Shown piece after piece: positions 1 to 64,000 of a DNA stretch of 64,000 nt; positions within the stretch are counted from its first letter, which is position 1, and each line of letters starts with the position of its first letter. A model generated the notes under the pieces. The model saw nothing but the letters and a program-made list of their open reading frames with translations. It made no database searches and had not been told where the DNA came from. The stretch is taken from NCBI GenBank assembly GCA_003151625.1, contig PLYC01000010.1, positions 133,515 through 197,514 of the forward strand, in the 5' to 3' direction. The translations under genes were made by a program, and so were the position numbers. This stretch comes from Candidatus Doudnabacteria bacterium. GTDB taxonomy: Bacteria > Patescibacteriota > Doudnabacteria > UBA920.

Positions 1-36
1 CACGCCAAGGTTAAATATAAAACCATAAGCCACAAG

Positions 37-498
37 GTGGTTTATACGGCTCATGATGCGGCGCAGACGACTAAGAAGAAACTTTCGGAAATAGCTAAGG
101 TAGTTTTGGTTAAGGCTGATAAAGATTTTGTGCTGATAGTTTTACCGGCGGGGAAATACGTGGATTTAAAAGCAGTACAAAAAGCCTTGGCCTCCGCCAA
201 AGGCGGATCCGCCTCCGGCGGAAAAAAAGTCAGTATGGCTTCAGAAAAGGACATTACCAAATATCTTAAGACGAAAGTCGGCTTACTCCATCCTTTTGGC
301 TCCGAATACCCCGCACCAGTCGCTTCGCTCCGGTACGGGGCAAGTAATCTTCAAACACTTCTTGATAAAGGGATGGCGAGATCTAAAAAAATGATTGCAT
401 CTGCCGGAACTTTTACAGACAGCGTGGAAGTAGGGCTAAAAGATTTTCAAAAAATAGTGAAACCGATGCTGGGAAATTTTGCAAAGTCAAAAAAATAA
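37..498 (+). CDS. YbaK/ProX-like aminoacyl-tRNA deacylase domain protein
   Basis: Motifs VVLVKADKDFVLIVLPAGKYVDLKAVQKAL and GLLHPFG are typical of YbaK/ProX trans-editing domains. Complete 153 aa ORF. Confidence 0.6.
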   Translation: MVYTAHDAAQTTKKKLSEIAKVVLVKADKDFVLIVLPAGKYVDLKAVQKALASAKGGSASGGKKVSMASEKDITKYLKTKVGLLHPFGSEYPAPVASLRYGASNLQTLLDKGMARSKKMIASAGTFTDSVEVGLKDFQKIVKPMLGNFAKSKK

Positions 499-501
499 CA
501 A

Positions 502-1224
502 ATGCTCCAAGCCAAAGTAAAACAATTTGAAGGTCCGCTTGATTTACTGCTCAACTTAATCGAGCAGAGACAGCTGGATATTACAACTATTGCCTTGGCC
601 GAAGTGACCGAGCAATTTTTGCAGTATTTAAAACAATTGGAAAAAATTGACCCGACGGTTTTAGCGGATTATTTGTCCATTGCCGCAAAACTTTTAGTAA
701 TAAAGTCTAAAGCAATTCTGCCCACCCTTGAACTGGAAGTTGAGGAAGAAGACGCCGGTTTTGATTTGGAAGCCAGGTTAATTTTGTACAAACAATTCAA
801 AGAAGCCGCTAAGTATTTTAAAAAACTGGACAATAAGAGAAGGCAGGCCTTTTTACGCTCCGTGACCTTCGAGCAAAAAGTCAGCTTTTATCCCGACCCT
901 TCCGTTACCACAAAAGAACTTCACACTGCGATTTTAACGGTTTTAAGCGGACTTAAAGAGCTAGACAATCTGCCTAAGGCCAAACTAAAAGAAGCCATAT
1001 CCATTCAGGAAAAAATTGACCATTTAAGGGATCTCTTAAGCTCCAAAATAGAAACCCGTCTTAGCGATTTAATAAAAACCGCCAAAAATAAAGGCGAAAT
1101 AATTGTGACTTTTTTGGCGTTGCTCGAATTAATTAAACAAAAAGTCTTTGTGGCCGACCAGGAAGCCATGTTTGCCGACGTGGTAATAAAAAAATATGAA
1201 AACAGACCTGTAACAAATGAGTAA
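502..1224 (+). CDS. scpA: Segregation and condensation protein A (ScpA)
   Basis: N-terminus FEGPLDLLLNLIEQRQLDITTIALAEVTEQFLQYL is the ScpA signature. It is followed by scpB. Confidence 0.85.
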   Translation: MLQAKVKQFEGPLDLLLNLIEQRQLDITTIALAEVTEQFLQYLKQLEKIDPTVLADYLSIAAKLLVIKSKAILPTLELEVEEEDAGFDLEARLILYKQFKEAAKYFKKLDNKRRQAFLRSVTFEQKVSFYPDPSVTTKELHTAILTVLSGLKELDNLPKAKLKEAISIQEKIDHLRDLLSSKIETRLSDLIKTAKNKGEIIVTFLALLELIKQKVFVADQEAMFADVVIKKYENRPVTNE

Positions 1225-1456
1225 AACACTTATTGGGTTGATATTTATATTAGCCGGGGTGATTTACGGAGCCATGGCCGTGGACGGAATTTACAACCAC
1301 ACGCTCGGCTGGCTGCTCGCTAATGATTGGATAAAACCGCCGCAACCGGGCAAAAATAACGCGAGCAATTTTTTGGGTCGCAAGCCGCTAATTTTATTAT
1401 ATTCAGCTATTTTAATTATTATTGGCCTATTTATTTTATGGAACAGGAACAACTAA
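1217..1456 (+). CDS. Small two-TM membrane protein (hypothetical)
   Basis: 79 aa ORF between scpA and scpB with two hydrophobic segments. Its ends overlap both neighbours. Confidence 0.35.
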   Translation: MSKTLIGLIFILAGVIYGAMAVDGIYNHTLGWLLANDWIKPPQPGKNNASNFLGRKPLILLYSAILIIIGLFILWNRNN

Positions 1457-2304
1457 ACACGGTTGGCAAAACTAATGATCAATCGGTTGGCAATCAGGAT
1501 GTGGATAGTAAACAAATACTAAAAGAAAAAGCTCCCAAGCTGACCGCAAACGGCGTGAAAAAAATATTAGAGGCGGTACTTTTTGTGGCCAGCAAGCCTT
1601 TTAAGGCGAAAGATTTTGCCAAAATATTTGAATTGGAGGAATCTGCGGTAAAACTGGCGCTCGATGCTTTGGCCGAAGAAAAAAAAGATTCCGGGATTGT
1701 GCTTTTAGAAAATAGGGGTGAGTATCAGCTTTCCACAAACAGCGCCTGCTCAACACAGGTGAAAAATTTTCTTAACGCGGAATTGCGGGAAAAATTAACA
1801 GACGCGACAGTGGAAGTATTAGCTATTATTGCCTATCGCCAGCCTATTTCCAAAGCAGAAATAGAAGCTATTAGAGGTGTAAACTCCCAATACAGCCTAA
1901 GGCATTTACTTATGCGCGGGTTGATAGAAAAAATTAACAACCCGGCCGATGCCCGTAGCTTTTTATACCAAACCACAACGGAATTCTTAATGCACATGGG
2001 CATGATTTCTGTCAGCGAATTGCCGGAATTCGCAAAACTGGTGGAAAACATTAAGCTTCCCCAAACAGCCGGTTTAAACCAGCAAGCTTCCCCTGTGGAG
2101 GCAAATGATAATAACCCGATTGAAGAATTAGAAGTCCTAACTACAAAAATGGGATCACAAGATTCCGTAAAAACGGAAAACAATTTGGAAAAAACACAAA
2201 CCGAAAGTTCAAATATCACGCCGCAGGAGCCTGCTACAGAGGTCATACCTAACAAACAAACAGAAGAAGATGATGATGCTGAAGACGACGATGAAGAAGA
2301 ATAG
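1438..2304 (+). CDS. scpB: Segregation and condensation protein B (ScpB) with acidic C-terminal tail
   Basis: Motifs ILEAVLFVASKP, AYRQPISKAEIEAIRGV and LLMRGLIE. C-terminal run EEDDDAEDDDEEE. Confidence 0.85.
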   Translation: MEQEQLNTVGKTNDQSVGNQDVDSKQILKEKAPKLTANGVKKILEAVLFVASKPFKAKDFAKIFELEESAVKLALDALAEEKKDSGIVLLENRGEYQLSTNSACSTQVKNFLNAELREKLTDATVEVLAIIAYRQPISKAEIEAIRGVNSQYSLRHLLMRGLIEKINNPADARSFLYQTTTEFLMHMGMISVSELPEFAKLVENIKLPQTAGLNQQASPVEANDNNPIEELEVLTTKMGSQDSVKTENNLEKTQTESSNITPQEPATEVIPNKQTEEDDDAEDDDEEE

Positions 2305-2311
2305 CCAAATC

Positions 2312-2448
2312 TATTGCGGCAACTGCTCGTAAGATTCTTTTGGCGATGTGGGGATTTCCTGTTTAAGCTGAACCTTAGCACATCCGACAGCCAATAAGGC
2401 AAGCAAGCTCAAAAGTAAAATAAATCTTTTTTTGTTTGTTATCATAAA
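2312..2448 (-). CDS. Possible small lipoprotein (44 aa)
   Basis: Manual translation gives MITNKKRFILLLSLLALLAVGCAKV..., with a lipobox-like AVGC. Not in the ORF track because it is under 60 aa. Ends are approximate. Confidence 0.25.
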
Positions 2449-2491
2449 TTTCCTGCATATAATAAATTGCGTGGCCGCGTAATTTATTATA

Positions 2492-3250
2492 TCACCTTAT
2501 TAGCAATGCCGCGCCCAAGGCGCCGGCGTTTTTTAATTTGGAAACCACAATACGAGGTTTTACTCTATAAGTTGAAAACATATTGGCGCAAATTGTTTCG
2601 GCATTTTTCACAAATTTGCGTTTACTATCGGTTGAGACTCCCCCGCCCAAAACTATAATATCCGGATCAAGCATGCGGCAAATATTCCACAATAAGAGGC
2701 TTACGATTTGTGACAGCTGCCTGTTATTATGGGAGTCGCGGGCTTTTTGAAAAAGACTTTCAAAAGTGTGCTTGCCGTCGTAAAGCATCCGGCCTACTTC
2801 TCCGGCTCCATAATGCCCTCCGGTATAAACTTTTCCGTCTAAAACAAAACCGCTGCCTACGCCGGTTCCTAAGATTACACCGACAACACTGTTATAATTC
2901 TTTCCTTGCCCTAATTTTGCTTCGGCGTAAGCAAAACACTTGGCATCGTTTGCGACCTCGAGTTTGAATTTATTCCCAAATAATTTTTTAAAATTAAAAT
3001 TGTTAATATACTTAATGTTCGGCGAATAAACGGCCGTTTGCTTTTTTATATTTATCACTCCTGCCATGCCTATGCCAATGCCGGTAATTTTCCGTCCGAC
3101 CGATAAAAAAGCCACCAAATGTTTTAGGCCATATGCAAAATCAGCCGCTGTTTTTGGAGTGACGATGGTCAGTTCTTTAATAACTTTTTTCCCGTCAAAC
3201 AAAATACCGGCGATTTTTGTCCCCCCAATATCTATTCCAATAATGTACAT
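2492..3250 (-). CDS. ROK-family sugar kinase (glucokinase-like)
   Basis: N-terminus YIIGIDIGGTKIAGILFDGK and GILGTGVGSGFVLDGKVYTGGHYGAGEVG are ROK signatures. Confidence 0.75.
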   Translation of the reverse strand: MYIIGIDIGGTKIAGILFDGKKVIKELTIVTPKTAADFAYGLKHLVAFLSVGRKITGIGIGMAGVINIKKQTAVYSPNIKYINNFNFKKLFGNKFKLEVANDAKCFAYAEAKLGQGKNYNSVVGVILGTGVGSGFVLDGKVYTGGHYGAGEVGRMLYDGKHTFESLFQKARDSHNNRQLSQIVSLLLWNICRMLDPDIIVLGGGVSTDSKRKFVKNAETICANMFSTYRVKPRIVVSKLKNAGALGAALLIR

Positions 3251-3255
3251 AGTAC

Positions 3256-3335
3256 TAAATAAAATTGACCAAAATTAAATAAAATTAAATAAAATTTGGA
3301 GATGTCTCTCAATTTTACTTATTTTTACTTAATTT
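3256..3335. repeat. AT-rich inverted-array element R5 (AAATAAAATT direct repeats facing AATTTTACTT repeats). Other copies at 9265-9370 and 57640-57735
   Basis: All three copies share the core aaattgaccaWaattaaRtaaaatt ... aattttacttaattttatttaatt. Confidence 0.5.
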
Positions 3336-3338
3336 TAT

Positions 3339-4328
3339 TTAATTCTTAAATAACTCTCTTGCCCTGTCCCAAAACTCCGGATGCCCGTGTTGCTGCATCC
3401 AATACCACCATTCTACACCCCATAGGTACTGCGGCGAAAACCCGGTTCCCGCGGCATGGGAAATAATTGTATTAAAATTATACATACTCATTGTTTTAAA
3501 CTGCTGGTCTATGGGCGTATTTGGAATGCCGGCGGTTGTCCATGGCTCTGCCTCAAGCTCGACTATCATTACTGGCTTGCCCGGATGAAGCACTCTTAAC
3601 AGCCCTGCTTTGAAACGGTAAAACCACGAAAAAAAATAAAAGTTTGTCCAATAGCGGTGCAGCACATCGGAATAAACATACCGGTAGTATGTTGTGCCAA
3701 ATTCATCTCCTCTGTCGCCCGCTTTAACCCACCAGTTTAGCTCACCGCTGTCGGTAATTAAAACCGAGCGGGACGGATCTAAATTTTTTACCAAAGCAAT
3801 TTCCTTATCAAAAAAGTTGACATCGAGCGGCGGACAGGGGCCAAATGAAGATAAAAATGGTTCGTTTTCCACCTGCCAAGTAGTTACAGAGCTGTCACCC
3901 TGGTATTTTTGTACCACAGTTTCTACATAAGACAACTGGGCATTTTGTTCGTCGGCAATTGATAATTTTGATGCCCATCCAGGTTCGTGACACTCCGGCC
4001 AACGCGGCAGGCGCTTACCAACAGCTAGAACTACCTGGACATGATTTTGCTTAGCCAAATCCAGCATATAATTTATATCATCAAAATTATATTGGTCGCG
4101 AGTATTTTCTACCTCGTCCCAATAAACCGGAATGCGGATTAATTTTACGCCGAGATCTTGGGTTGTGGACGCGTATGCCGCTTTCCAATCTATGCCCAAA
4201 CCCTGGGCGTAAGGCACGCTAAAAGTCACTCCGTACTGGATTTTTTTTGCTTTGGTACCGGCATTAAGCGTTACACACCAAATCGCCAGAACAATTAAAA
4301 TTACGGCAATTAATATTTTTCTTAACAT
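3339..4328 (-). CDS. Secreted glycoside hydrolase, clan GH-A (GH5-like TIM barrel)
   Basis: N-terminal signal peptide MLRKILIAVILIVLAIWCVTLNA. Motif WQVENEP carries the NEP acid/base; YWDEVE is also present. Confidence 0.6.
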   Translation of the reverse strand: MLRKILIAVILIVLAIWCVTLNAGTKAKKIQYGVTFSVPYAQGLGIDWKAAYASTTQDLGVKLIRIPVYWDEVENTRDQYNFDDINYMLDLAKQNHVQVVLAVGKRLPRWPECHEPGWASKLSIADEQNAQLSYVETVVQKYQGDSSVTTWQVENEPFLSSFGPCPPLDVNFFDKEIALVKNLDPSRSVLITDSGELNWWVKAGDRGDEFGTTYYRYVYSDVLHRYWTNFYFFSWFYRFKAGLLRVLHPGKPVMIVELEAEPWTTAGIPNTPIDQQFKTMSMYNFNTIISHAAGTGFSPQYLWGVEWWYWMQQHGHPEFWDRARELFKN

Positions 4329-4331
4329 AAT

Positions 4332-5216
4332 TTATATAAACAAAAATATTGTTCCCAAAAAAATCAAAATTACGCCAAAACTTTTCTGTGTAAAAATGTG
4401 CCGGCCGGAATCTTCTTCTATTAAATGCCGGCGCTTTTTGCTTAAAAACAAACTAAACAGCAGCAAAAATATGTATCTAAAACCCTGTAGGCCGTTTACT
4501 ATGGCAATTTTGCCTAATACCAATAAAAAGCTAAAAAAAACAAAGTTTAAACCGCCTAACAACTGCTTGAATAAAAACATTATCGACGTTCCGGTCTTAT
4601 TTTTTATGGCTTCGGTGGCAAAAACTTTTTTCTTGAACGAGGGAAGAATTAACAGCGCCAATAAAACCAAAGCCGCGCCTAGCCGGTTCCACATTAGATT
4701 ATTTAAAACCGGCCCCACTTGGGAGCTGTATTGCCATAGCGCGTAATAAACGCTAAATAAAAAAGCGCTTAAAACTTTGAGGCTGACATGTTTGCCCCAG
4801 CCGCTGGATTGTTGATGTGAAATTAGCAGAGCGCCGGGAATAAGCAAAAACATCGCCGCCACCTCGTTTACCCGCAAAATGTTCCTGCCGGTTAAAACTG
4901 AAATTAAAATATCAAAAACCGGAACAAGACCAAACACAAATGGTACCACCCGGGAAACTTCTCCTTGTGACAGGGCTTTAAAAAAGACATAAATCGCCAA
5001 CGAAAACATGGCGCCGGAAAGCATGCACAGAAAAATTAAATGCGCCGGGAGGCTGTAGTAACTCCAAGGCCACGCGGCCAACAAAACCAAACCGGTAACC
5101 ACTGTGTAAAAAGTGTATTTAACCGGCTCCAGTTTGCGCGCGGTAATCAAAAACTTATCCATTAAGTCGACAACGGCCTGGATAAGGTACTGAAAAATTG
5201 TAAGAAAAATAATCAT
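4332..5216 (-). CDS. Polytopic membrane protein (possible DMT/EamA-like permease)
   Basis: About eight or more hydrophobic helices. Its start overlaps the GH1 gene stop (ATGA). Family assignment is uncertain. Confidence 0.5.
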   Translation of the reverse strand: MIIFLTIFQYLIQAVVDLMDKFLITARKLEPVKYTFYTVVTGLVLLAAWPWSYYSLPAHLIFLCMLSGAMFSLAIYVFFKALSQGEVSRVVPFVFGLVPVFDILISVLTGRNILRVNEVAAMFLLIPGALLISHQQSSGWGKHVSLKVLSAFLFSVYYALWQYSSQVGPVLNNLMWNRLGAALVLLALLILPSFKKKVFATEAIKNKTGTSIMFLFKQLLGGLNFVFFSFLLVLGKIAIVNGLQGFRYIFLLLFSLFLSKKRRHLIEEDSGRHIFTQKSFGVILIFLGTIFLFI

Positions 5217-6448
5217 GCGGGTTTTGTTTCTACTTCGTATTCAAACTGATTATTTTTACATATCTCCGCGTATTTTAAAGCGCTATAGCGGACTTTGCGG
5301 CGCAATAAATCATTCCTGTCAATTTCTATAAGTCCGAATTTTGGCCCGTGCCCTTCCTCCCATTCAAAATTATCAGTTAACGACCAGTGCAAATAGCCCC
5401 GGACATCCGCGCCGCGTGAAATGGCCTTATAGACATAATACAAGTTGTCTTTTATATATTTCTCCCGCCGGCTGTCTTTGGCGTCTGCCAGCCCATTTTC
5501 CAAAATATATATTGGTTTGCCAAAATCTTTTAATCCCATTAATACAGGCTCCATACCTTCGGGATGAATGCCCCATCCGCGGTCGGTTAATTCGTGTTTG
5601 TGGGCGCTATGTCTCCGCCATCCTAAAATACTTAAGTGGTGATGAAAATAATAATTTACGCCAATAAAGTCGCAAAATTTAATCGTTCTCGACAAAATAT
5701 AACTGTTGGCAAAGTATCGGACTATTCGAACCGCGAACTCGCCCAAAAACCCGCTCGGCTCCAGGTCCACCTGGTTAAAAGCCATACTTACAGGGGCGGG
5801 ATAATTCTGTTTAATGTAAACACTTAACTCGTTATGTGCGGAAATTAAATTATTTACGGTTCGCAAAGTTAAAAATAGGTTCTTTTTTTGGGGAGGAAAA
5901 GTTCCCACCAAATAGGACTGCATTGCGTAAAGCTCTGGCTCGTTAATAGTTACCCAAAAATCCACATATTGGGAATACCGCGCCACCATTTTTTTTGCGT
6001 AATTTAAAAAGTGTATCAAATTTTGTTTTTTACTAAAACCGCCTTTTTTGGCGAACCAAAGAGGGTTGGTATAATGATGCAGGGTTAAAAACACCGTCAA
6101 CCCATGGTATTTAGCCGACTGGAATATTTTTTCATAATGATCCATTACCGCTTCATCGAACACCCCTTCTTTGGGCTGAATTCTCGACCATTCTATGCCA
6201 AACCTTATGGCATTATGGTTTAAATGCTGGGCAAGTGAGAAATCTTCGTCAAAACGGTGGTAAAAATCGCAGGCCTCGCCGGAACAAAAACCGGCAGGAT
6301 CAAGACCCTTAGCTCTAAGCTCCATTTCTCTTTTTTGGCTGTGCTCCCAAGTCCACCAATCGGCATTGGTGTTTCCGCCTTCCGTTTGATACGAACTTGA
6401 GGCCGCGCCCCACAAAAAATCTTTTGGGAATTTTAGTATTTGTTTCAT
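5213..6448 (-). CDS. GH1 beta-glucosidase
   Basis: FLWGAASSSYQTEGG N-terminal signature, TINEP acid/base and YILENG nucleophile motifs. Confidence 0.85.
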   Translation of the reverse strand: MKQILKFPKDFLWGAASSSYQTEGGNTNADWWTWEHSQKREMELRAKGLDPAGFCSGEACDFYHRFDEDFSLAQHLNHNAIRFGIEWSRIQPKEGVFDEAVMDHYEKIFQSAKYHGLTVFLTLHHYTNPLWFAKKGGFSKKQNLIHFLNYAKKMVARYSQYVDFWVTINEPELYAMQSYLVGTFPPQKKNLFLTLRTVNNLISAHNELSVYIKQNYPAPVSMAFNQVDLEPSGFLGEFAVRIVRYFANSYILSRTIKFCDFIGVNYYFHHHLSILGWRRHSAHKHELTDRGWGIHPEGMEPVLMGLKDFGKPIYILENGLADAKDSRREKYIKDNLYYVYKAISRGADVRGYLHWSLTDNFEWEEGHGPKFGLIEIDRNDLLRRKVRYSALKYAEICKNNQFEYEVETKPA

Positions 6449-6690
6449 TGGTTTGTTTATAAGCTTTTACCGAACACCAACCAGGCTAGAAAACTACATT
6501 GGGGTAGAAAATTTTATTTTAGTACTTTTAGTTTCTTTGGCATTCAGTAGAAATATACCTATATATTATGCCACACTTGGCTAAATTATCAAAATCTGAT
6601 AAGATTGGTAAGACCTATAGGTCATATAGGACAAATAAAGACTTTGATTTGCAATCTTAAATCTAAAATCTTTAACCTAATATCAAACAC

Positions 6691-6765
6691 GGCGCTATCA
6701 TCTAATGGTTAGGATAAGTGGTTCTCATCCACTAAATCCGGGTCCGATTCCCGGTAGCGCTACCA
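6691..6765 (+). tRNA. tRNA-Glu (anticodon CUC)
   Basis: Manual cloverleaf: acceptor GGCGCTA/TAGCGCT, anticodon stem AGTGG/CCACT with loop TTCTCAT, T-arm GGGTC-CGATTCC-CGG(T)AGC, 3' CCA encoded. Confidence 0.8.
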
Positions 6766-6772
6766 AAATTAA

Positions 6773-6804
6773 AATACCGCAATGCATGCGGTATTTTAAT
6801 TTTA
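6773..6804 (+). terminator. Rho-independent terminator after tRNA-Glu
   Basis: Hairpin ATACCGC-AATGCAT-GCGGTAT followed by a T-rich run. Confidence 0.6.
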
Positions 6805-7184
6805 TCCCGAGCGAGTCCTGCAAAGCAGGACTAGTCGAGAGGCAAAACTAAATTAATTGTATCGGACAATTTTTCTTAGACCAAATGTCGCTGATGGCCA
6901 GTAAATAGACACGCTACGCTTAATATACGCGGCCGGCCACTAAATTCTAGGCCATAAAACTCCCTTAAACTGACTGTTCACGATTAGTGGGACTCCGCGC
7001 AGGGATTGGACGCGCAGAGAGATTTCCCTTACCGGACAGCGGTGTTGGCGGTTTGAACCGGATGAGCAATGAGCACATAGGCCGGAAAGCTGGGAAAGAA
7101 TATTTTGTTTTATTTTCATCATTTCTGACATATAGTTAAACATTTAGCAGTTAGCAATTAGCCCTTAGCCAACCACTTATTAGT

Positions 7185-7535
7185 TTATCTGTTTATTAAA
7201 AGCACGCTAAGTATTTTCATCACCTCTTCTAGCAAAGAATCAACTTTGGTAAAATTTAAATTTTTTCCCAATGGAAGTTTTTTTGCAATTTCAATTTGAG
7301 TTTCAAGCCCCGCTCCCGAACCAAACGCTATGGATAAAAAATGATAGAATTCTTTATCGGAGCCGCGTCGTCTCCCCTCAGCAATATTTGAAGGCATTGA
7401 TACTCCGCATCGTCTCGACTGAGAAACCAATCCGTACAACTCACTCCTAGGGTAATTCTCTGTAAGTAGATAAACTTCTAATACCAACTCCATCGATTTC
7501 TGCCAGACTATTAAATTTTTATAATTGGGCTGCAT
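7185..7535 (-). CDS. Four-helix-bundle protein (TIGR02436 / 23S rRNA IVS protein family)
   Basis: Motifs NLIVWQKSMELVLEVY, SQSRRCGVSMPSNIAEGRRRGSDKEFYHFLSIAFGS and ETQIEIAKKL. Confidence 0.75.
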   Translation of the reverse strand: MQPNYKNLIVWQKSMELVLEVYLLTENYPRSELYGLVSQSRRCGVSMPSNIAEGRRRGSDKEFYHFLSIAFGSGAGLETQIEIAKKLPLGKNLNFTKVDSLLEEVMKILSVLLINR

Positions 7536-7582
7536 GTGTTTGTTTGGCTGAACGCTACCAGCTAAATGCTAACTGCTAGCAA

Positions 7583-8200
7583 CTACTCTAAGCTTCTAAT
7601 TACACCGACCACTTTACCCTGCACCATCCATTCTTCTTTGGGGTAAATATTTTTGTAGTCCGGGTTTTCCGCTTTTAGATAGGCGCGATTCTTTATTTGA
7701 ATAAAGCGTTTAACCGTGGCTTCGTCGTGGAGCAAGGCTACGACAATGTCATTATTTTTTACATCGTGGGTTGGGCGGACAATAACTAAATCTCCCTCAA
7801 AAATTCCGGCGTTTATCATACTGTCGCCTCTGACTTTTAACAAAAAAACGTCACGGCGGCTTTTAATTAATGTTTGCGGCAAATTAATCCATTCCTCTAT
7901 ATTTTCTTCGGCTAGATGAGGAGTACCGGCCTGAATATTCCCGAGCAGAGGAACTGCCACCAAACCTTTTTGCAAACTTTGGCCAAGGGAATTTAAAACT
8001 TCTATTCCTCTGGCCTTGCCCGTAGTTTTAACAAACCCCTGATCTTCCAAAGCGTTTAACAGCTTTGCAACACCATTTTTGGATTTAACCTTTAAAAAGG
8101 TTGCCATTTCGGAAATACTTGGCGGCAAACTATGATTTCTAATTTGCTCTATAATAAAATGCAACAACTCCTTTTGTCGGTCTGTAATTTCTTTTGGCAT
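7583..8200 (-). CDS. lexA: LexA repressor (S24 peptidase)
   Basis: N-terminal wHTH LTDRQKELLHFI, cleavage-site region VPLLGNIQAG, catalytic GDSM and a downstream Lys. Confidence 0.9.
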   Translation of the reverse strand: MPKEITDRQKELLHFIIEQIRNHSLPPSISEMATFLKVKSKNGVAKLLNALEDQGFVKTTGKARGIEVLNSLGQSLQKGLVAVPLLGNIQAGTPHLAEENIEEWINLPQTLIKSRRDVFLLKVRGDSMINAGIFEGDLVIVRPTHDVKNNDIVVALLHDEATVKRFIQIKNRAYLKAENPDYKNIYPKEEWMVQGKVVGVIRSLE

Positions 8201-8271
8201 ATATTTATTTATTAATGTTTACTTCTAAATAATATACGAACGTTCACCGAGTGTCAAATGCCCATAAACAT

Positions 8272-8285
8272 TGTACATTTGTACA
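8272..8285. promoter_or_regulatory. Candidate LexA operator TGTACATTTGTACA (GTAC-N4-GTAC palindrome) upstream of lexA
   Basis: Perfect palindrome in the lexA 5' region. A second palindrome GAACGTTC lies at 8239-8246. Confidence 0.45.
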
Positions 8286-8408
8286 CCTGAATTGAGTTAT
8301 CCACAGCACCTAGCGATTTGCCCTTAGCATTTAGCCAAACAAAAACCAGCACTTTACTCGTGCTGGCTAACTGCTAAACGCTAATTGCTAAATACTAACT
8401 ACTAAAGC

Positions 8409-8651
8409 CTACTTCGTATTCAGCAAAAACTTAATAAACACAACCAGAGCCTCCCAAACATTTTGCAGAATAGATTTACTTGCCGGCAAAAGAATAACTA
8501 AGGCAATAAGGAAAATCCAGTCCTTTTTTAAGACTTTAAATATAGAGTAAACAATTAACACAGCCAAACCAATGGAAATTAGCGGCCGTAGATTAACCGG
8601 AAAATTATTTAAGAATTGCAAGTATAGATTTTGGATATCGGCTAACGACAT
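8409..8651 (-). CDS. Small membrane protein (hypothetical)
   Basis: 80 aa with two hydrophobic helices. Confidence 0.35.
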   Translation of the reverse strand: MSLADIQNLYLQFLNNFPVNLRPLISIGLAVLIVYSIFKVLKKDWIFLIALVILLPASKSILQNVWEALVVFIKFLLNTK

Positions 8652-8695
8652 ATCTTTAATTCTGGATTATTTTAGGGCTTAAGTCCCATATTCTA

Positions 8696-9304
8696 CTATT
8701 TTTTCTTGCTTAATTCGTCTGTAACCACCAGATGCCTGTAATCAAACACATCTTTAATAAATTTGTCAAAAGTATTGCGGCGCTGTAAAAATTCGTCTAC
8801 CGTCATTACGCTATAATTAATTTCCTGCCCCATCATTTTTTCCGCTGCTTTTAGGAAATCCGATAATTTCTTTAAATTTATTTTACCGACCAGTAAAACG
8901 TCTACCGGTAAATTAGGGTAGCCGGTAAAAATACCGCTCAAAAAAGCCGCGCGAACATCGCCCAGGCGTTTTATCGCGGAGAATAACTCGTCTTTACCCT
9001 TTTGCGAATTTTTTGCCCAAAAATTTTTAATTTCCGGCAGGAGTTTATAGTGCGAGTTAATATAATAATATTTTTTGCTTTTTTTGGAAAAAACAGCCAA
9101 GAGCCCGACACTCGCCAATTTAGCCAGACTATGAGCAGTCTTTAAATACGGGGTATGCAGTCTCCTGGAGACCTCTAAAACCGAGAAGCTCCTTTCAGGC
9201 ATACTAAGAAAAAAACTTAAAATACCGGAATCTGTTTTAGAGTCTATAATTTCTTCAAGCATAAAATAATTGACAAAAATGACATAATTGAACAAAATTG
9301 ACAA
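8696..9304 (-). CDS. Hypothetical protein (possible wHTH regulator)
   Basis: 202 aa ORF. The track start is TTG; the first ATG is at residue 15. No recognisable family. Confidence 0.45.
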   Translation of the reverse strand: MSILFNYVIFVNYFMLEEIIDSKTDSGILSFFLSMPERSFSVLEVSRRLHTPYLKTAHSLAKLASVGLLAVFSKKSKKYYYINSHYKLLPEIKNFWAKNSQKGKDELFSAIKRLGDVRAAFLSGIFTGYPNLPVDVLLVGKINLKKLSDFLKAAEKMMGQEINYSVMTVDEFLQRRNTFDKFIKDVFDYRHLVVTDELSKKK

Positions 9305-9406
9305 AAATGGGGTGCTACATAATTATGTCAATTTTTTAAATTTTACTTAATTTTGCTCAATTCATTTTATTATACCATATCTATGGAGATTATCCCAGGG
9401 CAAATT

Positions 9407-9434
9407 TTGAATTTGGGTATAAATGTGGTATAAT
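9407..9434 (+). promoter_or_regulatory. Sigma70-type promoter (TTGAAT-16-TGgTATAAT)
   Basis: -35 TTGAAT at 9407-9412 and extended -10 TGGTATAAT at 9426-9434, upstream of the structured leader and the 9614 gene. Confidence 0.55.
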
Positions 9435-9447
9435 CAGATTAAAGATT

Positions 9448-9532
9448 TTCCGCCAGCCTAGGCTGGCGGATCCGCCTCCCTTCGAGGGTCTGAGGACCAC
9501 TCAGGGTCTCGAACGACCGGCGGAAAGTACAG
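9448..9532 (+). ncRNA. Candidate structured leader or small RNA
   Basis: GC-rich multi-hairpin segment in an AT-rich spacer: CCGCCAGCC-TAG-GCTGGCGG, CCCTTCGAGGG, CTGAG-GACCA-CTCAG, GGTC-TCGAAC-GACC. Sits directly downstream of a strong promoter. Confidence 0.3.
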
Positions 9533-9613
9533 AAAGATCAAAGTTAAGGATAAAAAAGCATTTTTACTCGGTTTTAATCTTAAATCCTTAATCCTAAATC
9601 TGTTAACTGACTT

Positions 9614-11668
9614 ATGGAAGCCCTGGAATCACAAATTGCTAAAATCCTGCTTGGAAACAATAAATCTTCCCAGACTTATGTTTACGTAATGGCGGAAAAG
9701 GCTCCAATTGGCGAAGCGGAGCTCTATTTAGTCGCGGAACTCCCCCTGTTTAACCCCGCGGCCGAGGAAGCCTGCGAGAGAATTTGCCTGGCCATTGCCT
9801 CCACCTTAAAACGCAGTTACAGGAGAATGCCTTCCGCCGAAAGTAATTTTGAAAATGCCATAAGCCAAATTAACGAGGAGCTTGGCAAACTGGCGGCTAT
9901 GGGCCAAACGCAATGGATAGATAAATTAAACTGCATTATTGGCGTAAAGGAGACTGCGGATTTAAGCATTGCCAGCTGTGGTAAAATTTCCGCATACCTT
10001 TTAAGAAACGGGGAACTAACAGACATTTCCTGTTCCCAGACAAAAAGCCATCCGCTCAAAACCTTTGAAAATTTCGCCGTCGGCAAAATTCGCCTTGGCG
10101 ATTTAATTTTGCTTTCCACCTCCCAGCTGTTTAACTACGTTTCCATGGATCGCCTGCTTGGCATTTTTGGCCACATGGACTTTTTAACGGCGACACAAAC
10201 CGTAATCCAGCTTTTAAAAGAAAACGCAGAGCCGCAAATTAGTTTTGGCACTTTGCTTAATTTGCAAGTCCCGGAGGGCGAAACCCCGGACGCGGAAATG
10301 GATTTGGAAAATTATGTGGTGGAAAAACCTAGCGGTCAGCCTAATGCGCTTAATAAAGTTTTAAGTTACATTAAGAGCGCCTTTGCCATCGGGGGTGTGT
10401 CCCCCGCGCGGATACCAAAAGTCGGCTTACCGGGAATTTCCTTTGGCCAAAAACTAAAAAACTTTTCCGGCAACACCAAAAACTTTTTTTACCGCTTGCC
10501 CCATTGGTGGAATTCTCTAACGGGATTTACCAAGTCTCAAGCAAAAACGGTTAAAGCAAACGCCAATCTTGAAAATTTTAAACAATTAAGCTCAACAAAA
10601 AAATTCTTTTTGGCTTCCGCAATAATTTTATTTATCGCGGTTATCGCCAACATTGGCGTGGCGATCCATTTAAAAAAAATCCGAACAAGCCAAAGCCAAA
10701 CTTTGGGACAACTAACTCAAATTCAGACCCTGTTGTCTAACGCCCAGTCTTCACATTTATATAAAGATGACGCTTCAGCTTCCAATTTTTTGCAGGAAGC
10801 CAAAAGTAAATTGCCCGGTGCAAAAACAATAAATTCCGCGGATCTGGCTCTTTACAATAAACTGGTCAGTCAAATGTCCGATTTAGACACCCAACTGCAA
10901 AAAGTTTTTAAGCCCCAAGTAACTAACCTCGGCAGTTTGGGAGCGGGCACTAATTTAATTAAACTGCCCGATTACGATGCCATCCAGGTAAATTCCACAA
11001 TTATTAGTTACCAAAAAAGCACCGGGCAAATTCAGGATAACGGCCTTAAACTTACCCTGGCCGCACTGGCCAACGCATATATAAGCGGCAACACTGCGGC
11101 TGTTTACGATGGCAGTAATTTATACCTTTGGGATTTTTCCGCCGGCAAAATTCTGGGAGCGGGCTTTGCGCAAGACTTGCCGGCTAAAGATGATTTTGCC
11201 GGGATTGCCCAATACCCTGTAAACGGCCGGGTTTATGTGGCTGACAAAAAAGCTGATCAAATAATAAGTTATTTGCCCGGAAAAATAACCTTTTCCAAAC
11301 TTGTTGTGGCGGTGCGCGACCCAAGCCTTGGACAGGCCGTGGACATTACTATAGACACCAATATTTACGTACTGACTAAAAATGGGGTCAGCAAGTTCCA
11401 GGCAGGCAAGCTGGCCGATTTTTCTCTGCAGAGTTTGCCCACTCCCCTTTCCGGCAGCGGTAAAATTTATACCCAAAAAGATTTTAGCCATATTTATATT
11501 TTAGATGCCGGCAACAACCGCATTTTAATTTTTGACAAAAGCGGTAATCTGGTAAACACTTTGCTGTCCGACAGCTTTACAAACATGAAAGATTTTCAGG
11601 TGGATGAAAAAAATAAAACTGTTTACGTTTTGAATGATGGGAGTTTATTGAAGATATTATTGCCATGA
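9614..11668 (+). CDS. Membrane-anchored protein with N-terminal PP2C-like (possibly degenerate) domain and C-terminal NHL/beta-propeller-like repeats
   Basis: PP2C-like block CIIGVKETADLSIASCGKISAYLLRNGELTDIS. Single TM FFLASAIILFIAVIANIGVAIHL. C-terminal repeats of the type YVADKKADQII and IYILDAGNNRILIFDKSGNLV. Confidence 0.6.
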   Translation: MEALESQIAKILLGNNKSSQTYVYVMAEKAPIGEAELYLVAELPLFNPAAEEACERICLAIASTLKRSYRRMPSAESNFENAISQINEELGKLAAMGQTQWIDKLNCIIGVKETADLSIASCGKISAYLLRNGELTDISCSQTKSHPLKTFENFAVGKIRLGDLILLSTSQLFNYVSMDRLLGIFGHMDFLTATQTVIQLLKENAEPQISFGTLLNLQVPEGETPDAEMDLENYVVEKPSGQPNALNKVLSYIKSAFAIGGVSPARIPKVGLPGISFGQKLKNFSGNTKNFFYRLPHWWNSLTGFTKSQAKTVKANANLENFKQLSSTKKFFLASAIILFIAVIANIGVAIHLKKIRTSQSQTLGQLTQIQTLLSNAQSSHLYKDDASASNFLQEAKSKLPGAKTINSADLALYNKLVSQMSDLDTQLQKVFKPQVTNLGSLGAGTNLIKLPDYDAIQVNSTIISYQKSTGQIQDNGLKLTLAALANAYISGNTAAVYDGSNLYLWDFSAGKILGAGFAQDLPAKDDFAGIAQYPVNGRVYVADKKADQIISYLPGKITFSKLVVAVRDPSLGQAVDITIDTNIYVLTKNGVSKFQAGKLADFSLQSLPTPLSGSGKIYTQKDFSHIYILDAGNNRILIFDKSGNLVNTLLSDSFTNMKDFQVDEKNKTVYVLNDGSLLKILLP

Positions 11669-11740
11669 TATTAATTGATATTAGGATATTAGGATATTCT
11701 TGATAATATCAGCCAATATCTATAATATCTATTAATATCT
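11666..11740. repeat. AT-rich inverted array (GATATTA x4 / TAATATC-type) between convergent genes
   Basis: tGATATTAattGATATTAgGATATTAgGATATT ... ATATCTATAATATCTATTAATATC. Likely a bidirectional terminator hairpin. Confidence 0.5.
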
Positions 11741-13018
11741 TTCCAGGTATCCCAAGACTATATCTTCCGCTTCTTCCAAATCTTTTGCGTTTAAAAGTTT
11801 GGCGCGGAGTTCGTGGGCGCCATTAAAACCACTGCAATAGGTTTTAAACTGTTTGCGCATTATAAAAAAAGATTTATGCTCGCCCAAGGTGTCTTGGAAT
11901 AGTTTGGCATGTTCGAGCATTGCCCGAAATCTCTCATTTAAACCAGGATGATAATCATCGGCGAGGAATAGCCACGGATTGCCAAACGCTCCCCTGCCTA
12001 TCATAACCCCGTCGCATCCGGTTTGCGCCACCCGTTCCAAGCCTTCTTGGCGTGACTTAATATCGCCGTTGCCTATAATTAGCGGCCGCAGGCCAACTTC
12101 TTTCCCTCTCCCTCTGGGAGAGGGTGAAGGGTGAGGGTTCATCGGAAACATTTCATCCCTAATCTCAACCGCCTCTTTAATGGCTTCCCAATGCGCCGGG
12201 GCTTTGGATTTTTCCTGCTTGGTGCGGGCGTGCAAAGTTAAAGCCGCAATGTTGGTTTCCAATAAATTTCTAACCCAATCGCCCATTTCATCGGTTTTAC
12301 TGTATCCCAATCTGGTTTTGACCGATACCGGTAAAAAACCGGCGGCTTTTTTTGTGGCGCTAATAATTTCCTGCGCCAATTTTGGCTCACGAATTAACGC
12401 GGCACAAGCGCCAATGCCGATTTCTTTGTCCTGCGGACAGCCCATATTTATGTCTATTCCGTCAAAACCCAAATCCACAATAATTTTGGCCGCCTCCTCA
12501 AACTTGGCCGGAGAATTTCCCCAAATTTGAGCGACTATCGGCCGCTGGATTTCCGAGTACTTTAAATCTATGGCCAAATTTTTCCTGCCCTCCGGATGCG
12601 TTAACCCGTCTACATTTATAAATTCCGTATACATTACGAAGCTATTACCACCTCCCCCCGCTGCGCGGGGTACTCCTCCTATGATAGGAGGAGATCTCCG
12701 CGTGTCATTCTGGGATAACTGCGGAGCGTTCCCCTCCTTGCTTAGGAGGGGTGGCTCGCGCAGCGAGACGGGGTGGTGACCGCTATAGCGGGCAAACATT
12801 TCCCGAAACGCAAAATCCGTTACCTCCTCCATGGGAGCAAGACAGAAAATCGGTTTACCCAGCACCTTCCAAAAATTATGCCCACCAGCTTCACCCAAAG
12901 CAAAAACCTCTGATTTTACATCAGATTTTCCATTTTGAAAGAAGGTGCTGGGCTTGTTAAGTTTTTGCCAGAAGCTGGACATATAGCTAAGTTTAATCAA
13001 AATACCGCTCCCGTGCAA
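11732..13018 (-). CDS. tRNA-dihydrouridine synthase (Dus family) carrying two in-frame GC-rich insertions
   Basis: Motifs LAPMEEVTDFAFREM, IDINMGCPQ and NGDI fit the Dus family. The probable true start is the Met at 12981, because the first Met lies inside the rplL terminator hairpin. Confidence 0.8.
   Translation of the reverse strand: MHGSGILIKLSYMSSFWQKLNKPSTFFQNGKSDVKSEVFALGEAGGHNFWKVLGKPIFCLAPMEEVTDFAFREMFARYSGHHPVSLREPPLLSKEGNAPQLSQNDTRRSPPIIGGVPRAAGGGGNSFVMYTEFINVDGLTHPEGRKNLAIDLKYSEIQRPIVAQIWGNSPAKFEEAAKIIVDLGFDGIDINMGCPQDKEIGIGACAALIREPKLAQEIISATKKAAGFLPVSVKTRLGYSKTDEMGDWVRNLLETNIAALTLHARTKQEKSKAPAHWEAIKEAVEIRDEMFPMNPHPSPSPRGRGKEVGLRPLIIGNGDIKSRQEGLERVAQTGCDGVMIGRGAFGNPWLFLADDYHPGLNERFRAMLEHAKLFQDTLGEHKSFFIMRKQFKTYCSGFNGAHELRAKLLNAKDLEEAEDIVLGYLERY
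12104..12137. repeat. Short GC-rich palindromic in-frame insertion in the Dus gene
   Basis: CCCTCTCCCTCTGGGAGAGGGTGAAGGGTGAGGG encodes the extra segment PHPSPSPRGRGKEVG. Confidence 0.6.
12648..12778. repeat. GC-rich palindromic element inserted in-frame in the Dus gene (family with 60840-60937 and 12104-12137)
   Basis: Terminal CCACCTCCCC...GGGGTGGTG, internal hairpins CTCCTCCTATGATAGGAGGAG and CCCCTCCTTGCTTAGGAGGGG. GC content far above the surrounding gene. Confidence 0.7.
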
Positions 13019-13035
13019 CGGGAGCGGTATTTGAA
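13000..13035 (-). terminator. Rho-independent terminator downstream of rplL
   Basis: Perfect hairpin ATACCGCTCCCG-TGCAA-CGGGAGCGGTAT followed by TTTTGATT on the minus strand. Confidence 0.7.
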
Positions 13036-13131
13036 TATTCGATGATAATCAATATTGCCTTAGAAGGGATCCTTCGCCCTCGGATGCACTCGGGCTCAGG
13101 ATGACCCTCAAATAATTTTATTGCTGAAAAA

Positions 13132-13527
13132 TTATTTGAGGGTCACTTTGCCACCAGCCTCTTCCAATTTCTTTTTTAAGGCTTCGGCATCGGCTTTCGG
13201 CATGTTTTCTTTGATAATTTTAGGAGCGCCGTCTACCATATCTTTGGCTTCCTTAAGACCGACCTGGGTAACTTCGCGGACAACTTTAATAACGTTAATT
13301 TTGCTGGCACCGGCTTCGGTTAATTCAACCGAGAATTCGGTTTTCTCTTCCGCAACGGCGGCGGCCGGACCTGCGGCCATCATCATAGGAGCGGCGGCAG
13401 AAACGCCAAACTTGCCTTCCAAAACTTTTACCAATTCAGCCAACTCCATAACGGAGAGCTTTTCTACCTGTTCCACGAGAGTTTTAAACTTCTCGGGCAC
13501 AACTACGGATTCTTTTTCTTCACTCAT
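13132..13527 (-). CDS. rplL: Ribosomal protein L7/L12
   Basis: Motifs [20 protein letters not shown] and [26 protein letters not shown]. Confidence 0.92.
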
Positions 13528-13570
13528 AATTTACCTTTCTATTAAAATCAATTAATAATTTACCTTTCCC

Positions 13571-13712
13571 GCTGATTAGTTGCTGATATGTACGCTGACT
13601 TTACGCTGAGCCTCAATACCTTCCTCGTGGATGATAGTTTAGATTCAGCGACTTATCAGCGTCCGCCTCGGCTCGAGTCGAGACGGGTCCCTATCGGCGT
13701 AGGTTCAGCGGC
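13571..13712. repeat. Phased GCTGA(T)/TCAGCG inverted-array element in the rplJ-rplL spacer (paralog of 62313-62433)
   Basis: gctgattagttgctgatatgtacgctgactttacgctga ... ttcagcgacttatcagcg ... ttcagcgg. About 80% identity with the element upstream of mraZ. Confidence 0.6.
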
Positions 13713-14222
13713 CTATACTGCAACAGGTACGCTTTCTCCAAGTTTTTTGGAACGCGCATCCAAAACTCTGACAAACGCGGATATGGTGCCGTTTAAAACA
13801 GACATAAACTGGGCACGCAACTGGTCTTTGGACGGCAGACTGCCCAAATCTTCCACCTGGATTTTGGAAAACAGTTTGCCTTCTACAAAACCTTCCAGAA
13901 TAGAAATAGTCTTAACCTCTTTGGTAAGATTTTTAACAATTCTGGCCGGAGCAACTTCGTCTTCGTTGGAAATTGACAGAATTACCGGGGTTTTATAATC
14001 GGCGATTTCAACCATAAGGCCGGCGTCCTTAATGGCTTTTTTTACCAAAGTCAGTTTATAAACTTTGGAAAAAACTTTTTCGGCGCGCAGGACTTTGCGG
14101 ATTTTATCCATATCTTTTACCGTTGTTCCGCGGTAATCGGTAAACACCACGGCTTTGGCCTCTTTAAGCTTGGCCGTGAGCTCTTTAAGGTCTTCTGTTT
14201 TTTGTGATTTTCCTTTTGGCAT
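13713..14222 (-). CDS. rplJ: Ribosomal protein L10
   Basis: Motifs KAVVFTDYRGTTVKDMDKIRK and EGKLFSKIQVEDLGSLPSK. Confidence 0.92.
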   Translation of the reverse strand: MPKGKSQKTEDLKELTAKLKEAKAVVFTDYRGTTVKDMDKIRKVLRAEKVFSKVYKLTLVKKAIKDAGLMVEIADYKTPVILSISNEDEVAPARIVKNLTKEVKTISILEGFVEGKLFSKIQVEDLGSLPSKDQLRAQFMSVLNGTISAFVRVLDARSKKLGESVPVAV

Positions 14223-14465
14223 AAATTAGTAGTTAGTAGTTAGTATCTAGCTTTTCGACCTTTAATTGTAAATATCTCAAAAATAAAACTCGGGCTTACC
14301 CGAGTGGTTGTAGTTGCCCGATTCATCAGGCCATAAAGCTTCATAAATGAAGCAACTACATATTCCTCGGTGGGCAACCATCTTGCGATGATAATTATGA
14401 CCCTACGGGTCACCAACTGTCTTTGGATATTTTCCCGCAGAGCGGGATCCGCCTTTGGCGGAAAC
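14223..14465 (-). promoter_or_regulatory. Putative rplJ (L10) leader region
   Basis: About 240 nt structured 5' UTR between the mapped promoter and the rplJ start, where the L10(L12)4 autoregulatory leader normally lies. Contains hairpins, for example GGGATCCGCCTTTGGCGG. Confidence 0.4.
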
Positions 14466-14472
14466 TTTTGTT

Positions 14473-14501
14473 ATTATACCAAAACCCTCAAAACCCGTCA
14501 A
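14473..14501 (-). promoter_or_regulatory. Sigma70 promoter for rplJ-rplL (TTGACG-17-TATAAT)
   Basis: Minus-strand reading gives cgTTTGACGggttttgagggttttggTATAATaac. Confidence 0.6.
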
Positions 14502-14535
14502 ACGCTGTATTATCCAGATCGGTAATCCGTAGACA

Positions 14536-15111
14536 CTATCCAAAAATAAATTTGGGAATATAATCTATCATCGCGAACATTTCGCGCATAAAATAGAAGG
14601 CCAGTTCGGGCTTGGTGTAGTAGAAGGGATTTGGGGAGCTCCAATAAATTGGACCAAAGCCTTCGCGCTTGGCCATTAAGACGGCGCGGGCTAAATGGAA
14701 ATCATCACTCACTATAATAAGACTTTTTGCTCCGGGTATTAAGACTTTGGAGTTTACGATATTTCCGTAGGTGGAGTTGGCGTTTTTCTCCAAAATTAAC
14801 GGCGGAACCGTTGAGGCGTTTTGTCTAATTACATTTTGCATATACACAGCCTCCGGTATGGATTTAGGATAATCCACGCCGCCCGTAAGCACTAAGACAT
14901 TGGCCTTTCCCTGATTGTAAAGCTCCAGCCCCTCCAAAGTCCGGTTATACAAAGCCGGCGTATTTATTGCCGCTCCTAAAACCACTATAGCGTCGGCTTT
15001 CTGTATGGGTGGCCGATAGACGCTAAAAAAGACCACCACGGCCAGGTCTATTAATAAAAAACTGATAACGGTGTATGCTAAGTACTTTAAAATTTTTAAC
15101 AGCTTTTTCAT
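14536..15111 (-). CDS. DUF218 (YdcF/SanA/ElyC-like) membrane-anchored protein
   Basis: N-terminal TM, then ADAIVVLGAAIN and LIIVSDDFHLARA typical of DUF218. Confidence 0.7.
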   Translation of the reverse strand: MKKLLKILKYLAYTVISFLLIDLAVVVFFSVYRPPIQKADAIVVLGAAINTPALYNRTLEGLELYNQGKANVLVLTGGVDYPKSIPEAVYMQNVIRQNASTVPPLILEKNANSTYGNIVNSKVLIPGAKSLIIVSDDFHLARAVLMAKREGFGPIYWSSPNPFYYTKPELAFYFMREMFAMIDYIPKFIFG

Positions 15112-15132
15112 GCCAACTAATTATAACATCTT

Positions 15133-15849
15133 TTGTTCAGAGATGGGCACGTTCTCGCAGCGAGAAGGTGCCCATCTCTTTTGCGTGATATAATAAGACT
15201 AACTGCCGACGGCCGAGGGATCGGCAACGGAGAATTTAAGAATAAAAAGGAGACCATAGGAGGTGCTTTATGCCCCTTCAGCAAGGGCGAAAACGTTTTA
15301 GGCAACGGCAAAGAGCTCGGGGGTCGCTTTAGCGGTCTTCTGCAAAACGCCGCGGTGCGATGGATAATTTTGTTTGGTCTGCCAATGTTGTTTTCATCAG
15401 TTGGTACAATTTTTGCCTCCGGGTGGACAAACGGCTGGAAGAACGACTTTGCCATCGTACTCGCCGAATTAATGGTAGAAAATGCCGTGTTTTACCCGGT
15501 AGCCTGGGTATGCTGGCGGTTTCTGCCGAAACAGAAAACAAACAAACAACACGAAAATCTTTTGGAGGGACTGGTTCTCGTGGAAGTATTGGACATAATC
15601 CTCCGACTTGCCTGTTTTTTGTGGGCCTTAAAATTCCCCAGCGTTAAAGGGTGGCTCACGGGATCCGGCAGTCTGCTGTTGGATGGGGTGTTTTTGATCT
15701 CTTTGAGCCAAAGCCATCGGCTCGTGGAGATTGTCCGCTGCTCAAGACAGCGTTTCAGTGTTTCCGGTACGATTATCAAGGCGCGTTGCAAAGCCGCTTT
15801 AGATCGTCCTTATATCTCAGCATGGGTTTTTTCTCGCCCAGCCTGCTGA
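15133..15849 (+). CDS. Hypothetical membrane protein (start uncertain; possibly 15355 or 15385)
   Basis: ORF with four predicted TM helices and higher GC than its neighbours, followed by a canonical terminator. An SD-like AAAGGAG precedes a 20-codon basic upstream mini-ORF in another frame. Confidence 0.35.
   Translation: MFRDGHVLAARRCPSLLRDIIRLTADGRGIGNGEFKNKKETIGGALCPFSKGENVLGNGKELGGRFSGLLQNAAVRWIILFGLPMLFSSVGTIFASGWTNGWKNDFAIVLAELMVENAVFYPVAWVCWRFLPKQKTNKQHENLLEGLVLVEVLDIILRLACFLWALKFPSVKGWLTGSGSLLLDGVFLISLSQSHRLVEIVRCSRQRFSVSGTIIKARCKAALDRPYISAWVFSRPAC
15138..15176. repeat. Near-perfect 39-nt palindrome GAGATGGGCACGTTCTCGC-A-GCGAGAAGGTGCCCATCTC
   Basis: Seen directly. Lies 27 nt upstream of the DUF218 start and shares the ATGGGCAC core with the palindrome at 15926-15968. 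Confidence 0.6.
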
Positions 15850-15873
15850 AGTTCTAAGCCGGAAAACTTTTGG

Positions 15874-15905
15874 GCGGTTTGCGAAGCGAACCGCCCCTTT
15901 TTTAT
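15874..15905 (+). terminator. Rho-independent terminator (GGGCGGTT-loop-AACCGCCC + T-run)
   Basis: Hairpin followed by CTTTTTTATTTT. Confidence 0.65.
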
Positions 15906-15925
15906 TTTGGGGAACCTCTCAACCG

Positions 15926-15968
15926 AATCAATGGGCACCATTGTGCAGCACAATGGTGCCCATTGATT
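15926..15968. repeat. Perfect 21-bp-stem palindrome AATCAATGGGCACCATTGTGC-A-GCACAATGGTGCCCATTGATT
   Basis: Seen directly. Confidence 0.6.
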
Positions 15969-16131
15969 ACAAAAATGGCTTATTCATAAGCTTTTATTAT
16001 ACAACGCTTGACGAAAATATCAAAAAGTGATATAATTATTTTTTATAAAGTCATTTTGACTTTGCTTCGGATCTTGTTTTTAAAGAATACCGCAAGCACC
16101 TTGCTGCACTTGTAGCTTTTCGAAATGACAA

Positions 16132-16293
16132 GGGTTTGTTGCCAAATGTGCTTTTGAGATGAAATTTCAGAATTTTGAGCAGATTGACGCAAATAAATTT
16201 TGACGTTTACCTAAAAGGTAAGCGGATAAATTTTTTGCGGCAAGATGCCAAAGTTATGAAATTTCGGTCAAAATGACATTTGGCAACAAACCC
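16132..16293 (+). promoter_or_regulatory. Long structured 5' UTR of the DEAD-box helicase gene (18-bp long-range stem)
   Basis: GGGTTTGTTGCCAAATGT (16132-16149) is the reverse complement of ACATTTGGCAACAAACCC (16276-16293). Internal repeats ATGAAATTTC occur twice. Confidence 0.5.
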
Positions 16294-16307
16294 AACAAAG
16301 GAAACAC

Positions 16308-17627
16308 ATGACACCAATCACCATACACACATCTTTTAGCGGGCTGGGACTTGCCCCGCGTCTTTTGGAAATTCTCCAAAAAAAAGGCTTTACAATTCCT
16401 ACGCCAATTCAAAGCCAAGCCATTCCCGTTGCCATTTCCGGCAAAGACGTAATGGGCATAGCGCAGACCGGCACGGGAAAAACCTTGGCTTTTGGTTTGC
16501 CAATGATTCAAAGCATTGCCGCCACCAAAAAAATGGGGCTGATTGTTTTGCCGACCCGCGAACTGGCTTTGCAGGTTAACGAAGCTCTGGATAACATCGG
16601 CCGCTCCTTTGGCCTAAAAACCGCGGTGCTAATTGGCGGCGAAAGTATAAACCGCCAGCTTATGGCTTTGCGCAGACAGCCGCACATTATTATTGCCACT
16701 CCCGGAAGATTAATTGACCACCTTGAACAAAGAACTGTCCGTCTTGATAAAGTGGGTATTTTGGTTTTGGACGAAGCCGACCGTATGCTTGATATGGGTT
16801 TTGCCCCCCAGCTTAAACAAATTATGAAAACCGTTCCGGCCGTTCGCCAGACAATGCTTTTTTCCGCGACTATGCCTTCGGAGATTATCAACATCGCCAA
16901 CTCTTATATGAAACTCCCGATAAGAGTGGAAGTCGCTCCGTCCGGAACCACCGTAAACAAAATTACGCAGGAAATTATTTTTGTGGAGAAACACCAAAAG
17001 CCCGAACAGCTAATGAAAATTTTAGCGGAATATAAAGGCAGCACTTTAATTTTTACCCGCACCAAATTTGGCGCAAAAAAACTTGCGCAAATTATCCGCA
17101 ATGCCGGACATTCATCGTCCGAAATCCACAGTAACCGCTCCCTAAACCAGCGCATAGAAGCTTTGCAGGGATTTAAAATGGGCAAATACCGCGTGCTGGT
17201 TGCCACCGACATTGCGGCCAGAGGGATAGACGTTACCGGAATTGAGTTAGTTTTAAACTACGATTTGCCGGAAAACCCCGAAGATTACGTTCACCGCATT
17301 GGCAGGACCGGCCGCGCGGGACTCGAAGGCCACGCCATTTCTTTAGCCACTTCCGACCAGCGCCGCGATGTTATGGATATTGAAAGGCTGATAAAAAAAC
17401 AGCTTCCGGTTTCCAAAGTCGCCTACTCCCCCGCTCCGCCGAGAAGCGCCGCGGATAACGCCCGTCCGCCCTTTGGCCAACGAAGTTCGTTCGCCCGCCG
17501 CAATCCTTTTGCTTCCAGGCCGCCTTCGGAATCCGGCCAACATCGCGGTTTCGGCCACAGCCGTCCCTTTTCTCCCAACCCTCAAGGCCGCGGCAAATTC
17601 AGCCGCCACAGAAGCCAGTCATACTAA
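16308..17627 (+). CDS. DEAD-box ATP-dependent RNA helicase with RG-rich C-terminal tail
   Basis: Q-motif TPIQ, AQTGTGKT, DEAD, SAT and HRIGRTGRAG motifs. C-terminal RGRG-rich tail. Confidence 0.9.
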   Translation: MTPITIHTSFSGLGLAPRLLEILQKKGFTIPTPIQSQAIPVAISGKDVMGIAQTGTGKTLAFGLPMIQSIAATKKMGLIVLPTRELALQVNEALDNIGRSFGLKTAVLIGGESINRQLMALRRQPHIIIATPGRLIDHLEQRTVRLDKVGILVLDEADRMLDMGFAPQLKQIMKTVPAVRQTMLFSATMPSEIINIANSYMKLPIRVEVAPSGTTVNKITQEIIFVEKHQKPEQLMKILAEYKGSTLIFTRTKFGAKKLAQIIRNAGHSSSEIHSNRSLNQRIEALQGFKMGKYRVLVATDIAARGIDVTGIELVLNYDLPENPEDYVHRIGRTGRAGLEGHAISLATSDQRRDVMDIERLIKKQLPVSKVAYSPAPPRSAADNARPPFGQRSSFARRNPFASRPPSESGQHRGFGHSRPFSPNPQGRGKFSRHRSQSY

Positions 17628-17666
17628 CAAAACAAATTAACACAAATTATAGACGAATTAACACAA

Positions 17667-17696
17667 AACACGAATCGTGCGATTCGTGTTTTTTCG
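17667..17696. terminator. Bidirectional terminator hairpin ACACGAATCG-TGC-GATTCGTGT flanked by A and T runs
   Basis: Lies between the convergent helicase (+) and SRPBCC (-) genes. Confidence 0.65.
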
Positions 17697-17711
17697 TTTG
17701 CGGTATTTGTG

Positions 17712-18149
17712 TTAATTTGTTTGTATTTCCAATATTTCCTTCATTTTTCCCAAAACCATTTTCCAGTTGTCGCCAGAGTGTTCGGCGGATTCGGCGGTGG
17801 GGTTATTTTCCTGGGTGATTTTTAAAGTAGTTTGTCCATCTTTTTCTTCCAGTTCGTAGCTGACTTTTTGGTAATTTTCCGGAACATCAGGCTTCCCGGC
17901 AAAGCCGCTCCAATAGGTGCTTACCAATTTCTTATTTGGAACAAACTCCAAAATCACACCCTTGTCCTCATAAGCTTTGCCTTCCCACACGCCTTTATAA
18001 GTAATTGGGCTCCCAACTTTCCAATCCGATTTTGCTTCAGTGCCGAATAAATACTTCTTAATTAATTCCGGCTTGGTCAACGCCTCCCAAACTTTGGCCG
18101 CAGGAACGTTTATGGTTATTTGGCTGTTGGCAATTAAGTTGCTCTCCAT
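17712..18149 (-). CDS. SRPBCC-superfamily protein (Aha1/AHSA1-like domain)
   Basis: Pattern ITINVPAAKVWEALTKPELIKKYLFG...WKVGSPITYKG fits Aha1-domain SRPBCC proteins. Confidence 0.65.
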   Translation of the reverse strand: MESNLIANSQITINVPAAKVWEALTKPELIKKYLFGTEAKSDWKVGSPITYKGVWEGKAYEDKGVILEFVPNKKLVSTYWSGFAGKPDVPENYQKVSYELEEKDGQTTLKITQENNPTAESAEHSGDNWKMVLGKMKEILEIQTN

Positions 18150-18332
18150 AATTACTCCTTTTATTAATTATTATTATTTTTTGCTTCCACTGCTTTTTTG
18201 AGCTTTTCAAATTTTTTCATAAGACTTTCCATTACATTCAAATCTAAATTTTCACCTTCTAAAACCAAAACTTCCAGCTCGTCCAGCGCCGTTTGCAAAG
18301 CTTTTACTATGTTTGATTGTTTTTCCATATAT

Positions 18333-19127
18333 TTATTGGTTTAATGCTAAATAATAACCGGGATAATAGAAGCCGGTTTTGCGTTTTTGGATGTTGGTAA
18401 AATCCAGGTGGCCGTTTGGACCGCCGGAATAAATTTTGCGGTTTAAGGCTTTTGCCGCGTGCAGCGCCACTGTGGCGTCGTAAACATTCAGGTCTTCGGC
18501 GTAAAACCCAGCTGTTTGTTTTAAAATAAACATAGACTGCTCATCGGCATCATCCATGCTGTTTCCCCAGTTAATAAACTTAATACCTTTGTCGGTAAGC
18601 TCTTTATAAATATCCCCTAAGGCTGTTTTGGGGTTGCCTTTATAATAAAGAACCGCATTTTTTTCCGCCAATGTAGATTCAAATTTTGGCTGGATTCCCA
18701 CAGTTGAATAGGTGTTTTTAATAATTTTTATGGTCCAGTCCAAAACCGGAAAATGTTTAAAAGTATAAAGCAGATTTTTTCCATCGTGCAGAGAAACAAT
18801 AACATTAAAAAATTTGCCTCCTCTGGCATAAATAGCCGTCCCATCAATGGGATCAATTGCCAGGTAGTAACCGTTTGTACCGGTAAATTTTGAAACCAAA
18901 GGCGTGTCTTCTTCGGCCAGCAAACGGCAATTAACCAAATCCGTCTTCACCATCTCCCCCAACAAAAATTCCTGCACAGCCAAATCCGCTTCCGTCACAA
19001 TATCAACCACATTTAACCCCGTGTTAGTTTTGTTGTGATGTTTTGCCGTGCTTTGCATTCTGCAAGCTATTTGCCCTGCTTGCATAAACACAGGTTCCAA
19101 TTCAATTAAAGTTTCAATTAAATTCAT
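18333..19127 (-). CDS. Inositol monophosphatase-family phosphatase
   Basis: Motifs EEDT, AIDPIDGT and a downstream WD pattern of the IMPase/FIG fold. Confidence 0.75.
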   Translation of the reverse strand: MNLIETLIELEPVFMQAGQIACRMQSTAKHHNKTNTGLNVVDIVTEADLAVQEFLLGEMVKTDLVNCRLLAEEDTPLVSKFTGTNGYYLAIDPIDGTAIYARGGKFFNVIVSLHDGKNLLYTFKHFPVLDWTIKIIKNTYSTVGIQPKFESTLAEKNAVLYYKGNPKTALGDIYKELTDKGIKFINWGNSMDDADEQSMFILKQTAGFYAEDLNVYDATVALHAAKALNRKIYSGGPNGHLDFTNIQKRKTGFYYPGYYLALNQ

Positions 19128-19327
19128 ATTCCTGTTTATTATAGCACGATTAAGCAGGCTTTTCTTTTTCCCTGTTTTATCTTATAATATACCTTAGTTG
19201 TCTTGTTTCGGATTTCGATTTTCGACATTCGAATTTTTAATACCTTGGGGCGTCGCCAAGCGGCCCGTCTCGGCCGAGGTTATCCGAATTAGCCGAGCCG
19301 AGGTGGATAAGGCAGCACAAAAAAACT

Positions 19328-19582
19328 ATGCCAGGCTATATTTATGTCCTTTTTAGTAACAAGGACAGTAAAACTTATTTGGGCTCAACCGATAATCTTC
19401 AAAGAAGACTGGACGAACATTTTGCGGGAAAAGTAAAAGCAACAAAAAATAGAAGGCCTTTAAAATTAATTTATACTGAAGAATATATGCTTTTGGGAGA
19501 AGCCAGAAAGAGAGAAATGTACTTAAAAACCCACGCCGGAAGAAAAAGATTAAAGGAATTGCTAAAGAATTTTACAAAATAA
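19328..19582 (+). CDS. Small GIY-YIG nuclease-family protein (YhbQ/UPF0213-like)
   Basis: YIYVLFSNKDSKTYLGSTDNLQRRLDEH...GKVKATKNRRPLKLIYTEEY matches the short GIY-YIG family. Confidence 0.8.
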   Translation: MPGYIYVLFSNKDSKTYLGSTDNLQRRLDEHFAGKVKATKNRRPLKLIYTEEYMLLGEARKREMYLKTHAGRKRLKELLKNFTK

Positions 19583-19598
19583 ATTTTTTACTAACGAT

Positions 19599-19673
19599 TG
19601 GGGTGTCGCCAAGCGGTAAGGCAGGGGCCTTTGAAGCCCCCATTCGTAGGTCCGAATCCTACCACCCCAGCCA
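19599..19673 (+). tRNA. tRNA-Gln (anticodon UUG)
   Basis: Manual cloverleaf: acceptor TGGGGTG/CACCCCA (U1-A72 as in E. coli tRNA-Gln), D-arm GCC-AAGCGGTAA-GGC, anticodon arm GGGGC-CTTTGAA-GCCCC, T-arm GTAGG-TCCGAAT-CCTAC, G73, CCA. Confidence 0.8.
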
Positions 19674-19909
19674 TTAGTAAATAATTTATAAAGCATTGGC
19701 GTCGCTCGTCTCGGCTTCGCCGAGCCGAAGTCGGACCAAGCAGCCCGTCTCGGCCGAGGCTATCCGAATTAGCCGAGCCGAGGTCGGATAAGGCAGGGGC
19801 CTTTGAAGCCCCCATTCGTAGGTTCGAATCCTACCGCCCCAGCCAACAACTCTCTCATAATACCGGAGACCGAAGAGTATCAGCGTTTCAAGAGACAGTC
19901 AATGATTTT

Positions 19910-20584
19910 ATGCCGTCAGATAAATTCGAAAAAACAATAGCTGCAATAGTCTGCTGCTACAACGAGGCTCGAACGATTGAACGAGTAATATCCGATTTAC
20001 TCAAAATCCCATTTTTATCGCAAATTATTGTTGTGGATGATGGTTCCTCTGACAATAGCCGGCAAATATTACAAAAATATAAAGAAGAAGTTACTATTCT
20101 TTTCAATGCATCTAATAAAGGAAAAGGTTGTAGTGTTGCCCGTGCATTGGAGATTGCAAATTGCGATATCATCCTACTATTAGACGCTGACATCATTAAC
20201 TATACTGCTGCTGATTTAAAGTTGCTTGTAGAGCCAGTTATGCAGTGGAAGTTCGACTTTAGTGTAAAAGTTCCTGATAGTTATTTTTTTCTTTATGTAA
20301 ACGTTAGCGGAATCCGATGTTATTGGCGTAAAGATTTATTGCCTCTTGCTACCGCTTTTACGCGAACCAGCAAATACGGTATAGAGTTGTTTTTAAACAA
20401 AGCAATGCGGCAAAAAAGCGGGGTATTTATAAAACTAAGCGATTACCGGCACACTGATAAATTCCAGAAGTATCCTTTTTTCAGAGCTGTTTGGGAATAT
20501 GGCAAAGAGGCCGGGAGCCTATTGTATCAGATAATTCTTACTTCCGACCGAGGGGCGTTATACAGTATTAAAAAGAATCCCTAA
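19910..20584 (+). CDS. Family 2 glycosyltransferase (DPM1-like)
   Basis: IVCCYNEARTIERVI, VVDDGSSDNS and LLDADI (DxD) motifs. Confidence 0.75.
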   Translation: MPSDKFEKTIAAIVCCYNEARTIERVISDLLKIPFLSQIIVVDDGSSDNSRQILQKYKEEVTILFNASNKGKGCSVARALEIANCDIILLLDADIINYTAADLKLLVEPVMQWKFDFSVKVPDSYFFLYVNVSGIRCYWRKDLLPLATAFTRTSKYGIELFLNKAMRQKSGVFIKLSDYRHTDKFQKYPFFRAVWEYGKEAGSLLYQIILTSDRGALYSIKKNP

Positions 20585-20649
20585 AAACCCTTTGAAGGCC
20601 GCTAAAATGGTGGTTCTAAACCGGGTTACACAGCCAGTAATTTTATAAA

Positions 20650-21141
20650 ATGGAAGCTACTCAAAATTCATTACCCGAAATTGCCATTAGGGAATATAGA
20701 CTCGATGACTCTTTACAAATAAAAGAGTGTTTGCTTGTATTGCAGGATTTTGTTCACCTTTTGGAGCCAAAAATTGTTGCCACCGGCTCAAAGGTTTTTG
20801 ACAGTTATTTTGAATATTTGATAAATGAAATAAATAAAAAGGATGGTAAAATTTTTGTTGTTGAATCAAGGAATGCAATTGTTGGTTTTGTTGGATTATT
20901 TGTTACACAGGAAGAATGGGAATCGGAAAAATCTTTGTACATTTCCGATCTTGTCGTGTTAGAAAAATACCGTGGTCTAGGCTTAGGAACTAAACTTTTG
21001 GAATATGTTGAAGATTATGCAAAACAACAGGGTGCAAAATTCATAAAAATCGGGGCGCTCGAAAAAAATCACGGCGCACTAGATTTGTATCGCAAAATGG
21101 GTTTTGCTGATTATTTGGTTGTCTTGCTAAAAACGCTATAA
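20650..21141 (+). CDS. GNAT-family N-acetyltransferase
   Basis: Motif LVVLEKYRGLGLGTKLLEYVEDYAKQQGAKFIKIGALEKN is the GNAT A/B motif. Confidence 0.8.
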   Translation: MEATQNSLPEIAIREYRLDDSLQIKECLLVLQDFVHLLEPKIVATGSKVFDSYFEYLINEINKKDGKIFVVESRNAIVGFVGLFVTQEEWESEKSLYISDLVVLEKYRGLGLGTKLLEYVEDYAKQQGAKFIKIGALEKNHGALDLYRKMGFADYLVVLLKTL

Positions 21142-21177
21142 TTTTATAACAAAATTGTTCTAATTTGGTCAAATAAA

Positions 21178-21256
21178 GCCAGCCAACGTTTTTCACCAAT
21201 GTTTATTGGTGATTTTTTGTAAGGCCATATAGTACTTTGGAACCGTGGTATAATAA
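21178..21256 (+). promoter_or_regulatory. Repeated promoter cassette R1: CAGCCAAC...CACCAAT-N5-ATTGGTG palindrome...TGGTATAAT (second copy at 39488-39562)
   Basis: About 85% identity between the two copies. A 7-bp inverted repeat lies 25-30 nt upstream of an extended -10. Confidence 0.5.
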
Positions 21257-21282
21257 ACTTGTTGACTAATTAAAATGTAATT

Positions 21283-21708
21283 ATGCAAACAAACAATTTT
21301 TGGATTTTGGTTTTAATAATTTTATTTATCGTTGCCTATTATTACGGAGGCGCATATTTGATTTATTCTCGGATGAAAGCAAGGAATGACAAAATGGAGA
21401 AACTGGCCTTGGAGTATGGCTTAAAGTTTGAAAATAAAATGCCTCCTTATAATCGGTCGCACTACAGAAACTTTAAGCAGTTAGTCGCCAACTGGGTATC
21501 TGGTAATATAGGCCAGCACTCTATCGAAATCAGCGATGTATATCACGACGAGCTACACCAGGACTTGAAAGATTACTTAAGATTTACACGCACTATCTTT
21601 AAAATCGACGACAAAGAAAAAATGGAAATTAAAGACCAATTGACTCTCCGCTCCTCAAGATTGACCACAATCAATGAACTTCGTTCAGATTTAAAAAAGT
21701 TGTTTTAG
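21283..21708 (+). CDS. Hypothetical protein with N-terminal TM
   Basis: 141 aa ORF immediately downstream of the R1 promoter cassette. Confidence 0.4.
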   Translation: MQTNNFWILVLIILFIVAYYYGGAYLIYSRMKARNDKMEKLALEYGLKFENKMPPYNRSHYRNFKQLVANWVSGNIGQHSIEISDVYHDELHQDLKDYLRFTRTIFKIDDKEKMEIKDQLTLRSSRLTTINELRSDLKKLF

Positions 21709-21737
21709 GAAGCAAGCAGTCGCATCTTTGCTCAATT

Positions 21738-21772
21738 TTTGTTCGAACATCGTCCCACAGCCCCAGCCAACA
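21738..21772 (+). repeat. tRNA-3'-end-like direct repeat TTGTTCGAACATCGTCCCACAGCCCCAGCCA (second copy at 53915-53950)
   Basis: 24-nt identical core plus a CCAGCCA ending. The two copies bracket about 32 kb. Confidence 0.5.
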
Positions 21773-21918
21773 ATTTTGGTTCCTACAGACCTACCAACCC
21801 TGAACCAAAGTTACAAGTCTTAAGAAAATAAGAGCATGGATTTTGCATCCATGCTCTTATTTTTTTCTACATTCAGTAAAAATATGCTAAAATAAGGTCA
21901 TAATTTCAATAGAATTCT

Positions 21919-22914
21919 ATGAACAAAATATATCCGGAAAAATTAAAAGTTGGAGATGAAGTTAGAATTATAGCGCCTTCAAGATCGCTCGGCATTATCT
22001 CAAATAATTTAAGAGAGATAGCCAACCGCCGATTTAGGGATTTAGGGCTTAAAGTCAGTTTTGGCAAGCATGTTGAAGAAAAAGACGAGCTTGATTCTTC
22101 CGGTATAGAATCTCGCATTGAGGACTTGCATGAAGCGTTTGCCGACAAAAACATCAAAGCAATTTTTACCGTCATTGGCGGGTATAATTCCAACCAGTTG
22201 TTGAAGCATATTGATTGGCAATTGATAAAAAATAACCCAAAAATACTTTGTGGCTATTCTGATATTACAATCTTAAATAATGCTATTTACGCCAAGACCG
22301 GATTGATAAGCTACTACGGCCCGCATTATTCCACTTTCGGGCAGGAAAAGCACTTTGACTATACTTTGGATTACTGTAAAAAATGTTTGTTTTCTGACGA
22401 ACCGTTTGAAATTAAACCCAGCGAAAATTGGAGTGATGATTTTTGGTTTAAAGATCAAAACAACCGCACCTTCATTCCTAACGAAGGGTGGTTGGCAGTA
22501 AACGAAGGCGAAGCTGAGGGAACTATCCTCGGAGGTAATCTTTGCACTTTTAATTTGATACAAGGCACGGAATTTTTTCCAGATTTGAACGACAGTATTT
22601 TATGTTTGGAAGACGATGATTTACCAAAAGAAAATTCCGCTGTGGAATTTGACCGCAATCTGCAATCCTTAATTCAGCAACCAAATTTTGAAAAAGTCCA
22701 AGGTTTGGTCATTGGCAGATTCCAAAAAGGCAGCCAAATTACGAACGAAAAGATAAAACAAATTATAAAATCAAAAAAAGAGCTGGCTAATATGCCCATA
22801 ATTGCCAATGTCGATTTTGGCCACACCGATCCCAAAATAACCCTTCCAATTGGCGGAGAAATTCAGATTAAAGCGCATTTTCAGAATTCCCAAATAAACA
22901 TAACTAAACATTAA
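21919..22914 (+). CDS. LD-carboxypeptidase (peptidase S66; LdcA/MccF-like)
   Basis: VRIIAPSRSL, ILCGYSDITILNNAIY (Ser nucleophile) and a C-terminal His/Glu region. Confidence 0.8.
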   Translation: MNKIYPEKLKVGDEVRIIAPSRSLGIISNNLREIANRRFRDLGLKVSFGKHVEEKDELDSSGIESRIEDLHEAFADKNIKAIFTVIGGYNSNQLLKHIDWQLIKNNPKILCGYSDITILNNAIYAKTGLISYYGPHYSTFGQEKHFDYTLDYCKKCLFSDEPFEIKPSENWSDDFWFKDQNNRTFIPNEGWLAVNEGEAEGTILGGNLCTFNLIQGTEFFPDLNDSILCLEDDDLPKENSAVEFDRNLQSLIQQPNFEKVQGLVIGRFQKGSQITNEKIKQIIKSKKELANMPIIANVDFGHTDPKITLPIGGEIQIKAHFQNSQINITKH

Positions 22915-23055
22915 AGTTACCATTCAAGCAAAAAAATAAGGGCATGGACAAAAAATCCAAGCTCTTTTTTATCTAATGTTATTCCAAGTCTTTAAAATAT
23001 AGGACAATAGGGGTCGACGAGAGCCGGCCCCTATTTGGTTTGAGCGCCATTGCGC

Positions 23056-23508
23056 TCAGTTGATGGTGACGGGACGCAGCTCGAGGGGTTCCTGTTCGTA
23101 GGGAACGAAGAACGCTTTGGATCCCGCCACAGCTACGCCCTTTCCGGAAGTCCCGTCCGCCAAGGCGAGACCGATGTTGCAGCGGCAGCCTAATCCTGGA
23201 GTGGTGATGAGTTCGTGATACTGCTGAAAGGCCTCGCTCCACCTCTCCAGGACGATATGGTGACCGTGGTCGTCAGTGTAGACATTGACACCCTCTTCGT
23301 GCAGGAGGCGGAGAACGGCGTTCTCCACAACCTTGCCCGAGAAGGGCTTGTCCGCATTGATTACCAGGTGAAACAGGCGGCCGGTCATCCGGGCGCCGTT
23401 CATGATGATGGTTTCTGGGTTGCCGACAACGAACTTCGTATCCGGTTGGCCGGATCGTAAATGCATTGCCAGCGTTTCCGCAATCTGCCCTTGACGTTCT
23501 GTGAACAT
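23056..23508 (-). CDS. Hypothetical 150-aa protein of the high-GC island
   Basis: High-GC codon usage continuous with the island. No confident family; motifs VVGNPE and TDDHGHH noted. Confidence 0.45.
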   Translation of the reverse strand: MFTERQGQIAETLAMHLRSGQPDTKFVVGNPETIIMNGARMTGRLFHLVINADKPFSGKVVENAVLRLLHEEGVNVYTDDHGHHIVLERWSEAFQQYHELITTPGLGCRCNIGLALADGTSGKGVAVAGSKAFFVPYEQEPLELRPVTIN

Positions 23509-23544
23509 ACACGCTCCTTGGTTGGTTGTCGGTAACTTTCGGTA

Positions 23545-23754
23545 TTAGGCCGAGTGAACGCAGGTGCCGTCGGAATTGTAGGCATAAACTTCAATGCCGA
23601 CGCCGCGGTTGGTGTGAGCGATGTCATCGATCTCCCGTTGGCTTAACGGTGCGTTGTAGTCGCCAATAAAGAAATCTTCGCCATGCTCGTGCCCGATGAA
23701 ACGGATCTTACCATCCGGAGCCTTGGGCTCCGTATCTGACTTTCGGAATAGCAT
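23545..23754 (-). CDS. Hypothetical 69-aa protein of the high-GC island
   Basis: ORF upstream of the 150-aa gene in the same transcription unit. An AT-rich promoter spacer precedes it. Confidence 0.35.
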   Translation of the reverse strand: MLFRKSDTEPKAPDGKIRFIGHEHGEDFFIGDYNAPLSQREIDDIAHTNRGVGIEVYAYNSDGTCVHSA

Positions 23755-23904
23755 GATTCCTCCCCCTTTGCAAATTTATATCGCACGTTTCAAAACATAT
23801 TTATAAACTCTGTGAACCGTAAAATAATGAAAATACTACTTACTGAGAAAATGATCTTGGTTTGAAATAATTATATACCTATTCAATAAATAAAAACAAC
23901 CTGA

Positions 23905-23945
23905 AAAAATCAACCCGGCGCGTCCTCCTTTGCGCCGGGCGTGGT
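23905..23945 (-). terminator. Terminator after HisRS-like paralog 1 (CCCGGCGC-loop-GCGCCGGG + T-run on the minus strand)
   Basis: Seen directly. Confidence 0.6.
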
Positions 23946-23959
23946 TGAAGAACAACAAC

Positions 23960-25285
23960 TTAAACCTCCTGGAGCACCTGCCCCAGGGCATTCCGGACAT
24001 CGGCCTCGAAAGCGGAGCGGCATTCGAGGGCGTGGGTGAGGGTGGCTTCTTTGCCGCTGACGCAGACCACCAACTGGCATCCGCGGAGTTTGGCCTGTTC
24101 TACCGCTCCCGCGGAGGAAAGCGGGTCGTAGCTCAGGTCAACGTTGATGCCAGCATTGCGAAGCTGCTGGGCGAATCGGAAAGCCATGGCTGTACTGTCG
24201 TTATTGCCGCAGTACGCTACCAGGACTTTATCCGGAAGGACAAGCTCGGATTTGAGCATGTCCAATTCCTTCATGACTGCAAGGATGCGGTCGAGGCCGA
24301 AGGCCATGCCGACCGCCGGTTCAGGCGGAGCGCCGAAAGCGCCCACCAGATTGTCGAATCGGCCACCGCCGAGTACCGCGCCGATTGGCACGCCGGGAAT
24401 CACTCCTTCCAGAATGAAACCGGTGTAATAGTCGGCGCCGCGAGCCAACGTAAGGTCGATTCTGACGTGAGATAGCACTTCGTCGGGCAGATAAGAGAAA
24501 ATCTCCCGGAGCTCAGCGATGCCGGTTAATCCGGCCGGCTGGTCGTGAAGATTGTCTTGAAGGTGTTGAAGCATGTCTTCGAGCGAGCCGGAAATAGCGA
24601 TGACGCCCATAATGCTTTCTATCAGGGCGCTGCCAACCCGGCGGCGTTTCAGGTCTTCGCGAATCCCTTCCAGGCCTGCCTTGGTCACCTTGTCGGCGTA
24701 ATCCATAGCGCGTTGCACCTTGAGGATGCCGTCTTTGCCGGTGATACCGGCGCGGGCAGCAATGGCCTGGATGATCATGCGATGATTGACGCGGATGACG
24801 AACTGCCGGAAACCGAGGTCGCAAAGGCCGCGGTATGCTACGGAGATAATATCAGCGTCAGCCAGAAGGCTGGAAGCGCCAATGATGTCCCCATCGCATT
24901 GCATAAACTCGCGGAAGTGCCCCTTGTCCGGTTTGTCATCGCGAAACACATAGCCGAACTGATACCGCTTGTAGGGGCGGGGCAGGTCGGGGTGCATGCT
25001 GGCTACGCGAGCCAGCGGTACCGTTAGGTCGTAGCGGAGAACGAGACGGTGTTTCTTGTTGTCTCCCAGGCGGAAGATGAGCTTCTCGCCCTCGCCGTGG
25101 TGGCCGTCAAATACGACCTCGTTCTCGATGGTGGGGGTATCGTGGGGAGTGAAACCGCTCTTCTCGTAGACAGAACGGAGAATACGGATAACGTAATCAC
25201 GCACCCGCATTCCAAGCCCCAGCTTGTCAGTAGTGCCCGGAGGGACGGCGTTCTTAAGCCGAGACCGGGTCTGTGGATGACCCAT
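23960..25285 (-). CDS. Divergent class-II HisRS-like paralog 1 (full length with anticodon-binding-like domain)
   Basis: Altered motif 2 RDDKPDKGHFREFMQCDGDIIG, histidine-binding ARGADYYTG, motif 3 LGGGRFDNL and a C-terminal alpha/beta ABD-like region. Confidence 0.8.
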   Translation of the reverse strand: MGHPQTRSRLKNAVPPGTTDKLGLGMRVRDYVIRILRSVYEKSGFTPHDTPTIENEVVFDGHHGEGEKLIFRLGDNKKHRLVLRYDLTVPLARVASMHPDLPRPYKRYQFGYVFRDDKPDKGHFREFMQCDGDIIGASSLLADADIISVAYRGLCDLGFRQFVIRVNHRMIIQAIAARAGITGKDGILKVQRAMDYADKVTKAGLEGIREDLKRRRVGSALIESIMGVIAISGSLEDMLQHLQDNLHDQPAGLTGIAELREIFSYLPDEVLSHVRIDLTLARGADYYTGFILEGVIPGVPIGAVLGGGRFDNLVGAFGAPPEPAVGMAFGLDRILAVMKELDMLKSELVLPDKVLVAYCGNNDSTAMAFRFAQQLRNAGINVDLSYDPLSSAGAVEQAKLRGCQLVVCVSGKEATLTHALECRSAFEADVRNALGQVLQEV

Positions 25286-26621
25286 TGTTTGCGCTCTCCT
25301 TGGCGCGGATGAGGCTAATAGCCTCTTTGGTGCTCACGTTGCTGGTTTGTCCTGTGGACATATCCTTGAGGGAAACATAGCCGCCGGCGACTTCGTCGTC
25401 GCCGATCACGATGATGAAAGGAATTCCCAGCCGGCTGGCGTAGGTTACCTTTTTTTTCAGCTTGGCATCATCGAAGTATACGGCCGTAGGTATGCCGCCT
25501 TCGCGCAACTCGGTAGCTGCCTGCAAAGGAACGCGGAGATCGGAAGTTTGCGGAATGACCAGCACTATAGCGGGCGTTGCGGATTTGGGAGTAATGATGC
25601 CCGCTTCGCGAAGCTGGTAAAACAGCCTGGTCAGGCCAATGGAAATTCCGACGCCGGGCAACTGTTTGTTGGTATAGTACCCAGCCAGGTCGTCGTAACG
25701 TCCGCCCGAACAGACACTGCCGATGCCGGGGTAGTCATTCAGCACCGTTTCGTACACGGTGCCCGTGTAATAGTCGAGGCCGCGGGCGATTGTCAGGTCA
25801 ATAGCGTAATTCTGCCCGGGAACCCCAAGCGCCGAGACGTAGGAAATTACCTTCTCCAATTCGTCGACGCCGGTATGGAAAGTGCCGTTGCTGATCTGCA
25901 TCTGCTTGAGCTGGGAGAGGATGGCGGCCGTGTCGCCTGTCAATCCGATGAACGCAAGAACTTCGCGCGCCGCATTGGGTGGCGCTCCTAGACCGGCCAA
26001 CTCCTGCTGAACTGCTTCCTGCCCGGCTTTCTCCAGCCTGTCGACCGAACGGAGGATGTCCGCGGCCTGGCTGGCAAGTCCGAGCGATTCGAAGAAGCCG
26101 TTCAGAATCTTGCGATTGTTGATTTTGATGGTGAAGCGGGAAAAGCCGAGCGCCGTAAAGGTTGCGTAGATGACGCTGGGAATTTCCGCGTCGTTTAGCA
26201 AACTCAAAGCGCCGTCGCCGATGATGTCGATGTCGCACTGGTAGAATTCCCGGAAACGGCCTCTCTGCGGCCGCTCTCCGCGGAACACTTTTCCGATGTG
26301 GTAGCGCCGGAAAGGAAACGCGAGGTCCGGATAGTGCTGCGCTACATAGCGGGCCAACGGAACCGTGAGATCAAACCTCAAGGCCAAATCGCTGTCGCCC
26401 TTGGTGAAGCGGTAAATCTGCTTTTCGGTCTCACCGCCCGCCTTGGCCAAAAGCACTTCGGCCAATTCGATGACGGGGGTATCTAGCGGAATGAACCCGA
26501 ACCGTTCATAGCTTTTCTGGATTACTCCCAACATGCCGTTGAACAGCATTTGGTCTGCCGGGAGCAGTTCCATAAAGCCGGAAAGGATCCGGGGGGTGAC
26601 TTTACTTGGATTGTTGTTCAT
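25254..26621 (-). CDS. Class-II HisRS-like paralog 2 (more canonical)
   Basis: Motif 2 FRGERPQRGRFREFYQCDIDIIG, ARGLDYYTG, CSGGRYDDL and ABD region AIVLVIP...IPFIIVIGDDE. Its 3' end overlaps paralog 1 by 32 nt. Confidence 0.8.
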   Translation of the reverse strand: MNNNPSKVTPRILSGFMELLPADQMLFNGMLGVIQKSYERFGFIPLDTPVIELAEVLLAKAGGETEKQIYRFTKGDSDLALRFDLTVPLARYVAQHYPDLAFPFRRYHIGKVFRGERPQRGRFREFYQCDIDIIGDGALSLLNDAEIPSVIYATFTALGFSRFTIKINNRKILNGFFESLGLASQAADILRSVDRLEKAGQEAVQQELAGLGAPPNAAREVLAFIGLTGDTAAILSQLKQMQISNGTFHTGVDELEKVISYVSALGVPGQNYAIDLTIARGLDYYTGTVYETVLNDYPGIGSVCSGGRYDDLAGYYTNKQLPGVGISIGLTRLFYQLREAGIITPKSATPAIVLVIPQTSDLRVPLQAATELREGGIPTAVYFDDAKLKKKVTYASRLGIPFIIVIGDDEVAGGYVSLKDMSTGQTSNVSTKEAISLIRAKESANNGSSTDPVSA

Positions 26622-26875
26622 AATATTTGATCAATCCTCCTGCATGGTACAAACTACGGAATGACTGGCTCCATAATTCTGCCAATCGATGGTAAAGAAC
26701 AAACAAGCTCATCCTTATTGCACGGATAAACTTATCGTATTACTATAAATCAATTTAGCTTATATTGTCAAGGAGATTGGGTTTGGCCAGAGAAGCCCCT
26801 GACAAAATTTTTTAACTTGATTTTATTGGATAAATAATATATATAAAAGTCGAGTGAACTGTAAAAAAAGATATC

Positions 26876-26920
26876 CGGGCAGCTCCTAAGAGGAACTGCC
26901 CGGAAGATAAAACCTTTGCC
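26876..26920 (-). terminator. Terminator after the MIO-lyase gene (CCGGGCAG...CTGCCCGG + T7 on the minus strand)
   Basis: Seen directly. Confidence 0.6.
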
Positions 26921-26933
26921 AAACGGCTCGGGT

Positions 26934-28589
26934 CTAAGTGGTCAACGCGTTGCAGGCTGACTGCATCAGACTTCCGTCTGCCAGCATGCCCTCGACTGCG
27001 TCCAACTCGGCCTTGAGATACCGGTCATCAAACCAGGTCTGGTGGCCTTTTGCCGTTTCCTTCTGGAATACGCCGCGGATGTGGCCGTAAGCCTCGCTCG
27101 TTCCGAGCCCGAGCTGCTGGAGGTTTTCCGGCAGCAAATGCTGAGTGAGGGTGATCCCTTGCGACGCCATGAACAGTTCGGCGGCAAGCACGCGACGGAT
27201 GATCGGCAGCATGGAGCGAACTTTGAGAGCGCTGTTCATTCCCATGCTCACCCAGTCTTCCTGGTCTGCCGAGGTCGTGATCGAATGAGTCGAGCAGGGA
27301 TTGGCCAGAAGCGCAATCTGATTCACCAAGGAGGCAACCCCATATTGCACGATCATCAGGCCGGTATTGGCCGTATTGGGACCGGCAAGATCCGCAGGCA
27401 AACCGTAGCTTAACCTGGGAGTAGTCAGAGCGAAACCTCGCCGGTCACTGGCGCCGGCAAGCGGCGTCAGGGCTATTGCGAGGTAATCCAGCGGCGCCGC
27501 CAAAGGCTGACCGTGAAAATTGCCGCCTGAAATGGCTATGTATTGCGCGCCGTTCTCATCATCCTCGAACACCAGAGGATTGTCGGTTGCCGAGTTGAGT
27601 TCGACTTCGAGAATCGATTCCAGATGAGAAAGTGCTTGGTATGCCGCCGCATGAATCTGGGGCGCACAGCGGAACGAGTAAGCGTCCTGAACGCGGGGAA
27701 CCTGCTTGCCGTGGCTAAACTTCTTCTGTTCGTCCGGAAAGGCTACGGATCTGGCTTCTTCCGTAATTCTCCTGGATCCTTCGGTAAACTTCCTGATGCG
27801 CGCCGCGGAATGAACCTGACCGGGTAATGGCCTGGCTTCATGGATGCGGGCATCGAAAGCGTTCTGTTCTCCGCGAATAGCCTCTAAAGACAAGGCCGTA
27901 GCGAGGTCGGCGGTTTCCAAGAGAATCCAGCCGTCCACTACCGCAAGACACGCAATTGCCGCAATGAAGTTGGCGCCGTTTGTCAGTGCCATGGCTTCTT
28001 TGGCCGCAAGCGTGAGGGGTTTGAGGCCGTGGTTTTCAAGAACTGTTCTGGCCGGTTGAATTTCGCCCGCCACGAACATTTGACCTTCCTCAAGGCCGAT
28101 TATGCCCGCGGACATGTGAGCCAAGGGAATTAAATCTCCCGAGGCGCCCACCGATCCGAACTCAGGGACTACCGGGGTAAGCCCCAAATTCAGGCAATCG
28201 CGGAGCCTTTCAATCAGGCAAGGTCGCACGCCGGAGTGACCCTTCAAAAAGTTGTTCAGCCGAACAAGCATGGCTGCTCGGGTGACTTCGGGTGAAAGCG
28301 GGTTCCCATAGCCGCAGCAATGGGCCGGGATATAACGCATCTGGTAATCGGACAGTTCGTCCGACGGCAACACTTGGTTCTTGCGGGAGCCACAGCCGGT
28401 ATTGACACCGTACATGATGTCTCCACGGATAGCGGCGGCTTCGAGTCCTTGACGGAAACGTTCGATTTTCGCAAACGTCTCGGGGTTGATCTGAACCTCG
28501 TGATGATGTCTGGCCACGGCTATAACCTGTTCAGTGGTTAAGCTGTGACCGTCTACCTCCACGATTCTCTGCGTAAGCATAGATTTCAC
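26934..28589 (-). CDS. MIO-dependent aromatic amino-acid ammonia-lyase/aminomutase family protein (HAL/PAL-like)
   Basis: Ala-Ser-Gly MIO triad in GSVGASGDLIPLAHM, plus YGVNTGCG and a selectivity-region A-H (IPAHCCGYG) resembling the HAL S-H. 551 aa. Confidence 0.85.
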   Translation of the reverse strand: MKSMLTQRIVEVDGHSLTTEQVIAVARHHHEVQINPETFAKIERFRQGLEAAAIRGDIMYGVNTGCGSRKNQVLPSDELSDYQMRYIPAHCCGYGNPLSPEVTRAAMLVRLNNFLKGHSGVRPCLIERLRDCLNLGLTPVVPEFGSVGASGDLIPLAHMSAGIIGLEEGQMFVAGEIQPARTVLENHGLKPLTLAAKEAMALTNGANFIAAIACLAVVDGWILLETADLATALSLEAIRGEQNAFDARIHEARPLPGQVHSAARIRKFTEGSRRITEEARSVAFPDEQKKFSHGKQVPRVQDAYSFRCAPQIHAAAYQALSHLESILEVELNSATDNPLVFEDDENGAQYIAISGGNFHGQPLAAPLDYLAIALTPLAGASDRRGFALTTPRLSYGLPADLAGPNTANTGLMIVQYGVASLVNQIALLANPCSTHSITTSADQEDWVSMGMNSALKVRSMLPIIRRVLAAELFMASQGITLTQHLLPENLQQLGLGTSEAYGHIRGVFQKETAKGHQTWFDDRYLKAELDAVEGMLADGSLMQSACNALTT

Positions 28590-28774
28590 TCCTAAACCGA
28601 GATTTCAACTGTACTGAGACTTAGAACAGACAACCCAAAAATAGGTGCGTTGATGTTATTTTTCCTCCAAATTCAAGGCAAAACAAACAACTCAACCCTT
28701 TGAGCGGTCTGGTCTGTGCTATATGCATATACCTTTTAACACCCTTCTGTCAAGGGCTTAAATAAAAGAGTTTT

Positions 28775-29374
28775 TTATCTACGCTTACCGACTTCGTCCG
28801 TAATATTTTTAAAAGAGATATCTTTTTCTGCCAGTAAAACGAACAGGTGGTAAATTAAATCCACAGTTTCCTCAATTAATCTGGGTTTGGTTTGTTTTTG
28901 CGCTGCGTGTACAACTTCGAGTGCTTCCTCGGCCACTTTTAGGGAAATTTTGTCCAAACCAGCTTTGAATAAAGAGGCTGTATAGGATTTTTTTGGCATC
29001 TTTAATTTTCGCTCCTGGATTACGCTGAACAACTCCAATAATTTGTTGGGGTCAAAATTTTCTTTAAAACAGGAATAAGCACCCGTATGGCACGTCGGAC
29101 CTACCGGTTTGGCTTTAATTAGTATTGCGTCGTTATCACAGTCTAACTTTATATCAACAAGGTTTAAGATGTTCTTGCTGGTTTCGCCTTTCATCCAGAG
29201 CCGCTGTTTGCTTCGGCTATAAAACCAAACTTTTTTTGTCTTTAAAGTTTTGGCGAAAGATTCCTTATTCATATAACCCAGCATCAAAACAGCGGACGTG
29301 TCGGCATCTTGAATGACGGCCGGTACCAGACCTTGACTTTTTGTCCAATTTATTTTTTTGATTAAATTTTTCAT
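28775..29374 (-). CDS. hisIE: Bifunctional phosphoribosyl-AMP cyclohydrolase / phosphoribosyl-ATP pyrophosphatase
   Basis: N-terminal HisI ([18 protein letters not shown]) and C-terminal HisE helices. Confidence 0.85.
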
Positions 29375-30855
29375 AAGCGTATTGGTATGTTATTAGTTGA
29401 TAAATAATTTTTAACCTGGCTGACGCTAAATTGTCCATAATGGAACAAACTTGCTACCAATGCCGCGTCTGCCTTGCCCTCGGTAAAAGCCAATTTTAAA
29501 TCTTCCAAAGATCCGGCGCCGCCTGATGCGATAACAGGGATTTTTACCGCTTCCGAAACTTTTTTCAAAAGCTCTAAATCATAACCTGATTTTGTGCCGT
29601 CCTTATCCATAGAGGTCAATAAAATTTCTCCCGCTCCTCTTTTTTCAGCTTCTTTGGCCCAGTCGATTGCGTTTAATGAAGTTTCATCGCGGCCGCCCTT
29701 TAGAAATACTTTATATACGCCATCCTTCTTTTTTGCGTCAATTGCTACCACCACGCATTGCCGGCCAAAAGCAAGCGCTGCTTCGGAAATAAATTCGGGG
29801 TTAAGCACGGCCGTGGTATTAATGGAAATTTTGTCAGCGCCTAATTGCAATAATTTGCGAATATCATCAACGGTCTTAATTCCGCCCCCAACGGTGAAAG
29901 GTATAAAGACCTCTTTGGCCACCTGGGCTACCATGTCAAATAACGTCTGCCGATTCTCATGCGACGCGGTAATGTCAAGAAAGACCAGCTCGTCAGCGCC
30001 TTCTTCAGAATACCTGCGACCCAAGGCTACCGGGTCGCCCGCATCCCTCAGGTTTACAAAAGATACGCCCTTAACCACCCTGCCGTCTTTAACGTCCAAG
30101 CAGGGAATAATTCGTTTGGTTAAGTTTGATACAGGTGTTTGAAAATTTAAAGCCTCAGCCAACGTTAGCCTATTTTCATACAAAGCTTTGCCCAAAATGG
30201 CGCCAAAGGCACCCAATGTATTTATTTTTTTCAGAGATTTTAAATCGGAAATTCCTCCGGACGCTATAACATTAAACCCCAAATTTATCAGTTCTTTTAA
30301 AACTATAAAATTTGGCTCGGTTAGGCTGCCGTCTTTTTCCACGTCCGTAAACAAGATTTCGGTTATCCCAAGGGTTTTAAGTTCTTTGGCAAAATCCAAA
30401 TAATTTTTATCAACGGTTTCCTGCCACCCTTTTATCGCAATTTTGCCTTTTTTAATTTCCAGCGCTACTACTATTCGCTTGCTGCCGAACTCTTTAATTA
30501 AAGATGATAATAGGCCAAAATCCGTTAATGCTTTGGTGCCTAAAACAGCACGCCGCACGCCGGAATTTAAATATTTTTGCGCGGTACTTATATCGCGGAT
30601 CCCTCCGCCGACTTCTATGGGAATTTTGACAGCCTTACAAATTTTGGTAATCAGTTCCTGGTTGACCGGCACTCCTGTTTTAGCCGCATCCAAATCAATA
30701 ATATGAAGCATGGCCGCCCCTTGCCGCTCAAAGTCTTGGGCCACGCCTAAAGGATCGGAAGAATAAATTTTTTTCGTGGAAAATTCTCCCTTAGTTAACC
30801 TTACACATTTGCCGTCAATAATGTCTATCGCGGGAATAATTAACATAAATCGCAA
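29371..30855 (-). CDS. hisAF: Fused HisA-HisF protein (ProFAR isomerase + IGP synthase cyclase subunit)
   Basis: The first ~240 aa are HisA-like ([27 protein letters not shown]). The last ~250 aa are HisF-like ([44 protein letters not shown]). Continuous 494-aa ORF. Confidence 0.85.
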
Positions 30856-31430
30856 AAGTTAGATAATAATTTCATTCCCCATTGTCCGGATTTTTCCGGA
30901 TGGAATTGAGTAGCGTAAAAGTTATCTTTCTGTGCGATGGCCGCAAAATCAACATCATAAGCGGTTTGACCGATAACGTATTTTAAGTCCGTTGCCAAAT
31001 AATACGAGTGCACAAAGTAAAAGAAACTACCTGTCGGAATTTCTGTCGTAAGCTTGGATTCTTTAATTAGCTCAACTTTATTCCAGCCCATATGCGGGAC
31101 TTTTAAGTCTGTTTGGAATCTTACTACCCGGCCGGGAATTATAGATAAACATTCGGTGTTATCTTCTTCCGAAAATTCCGCCATCAACTGCATGCCTAGA
31201 CATATCCCTAAAGTAGGAACTTTAAGTTTAGGTAAAACTTTGGCAAAGCCGCTTCCTATTAGTTTCTCCATAGCGCTTCCCGCCGCGCCAACCCCGGGCA
31301 AAATAACCTTATCAAAAGCAGCCAAGCTTTCCGGTTTGTTTACAATCTCAAAAGACTTGCCAAGCGAAGTTAACGCGTTGGCTACGCTTTGTAAGTTACT
31401 CGCGCCATAATCTATAATCGCGATTTTCAT
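30840..31430 (-). CDS. hisH: Imidazole glycerol phosphate synthase glutaminase subunit
   Basis: [22 protein letters not shown] (catalytic Cys) and VHSYY. Confidence 0.9.
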
Positions 31431-32489
31431 TTATAATGACCCTTTCGTGGAAGGCAGTATATCCTTTTGCCGGAAGTCCTTATCAACCGCCATACGCAAA
31501 GCCTTGGCAAAAGCTTTGAAGATTGCCTCTATTTTGTGATGTTCATTCCGGCTATATTTAACATTAATGTGAATATTGGCCTTCATTGTTTCGGCAACTG
31601 AACGGAAAAAGTGTTCTACCATTTCCGTTGGCAGGTCTCCGACCTTCTCTCTTTTAAAATCACAGTTAAACACTAAATACGGTCTGCCGCCCAAGTCTAT
31701 CGCAACCTCCACAAGCGTATCGTCCATTGGCAATAAGAATCCATAACGTTTTATGCCTTTTCTTTCGCCCAATGCCTGTAATAGAGTCTGCCCCAATGTT
31801 AGCCCCACATCTTCTATTGTGTGGTGGTCATCTATCTGTAAATCGCCCTTGGCTTTAATTGTTAAATCAATCAGCGAGTGTTTGGAAAGCTGTTCCAGCA
31901 TGTGGTTGAAAAAATTGATTCCCGTATCAACGCTAAAATTCCCTTGTCCATCCAGATTGCACAAAATAAAAACTTCGGTTTCTTTTGTGCCGCGCTCCAA
32001 GCTTGCGATTCTCGGAAATATTGAATTGGTTTGCATGCCAAAAAACTTCACTCCGATATTTTTGGCAAATCCCGCATCGCTTTCCCTGTCTCCGACCATA
32101 AAAGATTTTTCAAAGTCTATAAGTTCTTTTTGCAAGAAACTTTTCAATAATCCGGCTTTCGGCTTCCTGCAATTGCATTTATCTTTAGCAAAATGAGGGC
32201 AGGTAAATATTCCGTAAAATTCTACCCCTTCCTTTTTTAGCAGTTTCAAAAAAGCATTTTGTACTATTTCAAAATCTTTTTTTGGAAAGGACATTGTACC
32301 CAGGCCGTCCTGATTGGAAACCATAACCAGTTTATAGTTTTGATTTGTCAGATTCTGTAGAACTAAAATTACCCCAGGCAAAATTTTAAGTTTGTCCAGG
32401 CTGTCTACCTGCTCGGTAACCGGCGGTTCAATAATTAGTGTGCCGTCCCTGTCCAAAAAGGCAATTTTTAACAGTTGTCCGGAATTCAT
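31431..32489 (-). CDS. hisB: Bifunctional histidinol-phosphatase / imidazoleglycerol-phosphate dehydratase
   Basis: N-terminal HAD motif FLDRDGTL. C-terminal IGPD motifs (DDHHTIED, RNEHHKIEA). Confidence 0.9.
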   Translation of the reverse strand: MNSGQLLKIAFLDRDGTLIIEPPVTEQVDSLDKLKILPGVILVLQNLTNQNYKLVMVSNQDGLGTMSFPKKDFEIVQNAFLKLLKKEGVEFYGIFTCPHFAKDKCNCRKPKAGLLKSFLQKELIDFEKSFMVGDRESDAGFAKNIGVKFFGMQTNSIFPRIASLERGTKETEVFILCNLDGQGNFSVDTGINFFNHMLEQLSKHSLIDLTIKAKGDLQIDDHHTIEDVGLTLGQTLLQALGERKGIKRYGFLLPMDDTLVEVAIDLGGRPYLVFNCDFKREKVGDLPTEMVEHFFRSVAETMKANIHINVKYSRNEHHKIEAIFKAFAKALRMAVDKDFRQKDILPSTKGSL

Positions 32490-33526
32490 ATAATTGATGA
32501 TAAATTTTTAATTAATAATTGATTTTGCTCCGGTGTGCCAATGGAAATCCTAATGCAGTTTTCGAGTTTGGGTTTGGAATTAAAATCTCTTACGATAATT
32601 CCAAAATCTTCGGCTAATTTTTTCGCTATCAGCGATGCGTTAGGATAACGAACCAGTAAAAAATTGGCTTCGCTGGGAAAAACTTTAAATCCTAATTTAG
32701 TTAATTCCAAAGCCAATTTTTCTCTTTCCCTGAGTATTAAGGTTTTAAATTCCAACATCTTTGGGTATTGCTGCAAGGCCTGTATAGCTATCTTGCTGGA
32801 AACACGGTTTAAATTATATGGCGGCTTAATTTTGTTTAAATATTCAATAGGAGCCTCCTGCGCTACGGCATAACCTACCCGAATACCGGCTAATCCCCAG
32901 GCTTTGGAAAAAGTTCTAAGTATAATCAAATTTTCCAAACTTGATATTTTGCCGATTAAAGACGGCTTTGAAGCAAACTCAACGTAAGCCTCATCAACCA
33001 CTACAATGCCGCGGAAATTGCCGCAAATCTTTTCCAATTCTTCCGGCTTAATTAAAGTTCCGGTAGGGTTGTTTGGGGAGCAACAAAAAATAATCTTTGT
33101 TTTGCTGTTTATTTGGGAAAGCAGGTTTGGAACATCCACTTGGAAATCTGAAGTCAAAGAAATATTTTTTACTGCCACCCCGGCAACTTCGGCCGCAACT
33201 TTGTACATCCCGTATGTGGGTTCCATTATTATAATTTCTTCGTCTGGCTCTACAAAAAGACGAATAAGCAAATCTATGGCCTCGTCCGAACCGTTACCCA
33301 CAAAAATGTTTTTTTCCGAAATTCCCAAAAATTTTCCCAATGCTTTGCGCAAATCAAGGGAGTAGGGATCGGGATAACGGTTAAGTTCGTTGTCGATTGA
33401 TTCGTTAATGACACTGCCAAGCGAGTTTTCGTTGGCGTCCATAAAGACGCCTTTTTGATAAAGGCTGCGGGCCGAACTATAAGGTTTAAAGCCTCTTAAA
33501 TTGGAACGTATTAAATCGGTAATCAT
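32486..33526 (-). CDS. hisC: Histidinol-phosphate aminotransferase
   Basis: Class-II aminotransferase with GSDEAIDLL and the PLP-Lys region TFSKAWGLAGIRVGY. Confidence 0.9.
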   Translation of the reverse strand: MITDLIRSNLRGFKPYSSARSLYQKGVFMDANENSLGSVINESIDNELNRYPDPYSLDLRKALGKFLGISEKNIFVGNGSDEAIDLLIRLFVEPDEEIIIMEPTYGMYKVAAEVAGVAVKNISLTSDFQVDVPNLLSQINSKTKIIFCCSPNNPTGTLIKPEELEKICGNFRGIVVVDEAYVEFASKPSLIGKISSLENLIILRTFSKAWGLAGIRVGYAVAQEAPIEYLNKIKPPYNLNRVSSKIAIQALQQYPKMLEFKTLILREREKLALELTKLGFKVFPSEANFLLVRYPNASLIAKKLAEDFGIIVRDFNSKPKLENCIRISIGTPEQNQLLIKNLSSII

Positions 33527-34818
33527 AAATTTTTCTTGAATCTTATACTTACGGCATTTTTGTGGGCATCAAGGCCTTCTTTTGCAGCCAGGACTTCAAC
33601 CGTGGTTCTTAAATTTTTAATTCCTTCTTTGGTGACTTGTTGAATTTGCATTTTCTTTCCAAAAGATTCTACGGAAAGCGCCGAGAACATTTTAGCATAA
33701 CCGGAGGTAGGCAAGGTGTGATTACTGCCTGTGGCGTAATCTCCCAAAGGCTCGCTGGAATAATTTCCCAAAAATACCGAACCCGCGTTGTTTATTCTTT
33801 TCAGTATGGCATTCTCGTTCTTACAAACTATTTCCAAGTGCTCGGGAGCATAATCGTTAATTAAATCACAAGCTTCCGTTATGGTTTTTGTGATAATAAT
33901 AAAGCTGTTTTTTAAAGACTGCCGCACAATCTGCAACCGGAAAAGTTGCTCGGCCTGTTTTAAAACTTGATCGTAAACCTGTTTTGCCAAAGTTTCGGAT
34001 AAAGTAACCAAAATCGCCTGAGAGTCTTCGCCGTGTTCTAACTGCGAAAGCAGATCCGCGGCAATCCAATCCGGGTCAGCGCTTTCGTCCGCTAAGGCTA
34101 AAACCTCGGAAGGGCCAGCCGGCATATCTATATCCACCTCTCCATATACCATCATTTTTGCAGTGGTAACGTATTGATTCCCGGGACCAAAAATTTTTGA
34201 TACTTTAGGTATGGACTCTGTACCGTAAGCCATGGCCGCAACAGCCTGTGCCCCGCCTACTTTAAAAATTTTTGATATACCGCACAAATCAGCTGCTATC
34301 AGTACCGCGCTTGGAACCTTTCCTTCTTTGTTCGGAGGCACGCAAAGCACAATTTCTTTACAACCGGCAATTTTTGCGGGAATGGCTAACATTAAAACCG
34401 TGGAAGGATAAGCCGCCTTTCCGCCGGGAATATAAAGGCCAACCTTTTCAATCGGGCGAAATTCCCGCCAGATTTGGACGCCTTTGGCGGTTGTGACTTT
34501 TTGTTCCTTAATTTGCACGTTGCTTTTGTGAAATTTTTCAATGTTAGTTTTAGCTACTTTTAGCGCCTTAACCAATTCCTTACTTTCTTGTTTATAAGCC
34601 GTAGCTATTTCTTGTTTAGAGACCGCTAGGACTTTTAAATCCGCCCCTTCAAATTTTTTAGTAAAAGCAAAAAGCGCTTTGTCTTTATTTTTTCGGACAT
34701 CGCCAATTATTTTACTTACTACCGCCTCTACATTTGTTTTTTTGCTTTGCCTTTCCCGGATCAAATTCAGTATAGTTTGAAAGGAATATTGCTTTGTAGA
34801 TATAATTTTCATAAACAT
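33523..34818 (-). CDS. hisD: Histidinol dehydrogenase
   Basis: Typical HisD length and motifs ([22 protein letters not shown]). Confidence 0.9.
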
Positions 34819-35438
34819 TAATTAATACCGCACTTGGATAAGAATTTTGCTTTGGCCTGCTTATTAATCGGGCTTTCGATTAATACGGCTTGGGATTCTA
34901 ATATCGTGAATAACGGCACCAAATTATGCGCTTTTAAAGTAGTGCCGGTTTGCACTATATCGCAAATAGCGTCTGCCAGGTTCAAATCTGGCGTTATTTC
35001 CACGGAACCGGAAATGGGAATTATGGCCGCCTCAAGCTTCTCTTTTTTTAAATAGTCGGTAAGCAGTTTTGGATAGGAAGTGGCGATTCTTTCTCCTTCC
35101 AAATCCTTGGAGGTTTTTATAACGGAGTCTGCCGGAGCCGCTATCATCAGCCTGCATTTGCCAAAATCAAACTTTTTTAATATTTTCGGTTCAAATTCTT
35201 TTTCCGCGAGGACATTTTGTCCCACAATGCCAAAATCCGCCACGCCCCGGCTCACGTATTCCGGAATATCATCGTCCCTAAGATATAATACATCAAGGTC
35301 AAAATTTTGACAGGGCAGAATTAGCGAATGCCCGTTTGGAGCAAAAGTCAGCCCGCAAGAAACAAGGAAGTCCATACTGCCCTGATTCAGCCGGCCGCTT
35401 TTTTGAACGGCAATTCTTAGTCTTTCCGGAGTTTTCAT
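34818..35438 (-). CDS. hisG: ATP phosphoribosyltransferase, short form
   Basis: 206 aa short HisG (LRIAVQKSGRL). Overlaps the upstream HisRS gene by ATGA. Confidence 0.9.
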   Translation of the reverse strand: MKTPERLRIAVQKSGRLNQGSMDFLVSCGLTFAPNGHSLILPCQNFDLDVLYLRDDDIPEYVSRGVADFGIVGQNVLAEKEFEPKILKKFDFGKCRLMIAAPADSVIKTSKDLEGERIATSYPKLLTDYLKKEKLEAAIIPISGSVEITPDLNLADAICDIVQTGTTLKAHNLVPLFTILESQAVLIESPINKQAKAKFLSKCGIN

Positions 35439-36727
35439 AATGAGCTATATCCTTTAAAGTAATTAATAATCTGGTCCTGCGGTATAGTTTTTTGCTTGCC
35501 GGTCTTCATCATTTTAATGGTTACCTCGCCGCGTTCCTTTTCGTCCGATCCGCACATAACAACAAAAGGTATGCTTTTTTTGTCCGCGTATTTTAATTGT
35601 TTCGCAATTTTGGCCGGTTCAAAATAAATTTCCGCTTTTAACCCAGCCGTCTGTATATCACCCAAAATTTTAAGTGAATCCGGCAAGGTGTCCGCGTCAA
35701 AATATGCTACTAATGCCTGCGAATTTAAGCTTATTTCGTCAAGCAGTTTAAGTTGTTCCATCGCTACAATAATACGGTCAAATCCAAAGGCAACGCCCAC
35801 CCCGCTGAATTTTTCAGGGCAAAAAAGTGAGCACAGGTCGTCATACCTGCCTCCGGCGCAAACGGCTCCAATGTCCACTTCCGGTATGTAAACTTCAAAA
35901 ATAACGCCGGTATAATAATCCAGACCCCGCGCCAGACTGGGATCAAAAACCAAAACTTCATCCGGAATTCCAAACCCCTTTGCAATTTTTAAAAACTCCT
36001 GGATTTCAGTAATGTTATATTTTTGAAATAAGTTTAATCTTTCGTTTGAACTGCCTTCTACGCACACTAATTCCAATAATTTTGAAACCTCGGAGTCAGA
36101 AGCTAAAGACTTAAGCTCCTGTTTGATTTCGGCAGGGCTTAACTTATCCATTTTATCCAATATCCTAATCATCCCTGCCTGATTCTCGGCCGGGATTTTT
36201 AGGTCGTTCAAAATACTGTTAATCAATCTGCGGCTGTTAAATTTAATTTTAAACTTGGAAAAGCCCAAGGTAGTAAAAACTTCGGCCATTACTTTGGCGA
36301 TTTCGGCTTCAGCCACCAGGCTCTGTGTGCCGATAATATCTATGTCGCACTGGTAAAATTCCCTATATCTGCCTTTTGCCGGCCTGTCAGCCCGCCAAAC
36401 TCTTCCAATCTGGTACCGCTTAAAAGGCATTGGTAAAGTTTTGTAGTTGGCGGCCACCACTCTGGCAAAGGGGACGGTTTGATCATAACGCAGGCAAATA
36501 TCTCTGTCGCCATTATCCTTAAAACGGTAAACTAGTTTGGATCCCTCTTCGCCATACTTGCCTAATATTGTTTCCGCGTATTCAATTGCCGGAGTTTCGA
36601 TGGCATCGTAGCCAAACTTTGTAAACACAGTTTTAATTTTTTCCAAAACATAATCTCTCTTTGCCATTTGTTCGGGCAAAAAGTCCCTTGTTCCCTGTAA
36701 TATTTTTGGTTCAATAAATTGGTTCAT
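35435..36727 (-). CDS. hisS: Histidyl-tRNA synthetase (catalytically intact), translationally coupled to short hisG; possible dual HisS/HisZ role
   Basis: Motif 2 WRADRPAKGRYREFYQCDIDIIG, ARGLDYYTG, motif 3 GGRYDDL and a complete anticodon-binding domain. Confidence 0.85.
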   Translation of the reverse strand: MNQFIEPKILQGTRDFLPEQMAKRDYVLEKIKTVFTKFGYDAIETPAIEYAETILGKYGEEGSKLVYRFKDNGDRDICLRYDQTVPFARVVAANYKTLPMPFKRYQIGRVWRADRPAKGRYREFYQCDIDIIGTQSLVAEAEIAKVMAEVFTTLGFSKFKIKFNSRRLINSILNDLKIPAENQAGMIRILDKMDKLSPAEIKQELKSLASDSEVSKLLELVCVEGSSNERLNLFQKYNITEIQEFLKIAKGFGIPDEVLVFDPSLARGLDYYTGVIFEVYIPEVDIGAVCAGGRYDDLCSLFCPEKFSGVGVAFGFDRIIVAMEQLKLLDEISLNSQALVAYFDADTLPDSLKILGDIQTAGLKAEIYFEPAKIAKQLKYADKKSIPFVVMCGSDEKERGEVTIKMMKTGKQKTIPQDQIINYFKGYSSL

Positions 36728-36785
36728 AAAAAAAATGTTAATTAAAAATCCACCCTGCTAATTTAGGGTGGGCGGTTTAAGAGCT

Positions 36786-37085
36786 TTAATTCGTCTTAAC
36801 GCCGAGACGTTTAAGCACCAAACCATACCCACCCATGCCATGATGCAGCCAGTGGGCAACACGAGTGATAGTAGCGGTGCTGGAACCGGTTTGTTTGCAA
36901 ATTTCTCTATAAGATTCCTGATTGGAAACTTTCTTGGCTACCTGAAAACGTTCTGCCATAGCTTCAAGCTCGGCAATCGTGCATAAATCTCTAAAGAATT
37001 GTTTGCATTCTTTGGTATTTTTGAGTTTAAGAATACCTAAAAACAACTCCTCAAATTCTTTGGTATTTAACAACTTGTCTTCCAT
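36786..37085 (-). CDS. TrpR-like YerC/YecD-family protein
   Basis: FFRDLCTIAELEAMAERFQVAK and TGSSTATITRV match the YerC/YecD family. Confidence 0.7.
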   Translation of the reverse strand: MEDKLLNTKEFEELFLGILKLKNTKECKQFFRDLCTIAELEAMAERFQVAKKVSNQESYREICKQTGSSTATITRVAHWLHHGMGGYGLVLKRLGVKTN

Positions 37086-37220
37086 AAATATAACTGTTTT
37101 AACGTGTTAATACACTAACACGATTATATTAGCAGGGTGCTAAAAATTTGTCAATAGTTTATCGGCTGTCATTGGCTGGCTCTTAGGACTGGCCCTGAAA
37201 CAATTTAGGAACCGGCGGTA

Positions 37221-37961
37221 TTAAAATTGGCATTGGTTTCTTTCGTAAATTTTGATTTCATTTGTTTCCATATCCTGCACCACGTTTTCAATCCTTCTCT
37301 TATCGCCGTTGGTGGATACAGTATCGTCCAGAGAATATGCTTGTAGCGGTTTTAAACCCCAGCCGCTGTATTCTAATGTTCTAAACAAATAACCGATAAA
37401 CGTTCCTGTGAACCGGTATAGTCGGATGCAGGATTTTATTTTGTCTTCTACGTCATCGCCGTAACCTTTCCACTTCCGTAGCCTCGGCGATAATTCAATC
37501 CACTGGTCAACCATAAAGCGCAACAGTGGTATAAGTTCCTGCTGCGCTTTTATATTACCTTTTTGAGCAAGCCGAACCAAGGCAATACTTATGGCATCAC
37601 GAAACATTCGGTCGTCCGGATCTGCCGGCGCGATAAAAATATACAGCTTTTCTTGGAATGGTTTTAGCACCGCCCGAACTTCCCGGATATTTCTGTACGG
37701 CTTAACTTTTTTCGGTCTGCGCTGCGTCCAGCGCTTTTGAAACTCCCGGTCCAACTTGCGAACCACTGCATCCCAATCAATGTCGCCAAGCGGAGTTTTT
37801 ACCTTTCTCCAGACGTAATGGTAGACCTGCGGGGTTTGGTAATATATCCAAGAACTGCTAAATAAGGCCGGTTGTTGCTTTTGGAGGGTGGTGTTTAGTA
37901 GTTGGATAGCTTCGTTAATATCCATGGTATAATTACACCATAGAGACAGCGGAACAGCCAA
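37221..37961 (-). CDS. Hypothetical protein
   Basis: 246 aa ORF adjacent to the IS3 element. No family recognised. Confidence 0.4.
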   Translation of the reverse strand: MAVPLSLWCNYTMDINEAIQLLNTTLQKQQPALFSSSWIYYQTPQVYHYVWRKVKTPLGDIDWDAVVRKLDREFQKRWTQRRPKKVKPYRNIREVRAVLKPFQEKLYIFIAPADPDDRMFRDAISIALVRLAQKGNIKAQQELIPLLRFMVDQWIELSPRLRKWKGYGDDVEDKIKSCIRLYRFTGTFIGYLFRTLEYSGWGLKPLQAYSLDDTVSTNGDKRRIENVVQDMETNEIKIYERNQCQF

Positions 37962-38071
37962 GTTTGGACACGTGACGCAGGCTTATGATCTGTACCCCGA
38001 AAAGTAGACACTCGTGTCTCTTTTTTTGTATCCGTCTACAATAAGTACAGATCAACTAATTCATACTAACC

Positions 38072-38443
38072 ATGAGCAGAAAACAAGCATTCACCAGCGA
38101 CCAAATCAGACAACTGTCCAAGAACCCCAACATCTCCCGTTGCGGCAGCAATACGGTCCGTTACAGCAGGGCGTTCAAGCAAGAGGCCATGAGGCAGTAC
38201 GAGGCAGGATTATCCGCAGTGGAGATATTCCAAAATGCCGGAATTGATTTGGATACCATCGGCAAGTACGCCCCCAACCACTTAATGCACCAATGGCGGG
38301 CATCACTTCGGGCCAAGTCCGGAGAAAAGGTCGATCCCTTAACAAGGCCAAACAACAACCTGGAAATGCTGAAGGCCCAGGTGGCCTACCTGAAGGCGGA
38401 AAACGATTTTTTAGCCAAGCTCCGGGCACGGAAAAGAAAATAG
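38072..38443 (+). CDS. IS3-family transposase OrfA (HTH + leucine zipper)
   Basis: LEMLKAQVAYLKAENDFLAKL zipper. Ends in the A-rich frameshift window CGGAAAAGAAAATAG. Confidence 0.85.
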   Translation: MSRKQAFTSDQIRQLSKNPNISRCGSNTVRYSRAFKQEAMRQYEAGLSAVEIFQNAGIDLDTIGKYAPNHLMHQWRASLRAKSGEKVDPLTRPNNNLEMLKAQVAYLKAENDFLAKLRARKRK

Positions 38444-39315
38444 GCTTAAGGCCTTGCCAGCAGTTTGCCATTATCAAAAAGCTTGGCGGAAACCTCAAGC
38501 TCCTCTGCGGGATCGCCCGGGTCTCGCGGGCCGGTTACTACAAATGGCTCAAGGGGCAAGGCAAGCAGCCCAAAGATTATGAGGATTATCTGCTGGTTAA
38601 GAAAATCTTTGACCAAGGCAAGGGCAAGTGGGGCTGGAGAACCATCCAGATGCATTTAAAGGATGATTACGGTATAATTATGAACCACAAGAAGATTGAG
38701 AGGATCAAAAATGACTACGGCTTAATTACCAAAATCAGGAGGAAAAATCCGTACAAGGCCATGCTCAAAAAGACTCTTGAGCACCGGGTGTACCCCAATA
38801 TCTTAAATCGGCAGTTCCGGCAAACTCAGCCCAAGACGGTTTTTTGCACGGACATTACCTATTTGCCTTTTAGCGACAAGCTGACCTACCTTTCTGCGGT
38901 CAAAGACATCGCCAGCCGGGAAATCGTAGGCTGGAGCATGTCACAAAATATCCAGATGGATTTAGTCTTAAACACCTTGGACAATTTAAAACAAAACATG
39001 CCTGGAAAAGAGGTACTCCTGCATTCGGATCAAGGTTCTCATTACACCAGCCCGGACTTCGCCTTAAAGGCCAAGGCGCTTAATCTGATCCAGTCCATGT
39101 CCCGGAAAGGCAACTGCACGGATAACGGTCCCATGGAATCGTTCTTCGGCCACTTCAAGGACGAGGTGGATTTTAAGGACTGCAAAACCTTCGCGGAGCT
39201 GGAAGAGTTGACCGCCGCCTACATGGACTATTACAATACCAAAAGGAAGCAGTGGAACTTAAACAAAATGACGCCGGAACAATACCGGCAATACCTGATA
39301 GAAAAAAGCGGCTAA
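38293..39315 (+). CDS. IS3-family transposase OrfB (DDE integrase core)
   Basis: ARVSRAGYYKW, CTDITYLP and SDQGSHYTS are DDE motifs. The likely product is an OrfAB fusion via a -1 frameshift near 38430-38445. Confidence 0.85.
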   Translation: MAGITSGQVRRKGRSLNKAKQQPGNAEGPGGLPEGGKRFFSQAPGTEKKIGLRPCQQFAIIKKLGGNLKLLCGIARVSRAGYYKWLKGQGKQPKDYEDYLLVKKIFDQGKGKWGWRTIQMHLKDDYGIIMNHKKIERIKNDYGLITKIRRKNPYKAMLKKTLEHRVYPNILNRQFRQTQPKTVFCTDITYLPFSDKLTYLSAVKDIASREIVGWSMSQNIQMDLVLNTLDNLKQNMPGKEVLLHSDQGSHYTSPDFALKAKALNLIQSMSRKGNCTDNGPMESFFGHFKDEVDFKDCKTFAELEELTAAYMDYYNTKRKQWNLNKMTPEQYRQYLIEKSG

Positions 39316-39487
39316 AACCAGGCCGCCGATCGTGTCTACTAAATGGGGTACGCATCACATTAAGGCGTGTTCCAAGTGTTCCAAAACGGTCCAGCGCGGC
39401 GCGACCTACCAACCCTGGCCGCCATTGGTCAAGACTCCAAAAACCCCTTATAATGGTTGTAACGGACGGGTACTAGACCTGTACGTT

Positions 39488-39562
39488 CAGCCAACACTTT
39501 TCACCAATGTCTATTGGTGTTTTTTGTTAGGCCACAAATTACTTTGGAACTATGGTATAATA
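39488..39562 (+). promoter_or_regulatory. Second copy of the R1 promoter cassette (CACCAATGTCTATTGGTG...TGGTATAAT)
   Basis: See 21178-21256. Confidence 0.5.
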
Positions 39563-39678
39563 CAATTACAAAATATTAAGTCTTAAAACTAACATGTCAG
39601 CAGAAAAATCAACAAACTCTGAATACTCAAGGGCCCAGGATGAAGCTCGAGAGGTCAGGGCGGACATCATTCCATAAG

Positions 39679-39794
39679 GCCAGCCAACAACTTTTTTTAT
39701 CGTAGAGACCGAGGAGCATTGTAGATAAGCCAGATTTTTAGTTCTTATCCTAGGTGCGTGACTGCTCCCCCATTTAGGATTCGAACCAAAATAA
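39679..39794 (+). repeat. tRNA-fragment-like repeat R2 (CAGCCAACAAC...AGACCGAGGAG...TAGGATTCGAACCAAAAT)
   Basis: About 115 nt, closely similar to 49778-49893. Partial copies at 19846-19885, 44620-44760 and 53769-53795. Confidence 0.55.
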
Positions 39795-39894
39795 CACTAA
39801 AATAATCATATGATTTAATAGTTTGCGATCAAAACTTGCGTTGTTTAGGAATAATTACAAATAATTCTTTATTTAAATTAATTTCAATGGCCTT

Positions 39895-41376
39895 ATGAAG
39901 CTAAACGAACCGTTAAAAATTCTGTTTGTCGGATCCGAAGCGTCACCTTTTGTAAAAATCGGAGGGTTGGGCGAGTTTCTTTATACTTTGCCAAAAGCGC
40001 TTCGGGAGCTGAATCATGACGTTCGCGTGATAATTCCCAAATACGCGAGCGTTGATGCGGAAAAATTTCCCATGACCACCGTGATCGAAGGATTAATAGT
40101 TCCCAATCCGGGGCACGAGGACATCGTTTGCAACATTAAAAAATATAATAACGACAACCCGCTGGATCCGATCAATTATTTTTTGGAAAATGAAGAATAT
40201 TACGAGAAACGCGGTAGTGTTTATGGCTACGACGATGATGCTGACCGTTGGGCTCTTCTGTCCCGCGGTACGATAGAATTTATTCGAAACCAGAACGAGT
40301 GGCGGCCGGATATTATTGTAGCCAACGATTGGCAGGGGGGACTTCTCCCTAATTATATGAAAACTGAATATAAGGATGATCCGGTAATTTCCAAAATTGC
40401 GACCGTGTTTGTAATTCACAATTTATACTTCCAGGGAATGTTTGACCACCATCACATCAGTGAGCTTAATTATGACGATGGCAAGTCAGATGTCCCACCG
40501 ATCACCGACCCGAGGCTGTTAAAGACAAATTTCATGAGCCGCGGCATACGTTTTGCGGATGTGGTTAGCACTGTCTCAGCCAACTACGCCCGTGAAATTA
40601 CCACTCCTGAGTACGGCGAGCGCCTCGACACTTTGTTGCAGGAGCGAAGGTCCCATCTGTATGGGATACTTAACGGTATCAGCTATCAGCGGTATAACCC
40701 CGAAACTAACCCTTATGTTGAATTTAAATACAACGCCGAAAGTTTAAACGAACGGAGCAGAAATAAAAAGATTCTTCAACAAAAATTCAATTTGGCGGAG
40801 CAGGGCGATGTTTTTGTGGTCGCGATTGTTTCCCGATTGAATGATCAAAAGGGATTGGATTTGGTGACCGGGACGATTGAGCCTCTCTTGGATAATTTTG
40901 ATTTTCAATTTGTGGTGGTGGGGTCGGGCGAGTCCAAGTATCTTACATTTTTCGAAGACCTCGACAAAAAGTACCCGCAAGTGGCGACTCATCTTTCGTA
41001 TGACGAAATTTTACCCCAAGTAATTTATTCCGGCGCTGATATGATTCTTATCCCATCCAAGTTTGAGCCGTCGGGTTTAACCCAAATGGAGGCCATGCGC
41101 TATGGCATGATTCCTTTGGTGCGCAAAACCGGAGGGCTGGCCGACAGTGTCGAGGATTACAATCCGATTACTCAGACCGGAACCGGTTTCGTGTTTGAAA
41201 AATATGAGCAATACGCCTTCTTCGGGACATTCGTTCGCGCGCTTGAGACATATAAATATCATAACATTTGGCAGGGTATCCAAAAACGCGCCATGGCCGC
41301 CAATTTTTCCTGGGAAAAATCCGCTAAAGAATACGTCAAGCTTTTCAAACGCGCACTGGACCAATTTAACCTGTAA
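39895..41376 (+). CDS. glgA: Glycogen synthase (GT5)
   Basis: KILFVGSEASPFVKIGGLGEF N-terminal signature. Length fits. Confidence 0.9.
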   Translation: MKLNEPLKILFVGSEASPFVKIGGLGEFLYTLPKALRELNHDVRVIIPKYASVDAEKFPMTTVIEGLIVPNPGHEDIVCNIKKYNNDNPLDPINYFLENEEYYEKRGSVYGYDDDADRWALLSRGTIEFIRNQNEWRPDIIVANDWQGGLLPNYMKTEYKDDPVISKIATVFVIHNLYFQGMFDHHHISELNYDDGKSDVPPITDPRLLKTNFMSRGIRFADVVSTVSANYAREITTPEYGERLDTLLQERRSHLYGILNGISYQRYNPETNPYVEFKYNAESLNERSRNKKILQQKFNLAEQGDVFVVAIVSRLNDQKGLDLVTGTIEPLLDNFDFQFVVVGSGESKYLTFFEDLDKKYPQVATHLSYDEILPQVIYSGADMILIPSKFEPSGLTQMEAMRYGMIPLVRKTGGLADSVEDYNPITQTGTGFVFEKYEQYAFFGTFVRALETYKYHNIWQGIQKRAMAANFSWEKSAKEYVKLFKRALDQFNL

Positions 41377-41394
41377 TCATTAAGACTAATATGT

Positions 41395-42888
41395 ATGCGG
41401 TGGGCAAATTTTTTGCACATGTACCAGCCGGCAGAACAGCAGCCGGATATTCTGGAGGCGATTGTCGTCCAAAGCTACCGGCCAATTATCGAAGGCTTGC
41501 TTAAGCATAAGCAGGTACGTCTGACGCTGAACATCAACGGCGCTTTATTGGAATTATTGGATAAGTATAATCATCGCGATATTATCGACAATCTTCGAGA
41601 GCTTGGGTCACAAAAGCGGATTGAGTTTACATCCTCGGCCAAATACCATGCTTTGCTGCCTTTTTTAAATGGCCAGGAAATCGACCGTCAAATTAGGCTT
41701 AATAATGAATCACTGGAATTTTTTCTCGGGAAAGATGTCAAACCCCAAGGTTTTTTTGCGCCAGAAATGGCCTATGATGAAAAAATTCTGTCGATTGTCG
41801 AAAGTTTGGGTTTTAAATGGCTGATCTTGGACGAAATTTCCTGCGGAGGGGAAGTCGGCCATGTCGATTATAATAAAATTTACAAGATTACTGGCACCAA
41901 CCTGAGCGTCTTTTTCCGCGACCGGAGGTTGAGCAATTTAATTATGAGCGCGGTGGTACGGTCCAGGGAGACTCTGCTTGAAGCCATGCGCGACAACCTC
42001 AACAGCGGCCGCTACATTGTGACTGCCATGGATATGGAAACCTTTGGCCACCATCGCCCAGGCCTGGAAAAAATGCTGTTTGAAGTATTTGACACTCCCG
42101 AATTCGAGCTAATTCAAATTTCGGATATTGCCGGGTATTACAAAGAAACCAAAGAAATAATTCCTGCCAAAGCGACCTGGGCCTCAAGCAAGCAGGACAT
42201 TGATAATGGAAGCCAATTCCTCTCGTGGTCGGATCCGGAAAATATTATCCATAAATGGCAGTGGGCATTCACTGGCATGGTGCTCAAAGAAGTATACGCA
42301 ATGGATAAAATCCATCCAAGATATAATTTGGTCCGTAAAAAAATGGATATTGCCCTAGCCTCAGACCAATTTTGGTGGGCCTCAGCCAAGCCATGGTGGA
42401 GCTTGGAAATGATTGAGGATGGGGCTTACCGTCTCCTTGATACGTTGCGCTACATTCCTGATGTCGGGAAAGAGAAACTTGAGCAAGGGCGTGATTTTTA
42501 TGAGCATATTATCGCTACCGCCTTCAATTGGCAAAGAACCGGAAAAATCCGTCAGATGATGGCGGAGCAGGGAGCCATTTTGCGCATACCGTTTAAGGAC
42601 CGAACCATCGGCCGGGGCGGCGCGGAAGAAGGGGTATACTGGGCGTTTATTGATATAATGAAGCGGCTGGAAAAAACGGCCGCTTCAAGTGGCGAGTACG
42701 AGAAAGCGATTCTTTGGCGCGATGCGATCTACAAGCTTGAAAATAAACTGGATATTTACGACACCATCAACGCCATCGATCTTTTGCGCGTTGAAATCCC
42801 TCATAATGAAGTCGAAGCCACGATTGAAAAATACAAGGCGAAATATTACGCCATTCGTGGCGGCCAGCCGGAACAGCGCGGCACGTAA
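41395..42888 (+). CDS. GH57-family alpha-glucan-active enzyme (amylase / 4-alpha-glucanotransferase / branching type)
   Basis: N-terminal HMYQP and typical GH57 blocks. Sits in the glycogen gene cluster. Confidence 0.75.
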   Translation: MRWANFLHMYQPAEQQPDILEAIVVQSYRPIIEGLLKHKQVRLTLNINGALLELLDKYNHRDIIDNLRELGSQKRIEFTSSAKYHALLPFLNGQEIDRQIRLNNESLEFFLGKDVKPQGFFAPEMAYDEKILSIVESLGFKWLILDEISCGGEVGHVDYNKIYKITGTNLSVFFRDRRLSNLIMSAVVRSRETLLEAMRDNLNSGRYIVTAMDMETFGHHRPGLEKMLFEVFDTPEFELIQISDIAGYYKETKEIIPAKATWASSKQDIDNGSQFLSWSDPENIIHKWQWAFTGMVLKEVYAMDKIHPRYNLVRKKMDIALASDQFWWASAKPWWSLEMIEDGAYRLLDTLRYIPDVGKEKLEQGRDFYEHIIATAFNWQRTGKIRQMMAEQGAILRIPFKDRTIGRGGAEEGVYWAFIDIMKRLEKTAASSGEYEKAILWRDAIYKLENKLDIYDTINAIDLLRVEIPHNEVEATIEKYKAKYYAIRGGQPEQRGT

Positions 42889-42896
42889 TTCCATTT

Positions 42897-44600
42897 ATGA
42901 ATATATCAACTGATTATAAGACTTGGTTTGATGGTTTTAAAACCAGACAGGAGTACGGGGATTTTTTAAAAAAACCGGTGGCTTACTTTTGCGCAGAGTA
43001 CGAGCTGTTTGCCTATCTGCCTACTTATGCCGGAGGATTGGGAATCCTGGCCGGAGATTATGCCAGGGAAGCCGGAATTCGAAAATTCCCTCTGCTCTTT
43101 GTCGGTCTTTACTATCGCAACGCGCAAAATAGCCTAACCCCATCAAGCAGTTCACGCGGGGATTTTTTAGAGGAAGCCGGGCTTAAATTGGTGACAAACA
43201 GGCACAATGAGCGCCTGCTCATCAGCCTCCCCATCCACGATCGCGTAATTCATGCACAGGCCTGGGCGTGGACCAGGGAGGGGGCCACAGTGTATCTGCT
43301 GGATACCAATATAGAAGAAAACCAGCCGCACGACCGCGTTATCACCGCCCGCCTTTACACAGACGACCGTGAAATGCGCCTAAAGCAGGAAATACTTCTT
43401 GGCATAGGGGGCTTCCGCCTGCTGGAGCAGCTTGATTATCACTGTTCCGTTTACCACTTAAATGAGGGGCATTCAGCGTTTTTGGCTTTGGAATTAATCC
43501 ATCATGAAATGAAGCACCAGCGCGTTGATTTTCAGACCGCTGTCGTATACGCACGCCAGCATATTGTTTTTACCAACCACACCCTGATTGCTGCCGGGCA
43601 AGAGCAATTTACCACCGAGCTGATCTCGGCAATGATGATTGAATACGCCAAAGAAATGGAAGTTAGCGTGGCTGACATCATTTCTTTGGGCACGATTGAA
43701 GGTTCAAATCTTTTTTCTATGACTGTGCTGTCTTTCCGTCTGGCCAGCAGAATAAGCGGTGTGAGCAAACTTCACGCCGCTAAAGCGCATGAAATTTGGC
43801 CCCAGCACCCGATGAATTACGTGACCAACGGCATTTTTTTGCCGCATTGGGACAAAATCGGCAGTCGGGATGGCGCAAATTTTTGGGAACAGCACCAGGA
43901 AAATAAAAAAAGGCTTCTCTCTCATATCAAAGATAAAACAGGCGAGGTCTGGGACGAAAACATTTTGCTTTTCGGCTGGGCGCGGCGCGTCGTTCCTTAT
44001 AAACGGCCGTTGGTGTTTTTGGAACCGCTCGAACAGTTTTTGGCGCTTGCAAAAGATGCAAGTAAACCGCTCAGAGTTGTCTTTGCCGGACCCACTGATA
44101 ATGACAACGGATTAAATAACGAGCTGTTAGTTAAGCTTAAAAAAATTATTGAAGAAAAATTAAAAGGCATCGGAGTATTTTTACCGAACTACAATGTGGA
44201 ACTGGCGAAACTGATGACTGCCGGCTCGGATGTTTGGCTCAATACTCCAGTGGTCGGTTCTGAAGCGTGCGGCACCAGCGGCATGAAGGCATTACTCAAC
44301 GGCGTACTTCCGCTGTCCACTCGCGACGGCTGGGTTGACGAGGTTGACCTCTCGGCTATCGGTTGGGTTGTTGATGAACCAAATGTCGGGGTAAAGATGC
44401 TTGATGTCGCGGCCAAGGAAATTATCCCGGCCTATTACGGGCATCGTGCCAACCCCAATGGATCAAAGTGGCTAAATCGCATGCAAAATGGCCGTCGGAT
44501 CATTATTGAGCAATTTTCAACCTCGCGCGTGCTTAAACAATATATTGAGGAACTGTATATCCCTACTCTGGCCCAAAAGCACGAGCATAAGTATGAATAA
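42897..44600 (+). CDS. glgP: Alpha-glucan (glycogen/maltodextrin) phosphorylase, short GT35 type
   Basis: AEYELFAYLPTYAGGLGILAGD and the PLP-Lys region ACGTSGMKALLNG. Confidence 0.85.
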   Translation: MNISTDYKTWFDGFKTRQEYGDFLKKPVAYFCAEYELFAYLPTYAGGLGILAGDYAREAGIRKFPLLFVGLYYRNAQNSLTPSSSSRGDFLEEAGLKLVTNRHNERLLISLPIHDRVIHAQAWAWTREGATVYLLDTNIEENQPHDRVITARLYTDDREMRLKQEILLGIGGFRLLEQLDYHCSVYHLNEGHSAFLALELIHHEMKHQRVDFQTAVVYARQHIVFTNHTLIAAGQEQFTTELISAMMIEYAKEMEVSVADIISLGTIEGSNLFSMTVLSFRLASRISGVSKLHAAKAHEIWPQHPMNYVTNGIFLPHWDKIGSRDGANFWEQHQENKKRLLSHIKDKTGEVWDENILLFGWARRVVPYKRPLVFLEPLEQFLALAKDASKPLRVVFAGPTDNDNGLNNELLVKLKKIIEEKLKGIGVFLPNYNVELAKLMTAGSDVWLNTPVVGSEACGTSGMKALLNGVLPLSTRDGWVDEVDLSAIGWVVDEPNVGVKMLDVAAKEIIPAYYGHRANPNGSKWLNRMQNGRRIIIEQFSTSRVLKQYIEELYIPTLAQKHEHKYE

Positions 44601-44887
44601 AGAGTCTCTTTATAATTTTCCTGCTAGGGTTCGAACCAATTTTTTGATAATTGGTAGAAAGCATTCCGCATATTTAAGACAATTTAGATTCTGAACCGAG
44701 CAGGGTTCGAATACTAGCGCCGCAGCCATCAACACTTTTTATCGAGTGACCGAGGTGCGTCTCAAAAAGTCCACATCCGAGACGCGTCACCACACAGTGA
44801 TGCGTGCAATCGTACCGAGAGGTGTCAGCCCCGCGTGGCCAAATTTTTACACCCCGACAGGGATGGAGCCACAAAGATAGAGAATAA

Positions 44888-44916
44888 AAAAAATCCGGAT
44901 GCCCCGGATTTTTTTG
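44888..44916. terminator. Bidirectional terminator AAAAAAAATCCGG-ATGCC-CCGGATTTTTTT
   Basis: Seen directly. Confidence 0.65.
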
Positions 44917-45192
44917 TTGAGAAGTTTTAGTTAGTCATCCCCGCGATGCTGAGTAAATAATCTTTTTAAATAATAAATACATCCCTCCTTTAAGTAACAC
45001 TGCTTGAATTCCCTGATGCTACGGCCGTAAGGCCGTAGTACTTCACTTTCTTAAATCTTGAACGCAAAATAAACAGAAAGCTCCTAATAAGTGCATAACT
45101 TACCTTTGGGCTATATACTGTATCTAAAATAGGGAGTATGCTTAAAGCCGATGGTATGAATAGTTAAATTATTAGCCAATCGTTTAATTAGT

Positions 45193-45810
45193 GTGCTTAA
45201 TTATAATTATATGAACAATTCAAAACTGGAGTTATTAACTCCAAAAAACAGCCTCTTGCTGTTGGTTGATTACCAGTCCGCCATGTTTAACGGCGTCGGT
45301 TCGGGAGACCGGACAAACATCAAAAATAACGCCGTAGCAACAGCCAAGGCCGCCAGTATATTAAGCGTGCCAACAGTGTTTACTTCCATTTACCCTAAAG
45401 GGAATGGAGAATTTATTAAAGAACTTACCGATATCTTTCCCAAACTCAAAGTCATTGCCCGTAAATTGCCCGGCTTTGATGCCTTGGAAGATAAGGCGGT
45501 GCTTTCAGCCGTCAAAGCTACCGGACATAAAAAATTGGTTATTTCGGGTTTATGGACCAGTATGTGTTTTGCCTTCACGGCTCTGCATGGTTTGAGCGAG
45601 GGAATGGATGTTTATGGTCTTATGGACGCTGCCGGGGACGCGACACGGGACGCCCACAAGTACGGCATTAAGCGGATGATGCAGGCGGGCGTAATACCCA
45701 TTACTTGGGAGACAGTAACTTCCGAATGGATGCATGACTGGAATAATCCTAAAGCGTCGCGGTTGAAAAAGGAAGTCTATGGAAAATATGATGTGATGTT
45801 GGGAATATAA
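45193..45810 (+). CDS. Isochorismatase-family cysteine hydrolase (YcaC-like)
   Basis: LLLVDYQSAMF (Asp), a Lys, and SGLWTSMCF (catalytic Cys). Confidence 0.8.
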   Translation: MLNYNYMNNSKLELLTPKNSLLLLVDYQSAMFNGVGSGDRTNIKNNAVATAKAASILSVPTVFTSIYPKGNGEFIKELTDIFPKLKVIARKLPGFDALEDKAVLSAVKATGHKKLVISGLWTSMCFAFTALHGLSEGMDVYGLMDAAGDATRDAHKYGIKRMMQAGVIPITWETVTSEWMHDWNNPKASRLKKEVYGKYDVMLGI

Positions 45811-45870
45811 TTTTTAGCGTGAAGAAGTAATAAAATAGGATAGAGCAGCGACATTATTAATTCAAAAATT

Positions 45871-46926
45871 ATGACCAAAAAAATTAAAGGCTACGCGGCG
45901 ATTGGCGCGGATAAACCGCTGGAGTTCTACGAATTCGAACGCCGCGAACTGCGCCCTCATGATATTGAATTCGACATACTCTATTGTGGTGTATGTCATT
46001 CAGACGTTCATCAGGCGCGTAATGAATGGGGTATTTCGGTATATCCGATGGTGCCGGGTCACGAACTGGTCGGACACGTAACGCGTATTGGCAAAGAGGT
46101 ATCAAAATTCAAAGTTGACGACATGGCGGGTGTCGGCTGCATGGTGGATTCATGCCGTAAGTGCGCTGCGTGTCTGGCCGGTCTTGAACAATATTGTGAA
46201 CACGACATGCTGCAAACCTACAATGCCGTTGATCCGATTGACGGCATGAAAATCCAGGGAGGTTATTCACAGACAGAAGTTGTTGATGAAAATTACGCGT
46301 TGCATATTCCGAAATCAATAGATCCCGCCAAGGCCGCGCCGTTGCTTTGCGCCGGCATCACAACGTATTCTCCGCTCCGGCATTGGAAAGTCGGCTCGGG
46401 CCATAAAGTCGGTGTTGTCGGCATCGGCGGTCTTGGTCATATGGCGGTGCAATACGCAAAATCTTTCGGTGCTGAGGTTTATATGATTACGACGACTTCC
46501 GGAAAAGCTTCCGATGCCGCAGAGCTTGGCGCGGACGGCGCCATTATTGCAACTGATATGGCTGCCATGGAAGCGCAGGCAAAGAGCTTTGATTTTCTTT
46601 TAAGCACCATTCCGCAAAGCCATGACTTGCAGCTTTATCTTAATCTCTTGAAGCAAGGCGGTACTCTGATCATTGTCGGTGCGCTGACGCAGATAGAGCC
46701 GGGAATCAACGGTATGAATATGGCAGCCAGGCGCTTGAGCATCGGTACTTCGCTCATTGGAGGTATTAAAGAAACTCAGGAAATGCTTGATTACAGTGCA
46801 AAAAATAATATTGCTCCCGCAATCGAACTTATCAAAATAGAAGATATTAATAAAGCCTTTGATCGTATGGTAAATAAAGATGTGCGCTACCGTTTTGTTA
46901 TCGACCTCAAGGCTTCGTTTAAATAA
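45871..46926 (+). CDS. yahK: NADPH-dependent zinc alcohol/aldehyde reductase (YahK / CAD family); elevated GC and proteobacterial-like codon usage
   Basis: Strong colinearity with E. coli YahK: YCGVCHSD, VPGHE, GGYSQ, PLLCAGITTYSPL, VGVVGIGGLGHM, IGGIPETQEMLDF, VRYRFVID. Confidence 0.9.
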   Translation: MTKKIKGYAAIGADKPLEFYEFERRELRPHDIEFDILYCGVCHSDVHQARNEWGISVYPMVPGHELVGHVTRIGKEVSKFKVDDMAGVGCMVDSCRKCAACLAGLEQYCEHDMLQTYNAVDPIDGMKIQGGYSQTEVVDENYALHIPKSIDPAKAAPLLCAGITTYSPLRHWKVGSGHKVGVVGIGGLGHMAVQYAKSFGAEVYMITTTSGKASDAAELGADGAIIATDMAAMEAQAKSFDFLLSTIPQSHDLQLYLNLLKQGGTLIIVGALTQIEPGINGMNMAARRLSIGTSLIGGIKETQEMLDYSAKNNIAPAIELIKIEDINKAFDRMVNKDVRYRFVIDLKASFK

Positions 46927-47061
46927 TATGAAATTGACCAGTCCGCGACTTTTATATTTGCCGTTGTTTGCGCACTACTTTCGCTGATAATATTTGCCGG
47001 CATTAAAACCAATAGCCCAAAGTCCTATTAGGACACGGGTGCTATAATTTAATAAGAAAAC

Positions 47062-47490
47062 TTGCTAATAATTAAACTTAATTTTATGAAAGGATTTAAC
47101 ACCAATATCGAAAAAGCGACTTTAGAAAATAATAATTTTCGTAAAGTCTTGTATACGGCTAAACATAGCCAATTAGTACTAATGAGCCTTTTACCAAACG
47201 AGGAGATTGGTATGGAGGTACACAAGGATAATGACCAATTCTTCCGTTTTGAACAGGGCCAAGGCAAGTGCATTATTGACGGCAATGAATATCAAGTTAC
47301 GGATGGCTCGGCCATAATAGTTCCGGCCGGAGCGGAGCATAATGTAATTAATACCTCCGAAACCGAGGAGCTAAAGCTCTACACCATTTATTCCCCGGCT
47401 CACCATAGAGACGGAGTGGTGCGGATGACTAAAGAACAGGCCGAAGCAAAAGAAAATGAAGAAGAGTTTGATGGGGTGACGACGGAATAA
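47062..47490 (+). CDS. Cupin-domain protein (paralog of 55173-55577)
   Basis: About 80% amino-acid identity with the minus-strand copy 8 kb away. Cupin motifs G(X)5HxH...G and PAGxxH. Confidence 0.7.
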   Translation: MLIIKLNFMKGFNTNIEKATLENNNFRKVLYTAKHSQLVLMSLLPNEEIGMEVHKDNDQFFRFEQGQGKCIIDGNEYQVTDGSAIIVPAGAEHNVINTSETEELKLYTIYSPAHHRDGVVRMTKEQAEAKENEEEFDGVTTE

Positions 47491-47605
47491 GCGATTTATA
47501 GTCCTATTTTGCCTTAATCAAACAATGAGCCCCGTGAATCTCCCCGAAGATACCGTGAGTCCGGTATGGGGGCTCAAATAAGAGCAATTTTGTTATCCTT
47601 TAATT

Positions 47606-48739
47606 ATGGTAAAAATCGCAAAAGAAAAGGAAATAATAAGCCAACTGCTGGCCTTTGGCAATATCACCCCCAATGGCAATAAGCCGTGGGATATTACCAT
47701 TCATAATGAAGCATTTTACGGCAGGGTTTTAAGCCGGGGCAGTTTGGGCTTGGGTGAATCTTACATGGAAGGCTGGTGGGATTGCCGGGAGCTGGACCAA
47801 TTTTTTTATCAGCTTATGCACGGAAGCCTAAACCATAAGTTAAAGCTTAACTTAACCATGGTGGCTCATTATTTAAAAAACCGAATCCTAAATTTGGAAA
47901 AGAAAAGCCGCGCTTTTAACCTTAAGCACTATGACATAGGCAATAACCTTTATGTCAAAATGTTGGATAAACGAATGACCTATACCTGCGGCTGTTGGGA
48001 GAATGCGGAAAATTTGGATCAAGCCCAGGAAGCAAAATTGGAACTGGTTTGCCGTAAAATCGGATTAAAACCCGGAATGAAAATTTTGGACATTGGTTGT
48101 GGTTGGGGTAGTTTTATGAAATATGCCGCGGAAAGGTACGGGGTTACCTGCGTAGGCATTACCATTTCTCAATCGCAAATTGATTTAGGCAAGCAAATGT
48201 GCCAAGGTCTCCCTATTGAATTTAGGTTACAAGATTATAGGGATACGCAAGGGCAATACGACGCTGTGGTTTCTTTGGGTATGTTTGAGCATGTAGGTTT
48301 TAAAAATTACCGGACATATATGAAGCTGGTGCATAAATGTTTAAAGGATGACGGACTATTTTTGCTCCAGACTATTGGCAGTAACAGCTCAAACCCGGCT
48401 CATACCTCCGATCCGTGGATTAAAAAGTATGTTTTTACTACCGGCGCACTGCCTTCCGCTAAGCAAATTTCCGGCTCCGTGGAAAATTTGTTCATTATGG
48501 AAGACTGGCATAATTTCGGCGCGGATTATGATAAAACTTTAATGGCTTGGTGCCGTAATTTTGAAACTCACTGGCCGGAGTTTGAAAAAGATTATGGGGC
48601 TGTTTTTTATAGGATGTGGAGGTATTACCTGCTGTCCTGCGCCGGATCATTCCGCAACCGGTCTATCCAATTGGGGCAGGTCGTGTTTTCCAAAACAGGG
48701 GTGCCTGGAGGGTATAAATTGGTCAGGTCTTTAAACTAA
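47606..48739 (+). CDS. cfa: Cyclopropane-fatty-acyl-phospholipid synthase
   Basis: ILDIGCGWGSF SAM motif and a full Cfa-family alignment (YEHVG, FYRMWRYYL). Confidence 0.9.
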   Translation: MVKIAKEKEIISQLLAFGNITPNGNKPWDITIHNEAFYGRVLSRGSLGLGESYMEGWWDCRELDQFFYQLMHGSLNHKLKLNLTMVAHYLKNRILNLEKKSRAFNLKHYDIGNNLYVKMLDKRMTYTCGCWENAENLDQAQEAKLELVCRKIGLKPGMKILDIGCGWGSFMKYAAERYGVTCVGITISQSQIDLGKQMCQGLPIEFRLQDYRDTQGQYDAVVSLGMFEHVGFKNYRTYMKLVHKCLKDDGLFLLQTIGSNSSNPAHTSDPWIKKYVFTTGALPSAKQISGSVENLFIMEDWHNFGADYDKTLMAWCRNFETHWPEFEKDYGAVFYRMWRYYLLSCAGSFRNRSIQLGQVVFSKTGVPGGYKLVRSLN

Positions 48740-48768
48740 AATTATTAATAATTAATTTAGATAAAAAT

Positions 48769-49050
48769 ATGCTTTCAAAAACGCCAATGGATTTTAAGAA
48801 TATAAATATAAAAGATGCCGATAAAGAGATTTTGCGACTGGGGATAATCTCCGAGTTGGATGCAATCAACCTGTATGAACAGTTGTCCGCAACAACAAAA
48901 AACAAAAATCTAAAGGTAATACTTTTGGATATAGCGAAAGAGGAAAAAACCCACATGGGAGAATTTCAGGCGCTGCTGTTAAAACTGGATAAGGAACAAG
49001 TTGAAGAACTGGAAGCGGGCAAAAAAGAGGTTGAAGAAAAAACGGAATAA
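48769..49050 (+). CDS. Small ferritin/rubrerythrin-like domain protein (tentative)
   Basis: DAINLYEQLS...AKEEKTHMGEFQ resembles an ExxH diiron helix pair. Confidence 0.35.
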   Translation: MLSKTPMDFKNINIKDADKEILRLGIISELDAINLYEQLSATTKNKNLKVILLDIAKEEKTHMGEFQALLLKLDKEQVEELEAGKKEVEEKTE

Positions 49051-49070
49051 GGTTTTGAATTAAATCATTT

Positions 49071-49743
49071 ATGCTTCCTCGAGCTATGGTCAAAGAGTTG
49101 GCCGATTTGCCAATAGAAAATTTGGACGAATTTAATTCGTCGGTGCAGTATTTTAAAAAAACAAATAAATTGTTTTTTAATTACTGGTTAATTTATTTCA
49201 ATTTATGCCCATTCCTTAATAAGGAAACCATCAACAAAATTGTTGATTTTGGAACGGGAATCGGCGACTTGCCAGTTTATTTAGCGGAAAAGTTGGAGCA
49301 AAAGAAAATAAATTATTTTATAACTGGCATAGATACTAATGTCCAAGTCATTTCATTGGCAAAAAATGAAGTGAAAAATTACCGAAATATAAAAGTTGTT
49401 TGTTGTAATCTAAATGATTTGGTTGAACGGTTTGATATCGCATTGCCTCGCAGGTTTTTCATCATTTATCGCCAGAAGAAGCCGTTGATTTTTTAAAAAC
49501 AGCTTATACAAAAGTTAACAATGTTTTAATTATTTCGGATTTAATTAGAAGCAAGTTAGTTTATTGGCTGGTCAAAGGGTTTGTTTTCTTGACAACCACA
49601 AATAAAATCAACAGATATGACGGTGCTATTTCGGTTTTACGGTGCTACAATGATGGTGAAATTAAGCAGTTACTACACCAAGCAGACATAAAAAATTTTA
49701 AAATCCGTAATATATTTTTTAGAAAATTCATCATCATCCCAAA
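49071..49743 (+). pseudogene. Class I SAM-dependent methyltransferase interrupted by a frameshift near 49440-49460
   Basis: The N-terminal part (motif I VDFGTGIGD) ends at 49496. The continuation VFHHLSPEEAVDFLKTAYTKV...IIIPKQ runs in another frame to 49743. The shift lies at a T5 run. Confidence 0.5.
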
Positions 49744-49777
49744 ACAATAGTGGACGGCAGGGTGGGCACCCGTGCCA

Positions 49778-49893
49778 CACAGCCACCTACTTTTGTTATC
49801 GTACAGACCGAGAGGCGTTGTAGATAAGACATAAATTCGAGTTCTAATCCGAGAGGGATCATAAGGATCCTGCTAGGGTTCGAACCAAAATCA
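49778..49893 (+). repeat. R2 tRNA-fragment-like repeat, second full copy
   Basis: See 39679-39794. Confidence 0.55.
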
Positions 49894-50246
49894 GACGATT
49901 AAAAAGTTGATTCCCGTCCCCGGTAGTTAATAAAATATTGTTTTTTATAGATAAAAAGTTGCAGACGTTTCGTCTGTAATTTTTTTTGGCTATGTTCTTT
50001 AAATGTCCTGCCAATTCGTAACAGGTGGAAAACTTATCTGGCTTTGGTTAAAGAAATTTTTGAATGCTTTAGCGATGGCTACTGTTCTATGCGCTTTGTA
50101 CTGAAAAACTTGCATGAAGAAAAGAACAATAAAAAACCCCAGGGTTGCGCCCCGAATTTTTGTTTTGCATAAATGCCTAATCTTTTGAAGAATTACCCCA
50201 AACCCTTACATCCTGCATATGGAAAAAATGCGTATTAAAACATTAC

Positions 50247-50412
50247 AGCCAGAGCTAAGCCTTAAGAAATGTTTAACGCCGTAGTTAAGCTTTTAAATAG
50301 TTATTTAATTAAAATATCGAACATAAAAGAGCTAAAAACTTCATAATTAAGTGCATAACCCCCCCAGCTATATACTATATTCACAATAAGGAACATACTT
50401 AGGGCTATAGTA
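50247..50412 (+). repeat. Conserved upstream element R3 (GCTAAGCCTTAAGAAAT...AAGTGCATAAC...GCTATATACT...ACTTAGGGCT). Other copies at 55833-55990 and a partial copy at 45085-45150
   Basis: Three copies. Each lies 10-40 nt upstream of a plus-strand start codon (isochorismatase, ArsR, and the 68-aa ORF). Confidence 0.5.
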
Positions 50413-50425
50413 ATAAAATAAAAAT

Positions 50426-50734
50426 ATGCTCACTGATAAACAAATAACAAACATCCGCGAAGCGTTTAACGGTACCGACCAAAGAGTAATTCTTAAGGCT
50501 CTCGGCGACACCAACCGTTATCGCATTTTTGAAATGCTGGGCAAGCTGCCAAGATTGGCCGTCAGCGATATTGCCAAAGTCCTAAAAATCTCCGTACTTT
50601 TGGCATCGCAGCATCTTAAAATTTTAGAGCAAGGCAAAATGCTAGAAAAAGAAGAACAAGGCCAAAAAATTTATTATAAACTCAAGGCCGATAGGATTGT
50701 CCAATCTTTTATTCCAGTACTCAAAATTAAATAA
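50426..50734 (+). CDS. ArsR/SmtB-family transcriptional regulator
   Basis: LGDTNRYRIFEML and ASQHLKIL HTH motifs. Confidence 0.8.
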   Translation: MLTDKQITNIREAFNGTDQRVILKALGDTNRYRIFEMLGKLPRLAVSDIAKVLKISVLLASQHLKILEQGKMLEKEEQGQKIYYKLKADRIVQSFIPVLKIK

Positions 50735-50742
50735 TTCTTTTT

Positions 50743-51060
50743 ATGCTTTCAAGCCAAGAAATAAAAAAAGTGCAGAGCTATCTCGAAGATGGGGATGTGG
50801 ATACGGCATTGACCAAGATTTTTAAAAGCCTGAGCGACATAAATCGCTGCAAAATTTTTAGAATGCTCGCGGTCCAGCCCCAGCTCTCTGTTAGCAGTGT
50901 GGCCAAGGTACTTAATATTTCCACGCCTTTGGCATCGCAGCATCTTAAAATTCTTATGCAAAACGGACTATTGACCAAAGAAAAGGTGGGGATAAGGGTC
51001 TACTATAAATTAAAAGACAAAAATCCAATTATAGCCACCATTCTTAAAGTAATTAAATAA
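50743..51060 (+). CDS. ArsR/SmtB-family transcriptional regulator (tandem paralog)
   Basis: LSDINRCKIFRML and ASQHLKIL. Confidence 0.8.
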   Translation: MLSSQEIKKVQSYLEDGDVDTALTKIFKSLSDINRCKIFRMLAVQPQLSVSSVAKVLNISTPLASQHLKILMQNGLLTKEKVGIRVYYKLKDKNPIIATILKVIK

Positions 51061-51087
51061 TTTTTTTATAACTGAAACTCCACCGGT

Positions 51088-51483
51088 ATGAAAACACAAA
51101 AAATAATATTGGTGGTTGAAGATGAAAAAAGTCTGCGTGAAGCCATTGTGGATATTCTTCGCCGCAAAAACTACAACCCTCTTGAAGCAAAAAACGGCAG
51201 AGAAGGCGTAGAGATAGCGCTCTCTAAACATCCCGACCTTATTTTGCTTGACCTTATTATGCCGGAGATGGACGGCATGACTGCTCTTAAAAAGATTCGG
51301 CAAGACGTTTGGGGGGCAAAAGTTCCCATTATTATTCTGACGAATTTAAGCATGAACAACAAACAGCTGGCGGACGATATGGCAAAGCATAAGCCAATAT
51401 TTTATTTAATAAAATCAGACTGGAAGATCCATGATGTCGTAGATAAGGTTGCAAAGATATTAGAAGAAACAAATTCTTTATGA
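51088..51483 (+). CDS. Stand-alone response-regulator receiver domain
   Basis: VVEDE...LILLDLIMPEMDG...TNLS matches the CheY-like phosphoacceptor fold. Confidence 0.85.
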   Translation: MKTQKIILVVEDEKSLREAIVDILRRKNYNPLEAKNGREGVEIALSKHPDLILLDLIMPEMDGMTALKKIRQDVWGAKVPIIILTNLSMNNKQLADDMAKHKPIFYLIKSDWKIHDVVDKVAKILEETNSL

Positions 51484-51770
51484 ATAAAAAAAATGTTAAA
51501 TCTTCATCCTATAACATAACCTTTAAGCTAAAAGCTTTGGCTAAGGAAAAGGAAGAAGTCAGACACAGGCTGGTAATAACCGCAAAAAACCTCAGCCTCA
51601 AAGCTAAACAACTGGTTAAGATAGCCAAGGAAAAAGAAGACGTTAGGCTCAGGCTGGCGGTAACGGCCAAAAACCTTAGCCTTAAAGCCAAACAACTCGT
51701 GGTAACGGCCAAGGAAAAGGAAGAAGTCAGACGCAGGTTGGTAGTAACGGCAAAGAACCTCAGCCTTTAA
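51480..51770 (+). CDS. N-terminal coiled-coil tandem-repeat segment of the histidine kinase, cut off by a 1-nt indel
   Basis: 27-aa repeats KAKQLV(K/V)IAKEKEDVRLRLAVTAKNLSL x3.5. Removing one T at about 51766 fuses this frame to the kinase ORF. Confidence 0.5.
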   Translation: MNKKNVKSSSYNITFKLKALAKEKEEVRHRLVITAKNLSLKAKQLVKIAKEKEDVRLRLAVTAKNLSLKAKQLVVTAKEKEEVRRRLVVTAKNLSL

Positions 51771-51786
51771 AGCTAAGCAGCTACTT

Positions 51787-53118
51787 GTGATAGCCAAGGA
51801 AAAAGAAGACGTTAGGCTCAAGCTGGCGGTAACGGCAAATGAATTGAAAAAGTCGCGCGAAACGCTCGAGAAAAAAGTTCTTGAACGGACCAAAAACCTT
51901 GAGCGGATTACAGCCAGAAACGAAGCCATGCTTGCGAGTGTTGGCGATGGTTTGGTGGTGGTGGATAAAGAAGGTAAAATAACTTATATTAACAAATCTT
52001 TTGAGGAGACGCTTGGTTTGAAAGTGCAGGAAGTAATCGGCAGGAGCATGGTTAAAGTGGTGCCCAGGGAAGACCAGAGCGGGACAGAGGTGCAATTTAA
52101 AGAAAGAATTTTAACTCAAGTCTTGCTGGGAAAAAAGTTTGTAGCCGATTTAACCAACCCTTTTTATTATATCCGTAAAGATAAAAGCAGATTCCCTGTC
52201 AGTAGTATTATAACGCCTGTCGTTCTGGACGGAAAAATTATTGGGGCGGTAGAAACGTTTAGAGATATTACCAAAGAAAAAGATATTGACAAAGCCAAAT
52301 CGGAATTCGTCTCGCTGGCTTCGCACCAGCTCCGTACCCCGCTTTCTACCATTAATTGGTATACGGAGATGCTTCTGGCGGAAGACGTCGGCAAAATCAT
52401 GCCTGAACAGAAAAAATATCTGGACGAGGTCTACCGCGGTACTCAAAGAATGACTGAGCTGGTCAACGCTCTTTTGAATATTTCCAGCATTGAATTAGGG
52501 ACATTTGTTGTTGACCCGGAACCAACAGACATAATCAAACTCGCGCAAGGCGAAATTGAGGAACAAAAACTGCAAATTGACGCCAAGCGTATAAAATTTT
52601 CTTCCTCATTCAAAAAGGATATTCCCGTGATTCTCGCCGATCCGAAACTCCTGCATATGGTCATGCAAAATCTTTTGACTAACGTCGTGAAATATACTCC
52701 CGAAGGGGGCAAGGTTACGCTTGAGATTGTCTTATCAGATGACCAAGGACGAACGACTCTCCCGAGTAAAATTAAAAGGTCACATGTCCTGATTAAAGTT
52801 TCCGATACGGGTTATGGCATTCCAAAGAACCAACAGGACAAAATTTTTACCAAGCTGTTCCGTGCCGATAACGTGCGGGACAAAGATACCGAAGGAACAG
52901 GCCTCGGGCTTTACATTGTAAAATCAATTATTGAACATTCCGGCGGCAAGATTTGGTTTGAGTCTCCGGGAGATGCACCTGTGGGAGGGAAGGATTTAGC
53001 CTTGGAGGGCAACCCCGGCACCACTTTTTATGCAACGCTTCCTTTGAATTCGGTGAAAAAGTCCGTCGAACGTGGATCTGTCTCTGATAAAAAAGAAGCC
53101 GCCAAGACAAATGATTAA
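51787..53118 (+). CDS. Sensor histidine kinase (PAS + HisKA + HATPase_c), cytoplasmic
   Basis: H-box FVSLASHQLRTPLSTI, N-box LLTNVVKYTPEGG and G-boxes DTGYGIP and GTGLGLYIVK. Confidence 0.85.
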   Translation: MIAKEKEDVRLKLAVTANELKKSRETLEKKVLERTKNLERITARNEAMLASVGDGLVVVDKEGKITYINKSFEETLGLKVQEVIGRSMVKVVPREDQSGTEVQFKERILTQVLLGKKFVADLTNPFYYIRKDKSRFPVSSIITPVVLDGKIIGAVETFRDITKEKDIDKAKSEFVSLASHQLRTPLSTINWYTEMLLAEDVGKIMPEQKKYLDEVYRGTQRMTELVNALLNISSIELGTFVVDPEPTDIIKLAQGEIEEQKLQIDAKRIKFSSSFKKDIPVILADPKLLHMVMQNLLTNVVKYTPEGGKVTLEIVLSDDQGRTTLPSKIKRSHVLIKVSDTGYGIPKNQQDKIFTKLFRADNVRDKDTEGTGLGLYIVKSIIEHSGGKIWFESPGDAPVGGKDLALEGNPGTTFYATLPLNSVKKSVERGSVSDKKEAAKTND

Positions 53119-53151
53119 TAAACGCTCCAAAGGTGTAGTATACTAAAACAT

Positions 53152-53553
53152 ATGATAAACGAATCTACAAAAGATAAAATGCAAATATTAGTCATTGAAG
53201 ACGAGCTTCCTCTAATGGAAGCAATAAAGGCAAAACTTGAAAAAAATGGCTTTGAGGTTATTACTGCACGTAGTATCACATTCAGCTCTCTTCTGGATTT
53301 GGGGCAGGTTGACGCAATCTGGCTGGATCACTATCTCTTGGGAAAAGAAAATGGCCTTGATTTTGTAAAAAAATTAAAAGCTAAAGGCAGCCGATTGAAT
53401 AAGACTCCTATCTTTGTTGTCTCCAATACGGCATCTCCTGCTGAAATAAAATCATACAAACGGTTGGGAATAACTAAATACTACGTTAAAGCCGAACATC
53501 GAATTGCCGCGATTGTCGACGAAATAAAATTGTTTCTGGATCGTAGTAAATAA
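53152..53553 (+). CDS. Stand-alone receiver-domain protein
   Basis: ILVIEDE...AIWLDHYL...VVSNT matches the receiver fold. Confidence 0.75.
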   Translation: MINESTKDKMQILVIEDELPLMEAIKAKLEKNGFEVITARSITFSSLLDLGQVDAIWLDHYLLGKENGLDFVKKLKAKGSRLNKTPIFVVSNTASPAEIKSYKRLGITKYYVKAEHRIAAIVDEIKLFLDRSK

Positions 53554-53942
53554 ATAACCGGACACGACCATTTATTTTAACATCTAGATCATTAACCAAA
53601 AATTATGCAAAAACCTCCACTCAAACTTTATGTAATTGCGGTAATCATCCTTTGGACGCTTAACTAAATCAATAAATAAAAAAACTGCGGACATTTGCTC
53701 ATAGTTTTTTTATTTTTATTTTTGGCTATCATATTTTTGCAGGCTTATCACTTTGTGGGGCTATTTACCCATTTAGGATTAGAACCACAATAAAAGAAGC
53801 CGCTCCGCATAATTAAGATAAAGTTGTGGTGGGGTCAAGTCTGAATATTCAACAAATTATTTCAACATAAACCAAAATGTCAAAAATTCAGACTTGACCC
53901 TCTGTTTTGTTTTTTGTTCGAACATCGTCCCACAAGTCCAGC

Positions 53943-53980
53943 CAGAAAATACTCAAGCAAAAGCTTGAGTATTTTGTTTT
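53943..53980. terminator. Perfect 13-bp hairpin AAAATACTCAAGC-AAAA-GCTTGAGTATTTT flanked by A and T runs
   Basis: Seen directly. Confidence 0.6.
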
Positions 53981-54001
53981 AAAGTATGTTAAAATTTATG
54001 T

Positions 54002-54679
54002 ATGATTGAATTAAACAAAAAAGCCTTTGGGGGATTATTTTTCTTGATTGTTGCCTTGGCGCTGCTCATATTCCTTCCGGCGTGGACGGTTTATTACTGG
54101 CAGGCTTGGATTTTTTTGGCTGTGTTTTCGGTAACGGTGCTGGCAATTACTTTTTATTTAATGAAAAAAGACCCCAAACTGTTGGAGCGCAGGGTAAATG
54201 CGGGGGCGGCGGCAGAGAAGGAAAAGAGCCAAAAAGTAATTCAGTTTGTGGCTCAATTAGCTTTTATAACCGTTATTGTTTTCCCGCCCGTAGATCACCG
54301 CTTTAACTGGTCGCTTGTGTCCCCTTTTGTATCTGTTATTGGAGACGTTATGGTCTTTTTGGGACTCCTGTTTGTATTTTTTGTTTTTAAGGAAAATTCC
54401 TTTACCTCGGCTATTATTGAAGTCGCCAAAGAACAAAAAATTATCACCACCGGCCCATACGCGTTGGTGCGGCACCCCATGTATTTGGGGGCTTTAGTAA
54501 TGCTGTTTGGAGTACCTTTGGCGCTTGGTTCATACTGGGGATTACTGGCTGTCATCCCTATCGATCTAGTGATTGTCTGGAGGCTGCTTGATGAGGAAAA
54601 ATTTTTAGCAAAGAACCTGCCGGGATATTTGGAGTATAAAAATAAAGTGAGATGCCGCTTAATACCTTTCATCTGGTAA
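54002..54679 (+). CDS. Isoprenylcysteine carboxyl methyltransferase (ICMT/PEMT)-family membrane methyltransferase
   Basis: Multi-TM protein with the C-terminal motif ITTGPYALVRHPMYLG...EE. Confidence 0.8.
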   Translation: MIELNKKAFGGLFFLIVALALLIFLPAWTVYYWQAWIFLAVFSVTVLAITFYLMKKDPKLLERRVNAGAAAEKEKSQKVIQFVAQLAFITVIVFPPVDHRFNWSLVSPFVSVIGDVMVFLGLLFVFFVFKENSFTSAIIEVAKEQKIITTGPYALVRHPMYLGALVMLFGVPLALGSYWGLLAVIPIDLVIVWRLLDEEKFLAKNLPGYLEYKNKVRCRLIPFIW

Positions 54680-54682
54680 CTT

Positions 54683-54922
54683 TTACTCTACGCCGGTATT
54701 AGCATCTTTCTCGGTGGCGCTGTATATTTCTTCCGCCAGTTGTATGGGATCTGTGGTCCGGTCGTAAGGAAGGTTATTGTCATCGGCTAATCCGCGCAAG
54801 CGCTCCAAGGATTCTGAAGTACCGGCCTGCGCAAGCTCTTGTAACTCTTTGTAATTTATCTGCCCATGGTCACTAAGCCAGTCATTAGCATTACTAATTT
54901 GTTTTTGGTCTGAATTGGGCAT
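54683..54922 (-). CDS. Hypothetical small protein
   Basis: 79 aa ORF. No family recognised. Confidence 0.3.
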   Translation of the reverse strand: MPNSDQKQISNANDWLSDHGQINYKELQELAQAGTSESLERLRGLADDNNLPYDRTTDPIQLAEEIYSATEKDANTGVE

Positions 54923-55172
54923 AATATTTTTTTAAATAAACTACCTAATCCACCTTTGGCTTACGCATTCTTTGGGTGGCTTTTGTCCTGTATTTTCCTT
55001 GTTTCAAATTTTTCAACTGGAGCTGGGCGACATTAATAATATCTTCAAGCCGGTTGCGGTTATCTTCCGGATTTTCTATTATTGTCCTGGCGCTTCTGAC
55101 AATATTTTCCAGCCCCTTAGCCAAATCATTTACCGCTTTGTCGTCCATTGTATACATAAAATTTTTTATTAT

Positions 55173-55577
55173 TTATTCAGTTGTAACACCGTCAAACTCT
55201 TCGTCATTTTCCTTTGCTTCAGCTTGTTGTTTGGTCGTACGTACAATGCTGTCTTTATGATGGGGCGGAGAATAAAGGGTGTACATTTTAAGATCTTCTT
55301 TTTTTGAAGTGTTAATAATATTGTGTTGCGATCCAGCAGGCACAATAACAGCTGACCCGTCAGCAATCGGGTATTCGTTGCCGTCAATAACGCATTTGCC
55401 CTGACCCTGTTCAAAACGGAAAAACTGGTCGTTGTCTTCATGGACCTCCATGCCGATTTCCTCTTGCGGCTTCAAACACATCAATACCAGCTGGCTGCGT
55501 TTAGCTGTATAAAGCACTTTGCGGAAATTATTGTTTCCCAAAGTATTTTTTTCAATGTCCGTTTTAAATCCCTTCAT
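55173..55577 (-). CDS. Cupin-domain protein (inverted paralog of 47062-47490)
   Basis: See the plus-strand copy. Confidence 0.7.
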   Translation of the reverse strand: MKGFKTDIEKNTLGNNNFRKVLYTAKRSQLVLMCLKPQEEIGMEVHEDNDQFFRFEQGQGKCVIDGNEYPIADGSAVIVPAGSQHNIINTSKKEDLKMYTLYSPPHHKDSIVRTTKQQAEAKENDEEFDGVTTE

Positions 55578-56037
55578 AAAAAATTTAATTTATTATACTT
55601 CCACGCAATAAGTTTGTTCACAAAATTATTATTTTATATTAATATAGTTTTAGTTTTCGGCCTTTGCTTTTACCGGTATAAGTTTTCTGTAGCCGCTCCA
55701 TCGTGTTGGAAATGATTTTAAATCCAATAGCCATTTTTTAATTTTCGTAAAGTTTTTTTCCTTGGCTCCTTAAGCATAGAATTTATTATAACTTCTGTAT
55801 ACGGCAAAAATCTGTATTACAACATTAAAGCCTCAGCTAAGCCTTAAGAAATATTTAATAGCCTAGTTAAATAACTTATTAATTGTTTAACTGAAGATAT
55901 TACCCATAAAATAGGTAGAAGGTTCACAACAAGTGGATAATTAACCTTGTAGCTATATCTATCCTCCATAATAGAGAGTACGCTTAAGGCTCTGGATATA
56001 AAGCAACAAAGGTCGAAAATAATAAGGAGAAAAATAT

Positions 56038-56244
56038 ATGGATTCCAAAAAATCAATACTACCCGCCAAAAAAAGGCAACACAAAATATCTTTTCATGAA
56101 GGCGGATTGCACGCCTCTACCGGTACTCCTTTGTCAAAAAAGATTTCACCCGCAAAGCACGCCTCGGCAAAATCCGGAAAACTAGGTTCAAAGGCCCAAA
56201 AACAGGAAATGTTTTATGAAAATGTTTTAAAACGCCGAAAATAA
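56038..56244 (+). CDS. Hypothetical small basic protein
   Basis: 68 aa ORF downstream of an R3 element. Confidence 0.3.
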   Translation: MDSKKSILPAKKRQHKISFHEGGLHASTGTPLSKKISPAKHASAKSGKLGSKAQKQEMFYENVLKRRK

Positions 56245-56681
56245 AGGTTTCCCCGCCGCAAGCAGCGGAGTATTACCGCAAGGACATTTCTGTAAATTCG
56301 CGGCAAGCCGCGGGGTATTAAACCTTTCTTAGCTCCTCGGCTCGCAAAGTAATGCCTTAAGGCATTACTTTGTCTCGCCTACGTCGCGAATAACAAAGAA
56401 TTAAAGCACACACAATCGGCATAAAACTATGGGCATTTGAGCAATCCGACGGCTTTATAAAAGCTTTTGCCTTAGGTTTTACGCTAGTTAAACTTTTCTG
56501 CCGATATCTCCGTACCAGATTTAACCACCGGTTGCTGGAATTACAATAAATTTTGGGTACGCACATTCCAATTTTATCAAATAGAGCCAGCCAAACAAAA
56601 ATCGCAAGTGGCGGTTTTTTTAGTTTTACAAAACTATGCCCGCTCTATTTATGATATAATGTAGTAAATTAATCCAACAAA

Positions 56682-57230
56682 ATGAAACAAAATAATATTG
56701 AATTTTTAGAGCCTCCGTTTTCACGGTTTTTGTTTGCTAATACAAAAATGGCTTGGTTATGGCTAATTATTCGTCTTTATGTGGGATGGCAATGGGTGGA
56801 AGCCGGCTGGGGCAAGGTGCATAGCAATTTATGGGTGGGTAGCCAGGCCGGCGTAGCTTTACGGGGGTTTTTACAAAGCTCACTGGTTAAGGCCGCGGGC
56901 GCGCATCCGGACGTACAGGGGTGGTACGCAGGATACATCCAAAACTTTGTAATGCCCCATGCCGCGGGTTTTGGCTATTTGGTGGCCTATGGCGAGCTTT
57001 TGGTGGGTATTGCCCTAATTTTGGGCATTTTTACGGGTATTGCGGCATTTTTTGGCACCTTTATGAACCTTAATTATCTGTTAGCCGGAGCTGTGAGCAT
57101 AAACCCCATTTTACTGTTATTACAATTATTTTTAATACTGGCCTGGCGGGTGGCCGGCTGGTATGGATTTGACCGTTGGGCACTCCCCGCTCTCGGGACG
57201 CCCTGGCAAAAAGGAAGTGTGTTTAAATAA
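56682..57230 (+). CDS. DoxX-family membrane protein
   Basis: WLWLIIRLYVGWQWVEAGWGKV is the DoxX signature. Four TM segments. Confidence 0.8.
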   Translation: MKQNNIEFLEPPFSRFLFANTKMAWLWLIIRLYVGWQWVEAGWGKVHSNLWVGSQAGVALRGFLQSSLVKAAGAHPDVQGWYAGYIQNFVMPHAAGFGYLVAYGELLVGIALILGIFTGIAAFFGTFMNLNYLLAGAVSINPILLLLQLFLILAWRVAGWYGFDRWALPALGTPWQKGSVFK

Positions 57231-57256
57231 AGAGATTAGAGATTAAAGATTAAAGT

Positions 57257-57634
57257 ATGGATCAGGACAAAGATTTAGAAAAAAAAATAAATTTATATCA
57301 AGATGTGGCAAAAGACAACCCCAATGTGGATGTAGGGATGTTAATGTTAAATGCTCTGCAGAATGAAGATAAAAACAAAGTTTCGTCTAAAATGAAACGC
57401 TGGTCGTATTTAATTTCCCTGAGCGCGCCGCCTTTTGGTCTGCTGTTTGCTTTAAAACTTTATTTTAGCGACGAGGACGATGCCAAAGATGTGGCCTGGA
57501 TGTGCGTAACTTTAACAGCGGTATCTATATTGCTGTTTGCCATTGGCGCCAAAATGTTGTTTTCCAGTTCCGGTGCCAGCGTCAGCCAAATTGAAAAAAT
57601 TACTCCCCAGCAAATTCAGGAGCTGGGACAATAA
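57257..57634 (+). CDS. Hypothetical membrane protein
   Basis: 125 aa with two hydrophobic segments. Confidence 0.4.
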   Translation: MDQDKDLEKKINLYQDVAKDNPNVDVGMLMLNALQNEDKNKVSSKMKRWSYLISLSAPPFGLLFALKLYFSDEDDAKDVAWMCVTLTAVSILLFAIGAKMLFSSSGASVSQIEKITPQQIQELGQ

Positions 57635-57741
57635 AAAGTATTAAGTAAAATTGACCATAATTAAGTAAAATTAAATAAAATTTACTTCAGCCCAATTTTA
57701 CTTAATTTTATTTATTTTTATTTATTTTTAATTAATACTCT

Positions 57742-59475
57742 TTATTTTCCCGCCGTTCGTGTGGGAGCTACCTGCATATAATTTAAAATAAATTGCGCCA
57801 ATTGGCCCCAGGGCGGCACAGCCGTGCTTTCGGCAAAGTTGGCGTCACGCGGATGGTCCACCCGAATAAGCATGACAAACTGGGGATTTTCCACCGGCGC
57901 GAAACCAATAAAAGATCCGATGTTGTCGTTGACAATATATTTACCGTTTTGAACAACTTGAGCGGTGCCGGTTTTCCCCGCCACATAATAACCCGGCACT
58001 GCGGCTTTTTTTCCAAAACCGTTTTCCACTACATCCACCAGCATCGCGTCTATTGTGGCGGCAGTTTGAGGCGAAATTACCTGGCTAACAACCTGGGCTT
58101 GGGTGTTTTTGATAGTTCCATCGGGATAAATTTTAGACTGAACAATATACGGCTTCATCATTTTCCCGCCGTTGGCCAGGGCTCCGTAAGCCTGAAGCAT
58201 TTGGATTGGCGTAGCGGAAATCCCCTGCCCAAAACTCGCCGTGTCATAATTTACCGCAACATTGCCGTTAAGCCCGCTTAAGTCGCCTCTGGTCTCCGGC
58301 AGTTCAATGCCGGTGGGTTTGCCAAACCCGAACTTTTGTACATATTTTAAAAAGTCCGGGTTGCCCAATTGATTTTCCGTGTAAATCGCGCCAGTGTTAA
58401 GCGACCAATCCAAAACCTGGGTCATAGTTTGTACGCCACGCGCGCCGGGTTCCGCATTTTTAATTACATAATTATCCACCGCGACCTTCCCGGTATCGGT
58501 GTAAGTGGTGTCCGGGGTAATTTTCCCCTCGTCCAAAGCCGCGGCCATAGTAATGGCTTTAAAAGTTGAGCCCGGCTCGTAAGCCCCGGTTACAGCCTGG
58601 TTGTTGAACACCGAGGGGTCAGTAACTTTTCCGTAATTATTAGGGTCAAAATCGGGATAACTGGCAATGGCTAAAATCGCTCCGGTTTTGGGATTCATAA
58701 CAATAACATCACCGCTGTCCGCGCCGTTTTTGGTTACCATATCTTTAAGCACGCTCTCGGCCTGAAACTGGATGGTCTTGTCCACGGTCAAAATTAAATT
58801 CACACCGTCTTCGGCCGGTTTTTCGTTATTCGTCGCTCCAAAAATTTGCGCTCCGGATGGATCTTGCTCCGCTACCAGTTCACCGGGCGTGCCGGCTAGC
58901 TCTTTATCAAAATATCTTTCCAGCCCGTACAAACCCGATTTTTGCCCCGCGGCGTTAAAGCCCACAAAACCCAAAGTCTGGCTTAGCAACGTGTTTTGCG
59001 GGTATATTCTGGTGTCCTCGGAATCAAAATAAATTCCCGGGAGAGCCAAATCTTTTATTTTTTGCTGTTCGCTGTCCGTGAGCTGTTTTTTTAACGGGAC
59101 ATATTTTTTGTCCGTTTGAATAATTTTTGCCAGAACATCTTTTGAATTTAAATTTAAAACCGATGCCAAACTGCTGGCGGCTAAATTGGGATTTAAAATG
59201 TCGTTTGGCACAGCGTAAACTAAATAGCTTTTGGTATTGGTGGCCACCGGAACGGTTTGCTCGGAAAATTTGTCCGCCAATTTAATTTCGCCGCGGCTGG
59301 GAAATAATTTTAAATATATGCTGTGTTGTTGGTTGGCTTCCAGCCTGGCCTGGGCGCCGCGAATCACCTGCAAATAAAATAATCTATAAACTATAACGGC
59401 AAAAAACAGCAATAAAAAAGCAGTCAAAAGGCTGCTTCTGTGGTTAAAGGAACTTTGAACTATTTTACGAGCCAT
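57742..59475 (-). CDS. ftsI: Peptidoglycan D,D-transpeptidase (class B PBP, FtsI-like)
   Basis: N-terminal TM anchor, STFK active-site motif, SLN and KTGTA. dcw-cluster context with ftsL, rsmH and mraZ. Confidence 0.9.
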   Translation of the reverse strand: MARKIVQSSFNHRSSLLTAFLLLFFAVIVYRLFYLQVIRGAQARLEANQQHSIYLKLFPSRGEIKLADKFSEQTVPVATNTKSYLVYAVPNDILNPNLAASSLASVLNLNSKDVLAKIIQTDKKYVPLKKQLTDSEQQKIKDLALPGIYFDSEDTRIYPQNTLLSQTLGFVGFNAAGQKSGLYGLERYFDKELAGTPGELVAEQDPSGAQIFGATNNEKPAEDGVNLILTVDKTIQFQAESVLKDMVTKNGADSGDVIVMNPKTGAILAIASYPDFDPNNYGKVTDPSVFNNQAVTGAYEPGSTFKAITMAAALDEGKITPDTTYTDTGKVAVDNYVIKNAEPGARGVQTMTQVLDWSLNTGAIYTENQLGNPDFLKYVQKFGFGKPTGIELPETRGDLSGLNGNVAVNYDTASFGQGISATPIQMLQAYGALANGGKMMKPYIVQSKIYPDGTIKNTQAQVVSQVISPQTAATIDAMLVDVVENGFGKKAAVPGYYVAGKTGTAQVVQNGKYIVNDNIGSFIGFAPVENPQFVMLIRVDHPRDANFAESTAVPPWGQLAQFILNYMQVAPTRTAGK

Positions 59476-59623
59476 GGTGTTACATAGTTAAGACTTCCGG
59501 GCGATCGGGTTGTAGCGGAGGGCATTGCCCTCCATTATGTGACGGCCAGCGGTGGCCGCCGCTACATCGCCAATAAATCCACCTCGGCTTCGCGAGAGCG
59601 AGACGGGTCGGCATGCTACATGC

Positions 59624-59995
59624 TTATCTCTCCGCCACCCGCGTTGCCTGTAAAAATTTTGGCGTGCCGGCCGGAACAAAATTTGCGGCTGTAAAATCGT
59701 TTTGGATTTGCACCATAGAAGAGGCTTCGGAGACCTGCAAGTTAATAGATTTATTACTGCTGTTTAAAACATTCAACTGTTTTTGCATAATGGCTATTTG
59801 ATACCCGGTGTCCGCAAACTGGTTTACCCCGTAAATGTAACTCATTAGCAAAACCGCGTTTACGGCAATTAGTGAAATGGAAAACCAAAATTTTAAATTG
59901 CTTTGGGTTTCGACTTTTTTAATTACGCGTATCCCGGGAGCTTTACGGGCGGAAAACGACTGCCAAAAATTATCTAGAACTAAGGCTTTTAACAT
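59624..59995 (-). CDS. ftsL: FtsL-like cell-division protein (single TM + coiled coil)
   Basis: Size, topology and position between rsmH and ftsI. Confidence 0.55.
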   Translation of the reverse strand: MLKALVLDNFWQSFSARKAPGIRVIKKVETQSNLKFWFSISLIAVNAVLLMSYIYGVNQFADTGYQIAIMQKQLNVLNSSNKSINLQVSEASSMVQIQNDFTAANFVPAGTPKFLQATRVAER

Positions 59996-60121
59996 AGACT
60001 CATTTGCTGACGATTTTAATTTTTATTTTTTGTTTTGAGCTTTTGGCTTGTTTTATTTTTATTTTTCCGGCGGAGCCGGATCCCGTTCCGCGGGACATAT
60101 CCATAATCATTTATTTGCGTG

Positions 60122-61168
60122 TTAAAGTTTTGTAATCGCTCTTAGCTTTGCCGGTTTGCTTTTACTATTCAGTGCTAATTCGTGCGAATTAGCACTCACC
60201 GGTTTTTTTGTTAAAATTCTGCCCCTAGGGTCTCGCCCGCAAATACATTGGGGGAAATCTGGAGGGCAAACACAGCCTTTGGTTAACCCAACAAAAAATT
60301 GTTTAACAATTCTGTCTTCCAGAGAATGAAAGCTTACCACCACAAGCCTACCGCCGGGAACTAACAAATCAAAGGCTTTGGGCAAAAATTCCTGCAAATT
60401 TTCCAACTCGTGATTAACCTCTATCCTCAAGGCCTGGAAAATTCTCCTGGCACTGTCATCGGCCTTATGCTTTACCGGCTTTGGCAGCGCCTCTTCGATA
60501 ATCTGATAAAGTTGGTCTGTGTGCGTTATTTGGTTCCTGGTTCTTGAGTCTTGAATCTTCCGGCCTATTTGCCGGGCAAACTTCTCCTCGCCGTAATCTT
60601 CAAAAATTTTTATCAGCCGTTTTTCGTCGTAACTATTTAAAATAAACTTTGCATCTTCCGGCTGGCTTTGGTTAAACCTCATATCCAGCGGCTGGTTTGT
60701 CTGGAAGCTAATTCCGCGATGTTCTAATTCGTACGATGACAGTCCGAGATCTGCGACAATCCCGTCAGGAGCGGGAAAATTATGATTCTTTACTATGTGA
60801 TCTATCTTGGCAAAATTCCCCTGGATTATCATCGCGTTTCCACCCTCCCCTAGCCCCTCCCCTGAAGGGAGGGGAAAAGAACCCCCTAGATGTTCTGCAG
60901 TTTCCTCTCCCTTTAGGGGGGAGGTTAGGTGGGGGTGATTTTTGATATTTAAAATTTGAAGTTTAAAATTTTCTACCGCATCTTTATCCAAATCAATGGC
61001 CAGTAATTTCCCAGTTTTACCAATTTCTTTTAATATCGCTTTACTGTATCCCCCACCTCCTAAAGTCGCGTCCACGATATTCTGACCAGAACCGGGACTA
61101 AGATACTCCAAAACCTCGTTAAGTAGGACTGGAATGTGTTCATAGGTGTTCATTATGATATTAACCAA
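60122..61168 (-). CDS. rsmH: 16S rRNA (cytosine1402-N4)-methyltransferase RsmH with an in-frame GC-rich insertion
   Basis: HIPVLLNEVLEYL, VDATLGGGGYS and FHSLEDRIVK motifs. Extra segment HLTSPLKGEETAEHLGGSFPLPSGEGLGEGG. Confidence 0.9.
   Translation of the reverse strand: MVNIIMNTYEHIPVLLNEVLEYLSPGSGQNIVDATLGGGGYSKAILKEIGKTGKLLAIDLDKDAVENFKLQILNIKNHPHLTSPLKGEETAEHLGGSFPLPSGEGLGEGGNAMIIQGNFAKIDHIVKNHNFPAPDGIVADLGLSSYELEHRGISFQTNQPLDMRFNQSQPEDAKFILNSYDEKRLIKIFEDYGEEKFARQIGRKIQDSRTRNQITHTDQLYQIIEEALPKPVKHKADDSARRIFQALRIEVNHELENLQEFLPKAFDLLVPGGRLVVVSFHSLEDRIVKQFFVGLTKGCVCPPDFPQCICGRDPRGRILTKKPVSANSHELALNSKSKPAKLRAITKL
60840..60937. repeat. GC-rich palindromic element inserted in-frame in rsmH (same family as 12648-12778)
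   Basis: CCACCCTCCCC...GGTGGGGGTG termini. Internal hairpins CCCCTCCCC-TGAA-GGGAGGGG and CCTCTCCC-TTTA-GGGGGGAGG. Confidence 0.7.
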
Positions 61169-61854
61169 AGCATGAAGATGTTTGTAAAATAAACTTCCAA
61201 TTTAAACTTGGAATCCAAATTCCTTTATAATTACACACTGATGCATAGCCTTCTCCTGATTTTAGGGTATCGGTAGTATTCCAGGAAAAGCGAATTCTAT
61301 TTGTCCAAACCAACGCTATTAAAAAAATCAAAATGATTATCGTACCGGTTATCTTTGTAGATTTTTTCATTTTTGTTTTTCCCTGTCATTCCGGAATTTG
61401 GAGTGCGCCCGACAAATATCCGGAATCCAGGTATCCCAGAACGTCGCTAAATAAAACCGGAATGTGGCCATAGTTGTTCATTACTTAAACATTAGTTTTT
61501 TTATTGCCCCGATTTAAAAGGATAAAAACTGCTCCCAAAATACCAGTTATGGGCACAAAGATAGCGATACCAATCCATCCGCTTCCTTGTGTAGAAGGCC
61601 GAAATAATATCACGATAGACCATAACAAATACCCCAAACTAACAATAAAAAAAAGTAGTACTATGATTCTTAAAACTTTTTTAATTTTTTGCCACATTAT
61701 TTTTATTTTTTTGTTTATTTGTCATCCCGCCCGAGTGCATCCGAGAGCCGGGATCTAGTTCAAGCAAGAATCTGGATCCCGGATATTTTTTACGGCTGAC
61801 GATGTGCTTTGGCGTAAAAAATTCCGGGATGACACACCTTTTTTTAAAAAACGG

Positions 61855-62286
61855 CTAAACTCCTAAAGACCCCAACTGTTCCGCTATCTGGTTTGAAGCC
61901 GCTTCGGTTTGCGCTTTGTAGGCTGTCCAGAGTTCTTCGCTCCAAATTTCTATACGGTTGTAGAGGCCGACCACAATAACTTTTTTGTTGATTTTGGCGA
62001 ATGTTTTTAAATAGCCGGGAATGATTATGCGCCCCTGCTTGTCAATTTCACAATCCATGGCGCCGGCCAACATGAGCCTGGAAAAAGCGCGGGTATTGGC
62101 GGTAGAAATTGGGAGACTAGCCAACTTTTCCGCAAGCTTTTTCCACTCATCCATACTATACAAAAAAAGTGAATTGTCTAACCCCCTGGTAACAACAATT
62201 TTTGATTTCAAACTCGGGCGAAACTTTGCCGGAATGGAAATTCTGCCTTTGTCGTCAATACTGGCTTGATATTCGCCGATGAACAT
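61855..62286 (-). CDS. mraZ: Transcriptional regulator MraZ
   Basis: MFIGEYQASIDDKGRISIPAKFR and a second SpoVT/AbrB-like half. Confidence 0.9.
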   Translation of the reverse strand: MFIGEYQASIDDKGRISIPAKFRPSLKSKIVVTRGLDNSLFLYSMDEWKKLAEKLASLPISTANTRAFSRLMLAGAMDCEIDKQGRIIIPGYLKTFAKINKKVIVVGLYNRIEIWSEELWTAYKAQTEAASNQIAEQLGSLGV

Positions 62287-62312
62287 TTTTCTAGTTTAGT
62301 TCTTGTTAGACC

Positions 62313-62433
62313 GCTGATTGGTCGCTGATAGGTACGCTGATCTTGCCGCTGAATTTTACCACCCTACTCGGGGAGAATGCTTAGACTCAGCGACTTTTCA
62401 GCGGTTACAGTCATTCAGCGGCTATTTCAGCGG
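62313..62433. repeat. Phased GCTGAT x4 / TCAGCG x5 inverted-array element upstream of mraZ (paralog of 13571-13712)
   Basis: ccGCTGATtggtcGCTGATaggtacGCTGATcttgccGCTGAA ... acTCAGCGacttTTCAGCGgttacagtcatTCAGCGgctatTTCAGCGG. Repeat period 11-12 bp. Confidence 0.6.
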
Positions 62434-62646
62434 AGTAGGGATATCCACAAGTCACACCACTTATCCCCACTTTTATCCACTTTTTACCATTGCTTATACA
62501 TTATATACCACAAAGACCCATAAGTCAAAGCTCGTAAAACTTTGTCAAACAATTAAAATACCCCTTAATTAAGGAGTATCTTAATACTTTTATAATTGTC
62601 TCTAAACTATATCCACAGCTATAAAAAAATTACTTGTTTTATGTCT

Positions 62647-63129
62647 TTATCCACTGATTATTTTGTAAGCCGCGATGCCAAAGGCCACGGAAACATTTAG
62701 GCTTTCCTTTTTACCGAGCATCGGGATTTCCACTACCGCATCGCAAAGCTTAAGCAATGACTTCTGTATCCCCTCCCGTTCCTCGCCTAAGATTAAAGCC
62801 AACGGAGACTTTGGTTTAAATTTATTTAGCGCCTTGGCTTTTACATTATTTTCCAAGCCGATGACTGTAAGTTTTGGGTATTGCTTGCGAAGTGACCTAA
62901 TAACCGCAAAAGCCGTGGGACTTTTTTCCCATGGTATCCAGGTTTCCGCTCCCAGCGCCACTTTGGATATTTTTGCAAGATGCGCGGGGTTTACAGGCGT
63001 ACCGGTATAGCCGGTTAAATAAATTTTATTGACATTAAAAGCGTCGGCAGTGCGAAAAATTGAGCCGACATTGTATAAAGATCTAATATTATTGGCAATT
63101 ACAAAAAATTCTTTGCCTGATTTTGGCAT
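62647..63129 (-). CDS. SpoU/TrmH-family RNA 2'-O-methyltransferase (SPOUT)
   Basis: GSIFRTADAF, LILGEEREG and VEIPMLG SPOUT motifs. Confidence 0.8.
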   Translation of the reverse strand: MPKSGKEFFVIANNIRSLYNVGSIFRTADAFNVNKIYLTGYTGTPVNPAHLAKISKVALGAETWIPWEKSPTAFAVIRSLRKQYPKLTVIGLENNVKAKALNKFKPKSPLALILGEEREGIQKSLLKLCDAVVEIPMLGKKESLNVSVAFGIAAYKIISG

Positions 63130-63325
63130 TTTTGTATTAGTAGGAATTACGCGCTTGGCCGAGTACGAGGCATTTTGGGAGGATTTTTGGAGGCGTAGTT
63201 CGACTACGTCGGCAAAAACCGCAGCAAAATAACGAAGTAATCGGCCAAGTCCTTGTGGTTTGAGGCAACAAGATATAATTTTTGTTCATTTTTGCCTCAA
63301 ACGCGTAAGTCCTAATTAGGACAAA

Positions 63326-63724
63326 CTATTTTTGAGAAGACCCGGCGTTACAAATTCTGTCAATTCGTTTTGTTAAGATCCCCATTGTGACATCGGACTT
63401 CATAAAATAAGCTTCAACTTTGTATTTAGTGACCTTCTCAATGCTTTCATTATCGCTCAAGTTACTGACCACTAACACGGGAGTTTTTGCCAAAACCTGC
63501 TCCGGCATGGCTCGCAATTTTTCCAGGAACTTGAAACCATCAAGTTTAGGCAAAAGCAAATCCAATACTATTAAGTCCGGCCGACTGGCCTCCACTTGAT
63601 GCAGGGCTTCTTCCCCGTCTTTGGCCGGCACTACCAAATATCTGCCGATTAATTGGCTAAGAATTACGTTTCTTAACATATCATCGTCCTCCACTACTAA
63701 AATTTTTTTATCTGAATAGCTCAT
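63326..63724 (-). CDS. Stand-alone response-regulator receiver domain
   Basis: ILVVEDDD...LIVLDLLLPKLDG...VVSNL. Confidence 0.8.
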   Translation of the reverse strand: MSYSDKKILVVEDDDMLRNVILSQLIGRYLVVPAKDGEEALHQVEASRPDLIVLDLLLPKLDGFKFLEKLRAMPEQVLAKTPVLVVSNLSDNESIEKVTKYKVEAYFMKSDVTMGILTKRIDRICNAGSSQK

Positions 63725-63742
63725 ATTTAAGGTCGATTATTT

Positions 63743-63967
63743 TTATACCAATAAACTTAAATTAACTCCGTCGTCCAACCTGCGGTCAAGCGTGCCATCC
63801 ATTTGAGTTAGAAAAATTTCACAGGTAATTGAAACTGCCATTTTAGATACATGGCCTCCGATGGTGGAAAAATCGGTTCGACCAAACATACCGTGGGAAT
63901 GTAGCACCGGCTGTCCGTCTTTTAAACCGCCGTTGCCGCTGAACGAAATAATTTCCAAATCTTCCAC
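63743..63967 (-). CDS. PPC/DUF296-like small protein (tentative)
   Basis: The HSHGMFGRTDF...GGHV pattern resembles DUF296. Confidence 0.35.
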   Translation of the reverse strand: MEDLEIISFSGNGGLKDGQPVLHSHGMFGRTDFSTIGGHVSKMAVSITCEIFLTQMDGTLDRRLDDGVNLSLLV

Positions 63968-64000
63968 AAAAGGTTTTGTGCGCCAATTTTTTATATGGGT

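Follow-up and report, generated by a model that had tools for sequence, protein, structure and literature searches.

Genomes of CPR bacteria (Patescibacteria) are rich in small proteins without known function, and few of these can be linked to a defined biochemical theme. Two such proteins, of 69 and 150 amino acids (orf69 and orf150), are encoded in the 64,000-nucleotide stretch of a Candidatus Doudnabacteria contig (PLYC01000010.1, assembly GCA_003151625.1) analysed here, which we refer to as the window. They follow genes for a histidine ammonia-lyase (HAL)-type MIO enzyme and two histidyl-tRNA synthetases (HisRS). Do they belong with these enzymes, or do they merely travel with them? For orf69, a clue comes from conserved gene order, which ties it to a HAL-type MIO and histidyl-tRNA synthetase neighbourhood that recurs in Patescibacteria.

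The genes lie in a compositional island: windows between 23001 and 29000 have a GC content of 48-59%, against a background of about 36-45%. The island measures ~5.7 kb with ~56% GC, in a Ca. Doudnabacteria-like host of ~40% GC. On its upstream side it follows hisIE, the end of a complete host his operon, which includes a bona fide hisS (430 aa, 404 bits) adjoining a short-form hisG; the GC-rich island has moved into a genome that already made histidine and had its own HisRS. Downstream of the island lies a convergent S66 LD-carboxypeptidase gene. The island genes, encoding the MIO enzyme, HisRS455, HisRS441, orf69 and orf150, are all on the minus strand (Table 1). Against HAL models the MIO enzyme scored 488 and 472 bits, under their cut-offs, and it keeps the ASG motif as well as the His residue that HAL has at its 'SH' position. 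In HisRS441 the catalytic motifs are intact and the C-terminal (anticodon-binding) domain is degenerate; its copy in a related metagenome-assembled genome (MAG; L004) is named HisZ in the NCBI annotation. An Rfam scan of 22800-29000 detected neither a riboswitch nor a T-box nor any other RNA, and no terminal direct or inverted repeats bracketing the island were found. The island was acquired horizontally, with orf69 and orf150 as its distal end, and its theme is histidine, because it carries the MIO/HAL-like enzyme and two HisRS and, in variants, also two genes for tRNA-His(GUG) and one that is His-racemase-like.

Table 1 Features of the island and of its distal end, in window coordinates.
Feature	Position	Strand	Basis	Details
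MIO enzyme, histidine ammonia-lyase type (MIO551)	26934..28589	-	PF00221, 537 bits	
Island HisRS (HisRS455)	25254..26621	-	hisS 391.6 bits, over cut-off	455 aa
HisRS441	23960..25285	-	hisS 283 bits vs cut-off 286.75	divergent HisRS paralogue, 441 aa
Terminator-like hairpin 3' of HisRS441	23904..23939	-	fold and sequence	CCCGGCGC-N10-GCGCCGGG, then TTGATTTTTT / UUGAUUUUUU (U-tail)
AT-rich spacer upstream of orf69	23755..23903	-	composition	27% GC
orf69 Shine-Dalgarno	23759..23766	-	sequence	GGGGGAGG, ATG 4 nt away; kept in 4/4 variants
orf69	23545..23754	-	ORF list	69-aa acidic protein, pI 5.1
orf150 Shine-Dalgarno	23514..23519	-	sequence	AAGGAG; conserved among variants
orf150	23056..23508	-	ORF list	150-aa acidic protein, pI 5.9
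Hairpin 1	23042..23057	-	fold	GAGCGC-AAUG-GCGCUC, overlapping orf150 stop codon; kept in variants and remnants
Hairpin 2	23006..23035	-	fold	AUAGGGGC.CGGC-UCUC-GUCG.ACCCCUAU, after orf150 stop

Both ORFs are genuine protein genes under purifying selection, because they combine low pN/pS, an in-frame indel, strong and conserved Shine-Dalgarno sequences and island-type codon usage. Related DNA came from one Ca. Doudnabacteria MAG (L004, JARLHZ010000034.1; 96% identical over 11 kb) and several metagenome assemblies (L001/L002, L003 and L015). Pairwise comparison of four natural variants, with 92-97% nucleotide identity, gave pN/pS values between 0.05 and 0.22 in orf69 and between 0.15 and 0.30 in orf150, and a 3-nt insertion among the orf150 variants preserves the frame. 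The two genes stand 36 nt apart in the window, and 26 nt apart in the remaining variants. Their coordinates and the island codon bias ascribed to them from sequence alone were borne out: orf69 has a GC3 of 0.64 and orf150 one of 0.70, as in the three large island genes (0.64-0.70) and against 0.29-0.45 in eleven host genes, and the per-codon log-likelihood of island versus host usage is positive for both (+0.16 and +0.26, respectively). The L004 copies are called hypothetical proteins by NCBI (MDR3643211.1 for orf69, MDR3643210.1 for orf150). Two motifs singled out earlier, VVGNPE and TDDHGHH, are both located in the orf150 product. As to ligand sites, a conserved metal site in orf69 is weakened as a candidate by position 22, which varies (H/Y/Q/R), and by an H67Y change in one of the variants, and the CxC of orf150 as a candidate metal/ligand site is weakened likewise, since neither its spacing nor its first Cys is constant.

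The sequence-only reading had described an AT-rich spacer upstream of the pair, hairpins downstream, and a separate transcription unit. The flanking signals themselves were recovered. The full region between orf69 and HisRS441 (23755-23959) has 36% GC, and most of it is the AT-rich spacer, next to the terminator-like hairpin that follows HisRS441 (Table 1). A strict consensus scan found no sigma-70 promoter on the minus strand upstream of orf69; a relaxed scan gave a candidate with a perfect -10 element (TATAAT, 23870-23875) and a weak -35 element (TTGTTT, 23894-23899) at a spacing of 18 nt. On the other side, the 116-nt 3' region folds into two stable hairpins with a predicted energy of -32.9 kcal/mol (z = -3.95; 0/200 shuffles as stable). 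The pairing of hairpin 2 is improved by substitutions in L005/L016 and L015, and both hairpins lack the T-run expected of a canonical intrinsic terminator. Hairpin 2 forms the distal border of the GC-rich island, beyond which the genomes diverge in sequence. A separate orf69-orf150 transcription unit is plausible, judging from the terminator-like hairpin and the 27% GC spacer, in the window variant only. In L001 and L015, which are other variants of the island, and in L007, the native cluster described below, orf69 starts 18-75 nt after the preceding gene and, alone or with orf150, looks operon-final.

What is new at this locus is that neither protein is assignable to a known sequence family or system; we claim no new mechanism. 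That the ORFs fit no family had been suspected from the outset and was upheld in Pfam, NCBIfam, PADLOC, PHROGs and PDB sequences, where nothing usable was found for either; the best PADLOC match of orf150 was PDC-M02A only, at an E-value of 0.0076 and 14 bits. A word-index search of 5.8 billion proteins returned one cluster per protein, at ≥94% identity. Its negatives are soft, as it overlooked a 70%-identical orf69 homologue that was later recovered via gene context. An exhaustive phmmer search of orf150 against 1.84 billion representatives yielded its own fragment only, besides a spurious hit to a TPR repeat protein, which was rejected as a relative because the match is repeat-driven. No relatives came from viral contigs or phage genomes. 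HutP, the histidine-activated hut antiterminator, is also about 150 aa long; it was rejected as an identity for orf150, for which Pfam gave no family at E ≤ 10, HutP and ACT included. A literature search on MIO enzymes with HisRS, on β-histidine and on Patescibacteria HAL found nothing relevant. Orphan status is thus firm for orf150 and softer for orf69, because of the homologue that the word-index search overlooked.

The gene neighbourhood was more informative, with the cluster occurring in at least three architectures. V1, shared by the window and L004, reads MIO, HisRS455, HisRS441, orf69 and orf150. V2 (L001 and L015) reads MIO, HisRS472, two tRNA-His(GUG) genes, an orphan of 331/350 aa, a CntK/HisR-like gene, a 140-aa orphan (in L001 but not L015), and then orf69 and orf150; each tRNA-His gene encodes its CCA and has G-1:C73. 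V1 and V2 are ~92% identical in DNA at the MIO end and at the orf69/orf150 end, and the middle is replaced. V3 (L006/L007, GCA_964532425.1) reads MIO, TrpR-like, HisRS, GNAT, M15 dipeptidase, CntK/HisR-like and orf69, which is the last gene; there is no orf150 and only one HisRS. Compared with the island, the V3 proteins are 73% (MIO), 70% (orf69), 56% (CntK-like) and 47% (HisRS) identical. The V3 cluster belongs to a Patescibacteria genome and looks native, because that genome has ~53% GC throughout; a V3-type genome is for this reason a plausible donor type for the 56% GC island in a 40% GC Doudnabacteria.

Beyond these clusters, MIO and HisRS genes were found near each other in seven Patescibacteria contexts. 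In distant Patescibacteria, with MIO enzymes 57-61% identical (L008, L009, L013, L014 and L022), the MIO gene lies 0-4 genes from a HisRS gene, and neither orf69 nor orf150 is present in the neighbourhoods examined. Mobility genes found nearby in relatives are a serine recombinase (L011) and an HTH/transposase-like gene (L021). MIO-HisRS is thus a recurrent Patescibacteria association, which orf69 joins in the nearest clade, with orf150 confined to the island lineage. Because the distant neighbourhoods lack orf69, neither MIO nor HisRS enzymes generally need it to function. As judged from gene order, orf69 is a conserved component of the cluster, co-inherited with MIO, HisRS and His-racemase-like genes in two lineages. 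The original proposal, that both proteins are accessory to or partners of the HisRS-like/MIO enzymes and that co-occurrence in other genomes would tell, fared differently for the two. It gained support for orf69, whose 70% homologue closes the MIO-HisRS-His-racemase-like cluster of a second lineage, in the other, ~53% GC genome; it gained none for orf150, which occurs only in the island lineage and is absent from that cluster and from all more distant neighbourhoods examined. Both genes are conserved outside this genome, in several metagenomes.

Even within close relatives, orf150 is not always intact. At least five contigs (L005 and L016-L019) carry its last 66-67 codons only, the first 84 having been lost. 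These contigs lack orf69 and keep both hairpins and the downstream flank of the window, and the remnant is fused behind a NUDIX gene. Full-length orf150 is therefore dispensable in close relatives, since other strains retain only the 66-67 aa remnant.

Structure prediction gave a confident model for one of the two proteins. The AlphaFold2 model of orf69, built without an alignment (pLDDT = 80.3, pTM = 0.66), is a compact small ββαββ domain with strands at residues 16-23, 26-34, 54-59 and 65-68 and a helix at 39-48. Its N-terminus is predicted to be disordered (residues 1-7, pLDDT <50), and the first strand begins at residue 16. No structure in PDB or BFVD matched at E ≤ 0.001; the fold is common to many small uncharacterised phage proteins. 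A β-grasp (ThiS/MoaD-like) carrier was rejected as an identity for orf69, as no such fold is among the 50 PDB matches listed and the C-terminal GG is unconserved (GT in the window, GG in L007). The orf150 model is unusable (pLDDT = 44). At that low confidence it places strands at residues 45-52, 76-78, 84-87 and 110-116 and helices at 58-71 and 91-98, and its Foldseek matches, all non-significant, are to PII-like, ACT, RRM, Cas2 and UreE proteins (ferredoxin-like). BLASTP against the ACT region of E. coli SerA was likewise non-significant (E = 0.34). The order of these strands and helices, with the Foldseek matches, hints at a ferredoxin/ACT-like βαββαβ core in orf150.

We tentatively favour a reading in which orf69 serves the histidine cluster as a non-catalytic partner, orf150 being a lineage-specific add-on. 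The two genes would be co-transcribed at the distal end of the horizontally acquired histidine-chemistry island. There, orf69 would act by binding a cluster enzyme or its ligand, and not as a precursor peptide, because it is too small, uniformly conserved and compactly folded. Its partner would preferably be the MIO enzyme, since their conservation is similar (orf69 70%, MIO 73%) and that of HisRS far lower (47%). orf150 would be an ORFan that the island lineage gained behind orf69, possibly providing a ligand-binding α/β domain. Several observations speak against partnership. orf69 is found in two independent lineages only, so that shared ancestry could explain the gene order, and the distant MIO/HisRS neighbourhoods do without it. 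In the window, the terminator-like hairpin and the AT-rich spacer separate the pair from the enzymes, and the candidate metal/ligand residues are not invariant (H67Y in orf69, the CxC spacing in orf150).

Partnership has to be weighed against two readings that leave histidine chemistry aside. The pair could be hitch-hiking ORFan cargo at the 3' end of the island, functionally untied to the histidine enzymes, with orf69 merely linked to them in the donor lineage. The variability of the 3' part (the 140-aa orphan found in L001 and missing from L015, orf150 absent from L006/L007), the nearby mobility genes in relatives and the distant neighbourhoods without either gene would fit this. Yet orf69 is terminal after the His-racemase-like gene in two lineages and has stayed 70% identical while HisRS is only 47% identical, and both genes are under purifying selection; we regard cargo as rather unlikely, if well worth keeping in view. 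Alternatively, orf69 (as antitoxin or inhibitor) and orf150 (as toxin or partner) could form, at the edge of the island, an anti-defence pair or a toxin-antitoxin-like addiction module that stabilises the transferred island. The layout resembles such a module, with a small gene followed 26-36 nt on by a larger, co-directional one, 3' hairpins that the two share at the island border and, in the window variant, an upstream region of its own. Among compact named structures, the phage antitoxin Dmd matches the orf69 fold best, that fold recurs in many small phage proteins, and some strains have an orf150 without its first 84 codons. However, the genes are not a co-occurring unit, as orf69 stands alone in L006/L007 and the orf150 3' part alone in L005 and L016-L019. 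Pfam, NCBIfam and PADLOC gave no toxin-antitoxin or defence family match, homology to Dmd is unsupported (see below), both proteins are acidic, and both families are extremely rare, whereas toxin-antitoxin modules are promiscuous. An addiction module is accordingly a reading that we consider unlikely.

Another possibility keeps the histidine theme and makes orf69 the substrate, a precursor peptide, carrier or acceptor modified with His, or with a His derivative from the MIO or racemase-like enzyme, by the HisRS-like/tRNA-His machinery. It draws on the extra HisRS paralogue with intact catalytic motifs and a degenerate anticodon-binding domain, on the sister variants with dedicated tRNA-His genes and the 331/350-aa orphan, and, by analogy, on elongation factor EF-P, which is modified by an aminomutase and an aminoacyl-tRNA synthetase (aaRS) paralogue (EpmB/EpmA). 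Against it, the island has no RiPP maturase (YcaO, Lan, radical-SAM/SPASM or PEARL type) or PPTase and no PP-binding domain. orf69 does not match PF00550 even at E ≤ 10, and its predicted fold is β-rich, not the four-helix PP-binding domain of the carriers that amino acid:[carrier protein] ligases use. Unlike a leader-core peptide, it is conserved over its whole length and modelled as folded (pLDDT 80); the L006/L007 cluster has orf69 yet a single HisRS; and nothing indicates that the MIO enzyme is a mutase. A substrate role, and with it the precursor suggested by the sequence-only reading, is very unlikely. In the most elaborate form of this idea, orf69 would be the dedicated acceptor, or protein partner, in a new aaRS-paralogue pathway; this pathway would be to histidine what β-lysylation of EF-P is to lysine, and would have spread horizontally among CPR bacteria. 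In such a pathway, the HAL-type MIO or the His-racemase-like enzyme would make β-His, D-His or urocanate, and the HisRS paralogue, or in sister variants the HisRS/tRNA-His pair with the 331/350-aa orphan, would transfer the derivative onto orf69 or onto a target presented by orf69. This reading is a long shot. Hardly credible, finally, is the view that the two are unexpressed chance ORFs in GC-rich DNA: although neither has a known family, their substitutions are mostly synonymous, an indel keeps the frame, the Shine-Dalgarno sequences are conserved, and orf69 has a 70% homologue and a confidently predicted fold.

Much of the interest of the locus turns on which of these readings applies. If orf69 is a partner of the cluster enzymes, it offers a handle on the role of the module, which could salvage histidine or keep its level steady, make a metabolite derived from His, protect against an inhibitor of HisRS, or carry out a tRNA-dependent modification. 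As no more than cargo or an addiction module, the pair would make a minor finding. The surrounding MIO/HisRS/tRNA-His island is more intriguing than the two small proteins.

Comparison with known systems brings out resemblances of different kinds. Dmd is an antitoxin of phages T4 and RB69 that inhibits the HEPN toxins RnlA and LsoA. At 63 aa it is close in size to orf69 (69 aa), and its compact small β/α fold resembles the orf69 model. Its structure (5i8j) is the best compact named match of the orf69 model, with a probability of 0.99, TM-scores of 0.59/0.63, an RMSD of 2.6 Å and 28% identity over 57 columns at a Foldseek E-value of 0.21. Locally, the first hairpins are also faintly alike (KIRFIG and KVTFIG). 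When the orf69-family alignment was compared with an alignment of seven Dmd sequences from phage records, hhalign gave a probability of 1.25%; BLASTP gave an E-value of 0.031 with 8/31 identities, and tblastn against 50,697 phage records found nothing significant. Homology was rejected on these grounds, and the likeness between the orf69 model and Dmd is at most one of fold, not of family membership. The settings differ as well: no RnlA/LsoA-like or HEPN protein was found by Pfam, PADLOC or NCBIfam among the scanned island and flanking proteins, orf69 sits in a bacterial island and not in a phage, and the fold is common to many unrelated small proteins.

The pair EpmA (PoxA) and EpmB (YjeK) carries out the β-lysylation of EF-P with an aminomutase and an aaRS paralogue. 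Similarly, the island places an enzyme of an aminomutase-capable family beside a class II aaRS paralogue, with a small protein encoded alongside. In contrast to EpmB, a radical-SAM enzyme, the island enzyme is of the MIO type and possibly no more than an ammonia-lyase; the synthetase paralogue resembles HisRS and not LysRS, orf69 is distinct from EF-P, and a single HisRS is encoded in the native cluster.

Histidine racemases are represented by CntK, of staphylopine biosynthesis, and by HisR of Fusobacterium (PMC11602996; NCBIfam NF033599, NF052224). A distant CntK/HisR-like gene lies one or two genes upstream of orf69 in three of the four cluster variants, scoring 39-59 bits against these two models, far under their cut-offs of 300 and 400. 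CntL/CntM opine-synthesis genes are missing, the window variant has no racemase-like gene, and the island copy has Ser at the position of the first catalytic Cys. A further parallel concerns the synthetases. Duplicate aaRS genes provide self-resistance or bypass in antibiotic gene clusters, for example the mupM IleRS and the borrelidin ThrRS. Although no biosynthetic scaffold genes were identified at the island, it resembles such clusters in adding one or two HisRS, and in variants tRNA-His, to a genome with a bona fide hisS.

Two tRNA-His(GUG) genes are present in the sister variant of the island (contigs L001 and L015), immediately 3' of its HisRS gene and ahead of the gene for a 331/350-aa orphan protein. 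They differ in sequence, and both have G-1:C73 and an encoded CCA. Together with the HisRS, the pair constitutes a complete second His-tRNA charging system brought by the island.

Features of the island, its relatives and its surroundings
Feature	Location	Strand	Remark
tRNA-His(GUG) gene 1	L001 4909-4984; L015, within about 7412-7624
tRNA-His(GUG) gene 2	L001 5036-5113; L015, within about 7412-7624
HisRS paralogue, 441 aa (HisRS441)	window 23960-25285	-	copy in the Ca. Doudnabacteria MAG L004 named HisZ by NCBI
GNAT	window 20650-21141		adjoins island
S66 peptidase	window 21919-22914		adjoins island
Serine recombinase	L011 3075-4274		directly upstream of MIO gene
HTH/transposase-like gene	L021 2328-3626		inserted between MIO and TrpR-like genes
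CntK/HisR-like, island copies	L001 6434-7198; L015 8922-9689		Ser at first catalytic Cys position, FSGNGAR
CntK/HisR-like, native copy	L006 15297-16049		first catalytic Cys kept, FCGNAAR
orf150 3' remnant, 66-67 aa	L005 1097-1297; L016 2661-2864; also L017-L019
Complete his operon	window 28775-36727	-
Partial tRNA-like Rfam match	window 19776-19834	+	35.5 bits, model positions 9-63
Sigma-70-like promoter, TTGACA - 16 nt - TATATG	window 28726-28753	-	hisIE-MIO spacer
427-bp insertion with 114-aa ORF, hisIE-MIO junction	L004 4326-4753		not present in window

In the window, the HisRS441 gene overlaps the end of the gene for the other island HisRS, HisRS455, by 32 nt. Its product retains the Arg residues of motifs 2 and 3 as well as RGxDYY and GGRxD (Tyr to Phe), and has a degenerate C-terminal, anticodon-binding part. 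Judged by its sequence, HisRS441 seems to be not a HisZ but an enzyme still active in adenylation whose use of tRNA or substrate is altered. The second catalytic Cys (ACGSG) of the distantly His-racemase-like CntK/HisR-like protein is found in the island copies and the L006 copy alike; from its catalytic residues, the island protein may not be a two-base racemase.

At the upstream edge, the sequence of the hisIE-MIO spacer suggests that the island has a promoter of its own, and at the site of the L004 insertion L001 carries an AT-rich orphan gene (357 aa). At the distal end, at least five related contigs (L005, L016-L019) have the remnant of orf150, the 150-aa orphan, fused to the end of a NifU-FNR-NUDIX gene block. 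The remnant starts with an ATG of its own, preceded by an SD-like GGAAAGG, and is accompanied by the two hairpins and by the same downstream flank as in the window. The 64-kb window does not contain this gene block.

The host his operon comprises a hisS-like gene (430 aa), a short hisG, hisD, hisC, hisB, hisH, a fused hisA/F and hisIE. The closest relative of the window genome carries a Ca. Doudnabacteria (CPR) label, whereas CPR bacteria usually lack amino-acid biosynthesis; either this is an unusual lineage or the label of the MAG may need revision. The partial tRNA-like match, for which ARAGORN called no tRNA, follows tRNA-Gln (19599-19673) at a distance of about 100 nt and may be a tRNA remnant.

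HisRS lies 0-4 genes from a HAL-type MIO gene in seven Patescibacteria contexts (the native-looking, ~53% GC L006/L007 genome and contigs L008, L009, L013, L014, L021 and L022). The recombinase of the related contig L011 and the HTH/transposase-like insertion of L021 are consistent with a mobile cluster. GNAT and peptidase genes (S66, M15, AstE/AspA-like) often occur near these MIO-HisRS pairs, and the whole set could serve histidine salvage. Alternatively, the same genes could act in aminoacyl-adenylate detoxification of the MccE/MccF kind.

What the first reader, a model, noticed from the sequence alone, without database searches (positions are those of the whole stretch)
23960..26621. Two tandem, overlapping HisRS-like paralogs; one has a remodelled motif 2
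Paralog 2 keeps canonical motifs (FRGERPQRGRFREF, GGRYDDL, full anticodon-binding domain). Paralog 1 keeps the histidine-binding DYYTG and motif 3 GGGRFDNL, but its motif 2 is RDDKPDKGHFREF (ER to DK, GRYR to GHFR) and its N-terminal G-TRD-LP block is altered. The genes overlap by 32 nt, which suggests translational coupling, and share a terminator. This pattern fits neofunctionalised aaRS paralogs such as amino-acid ligases or aa:carrier-protein ligases rather than redundant tRNA charging. It differs from known HisZ, which is shorter and lacks the anticodon-binding domain.
Basis: partly seen in the sequence, partly recalled or inferred. Interest (0 to 1): 0.85.

Follow-up and report, generated by a model that had tools for sequence, protein, structure and literature searches.

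The report
HisRS operon with undescribed HisRS-like paralog
A horizontally acquired two-gene operon pairs an ordinary histidyl-tRNA synthetase with a member of a widespread, apparently undescribed HisRS-like family that keeps the histidine/ATP site, has lost the tRNA-contact residues and sits beside peptidase-type hydrolases, which suggests a non-translational use of activated histidine.

Summary
Two minus-strand genes (25254-26621 and 23960-25285) overlap by 32 nt and form a bicistronic unit with its own promoter-like site and terminator. They lie in a ~57% GC island within a ~40% GC Candidatus Doudnabacteria genome, just 3' of the native his operon.

The upstream gene is an ordinary HisRS of the Nostoc 3net/Clostridia type. 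The downstream gene belongs to a sharply defined family I call 'FRDD'. Its motif 2 is [FYW]RDDxxDxGH[FY]REF, and it also has GHHGEGEK and RGADYYTG. I found no dedicated Pfam or NCBIfam model and no paper for it.

- The family keeps every histidine/adenylate-site residue checked.
- It replaces the invariant motif-2-loop Arg (E. coli R121) with His and Q118 with Asp.
- Its C-terminal domain has lost the anticodon-binding hallmarks.

In most lineages a HisRS gene lies immediately upstream. An MccF-like S66 or an M42 peptidase was present in 26 of 47 FRDD loci and in 0 of 80 control HisRS loci. Other loci have a Pip-like hydrolase, an EamA transporter or a HAL-like lyase instead.

My best reading, unproven, is a tRNA-independent histidine-activating ligase whose histidyl-X product is cleaved or exported by these neighbours. 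It is not HisZ.

The parts
23960..25285 (-). Paralog 1: FRDD-family HisRS-like protein (441 aa). Its histidine/ATP site is intact, its motif-2 loop is remodelled (D116, D120, H123) and its C-terminal domain is degenerate.
25254..26621 (-). Paralog 2: canonical histidyl-tRNA synthetase (455 aa) of the Nostoc 3net/Clostridia subtype, with an anticodon-binding domain.
25254..25285 (-). 32-nt overlap between the stop of paralog 2 and the start of paralog 1, with AGGAG about 10 nt before the ATG. Translational coupling is likely.
26742..26771 (-). Promoter-like site TTGACA-18-TATAGT (11 of 12 matches) about 120 nt upstream of paralog 2.
23903..23940 (-). Intrinsic-terminator-like hairpin (9 G+C-rich pairs, 10-nt loop) plus U-tract after paralog 1.
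26934..28589 (-). MIO-type aromatic amino acid lyase, HAL-like but below the hutH cut-offs. It is a separate transcription unit in the same high-GC island. Relatives are neighbours of FRDD genes in 4 other lineages.
26874..26904 (-). Terminator-like hairpin (14 pairs) after the lyase gene.
21919..22914 (+). MccF-like S66 peptidase (331 aa), convergent with the island and at host-like GC. It is in the same family as the S66 genes that follow FRDD genes elsewhere.
23056..23754 (-). Two high-GC orphan ORFs (69 aa, 23545-23754; 150 aa, 23056-23508) at the end of the island. No family was found and their role is unknown.

Best explanation
Proposed mechanism. Paralog 2 is a working HisRS. Paralog 1 (the FRDD family) is a tRNA-independent histidine-activating enzyme. 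It binds histidine and ATP and makes histidyl-adenylate as HisRS does. Its remodelled motif-2 and ordering loops then pass the histidyl group to an acceptor other than the tRNA CCA end, most likely an amine, giving a histidyl-amide 'His-X'. The neighbouring hydrolases (MccF-like S66, M42 or Pip-like S33) are of kinds whose characterised members cleave peptide or aminoacyl-amide bonds, so they would cleave His-X. In Firmicutes an EamA transporter would export it instead.

What is shown: the family's existence, its residue pattern, purifying selection, the operon structure and the gene linkage.

What is inferred: adenylate formation, the non-tRNA acceptor and the role of the hydrolases.

The two-gene operon reached this Doudnabacteria genome by horizontal transfer as one block.
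For: 1. The family is sharply defined.
- All of the 120 best database hits checked carry the family motifs. Most match [FYW]RDD..D.GH[FY]REF, RGADYYTG and GGGR[YF]D.L.
- At 50%-identity clustering there are about 17 representative clusters.

2. Residues of the His-AMP site are invariant across 30 diverse members. These are R115, R125, Q129, D131, D133, D86, T88, R282, Y286, Y287, G306-R309 and G326...R333. A pure regulator such as HisZ has not kept these residues (established knowledge).

3. tRNA-contact residues are replaced.
- E. coli R121 (T. thermophilus R120) is described as invariant and as recognising C74 (PMC4357726). It is Arg in all 93 comparison HisRS and His in every family member.
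- Q118, which contacts C73 and the backbone (PMC10100707, PMC4357726), is Asp in 97% of members.
- The C-terminal domain keeps its fold (AF2 pLDDT 89.8).
- That domain shows only 26% pairwise identity against 63-68% in the core, and it lacks the K/K/Q, G..E, K and Q hallmarks kept in HisRS.

4. Selection: dN/dS is 0.11 for paralog 1, against 0.09 for its partner, at equal dS.

5. Linkage to hydrolases and transporters.
- 47 FRDD loci (441 kb) hold 14 S66, 12 M42, 4 Pip-like, 2 EamA and 5 HAL genes. 80 ordinary HisRS loci (1031 kb) hold 0 S66, 0 M42 and 1 HAL.
- Three lineages sampled afterwards all had HisRS, FRDD and either M42 or S66.
- The S66 genes are MccF-like, with best PDB match B. anthracis BA_5613 at E = 1e-122.

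6. EamA and FRDD overlap as a two-gene unit in Anaeromicropila, and lie 36 nt apart in Lysinibacillus.
Against: - No acceptor or product is identified, and no carrier protein, amine-forming enzyme or target protein is consistently linked.
- R121 also binds the ATP gamma-phosphate in E. coli HisRS (my recollection of the Arnez et al. structures, not checked here), so the His replacement could weaken ATP use.
- R125, the G-1 phosphate contact, is retained, so some RNA binding is not excluded.
- A synthetase and a hydrolase for the same product in one locus needs an extra rationale, such as turnover, immunity or recycling.
- The tight, often overlapping coupling to a real HisRS gene is not explained by a free-standing ligase.
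- Several loci (HAL, amino acid permeases, tRNA-His nearby) fit a histidine-supply or regulatory theme equally well.
Confidence: 0.38

Rival explanations
1. Regulatory or sensor subunit. The FRDD protein does not transfer histidine. It binds histidine with ATP, or His-AMP, as a signal. Alone or as a heterodimer with the co-translated HisRS, it tunes tRNA-His charging or histidine supply and use (peptidase, HAL, permeases). The logic is HisZ-like but with a different partner.
For: - The HisRS-to-FRDD gene order, with overlaps of 4-35 nt or gaps of 2-25 nt, occurs in most lineages. This is typical of subunits made in equal amounts.
- Motif 1, the dimer interface, is conserved.
- The pair shows equal dS, so it was co-inherited.
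- Neighbours include HAL, two amino acid permeases and tRNA-His genes.
- There is precedent in HisZ (PMC9437257).
Against: - A sensor of histidine alone would not need the invariant ATP and adenylate-chemistry residues R115, R282 and R333.
- FRDD genes also occur without an adjacent HisRS: UvrB-FRDD-S66 in L099, and EamA-FRDD in Lysinibacillus and Anaeromicropila.
- FRDD derives from a different HisRS subtype than its partner, so interface compatibility is untested.
Confidence: 0.2
2. Immunity module against a histidyl-adenylate-mimicking toxin. The locus would combine an extra HisRS copy, hydrolases that split aminoacyl-nucleotide analogues (MccF-like S66, other peptidases, HIT, RimL-like GNAT) or an exporter. 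FRDD would act as a decoy or detoxifying binder of the His-AMP analogue.
For: - The S66 neighbours are MccF-like.
- L005 and L087 add HIT genes, and L005 adds a RimL-like acetyltransferase. From my own knowledge, these correspond to the three known microcin C immunity activities (MccF, MccH, MccE/RimL).
- Peptidases of another family are also reported to confer McC resistance (bioRxiv 10.1101/2022.03.27.485901, abstract seen).
- The alternative pairing with either a hydrolase or an exporter fits toxin removal.
- A decoy would not need the gamma-phosphate or tRNA contacts.
- The module is prone to horizontal transfer, since its GC is above that of the host locus in many cases.
Against: - To my knowledge no natural HisRS-directed aminoacyl-nucleotide antibiotic is known.
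- Relaxed constraint would not produce invariant new residues (D116, D120, H123, H62, H63).
- PADLOC and the plasmid and phage collections gave nothing.
- In several small genomes the adjacent HisRS looks like the housekeeping copy (L106: infB-rbfA-tRNAs-hisS).
Confidence: 0.15
3. Paralog 1 is still a tRNA-His synthetase, acting as a backup, stress-induced or inhibitor-resistant isoform that binds the acceptor end in an altered way.
For: - It scores 283 bits on the hisS model against a cut-off of 286.75.
- The full HisRS fold, including the C-terminal domain, is present.
- R125, the G-1 contact, is retained.
- tRNA-His genes lie within a few kb in 4 of 30 loci.
- There is precedent in the second HisRS of histidine decarboxylase clusters (title and term counts of PMC4122935, plus my own knowledge).
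Against: - The otherwise invariant motif-2-loop Arg is lost, the Q118 equivalent is Asp, and the anticodon-domain hallmarks are lost.
- The nearby tRNA-His genes are standard, with encoded G-1 and C73, so no altered tRNA explains the changes.
- A canonical HisRS is already encoded in the same operon.
Confidence: 0.12
4. Paralog 1 is HisZ, the regulatory subunit of short-form ATP phosphoribosyltransferase, as NCBI annotation names it.
For: - NCBI names the 98%-identical protein 'ATP phosphoribosyltransferase regulatory subunit'.
- The window has a short-form hisG (206 aa) and no hisZ.
- The island lies at the 3' end of the his operon.
Against: - It scores 185 bits on TIGR00443 against a cut-off of 271.65.
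- The catalytic residues are retained, unlike HisZ.
- Apart from the window-type loci (L001 and its 98%-identical relatives L088-L090), none of the FRDD loci whose neighbours were annotated or clustered showed a hisG. hisG itself was not searched for.
- The position upstream of hisG is already taken by the native hisS.
Confidence: 0.03

Closest known systems
HisZ (HisRS paralog, regulatory subunit of short-form HisG)
   Same: It is a bacterial HisRS-derived paralog that is not the housekeeping synthetase, and current annotation pipelines give paralog 1 this name.
   Different: HisZ has lost the adenylation residues, is encoded with hisG and lacks a C-terminal domain. FRDD keeps the adenylation residues and a degenerate C-terminal domain, fails the HisZ model cut-off, and is linked to hisS and peptidases rather than hisG.
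EpmA/PoxA (GenX) with EpmB
   Same: EpmA is a class II aaRS paralog that still makes an aminoacyl-adenylate but transfers it to a non-tRNA amine (Lys34 of EF-P). In the window an amino-acid-modifying enzyme gene, the MIO lyase/mutase family member, lies next door.
   Different: EpmA is LysRS-derived, lacks the anticodon domain and has a known protein target. The MIO neighbour here looks like a histidine ammonia-lyase and is present in only 5 of about 26 lineages. No target is known.
AsnA and amino acid:[carrier protein] ligases
   Same: They are class II aaRS catalytic-domain homologues that use the adenylate for amide or thioester formation without tRNA.
   Different: They derive from AspRS/AsnRS or SerRS. 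aa:CP ligases sit beside carrier-protein genes, and none was seen in the neighbours annotated here.
GCN2 HisRS-like domain
   Same: It is a HisRS-derived module reused outside aminoacylation.
   Different: The pattern of loss is the opposite. GCN2 keeps tRNA and ribosome binding and has lost histidine/ATP chemistry. FRDD keeps the chemistry and has lost the tRNA contacts.
Second HisRS of histidine decarboxylase (hdc) clusters
   Same: It is an extra HisRS gene linked to a histidine-catabolic enzyme. Paralog 2 next to a HAL-like lyase resembles this.
   Different: Those are canonical synthetases. In the plasmid search, Tetragenococcus records were among the hits, all below 60% identity and the best 25 rows at 36% or less. 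I did not confirm that these hits are hdc-cluster genes. They have no FRDD-type partner as far as seen.
MccF (microcin C immunity peptidase, S66)
   Same: The S66 neighbours of FRDD genes, including window gene 21919-22914, are MccF-like (best PDB match BA_5613, 'MccF-like'). MccF cleaves the aminoacyl-amide bond of aminoacyl-nucleotide analogues.
   Different: No microcin-like biosynthetic genes are present. Substrate specificity is untested. The S66 gene is replaced by M42 or S33 peptidases in other lineages.

Membership tests
Histidine--tRNA ligase (HisRS), paralog 2 | Scores above the curated hisS model cut-off and has an anticodon-binding domain. | tested here: met
   TIGR00442 gives 391.6 bits against a cut-off of 286.75. 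PF03129 matches at 7.5e-14.
Histidine--tRNA ligase (HisRS), paralog 2 | Canonical motif-2 loop (equivalents of Arg116, Gln118, Arg121, Arg123), HisA/HisB motifs and motif 3. | tested here: met
   The protein has FRGERPQRGRFREF, RGLDYYTG, SGGRYDDL and GVGISIGLTR. It is 60-65% identical to the hisS genes of Ruminiclostridium, which lie in hisS-aspS loci.
Histidine--tRNA ligase (HisRS), paralog 2 | Aminoacylates tRNA-His. | not testable with these tools
   This needs an enzyme assay.
Histidine--tRNA ligase (HisRS), paralog 1 | Scores above the curated hisS model cut-off. | tested here: not met
   It scores 283.2 bits against a cut-off of 286.75, which is marginal.
Histidine--tRNA ligase (HisRS), paralog 1 | Invariant motif-2-loop Arg (Ec R121 / Tt R120) and Gln (Ec Q118), which contact C74, C73 and the backbone. 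| tested here: not met
   H123 and D120 occupy these positions throughout the family. Arg is present in 100% of 93 comparison HisRS. The residue roles come from PMC4357726 and PMC10100707.
Histidine--tRNA ligase (HisRS), paralog 1 | Conserved anticodon-binding domain residues. | tested here: not met
   The fold is present, but the hallmark K/K/Q, G..E, K and Q positions are not conserved, and pairwise identity is 0.26 against 0.63-0.68 in the core.
Histidine--tRNA ligase (HisRS), paralog 1 | Residues of the histidine and adenylate site (motif 2 Arg, HisA Arg, YY, GGGR, motif 3 Arg). | tested here: met
   These residues are invariant in A1 and in the 131-sequence alignment.
HisZ | Scores above the TIGR00443 cut-off. 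| tested here: not met
   It scores 185.1 bits against a cut-off of 271.65.
HisZ | Encoded with short-form hisG. | tested here: not met
   Apart from the window-type loci (L001 and its near-identical relatives L088-L090), no hisG appeared among the annotated or clustered neighbours of the FRDD loci. hisG was not searched for directly. In the window, hisG lies about 10 kb away and is preceded by the native hisS.
HisZ | Has lost the adenylation residues and has no C-terminal anticodon-type domain. | tested here: not met
   The residues are retained and a C-terminal alpha/beta domain is present.
Amino acid:[carrier protein] ligase | Adjacent phosphopantetheinyl carrier protein gene. | tested here: not met
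   No carrier-protein family appeared among the neighbours that were annotated. The 69-aa ORF in the window got no PADLOC hit. It was not scanned against Pfam here, but the precomputed table lists no Pfam family for the identical gene.
EpmA/EpmB-type protein aminoacylation system | aaRS paralog plus an aminomutase that makes a beta-amino acid, with a defined protein target. | tested here: inconclusive
   An MIO-family gene is adjacent in 5 lineages only. It is most like histidine ammonia-lyases. No target is known.
MccF-type S66 peptidase (window gene 21919-22914) | S66 N- and C-terminal domains, and closer to MccF-like proteins than to LdcA. | tested here: met
   PF02016 and PF17676 both match. 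PDB hits are 4e5s 'MccF-like BA_5613' at E = 1e-122 and MccF 3gjz at 1e-48, against LdcA-type at about 1e-19. The LdcA model scores 116 bits against a cut-off of 378.

The most novel reading that the evidence does not exclude
The FRDD family is a new class II aaRS-derived ligase that attaches histidine, without tRNA, to an amine. The acceptor would be either a small metabolite, giving a secreted or turned-over histidyl-amide, or a protein side chain, giving an EpmA-like 'histidylation'. The linked MccF-like, M42 or Pip-like hydrolases would act as erasers. This would be a second bacterial HisRS paralog function after HisZ.
Probability: 0.3. Interest if true: 0.85.

Novelty: new variant of a known kind. 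Interest (0 to 1): 0.68.

Why it matters
The one review I checked for this point (PMC9437257, 2022) lists HisZ as the only bacterial HisRS paralog. This family is widespread: it appears in CPR bacteria, human gut metagenome contigs, Firmicutes such as Lysinibacillus and Anaeromicropila, and contigs with alphaproteobacterial markers. It is under purifying selection and has a reproducible gene neighbourhood. Databases nevertheless label it 'histidine--tRNA ligase', 'ATP phosphoribosyltransferase regulatory subunit' or 'hypothetical'.

If it is a tRNA-independent histidine ligase or a histidine/His-AMP sensor, it adds a new branch to the list of aaRS paralog functions. It would also correct many annotations and inflated counts of 'duplicate HisRS'. 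The family is directly testable because cultivable hosts exist. The linkage to MccF-like peptidases would also give a first physiological context for the BA_5613-type S66 enzymes.

Tried and rejected
- **Dedicated partner clade.** A first tree suggested that the adjacent HisRSs form their own co-evolving clade. Adding 120 close relatives of paralog 2 showed that housekeeping hisS genes, such as Ruminiclostridium's in relA-dtd-MBL-hisS-aspS loci, nest inside it. I dropped the idea. The MBL-fold and RelA/SpoT neighbours (L007, L125) are probably the usual hisS neighbourhood rather than partners of FRDD.
- **GCN2-like link to RelA.** This rested on one lineage only and is explained by the point above.
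- **Unusual tRNA-His.** The four nearby tRNA-His genes all have encoded G-1 and C73.
- **T-box or riboswitch control.** Rfam found none in the window or in 25 related loci.
- **Anti-phage defence.** PADLOC gave no hit apart from one chance-level match for the 150-aa ORF. The FRDD DNA pattern was absent from viral contigs.
- **Plasmid-borne resistance gene.** tblastn against plasmids returned no hit at 60% identity or above, and the best 25 rows were 36% or less, mostly annotated hisS.
- **The 150-aa island ORF.** Its only hit among 5.8 billion proteins was a 97%-identical protein, with no wider family.
- **Genome-collection scan with the family alignment.** The scan chose general HisRS peptides and returned mostly ordinary HisRS. 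I reused those loci as the control set.
- **Assembly chimera as the cause of the GC jump.** The same junctions occur in five assemblies.
- **Literature.** Searches on HisRS paralogs, MccF plus HisRS, aaRS-like ligases and Patescibacteria found nothing describing this family.


Full report
**1. What is in the window**

On the minus strand, ORF 25254..26621 (455 aa, 'paralog 2') is followed by ORF 23960..25285 (441 aa, 'paralog 1'). They overlap by 32 nt. Both match the HisRS catalytic-domain model.
- Paralog 2 passes the curated hisS model (391.6 bits, cut-off 286.75) and has a clear anticodon-binding domain.
- Paralog 1 falls just below the cut-off (283.2 bits) and has only a weak anticodon-domain hit.
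- The two proteins are 35% identical.

The pair is a transcription unit of its own.
- A 14-bp terminator hairpin follows the upstream lyase gene.
- A TTGACA-18-TATAGT site lies about 120 nt before paralog 2.
- GGAGG precedes the ATG of paralog 2 and AGGAG precedes the ATG of paralog 1.
- A 9-bp G+C hairpin with a U-tract follows paralog 1.

The genes lie in a block of about 55-60% GC (about 22950-28600) within a roughly 40% GC genome. The block holds five genes:
- a HAL-like MIO lyase;
- the two HisRS-like genes;
- two orphan ORFs of 69 and 150 aa.

It starts right after hisIE, the last gene of a native operon: hisS-hisG(short)-hisD-hisC-hisB-hisH-hisAF-hisIE. The host is Candidatus Doudnabacteria. 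The same junctions are present in five independent assemblies, so this is horizontal acquisition and not a chimera.

**2. Paralog 2 is an ordinary HisRS**

- Its best solved relative is Nostoc HisRS 3net (E = 8e-105).
- It has thousands of relatives at 60-65% identity, named histidine--tRNA ligase in Ruminiclostridium, other Clostridia, Acidobacteria and Deltaproteobacteria.
- In Ruminiclostridium josui that gene sits in the housekeeping locus apt-relA-dtd-MBL-radical SAM-hisS-aspS (similar).
- All canonical motifs are present.

**3. Paralog 1 belongs to a distinct, conserved family**

All of the 120 best database hits (44-98% identity) share family signatures. Most match the following, and a few are close variants:
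- [FYW]RDDxxDxGH[FY]REF in motif 2;
- RGADYYTG;
- GGGR[YF]DxL;
- an N-terminal IPxGTxD.

At 50%-identity clustering, 17 of the best 150 representatives carry the signature or a close variant (16 strictly). Above about 285 bits nearly every hit carries it; ordinary HisRS begin to appear from about 315 bits and dominate below about 280.

I compared 37 family members with 23 partner HisRS and 70 other bacterial HisRS of the archaeal/eukaryote type.
- Retained and invariant:
  - R115, the motif 2 Arg;
  - R125, equivalent to E. coli R123;
  - Q129, D131 and D133;
  - D86 and T88;
  - R282, the HisA catalytic Arg;
  - Y286 and Y287;
  - G306-R309;
  - G326...R333 of motif 3.
- Family-specific and (nearly) invariant:
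  - D116, where the others have A or G;
  - D120, which is Q in partner HisRS and the commonest residue (51%) in the other comparison HisRS, equivalent to E. coli Q118;
  - H123, where the others have Arg in 100% of sequences, equivalent to E. coli R121 / T. thermophilus R120;
  - H62-H63 plus a one-residue deletion in the loop after motif 1, where the others have K-Y;
  - A284, A303, L305, A328 and F329.

In the T. thermophilus HisRS-tRNA complex, Gln117 contacts the A71/C72 backbone and the 'invariant Arg120' reads C74 (PMC4357726). In E. coli HisRS, Q118 and R123 recognise C73 and G-1 (PMC10100707). The family has therefore swapped two acceptor-end contacts for an acid and a histidine, while keeping the histidine/adenylate chemistry.

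The AF2 model is confident (pLDDT 89.8, pTM 0.88) and is a full HisRS fold including a C-terminal alpha/beta domain. That domain is the fastest-evolving part, with 0.26 pairwise identity against 0.63-0.68 in the core. The ratio is about 0.4, compared with about 0.6-0.66 in real HisRS. It also lacks the residues conserved in HisRS anticodon-binding domains.

The gene is under purifying selection. Against the 81%-identical homologue, dN/dS is 0.11 for paralog 1 and 0.09 for its partner, at the same dS of about 1.05-1.11.

**4. The pair is conserved but is not a recent duplication**

A DNA-pattern scan for the family motif in metagenomes, plus other look-ups, gave 47 loci in about 26 lineages. 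In most of them a canonical-motif HisRS gene lies immediately upstream on the same strand. The genes overlap by 4-35 nt or are separated by 2-25 nt with a Shine-Dalgarno sequence.

FRDD proteins form one clade. They are more similar to archaeal/eukaryote-type HisRS (0.42-0.45 identity in the core; best PDB 6nhi) than to their 3net-type partners (0.36-0.39). The two genes therefore come from different HisRS subtypes that became linked.

My first impression of a dedicated, co-evolving partner clade did not survive. Once close relatives of paralog 2 were added, housekeeping hisS genes nested within the partner radiation.

**5. The strongest functional clue is the neighbourhood**

Counts from tblastn with representative queries:

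| Neighbour | 47 FRDD loci (441 kb) | 80 ordinary HisRS loci (1031 kb) |
|---|---|---|
| S66 peptidase | 14 | 0 |
| M42 aminopeptidase | 12 | 0 |
| Prolyl-aminopeptidase-like S33 | 4 | 0 |
| EamA transporter | 2 | 0 |
| HAL-like lyase | 5 | 1 |

- Three lineages sampled after this pattern was seen all showed HisRS-FRDD plus M42 or S66.
- In Anaeromicropila the EamA transporter gene overlaps the FRDD gene. In Lysinibacillus the two genes lie 36 nt apart.
- The S66 proteins are MccF-like. The window's own S66 gene (21919-22914, convergent, host-like GC) matches B. anthracis 'MccF-like' BA_5613 at E = 1e-122 and is 47% identical to an FRDD-linked S66.
- Occasional extras are HIT genes and a RimL-like GNAT, two amino acid permeases after HAL, and standard tRNA-His genes.

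**6. Interpretation**

Four things together best fit a class II paralog that still activates histidine but hands it to a non-tRNA acceptor:
- an intact His-AMP site;
- lost tRNA contacts;
- new invariant acidic and histidine residues in the two active-site loops;
- recurrent pairing with peptidases, or with an exporter.

Characterised members of these peptidase families cleave peptide or aminoacyl-amide bonds, and I assume they share the ability to release an aminoacyl group. The neighbours would hydrolyse or export the histidyl-X product. Adenylate formation, the acceptor and the hydrolase substrates are all inferences. I put this reading at about 0.38.

Rivals:
- a histidine/His-AMP-sensing regulatory subunit of the co-translated HisRS (0.20), supported by the tight coupling;
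- an immunity module against a His-AMP mimic (0.15), supported by the MccF/HIT/RimL-type neighbours but lacking any known toxin;
- a still-functional but atypical tRNA-His synthetase (0.12);
- HisZ (0.03), which fails its model cut-off, its residue pattern and its hisG linkage.

**7. Comparison with known systems and novelty**

The 2022 review I consulted lists HisZ as the only bacterial HisRS paralog. I found no dedicated Pfam or NCBIfam model and no paper for this family. It resembles EpmA, AsnA and aa:carrier-protein ligases in logic, but it is HisRS-derived and has no identified acceptor. I rate it a new variant of a known kind, namely aaRS paralogs with non-canonical roles. It is of real interest to the aaRS field and is directly testable in cultivable hosts.

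Noticed in passing
window 34818-36727 (-): The native, canonical hisS (430 aa; 404 bits on TIGR00442, with an anticodon domain) overlaps a short-form hisG (206 aa) by 4 nt and occupies the position where hisZ normally sits. No hisZ is present in the window. Short-form HisG normally needs HisZ, so this HisRS might double as the regulatory subunit, or a hisZ lies elsewhere in the genome. Another Doudnabacteria contig (L080) has the orthologous hisS without the his operon.
   Followed up: partly
window 29371-30855 (-): One 494-aa ORF carries two His_biosynth domains, which is an apparent hisA-hisF fusion. In one sister assembly (L088) only a 255-aa product is called there.
   Followed up: no
window 19617-19673, 19789-19845, 21753-21773 (+): The 3' part of tRNA-Gln is repeated 172 nt downstream (57 nt, 96% identity). 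Its last 21 nt recur again at 21753-21773 (90%). The repeats bracket a glycosyltransferase, a GNAT and a 141-aa ORF. They look like att-site remnants of integration at tRNA-Gln, right next to the S66 gene and the high-GC island.
   Followed up: partly
window 23056-23754 (-): Two high-GC ORFs (69 and 150 aa) with their own terminator lie at the end of the island. For the 150-aa ORF, the only hit in 5.8 billion proteins was a 97%-identical protein. Neither ORF had a Pfam family on record, and PADLOC gave only one chance-level hit for the 150-aa ORF.
   Followed up: yes
window 26934-28589 (-): The HAL-like MIO enzyme scores below both hutH cut-offs. It reads A-H where histidine ammonia-lyases have S-H. 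Relative to the closest solved HAL (7tqr) it carries a 17-residue insertion (AFPDEQKKFSHGKQVPR). Its substrate and its lyase-versus-mutase activity are untested.
   Followed up: partly
L088-L091, between hisIE and the lyase gene: Sister strains (98% identical FRDD protein) carry a small TrpR-family repressor gene between hisIE and the lyase gene. It is missing in the window, where only about 185 nt separate the two genes.
   Followed up: no
L007 (CAZJSD010000022.1): This contig is labelled Muribaculaceae, but it has 26% GC and a Firmicutes-like relA-...-MBL-hisS synteny. The MAG label may be wrong.
   Followed up: no
L005 3041-4948 and 12313-14050: Near one FRDD gene lie an EamA transporter, an LPG_synthase_C (aminoacyl-tRNA-dependent transferase family) gene, a RimL-like acetyltransferase and a HIT hydrolase. 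All of these are families that handle aminoacyl or adenylate compounds.
   Followed up: no

Follow-up and report, generated by a model that had tools for sequence, protein, structure and literature searches.

A histidine ammonia-lyase-like sister clade of HutH with conserved linkage to hisS and tRNA-His in Patescibacteria and other bacteria

The HAL-like enzyme encoded in the window (the whole 64-kb stretch of DNA that was analysed) is probably a histidine lyase that stands outside the Hut pathway and is a partner of the histidine-decoding machinery; the explanation as a whole is given a probability of roughly 55 %. The protein would be a functional MIO ammonia-lyase acting on L-histidine in its free form or on a closely similar imidazole amino acid, with trans-urocanate and ammonium as the predicted products. 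Its clade would lie outside Hut; the conserved genomic partner is canonical hisS, often together with tRNA-His, and the most likely role would be local control of the free histidine pool on which HisRS draws. The enzyme may be best pictured as a valve for histidine overflow or homeostasis, with NH4+ released as well, rather than as the entry step into histidine assimilation. We infer substrate, reaction direction and physiological role from the sequence.

Catalytic residues and fold of the HAL-like protein

The initial annotation had placed an open reading frame at 26934-28589. That frame exists, on the minus strand, and its start has to be moved. The GTG at 28589 is three codons 5' of the likely ATG start at 28580, which makes codon 4 the true start; an AGGAG ribosome-binding site stands 8 nt ahead of this ATG, and the database protein P0001, 98 % identical, has 548 aa. 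Given that site and that length, the real CDS is 26934..28580, with 548 and not 551 aa. The gene is under purifying selection, with dN/dS of about 0.10-0.14 (0.14 and 0.11 against the orthologs in loci L006 and L008, respectively). The features of the coding sequence are as follows.

26934..28580, minus strand: CDS of the HAL-like MIO enzyme, 548 aa (Pfam PF00221, 537 bits)
28410..28412, minus strand: predicted inner-loop catalytic Tyr57 in YGVNTGCG, aligned with PpHAL Y53, invariant in 40 members
28320..28325, minus strand: 'selectivity' dipeptide Ala86-His87 in IPAHCC, from the alignment
28137..28145, minus strand: MIO-forming triad Ala146-Ser147-Gly148 in GSVGASGDL, invariant in 40/40 family members
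27702..27773, minus strand: family-specific insertion, residues 270-293, RRITEEARSVAFPDEQKKFSHGKQ, pLDDT about 82-88
27669..27689, minus strand: QDAYSFR with Gln298, Tyr301 and Arg304, aligned with PpHAL Q277, Y280 and R283, predicted carboxylate and amine binding
27258..27260, minus strand: Glu441 in SADQEDW, aligned with PpHAL E414, predicted imidazole-binding

The protein matches Pfam Lyase_aromatic PF00221 with 537.4 bits (gathering score 27.3, E = 3.6e-161) over residues 17-505 and profile positions 1-465/466, and by profile and alignment it belongs to the MIO-dependent lyase/aminomutase superfamily with its predicted catalytic set intact. Both the ASG triad and the A-H selectivity dipeptide were read correctly in the initial annotation, and the HAL-like character that it gave to the substrate residues is borne out: His87 occupies the position of PpHAL H83 and Glu441 that of E414, both invariant among 40 family members, and Ala86 is conserved in at least 90 %. 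Likewise, N201, Q298, Y301, R304 and F355, the counterparts of PpHAL N195, Q277, Y280, R283 and F329, are invariant in the family. The PpHAL numbering and the roles of these residues in carboxylate, amine and ring contacts follow the established literature. Because the carboxylate-binding Arg is kept, a free rather than an esterified amino acid is the indicated substrate. Relative to HutH, the second shell shows systematic differences (TGCG, AHCC, KEAM, QY and extra invariant Tyr residues), and specificity or reaction outcome could consequently differ as well. An AF2 model (pLDDT 91.9, pTM 0.92) gave Foldseek TM-scores of 0.82-0.87 against HAL, TAM, PAL and TAL structures, the top match by E-value being T. 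cruzi HAL. Fold comparison did not discriminate HAL from TAM.

Relation to HutH, other HALs and aminomutases

By its scores against the HutH models the protein is not a HutH equivalog. These models are its best NCBIfam matches, and in both it falls below the cut-off: 472.5 bits against 539.15 for the HutH equivalog TIGR01225, and 488.4 against 524 for the HutH subfamily NF006871. The models were applied to the HAL-like protein, five other family members (421-492) and five canonical HutH (665-698), and under TIGR01225 members of the family scored 420-472 versus 665-685 for canonical HutH. In an NJ tree with SgTAM as outgroup, the family split from HutH plus TcHAL with a moderate bootstrap of 64 %. 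On this profile and tree comparison the HAL-like family forms a clade of its own, sister to the catabolic histidase HutH and not described before. Its members occur in CPR/Patescibacteria, Bacteroidota, Ignavibacteriota, Eisenbacteria, Omnitrophota and others. The protein is, as first remarked, longer than a typical HAL: clade members have about 540-555 aa and canonical HutH from the same search 495-506 aa.

With HutH itself (P. putida HAL, or PpHAL; EC 4.3.1.3, PDB 1B8F) the HAL-like protein has in common the fold, the MIO triad and identical catalytic and substrate contacts, including the His-specific His and Glu. It is, however, about 45 aa longer owing to a 13-16-aa loop insertion, a 6-aa insertion and a C-terminal extension; its family has conserved TGCG, AHCC, KEAMxLTNG, QY and SYGLPADLAG; and its genes adjoin hisS and tRNA-His and, in the loci examined, never hutU, hutI or hutG. 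The closest solved structures by sequence and Foldseek E-value are those of T. cruzi HAL (TcHAL, 6V6H; E = 1e-82) and Thermoplasma acidophilum HAL (TaHAL, 7TQR; E = 1e-85), at about 33-34 % identity. In TcHAL the loop ahead of the QDAYS motif is partly extended, as in the HAL-like protein, but unlike the HAL-like family TcHAL groups with canonical HutH (63 % bootstrap); placement of TaHAL in the NJ tree is unsettled. Neither of them is known to be hisS-linked.

The initial annotation had also called the protein PAL/TAM-like in length, and comparison with SgTAM (SgcC4, the Tyr 2,3-aminomutase of Streptomyces globisporus, PDB 2OHY) supports a PAL/TAM-like architecture. Length and loop architecture are similar, the insertion at residues 270-293, missing from canonical HutH, takes the same position as the longer SgTAM loop, and SYGLP and QY are common to both; SgTAM and AvPAL rank best by query-normalised TM-score, SgTAM with 0.87. 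Such traits, missing in HutH, together with that TM-score and a location outside any hut context, would suit a histidine 2,3-aminomutase making beta-histidine, the alternative offered in the initial annotation. Much speaks against this reading, which is judged highly improbable. SgTAM has Gln where the HAL-like protein has the HAL-type Glu441, and the position of SgTAM Glu71 is Ser in the HAL-like protein. Scores fall short of the Tyr 2,3-aminomutase model TIGR03832 (335.1 against a cut-off of 501) and of the Phe aminomutase models TIGR04475 and TIGR04473 (290.8 against 800 and 182 against 1250). The enediyne or NRPS context of SgTAM is absent around the HAL-like gene, no NRPS, PKS or other beta-amino-acid-consuming genes lie nearby, the pockets of the neighbouring HisRS are canonical for alpha-histidine, and genomic evidence for any histidine aminomutase is absent from the literature (PMC9002059). 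Given that lyase or mutase behaviour is set by inner-loop dynamics and follows no sequence rule (PMC9002059), the aminomutase is not settled by sequence.

Conserved linkage to hisS and the high-GC island

Linkage of the HAL-like gene to hisS is conserved. Of 60 species-level loci with good flanks, 42 have a canonical hisS no more than 700 bp away and 46 have one within 5 kb, about 14 being without a nearby HisRS; this adjacency spans at least six phylum-level lineages. The two linked genes nearly always share a strand, in many cases the stop codon of one overlaps the start codon of the other, and either gene may come first. HisRS is the only strongly recurrent neighbour (50/76 loci, the next family in at most 8). 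Among 56 tRNA genes in the HAL-like loci, 38 are tRNA-His, about 30-fold over expectation, and tRNA-His is within 10 kb of the HAL-like gene in 31/60 loci; most often the genes run tRNA-His, HisRS, HAL-like. The recurrent neighbours in the 76 loci include no hut genes (hutU, hutI, hutG or hutF). None of three control loci of canonical HutH had an adjacent HisRS, and urocanase was adjacent in one. The HisRS neighbourhood is thus a strongly conserved trait of the family, beyond what the initial annotation could see.

His-binding and catalytic motifs are canonical in each of the 47 HisRS proteins adjacent to a HAL-like gene, and these proteins therefore look like ordinary L-histidine:tRNA ligases, not ones adapted to urocanate or beta-histidine. 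The suggestion that the HAL-like enzyme feeds neighbouring ligase-like enzymes with its product finds no support in this result.

Individual loci add detail. In three Parcubacteria loci (L021, L022 and L043), leader peptides with His runs and terminators, the classic type of His-leader attenuator, precede the tRNA-His/HisRS unit, and the HAL-like gene is predicted to have its own promoter as a separate transcription unit. At L063 the HAL-like gene stands next to a his biosynthetic operon, as in the window; at L008 prs is near; and at L001 a HisR-like TrpR-family gene is placed between the HAL-like and HisRS genes. Duplicate tRNA-His/HisRS pairs are present in some CPR loci. Genes for S66 (an MccF-like fold family) and HIT proteins lie near some HAL-like members and are not recurrent. 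Two candidate readings of the loci were rejected: 831-aa 'HisRS' ORFs in high-GC loci are upstream over-extensions of the ORF and not fusions, and tRNA-His as an island attachment site is contradicted by the lack of a recurrent integrase and by the location of the tRNA within the module, where gene order varies.

In the window, the HAL-like gene is part of a high-GC island, whose features and surroundings are these.

23000..28600, strand not applicable: high-GC island, 5.7 kb, coding GC 0.56-0.59, GC3 0.64-0.70
23056..23508, minus strand: ORF150, orphan at the far island end (profile and homolog searches)
23545..23754, minus strand: small ORF, 69 aa, previously unlisted, own RBS, high GC, no family match
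23960..25285, minus strand: HisRS441, degenerate HisRS-like paralog (hisS model 283.2, below 286.75)
25254..26621, minus strand: HisRS455, canonical histidine--tRNA ligase (hisS TIGR00442, 391.6 against 286.75)
26742..26771, minus strand: near-consensus sigma-70 promoter TTGACA-18-TATAGT of the HisRS455/HisRS441 operon, from a promoter scan
26874..26904, minus strand: predicted intrinsic terminator, 14-bp stem and T-run, 30 nt past the HAL-like stop codon
28748..28753, minus strand: possible -35 box TTGACA of the HAL-like gene, read by eye, directly after the hisIE stop
28775..36727, minus strand: his operon HisRS430-hisG(short)-hisD-hisC-hisB-hisH-hisAF-hisIE, low GC, from ORF and profile matches
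36786..37085, minus strand: TrpR-family (HisR/YerC-like) regulator heading the his locus (PMC9413887)

The island and its junctions are real: a chimeric assembly is rejected because both junctions recur, collinear with the window, in two independent MAGs. It holds the HAL-like gene, HisRS455, HisRS441 and two orphan ORFs, inserted just after the complete his operon, an upstream neighbour that the initial annotation left out. Flanking genes have a GC content of 0.39-0.43 against the 0.56-0.59 of island coding sequence, and the intergenic promoter regions of the island are host-like and low in GC. High GC is not a general property of the module, which tracks the host in most lineages and deviates by +0.10-0.15 only in the clade of the window. 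ORF150 had no Pfam, NCBIfam or homolog matches outside its own cluster. Neither tRNA nor integrase was found at the junctions (a tRNA-Gln is 3.4 kb and an IS3-family transposase 9.7 kb away), flanking direct repeats were not convincing, Rfam gave no riboswitch or T-box in the island, and PADLOC gave no meaningful anti-phage matches.

The initial annotation had placed the gene beside HisRS paralogs and away from hutU, hutI and hutG. Two HisRS-like genes do lie directly downstream, of which one passes the hisS cut-off and the other just misses it; the window's larger ORFs (64 kb) include no candidates for urocanase, imidazolonepropionase or formiminoglutamase. HisRS455 has motifs 2 and 3 and HisA/HisB intact and an HGTP_anticodon match of 52 bits. 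HisRS441, which overlaps it by 32 nt, has GH in place of GR in motif 2 and a truncated anticodon-binding domain; it scores 185 with the HisZ model TIGR00443, below 271.65, and is not next to hisG, and elsewhere its family co-occurs with a full HisRS and an M42 peptidase. A full-length HisRS, HisRS430, occupies the hisZ slot of the his operon, overlapping the short hisG by 4 nt, and scores 215 with TIGR00443, likewise below the cut-off.

Another reading is that the enzyme deaminates a histidine analogue, antimetabolite or modified histidine and not histidine itself, as a detoxifier that travels with extra HisRS copies on a resistance-type island. The second-shell pocket changes conserved across the family would agree with this, as would the horizontal acquisition of an island that brings two more HisRS-like genes despite the native HisRS430, the duplicated tRNA-His/HisRS pairs of some CPR loci, and the S66 and HIT genes. 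It is nevertheless quite improbable: module GC is host-like in most lineages, where the linked HisRS resembles the housekeeping enzyme, PADLOC matches are lacking, the S66 and HIT neighbours do not recur, and the data implicate no natural HisRS-targeting antimetabolite.

The HAL-like gene is predicted to be a transcription unit of its own, read from its own promoter to its own terminator, although the -10 box of the candidate promoter is weak and the promoter scan made no call on TTGACA at 28748..28753. A leader motif apparently shared by the HAL-like gene and HisRS455 (GAGyTTGTTTGTT...) was set aside, as it occurs in the same or sister species only and a degenerate search was uninformative. 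The regulator heading the his locus has a perfect palindrome, GTGTTA-n6-TAACAC, at 37104-37121 in its own promoter; no HisR operator was found 5' of the HAL-like gene, and matches to the palindrome elsewhere are at chance level. Published HisR regulons comprise biosynthesis and uptake genes, with one case of a hutH-linked paralog in Oscillibacter; a HisR-like gene also heads the window's his locus, but the published HisR/YerC regulons are without a hisS-linked HAL paralog (PMC9413887).

Separate transcription in the window and in the three Parcubacteria loci bears on whether the linkage means anything at all. An ordinary stand-alone histidase serving nitrogen or pH, with inherited synteny with hisS, would fit it, and would also fit the 14/60 loci without linkage and the moderate correlation of HAL and HisRS pairwise identities (Spearman 0.38), which kept co-phylogeny from being a deciding test. 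Still, this is very unlikely in view of adjacency across six or more phylum-level lineages, with either gene first and with frequent stop/start overlap, the lack of any other conserved neighbour, the roughly 30-fold tRNA-His enrichment, and canonical HutH without such linkage (3 control loci).

Proposed role and its implications

The preferred reading of a histidine lyase outside Hut extends to the origin of the gene in the Doudnabacteria-like CPR genome. It would have been acquired by horizontal transfer on the 5.7-kb high-GC island, which, carrying the pair of HisRS and HisRS-like genes, would have landed directly downstream of the his biosynthesis operon, and it would be transcribed from its own promoter to its own terminator. 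One oddity weighs on the lyase reading, in that a catabolic-type lyase adjoins a biosynthetic his operon (in the window and at L063) and charging genes. The tRNA-His/HisRS attenuator in the three Parcubacteria loci is of the starvation-induced type, which is odd beside a catabolic lyase.

MIO lyases are chemically reversible, and the enzyme might instead be anabolic, making L-histidine from urocanate and NH4+ in vivo with the adjacent HisRS pulling the reaction by trapping the product as His-tRNA. This would let histidine-auxotrophic CPR, and bacteria like them, obtain histidine in a single step. The surrounding genes all serve histidine supply or charging (tRNA-His, hisS, his operon, prs, hisR-like), downstream hut genes to consume urocanate are absent, and His-starvation attenuators precede the tRNA-His/HisRS unit in the three Parcubacteria loci. 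Salvage is quite unlikely, however, since at physiological ammonium MIO lyases strongly favour elimination at equilibrium, no recurrent urocanate transporter is nearby, and the organism of the window already has a full his operon. Further, a promoter of its own is predicted for the HAL-like gene both in the window and at the attenuator loci, and starvation induction of the gene is consequently not demonstrated.

A histidine lyase as overflow valve remains the preferred account. It is unlikely that the enzyme works as a partner to HisRS and tRNA-His without any catabolic function. In its most concrete form this would be a urocanate aminase feeding the adjacent synthetase where histidine supply is poor; other forms would be an MIO histidine 2,3-aminomutase, the first of its kind, or a source of an imidazole-acrylate moiety for use on tRNA-His by a degenerate HisRS paralog.

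On HAL/hisS/tRNA-His linkage, HAL in Patescibacteria and histidine aminomutases, literature searches turned up nothing relevant other than PMC9002059 and PMC9413887. The neighbourhoods examined contain further histidine-system oddities, namely degenerate HisRS paralogs paired with HisRS, duplicated tRNA-His/HisRS pairs and a full-length HisRS in the hisZ slot. MIO enzymes are by textbook account catabolic (HAL) or belong to secondary metabolism (PAL, TAL, TAM and PAM). Here, by contrast, is a sister clade of HAL with HisRS and tRNA-His as its sole conserved genomic partners, present in the minimal-metabolism CPR/Patescibacteria and in at least five other phylum-level lineages, and linkage conserved over that range is a strong guilt-by-association signal for an uncharacterised connection of histidine turnover with histidine decoding. 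The clade is also an annotation trap. Its genes currently carry the labels 'histidine ammonia-lyase' or 'aromatic amino acid ammonia-lyase', which in metabolic reconstructions of CPR genomes would be taken as a sign of histidine catabolism. If true, the reading as a working partner of HisRS and tRNA-His would give the MIO family a new physiological role and represent a new type of aaRS-coupled metabolic module.

The HAL-like gene and its locus

A single long open reading frame, 26934..28589 on the minus strand, accounts for the interval, and its translation contains GSVGASGDL, IPAHCC and SADQEDW. Given an AGGAG ribosome-binding site (RBS) 8 nt 5' of the ATG at 28580 and a database protein of 548 aa that is 98 % identical to the product, the true coding sequence of this HAL-like gene is 26934..28580 (548 aa); the ORF and motifs of the initial annotation thus stand, with the strand set to minus and the start codon moved from 28589 to 28580. 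The protein matches Pfam Lyase_aromatic over its full length (E = 3.6e-161). Against orthologs in two other metagenome-assembled genomes (MAGs), dN/dS is 0.14 and 0.11; the gene is predicted to be functional, with purifying selection acting on it. As had been proposed, no hut gene lies beside it: the window's larger ORFs include no candidate urocanase, imidazolonepropionase or formiminoglutamase, and HisRS-like genes adjoin it instead. Every gene from 23056 to 37085 is on the minus strand.

Features of the his locus and island, in the direction of transcription
36786-37085, minus: TrpR-family (HisR/YerC-like) regulator, first gene, heading the his locus
35435-36727, minus: full-length HisRS (HisRS430, 430 aa), stop overlapping short-form hisG by 4 nt
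34818-35438, minus: short-form hisG (206 aa), 3' of HisRS430
After hisG, minus: hisD, hisC, bifunctional hisB, hisH, fused hisA-hisF and hisIE
29371-30855, minus: the hisA-hisF fusion, 494 aa, with two His_biosynth domains
Directly past the hisIE stop, minus: candidate promoter of the HAL-like gene (sequence reading)
26934..28580, minus: HAL-like gene, next after hisIE
28320-28325, minus: A-H dipeptide, confirmed by translation
28137-28145, minus: MIO triad (ASG), confirmed by translation, as were the remaining catalytic residues
27258-27260, minus: HAL-type Glu, confirmed by translation
26874-26904, minus: strong intrinsic terminator, 3' of the HAL-like stop codon
26742-26771, minus: near-consensus promoter for the HisRS pair, downstream of that terminator
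25254-26621 (HisRS455) and 23960-25285 (HisRS441), minus: two overlapping HisRS-like genes, 3' of the HAL-like gene
23545-23754, minus: previously unlisted 69-aa ORF, RBS present, high GC, island end
23056-23508, minus: 150-aa orphan ORF, RBS present, high GC, island end

The HAL-like gene is monocistronic in the window. No known RNA element was found in the island, and its two end ORFs have neither a family match nor, among 5.8 billion sequences, a homolog beyond their own cluster. Some 50 nt are similar between the leaders of the HAL-like gene (28680-28700, minus; …AAGGGTTGAGTTGTTTGTTTTGCC…) and of HisRS455 (26695-26720, minus; …AAGGATGAGCTTGTTTGTTCTTTACC…), a likeness confined to the window's species group. 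The promoter of the HisR-like regulator carries a perfect palindrome, GTGTTA-n6-TAACAC, at 37104-37121, and no such operator was found upstream of the HAL-like gene; in the closest foreign relative, a contig of another genome (L001, 11791-12081), a regulator 75 % identical to this one sits between the HAL-like gene and the HisRS gene. About 1.2 kb beyond the regulator is an IS3-family transposase (38293-39315, plus; rve integrase core and HTH_21). The island is flanked by an S66 (LD-carboxypeptidase/MccF-type) peptidase gene (21919-22914, plus), which also occurs near the HAL-like gene in L003 (13079-13978) and adjoins a HisRS441-type paralog in L090 (9525-10514); this proximity may be coincidence, and the family did not recur in neighbour clustering. 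A possible degraded tRNA lies some 100 nt past tRNA-Gln (19776-19834, plus), where Rfam gives a partial tRNA-like match (35.5 bits over model positions 9-63) and ARAGORN makes no call.

The compositional island is sharp, spanning four to five genes at about 23.0-28.6 kb, with coding GC of 0.56-0.59 and GC3 of 0.64-0.70 as against 0.39-0.43 in the his genes; promoter regions between its genes are low in GC and host-like. Both junctions are collinear in two independent MAGs (96 % and 90-93 % identity), which rules out an assembly chimera and makes the island a real, horizontally acquired insertion. Module GC tracks the host in most lineages, the sole outlier being the window's own clade, whose deviation fits a recent transfer among CPR lineages. 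Since HisRS441-type paralogs pair with a full HisRS elsewhere without a HAL-like gene, the island joins two modules that can be separated, one the HAL-like gene and the other the pair of HisRS and HisRS-like genes. The junction of hisIE with the HAL-like gene is an indel hotspot: a sister species has an additional low-GC gene there (L008, 8803-9744; 313 aa, PRPP-synthetase-like as recognised by eye rather than by profile), which the window lacks, and in L006 the site is longer by about 430 bp.

HisRS455 is a canonical HisRS (hisS 391.6 bits, motifs intact, anticodon-binding domain present) and HisRS441 a degenerate paralog (hisS 283.2, just below cut-off; motif 2 GR changed to GH; anticodon-binding domain truncated). 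The latter belongs to a family of some 600 proteins of about 415-445 aa that comprise the HisRS core only; elsewhere their genes overlap a full HisRS gene, an M42 peptidase gene comes next, and the vicinity holds no HAL-like gene.

HisRS441-type paralogs (a HIT-family gene nearby in some)
Window, 23960-25285, minus
L095, 2648-6373
L096, 2476-6390
L088, 8001-12030

An assignment of HisRS441 as HisZ was rejected on the curated hisZ model (185 against a cut-off of 271.65), yet NCBI names the ortholog 'ATP-PRT regulatory subunit'. Short-form hisG normally depends on HisZ. HisRS430 stands in the hisZ position, has an anticodon-binding domain, passes the hisS model (404 bits) and fails hisZ (215); it may combine the HisRS and HisZ functions or represent an intermediate between the two.

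A sister clade of histidine ammonia-lyases

The HAL-like protein belongs to the MIO lyase/aminomutase superfamily. Its best curated matches are HutH models, both below cut-off (TIGR01225, 472.5 against 539.15; NF006871, 488.4 against 524), with far lower scores on aminomutase, PAL and TAL models. The sub-cut-off score is shared by the family: five other members score 421-492 bits on HutH models, and five ordinary HutH found by that search (about 500 aa) score 665-698. In a neighbour-joining tree rooted on the Streptomyces globisporus tyrosine 2,3-aminomutase (SgTAM), the family forms its own clade with moderate support (64 % bootstrap), apart from canonical HutH with T. cruzi HAL (63 %), and the window's protein falls in a CPR subclade (99 %).

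Across 40 aligned members the ASG triad and inner-loop Tyr are invariant, as are the equivalents of H83, N195, Q277, Y280, R283, F329 and E414 of P. putida HAL, with numbering and residue roles as established for that enzyme. The active site is an intact one of MIO lyase type with the HAL substrate set; the HAL-type Glu stands opposite Gln in SgTAM. The family thus keeps the two determinants specific to histidine as well as the Arg that binds the carboxylate, a set that points to a substrate that is free L-histidine or a molecule very similar to it. Systematic differences from canonical HutH occur as well: the family departs from it behind the catalytic Tyr (YGVNTGCG for TG(V/F)G), in the selectivity region (A-H-C-C for S-H-(A/S/C)-(A/V)), around N195 (KEAMxLTNG for KEGxxLxNGT), near the substrate pocket (QY for QV) and in a loop (SYGLPADLAG for NEELPPFLAG), and has insertions of 13-16 aa and 6 aa and an extended C-terminus. 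The description of HAL-like selectivity with PAL/TAM-like length in the initial annotation is accurate and holds for the entire clade. The larger insertion, SYGLP and QY are common to the family and SgTAM, and this loop architecture is the sole positive support for an aminomutase, a reading that seems to us very improbable and is retained because no sequence rule separates lyase from aminomutase activity (PMC9002059). AlphaFold2 models the protein with confidence (pLDDT 91.9), and a fold search with this model, in which T. cruzi HAL had the best E-value and SgTAM and AvPAL (a PAL structure) the larger query coverage, does not separate HAL from TAM or PAL. As far as its sequence goes, the protein would work like a HAL; it falls outside HutH in two defining respects, curated score and hut context, and is most suitably assigned to a sister clade of HAL that is linked to HisRS and tRNA-His, its function being read from sequence and context.

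Linkage to hisS and tRNA-His

In the first three contigs around homologs, a HisRS gene lay within a few kb in all. Peptide patterns specific to the family were then run against GTDB species representatives, one genome each, and hit 80 loci. These belong to CPR/Patescibacteria, Bacteroidota (Chitinophagaceae, Saprospiraceae, Bacteroidales), Ignavibacteriota/Chlorobiota, Eisenbacteria, Aminicenantes, Omnitrophota, Planctomycetota and unclassified lineages. Among the 60 flanked by 2 kb or more on each side, a HisRS ORF lies within 700 bp of the HAL-like gene in 42 and within 5 kb in 46 (raw counts, kinship ignored); the two share a strand in almost all pairs, with stop and start often overlapping or nearly abutting, and occur in both orders. 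When neighbours within 5 kb were clustered, HisRS alone recurred strongly, in 50 of 76 loci; other families reached at most 8 each, with no hut genes among the recurrent families. In three canonical HutH loci used as a control, HisRS was a neighbour in none and urocanase lay directly downstream in one. tRNA-His genes are massively enriched (38 of 56 tRNA genes in 1.3 Mb of loci) and always on the HAL-like strand. Of the 60 loci, 31 have one within 10 kb and 17 have it directly adjoining the HisRS/HAL block, the commonest order being tRNA-His, HisRS, HAL-like. A literature search found no description of this linkage.

The linked HisRS proteins that were tested pass the hisS equivalog cut-off, and all 47 retain the class-II catalytic and histidine-specific motifs (RGxxYYTG 47/47, GGRY/F 46/46, D/E-x-T loop 47/47); they look like normal histidine-charging enzymes. 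The proposal that the lyase product feeds neighbouring ligases is unsupported, because the adjacent HisRS have canonical histidine pockets. In some small-genome CPR loci the HAL-like gene is surrounded by two copies each of the tRNA-His and HisRS genes (L014, 12249-15616; L043, 8352-15870), the second HisRS being catalytically degenerate (motif 3 Arg to Thr in L014, motif 2 GR to TR in L043), and tRNA-His is in tandem in L015, L016 and L049. Some CPR lineages have further genes that separate or flank the HisRS/HAL-like pair, an AstE/AspA-type deacylase (8 loci, including L004/L010, 8461-9804) and a GNAT acetyltransferase (6 loci), whose recurrence hints at N-acyl-amino-acid chemistry. An independent second case of association with histidine biosynthesis is a Lewinella MAG (L063, 2674-11605), in which hisB- and hisH-like genes come directly downstream of the triad of tRNA-His, HisRS and HAL-like genes.

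Three Parcubacteria loci have a classic His-run leader peptide and a terminator 5' of a tRNA-His gene followed by hisS; if read so, peptide-leader attenuation would govern a tRNA/aminoacyl-tRNA synthetase operon in CPR bacteria.

Histidine attenuators, each leader peptide followed by a terminator
L021, ~530-620: MNKVVAHHHHHFNQ
L022, ~3830-3930: MRNQNHEIHHHHGNDQ
L043, ~8187-8290: MKKVTAIHHHHHHQ

Probable role and implications

With a probability of roughly 0.55, the HAL-like enzyme would deaminate free L-histidine to urocanate and ammonium, in a role tied to the histidine pool for tRNA charging and not to Hut catabolism. The reverse reaction, amination of urocanate, would suit neighbours that are uniformly of a 'histidine-supply' kind (a his operon in both the window and L063, a prs gene in L008, a hisR-like gene in L001 and the starvation attenuators); we nevertheless regard it as unlikely, being thermodynamically demanding, and in the attenuator loci as in the window the HAL-like gene has its own promoter, so that starvation attenuators of the tRNA-His/HisRS unit are no proof of its starvation control. 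Deamination of histidine remains the preferred reading, and current annotations would misreport histidine catabolism in genomes carrying this clade. The chemistry is of less interest than the conserved, unexplained coupling, especially in CPR bacteria, of a histidine-transforming enzyme to the genes that decode histidine.
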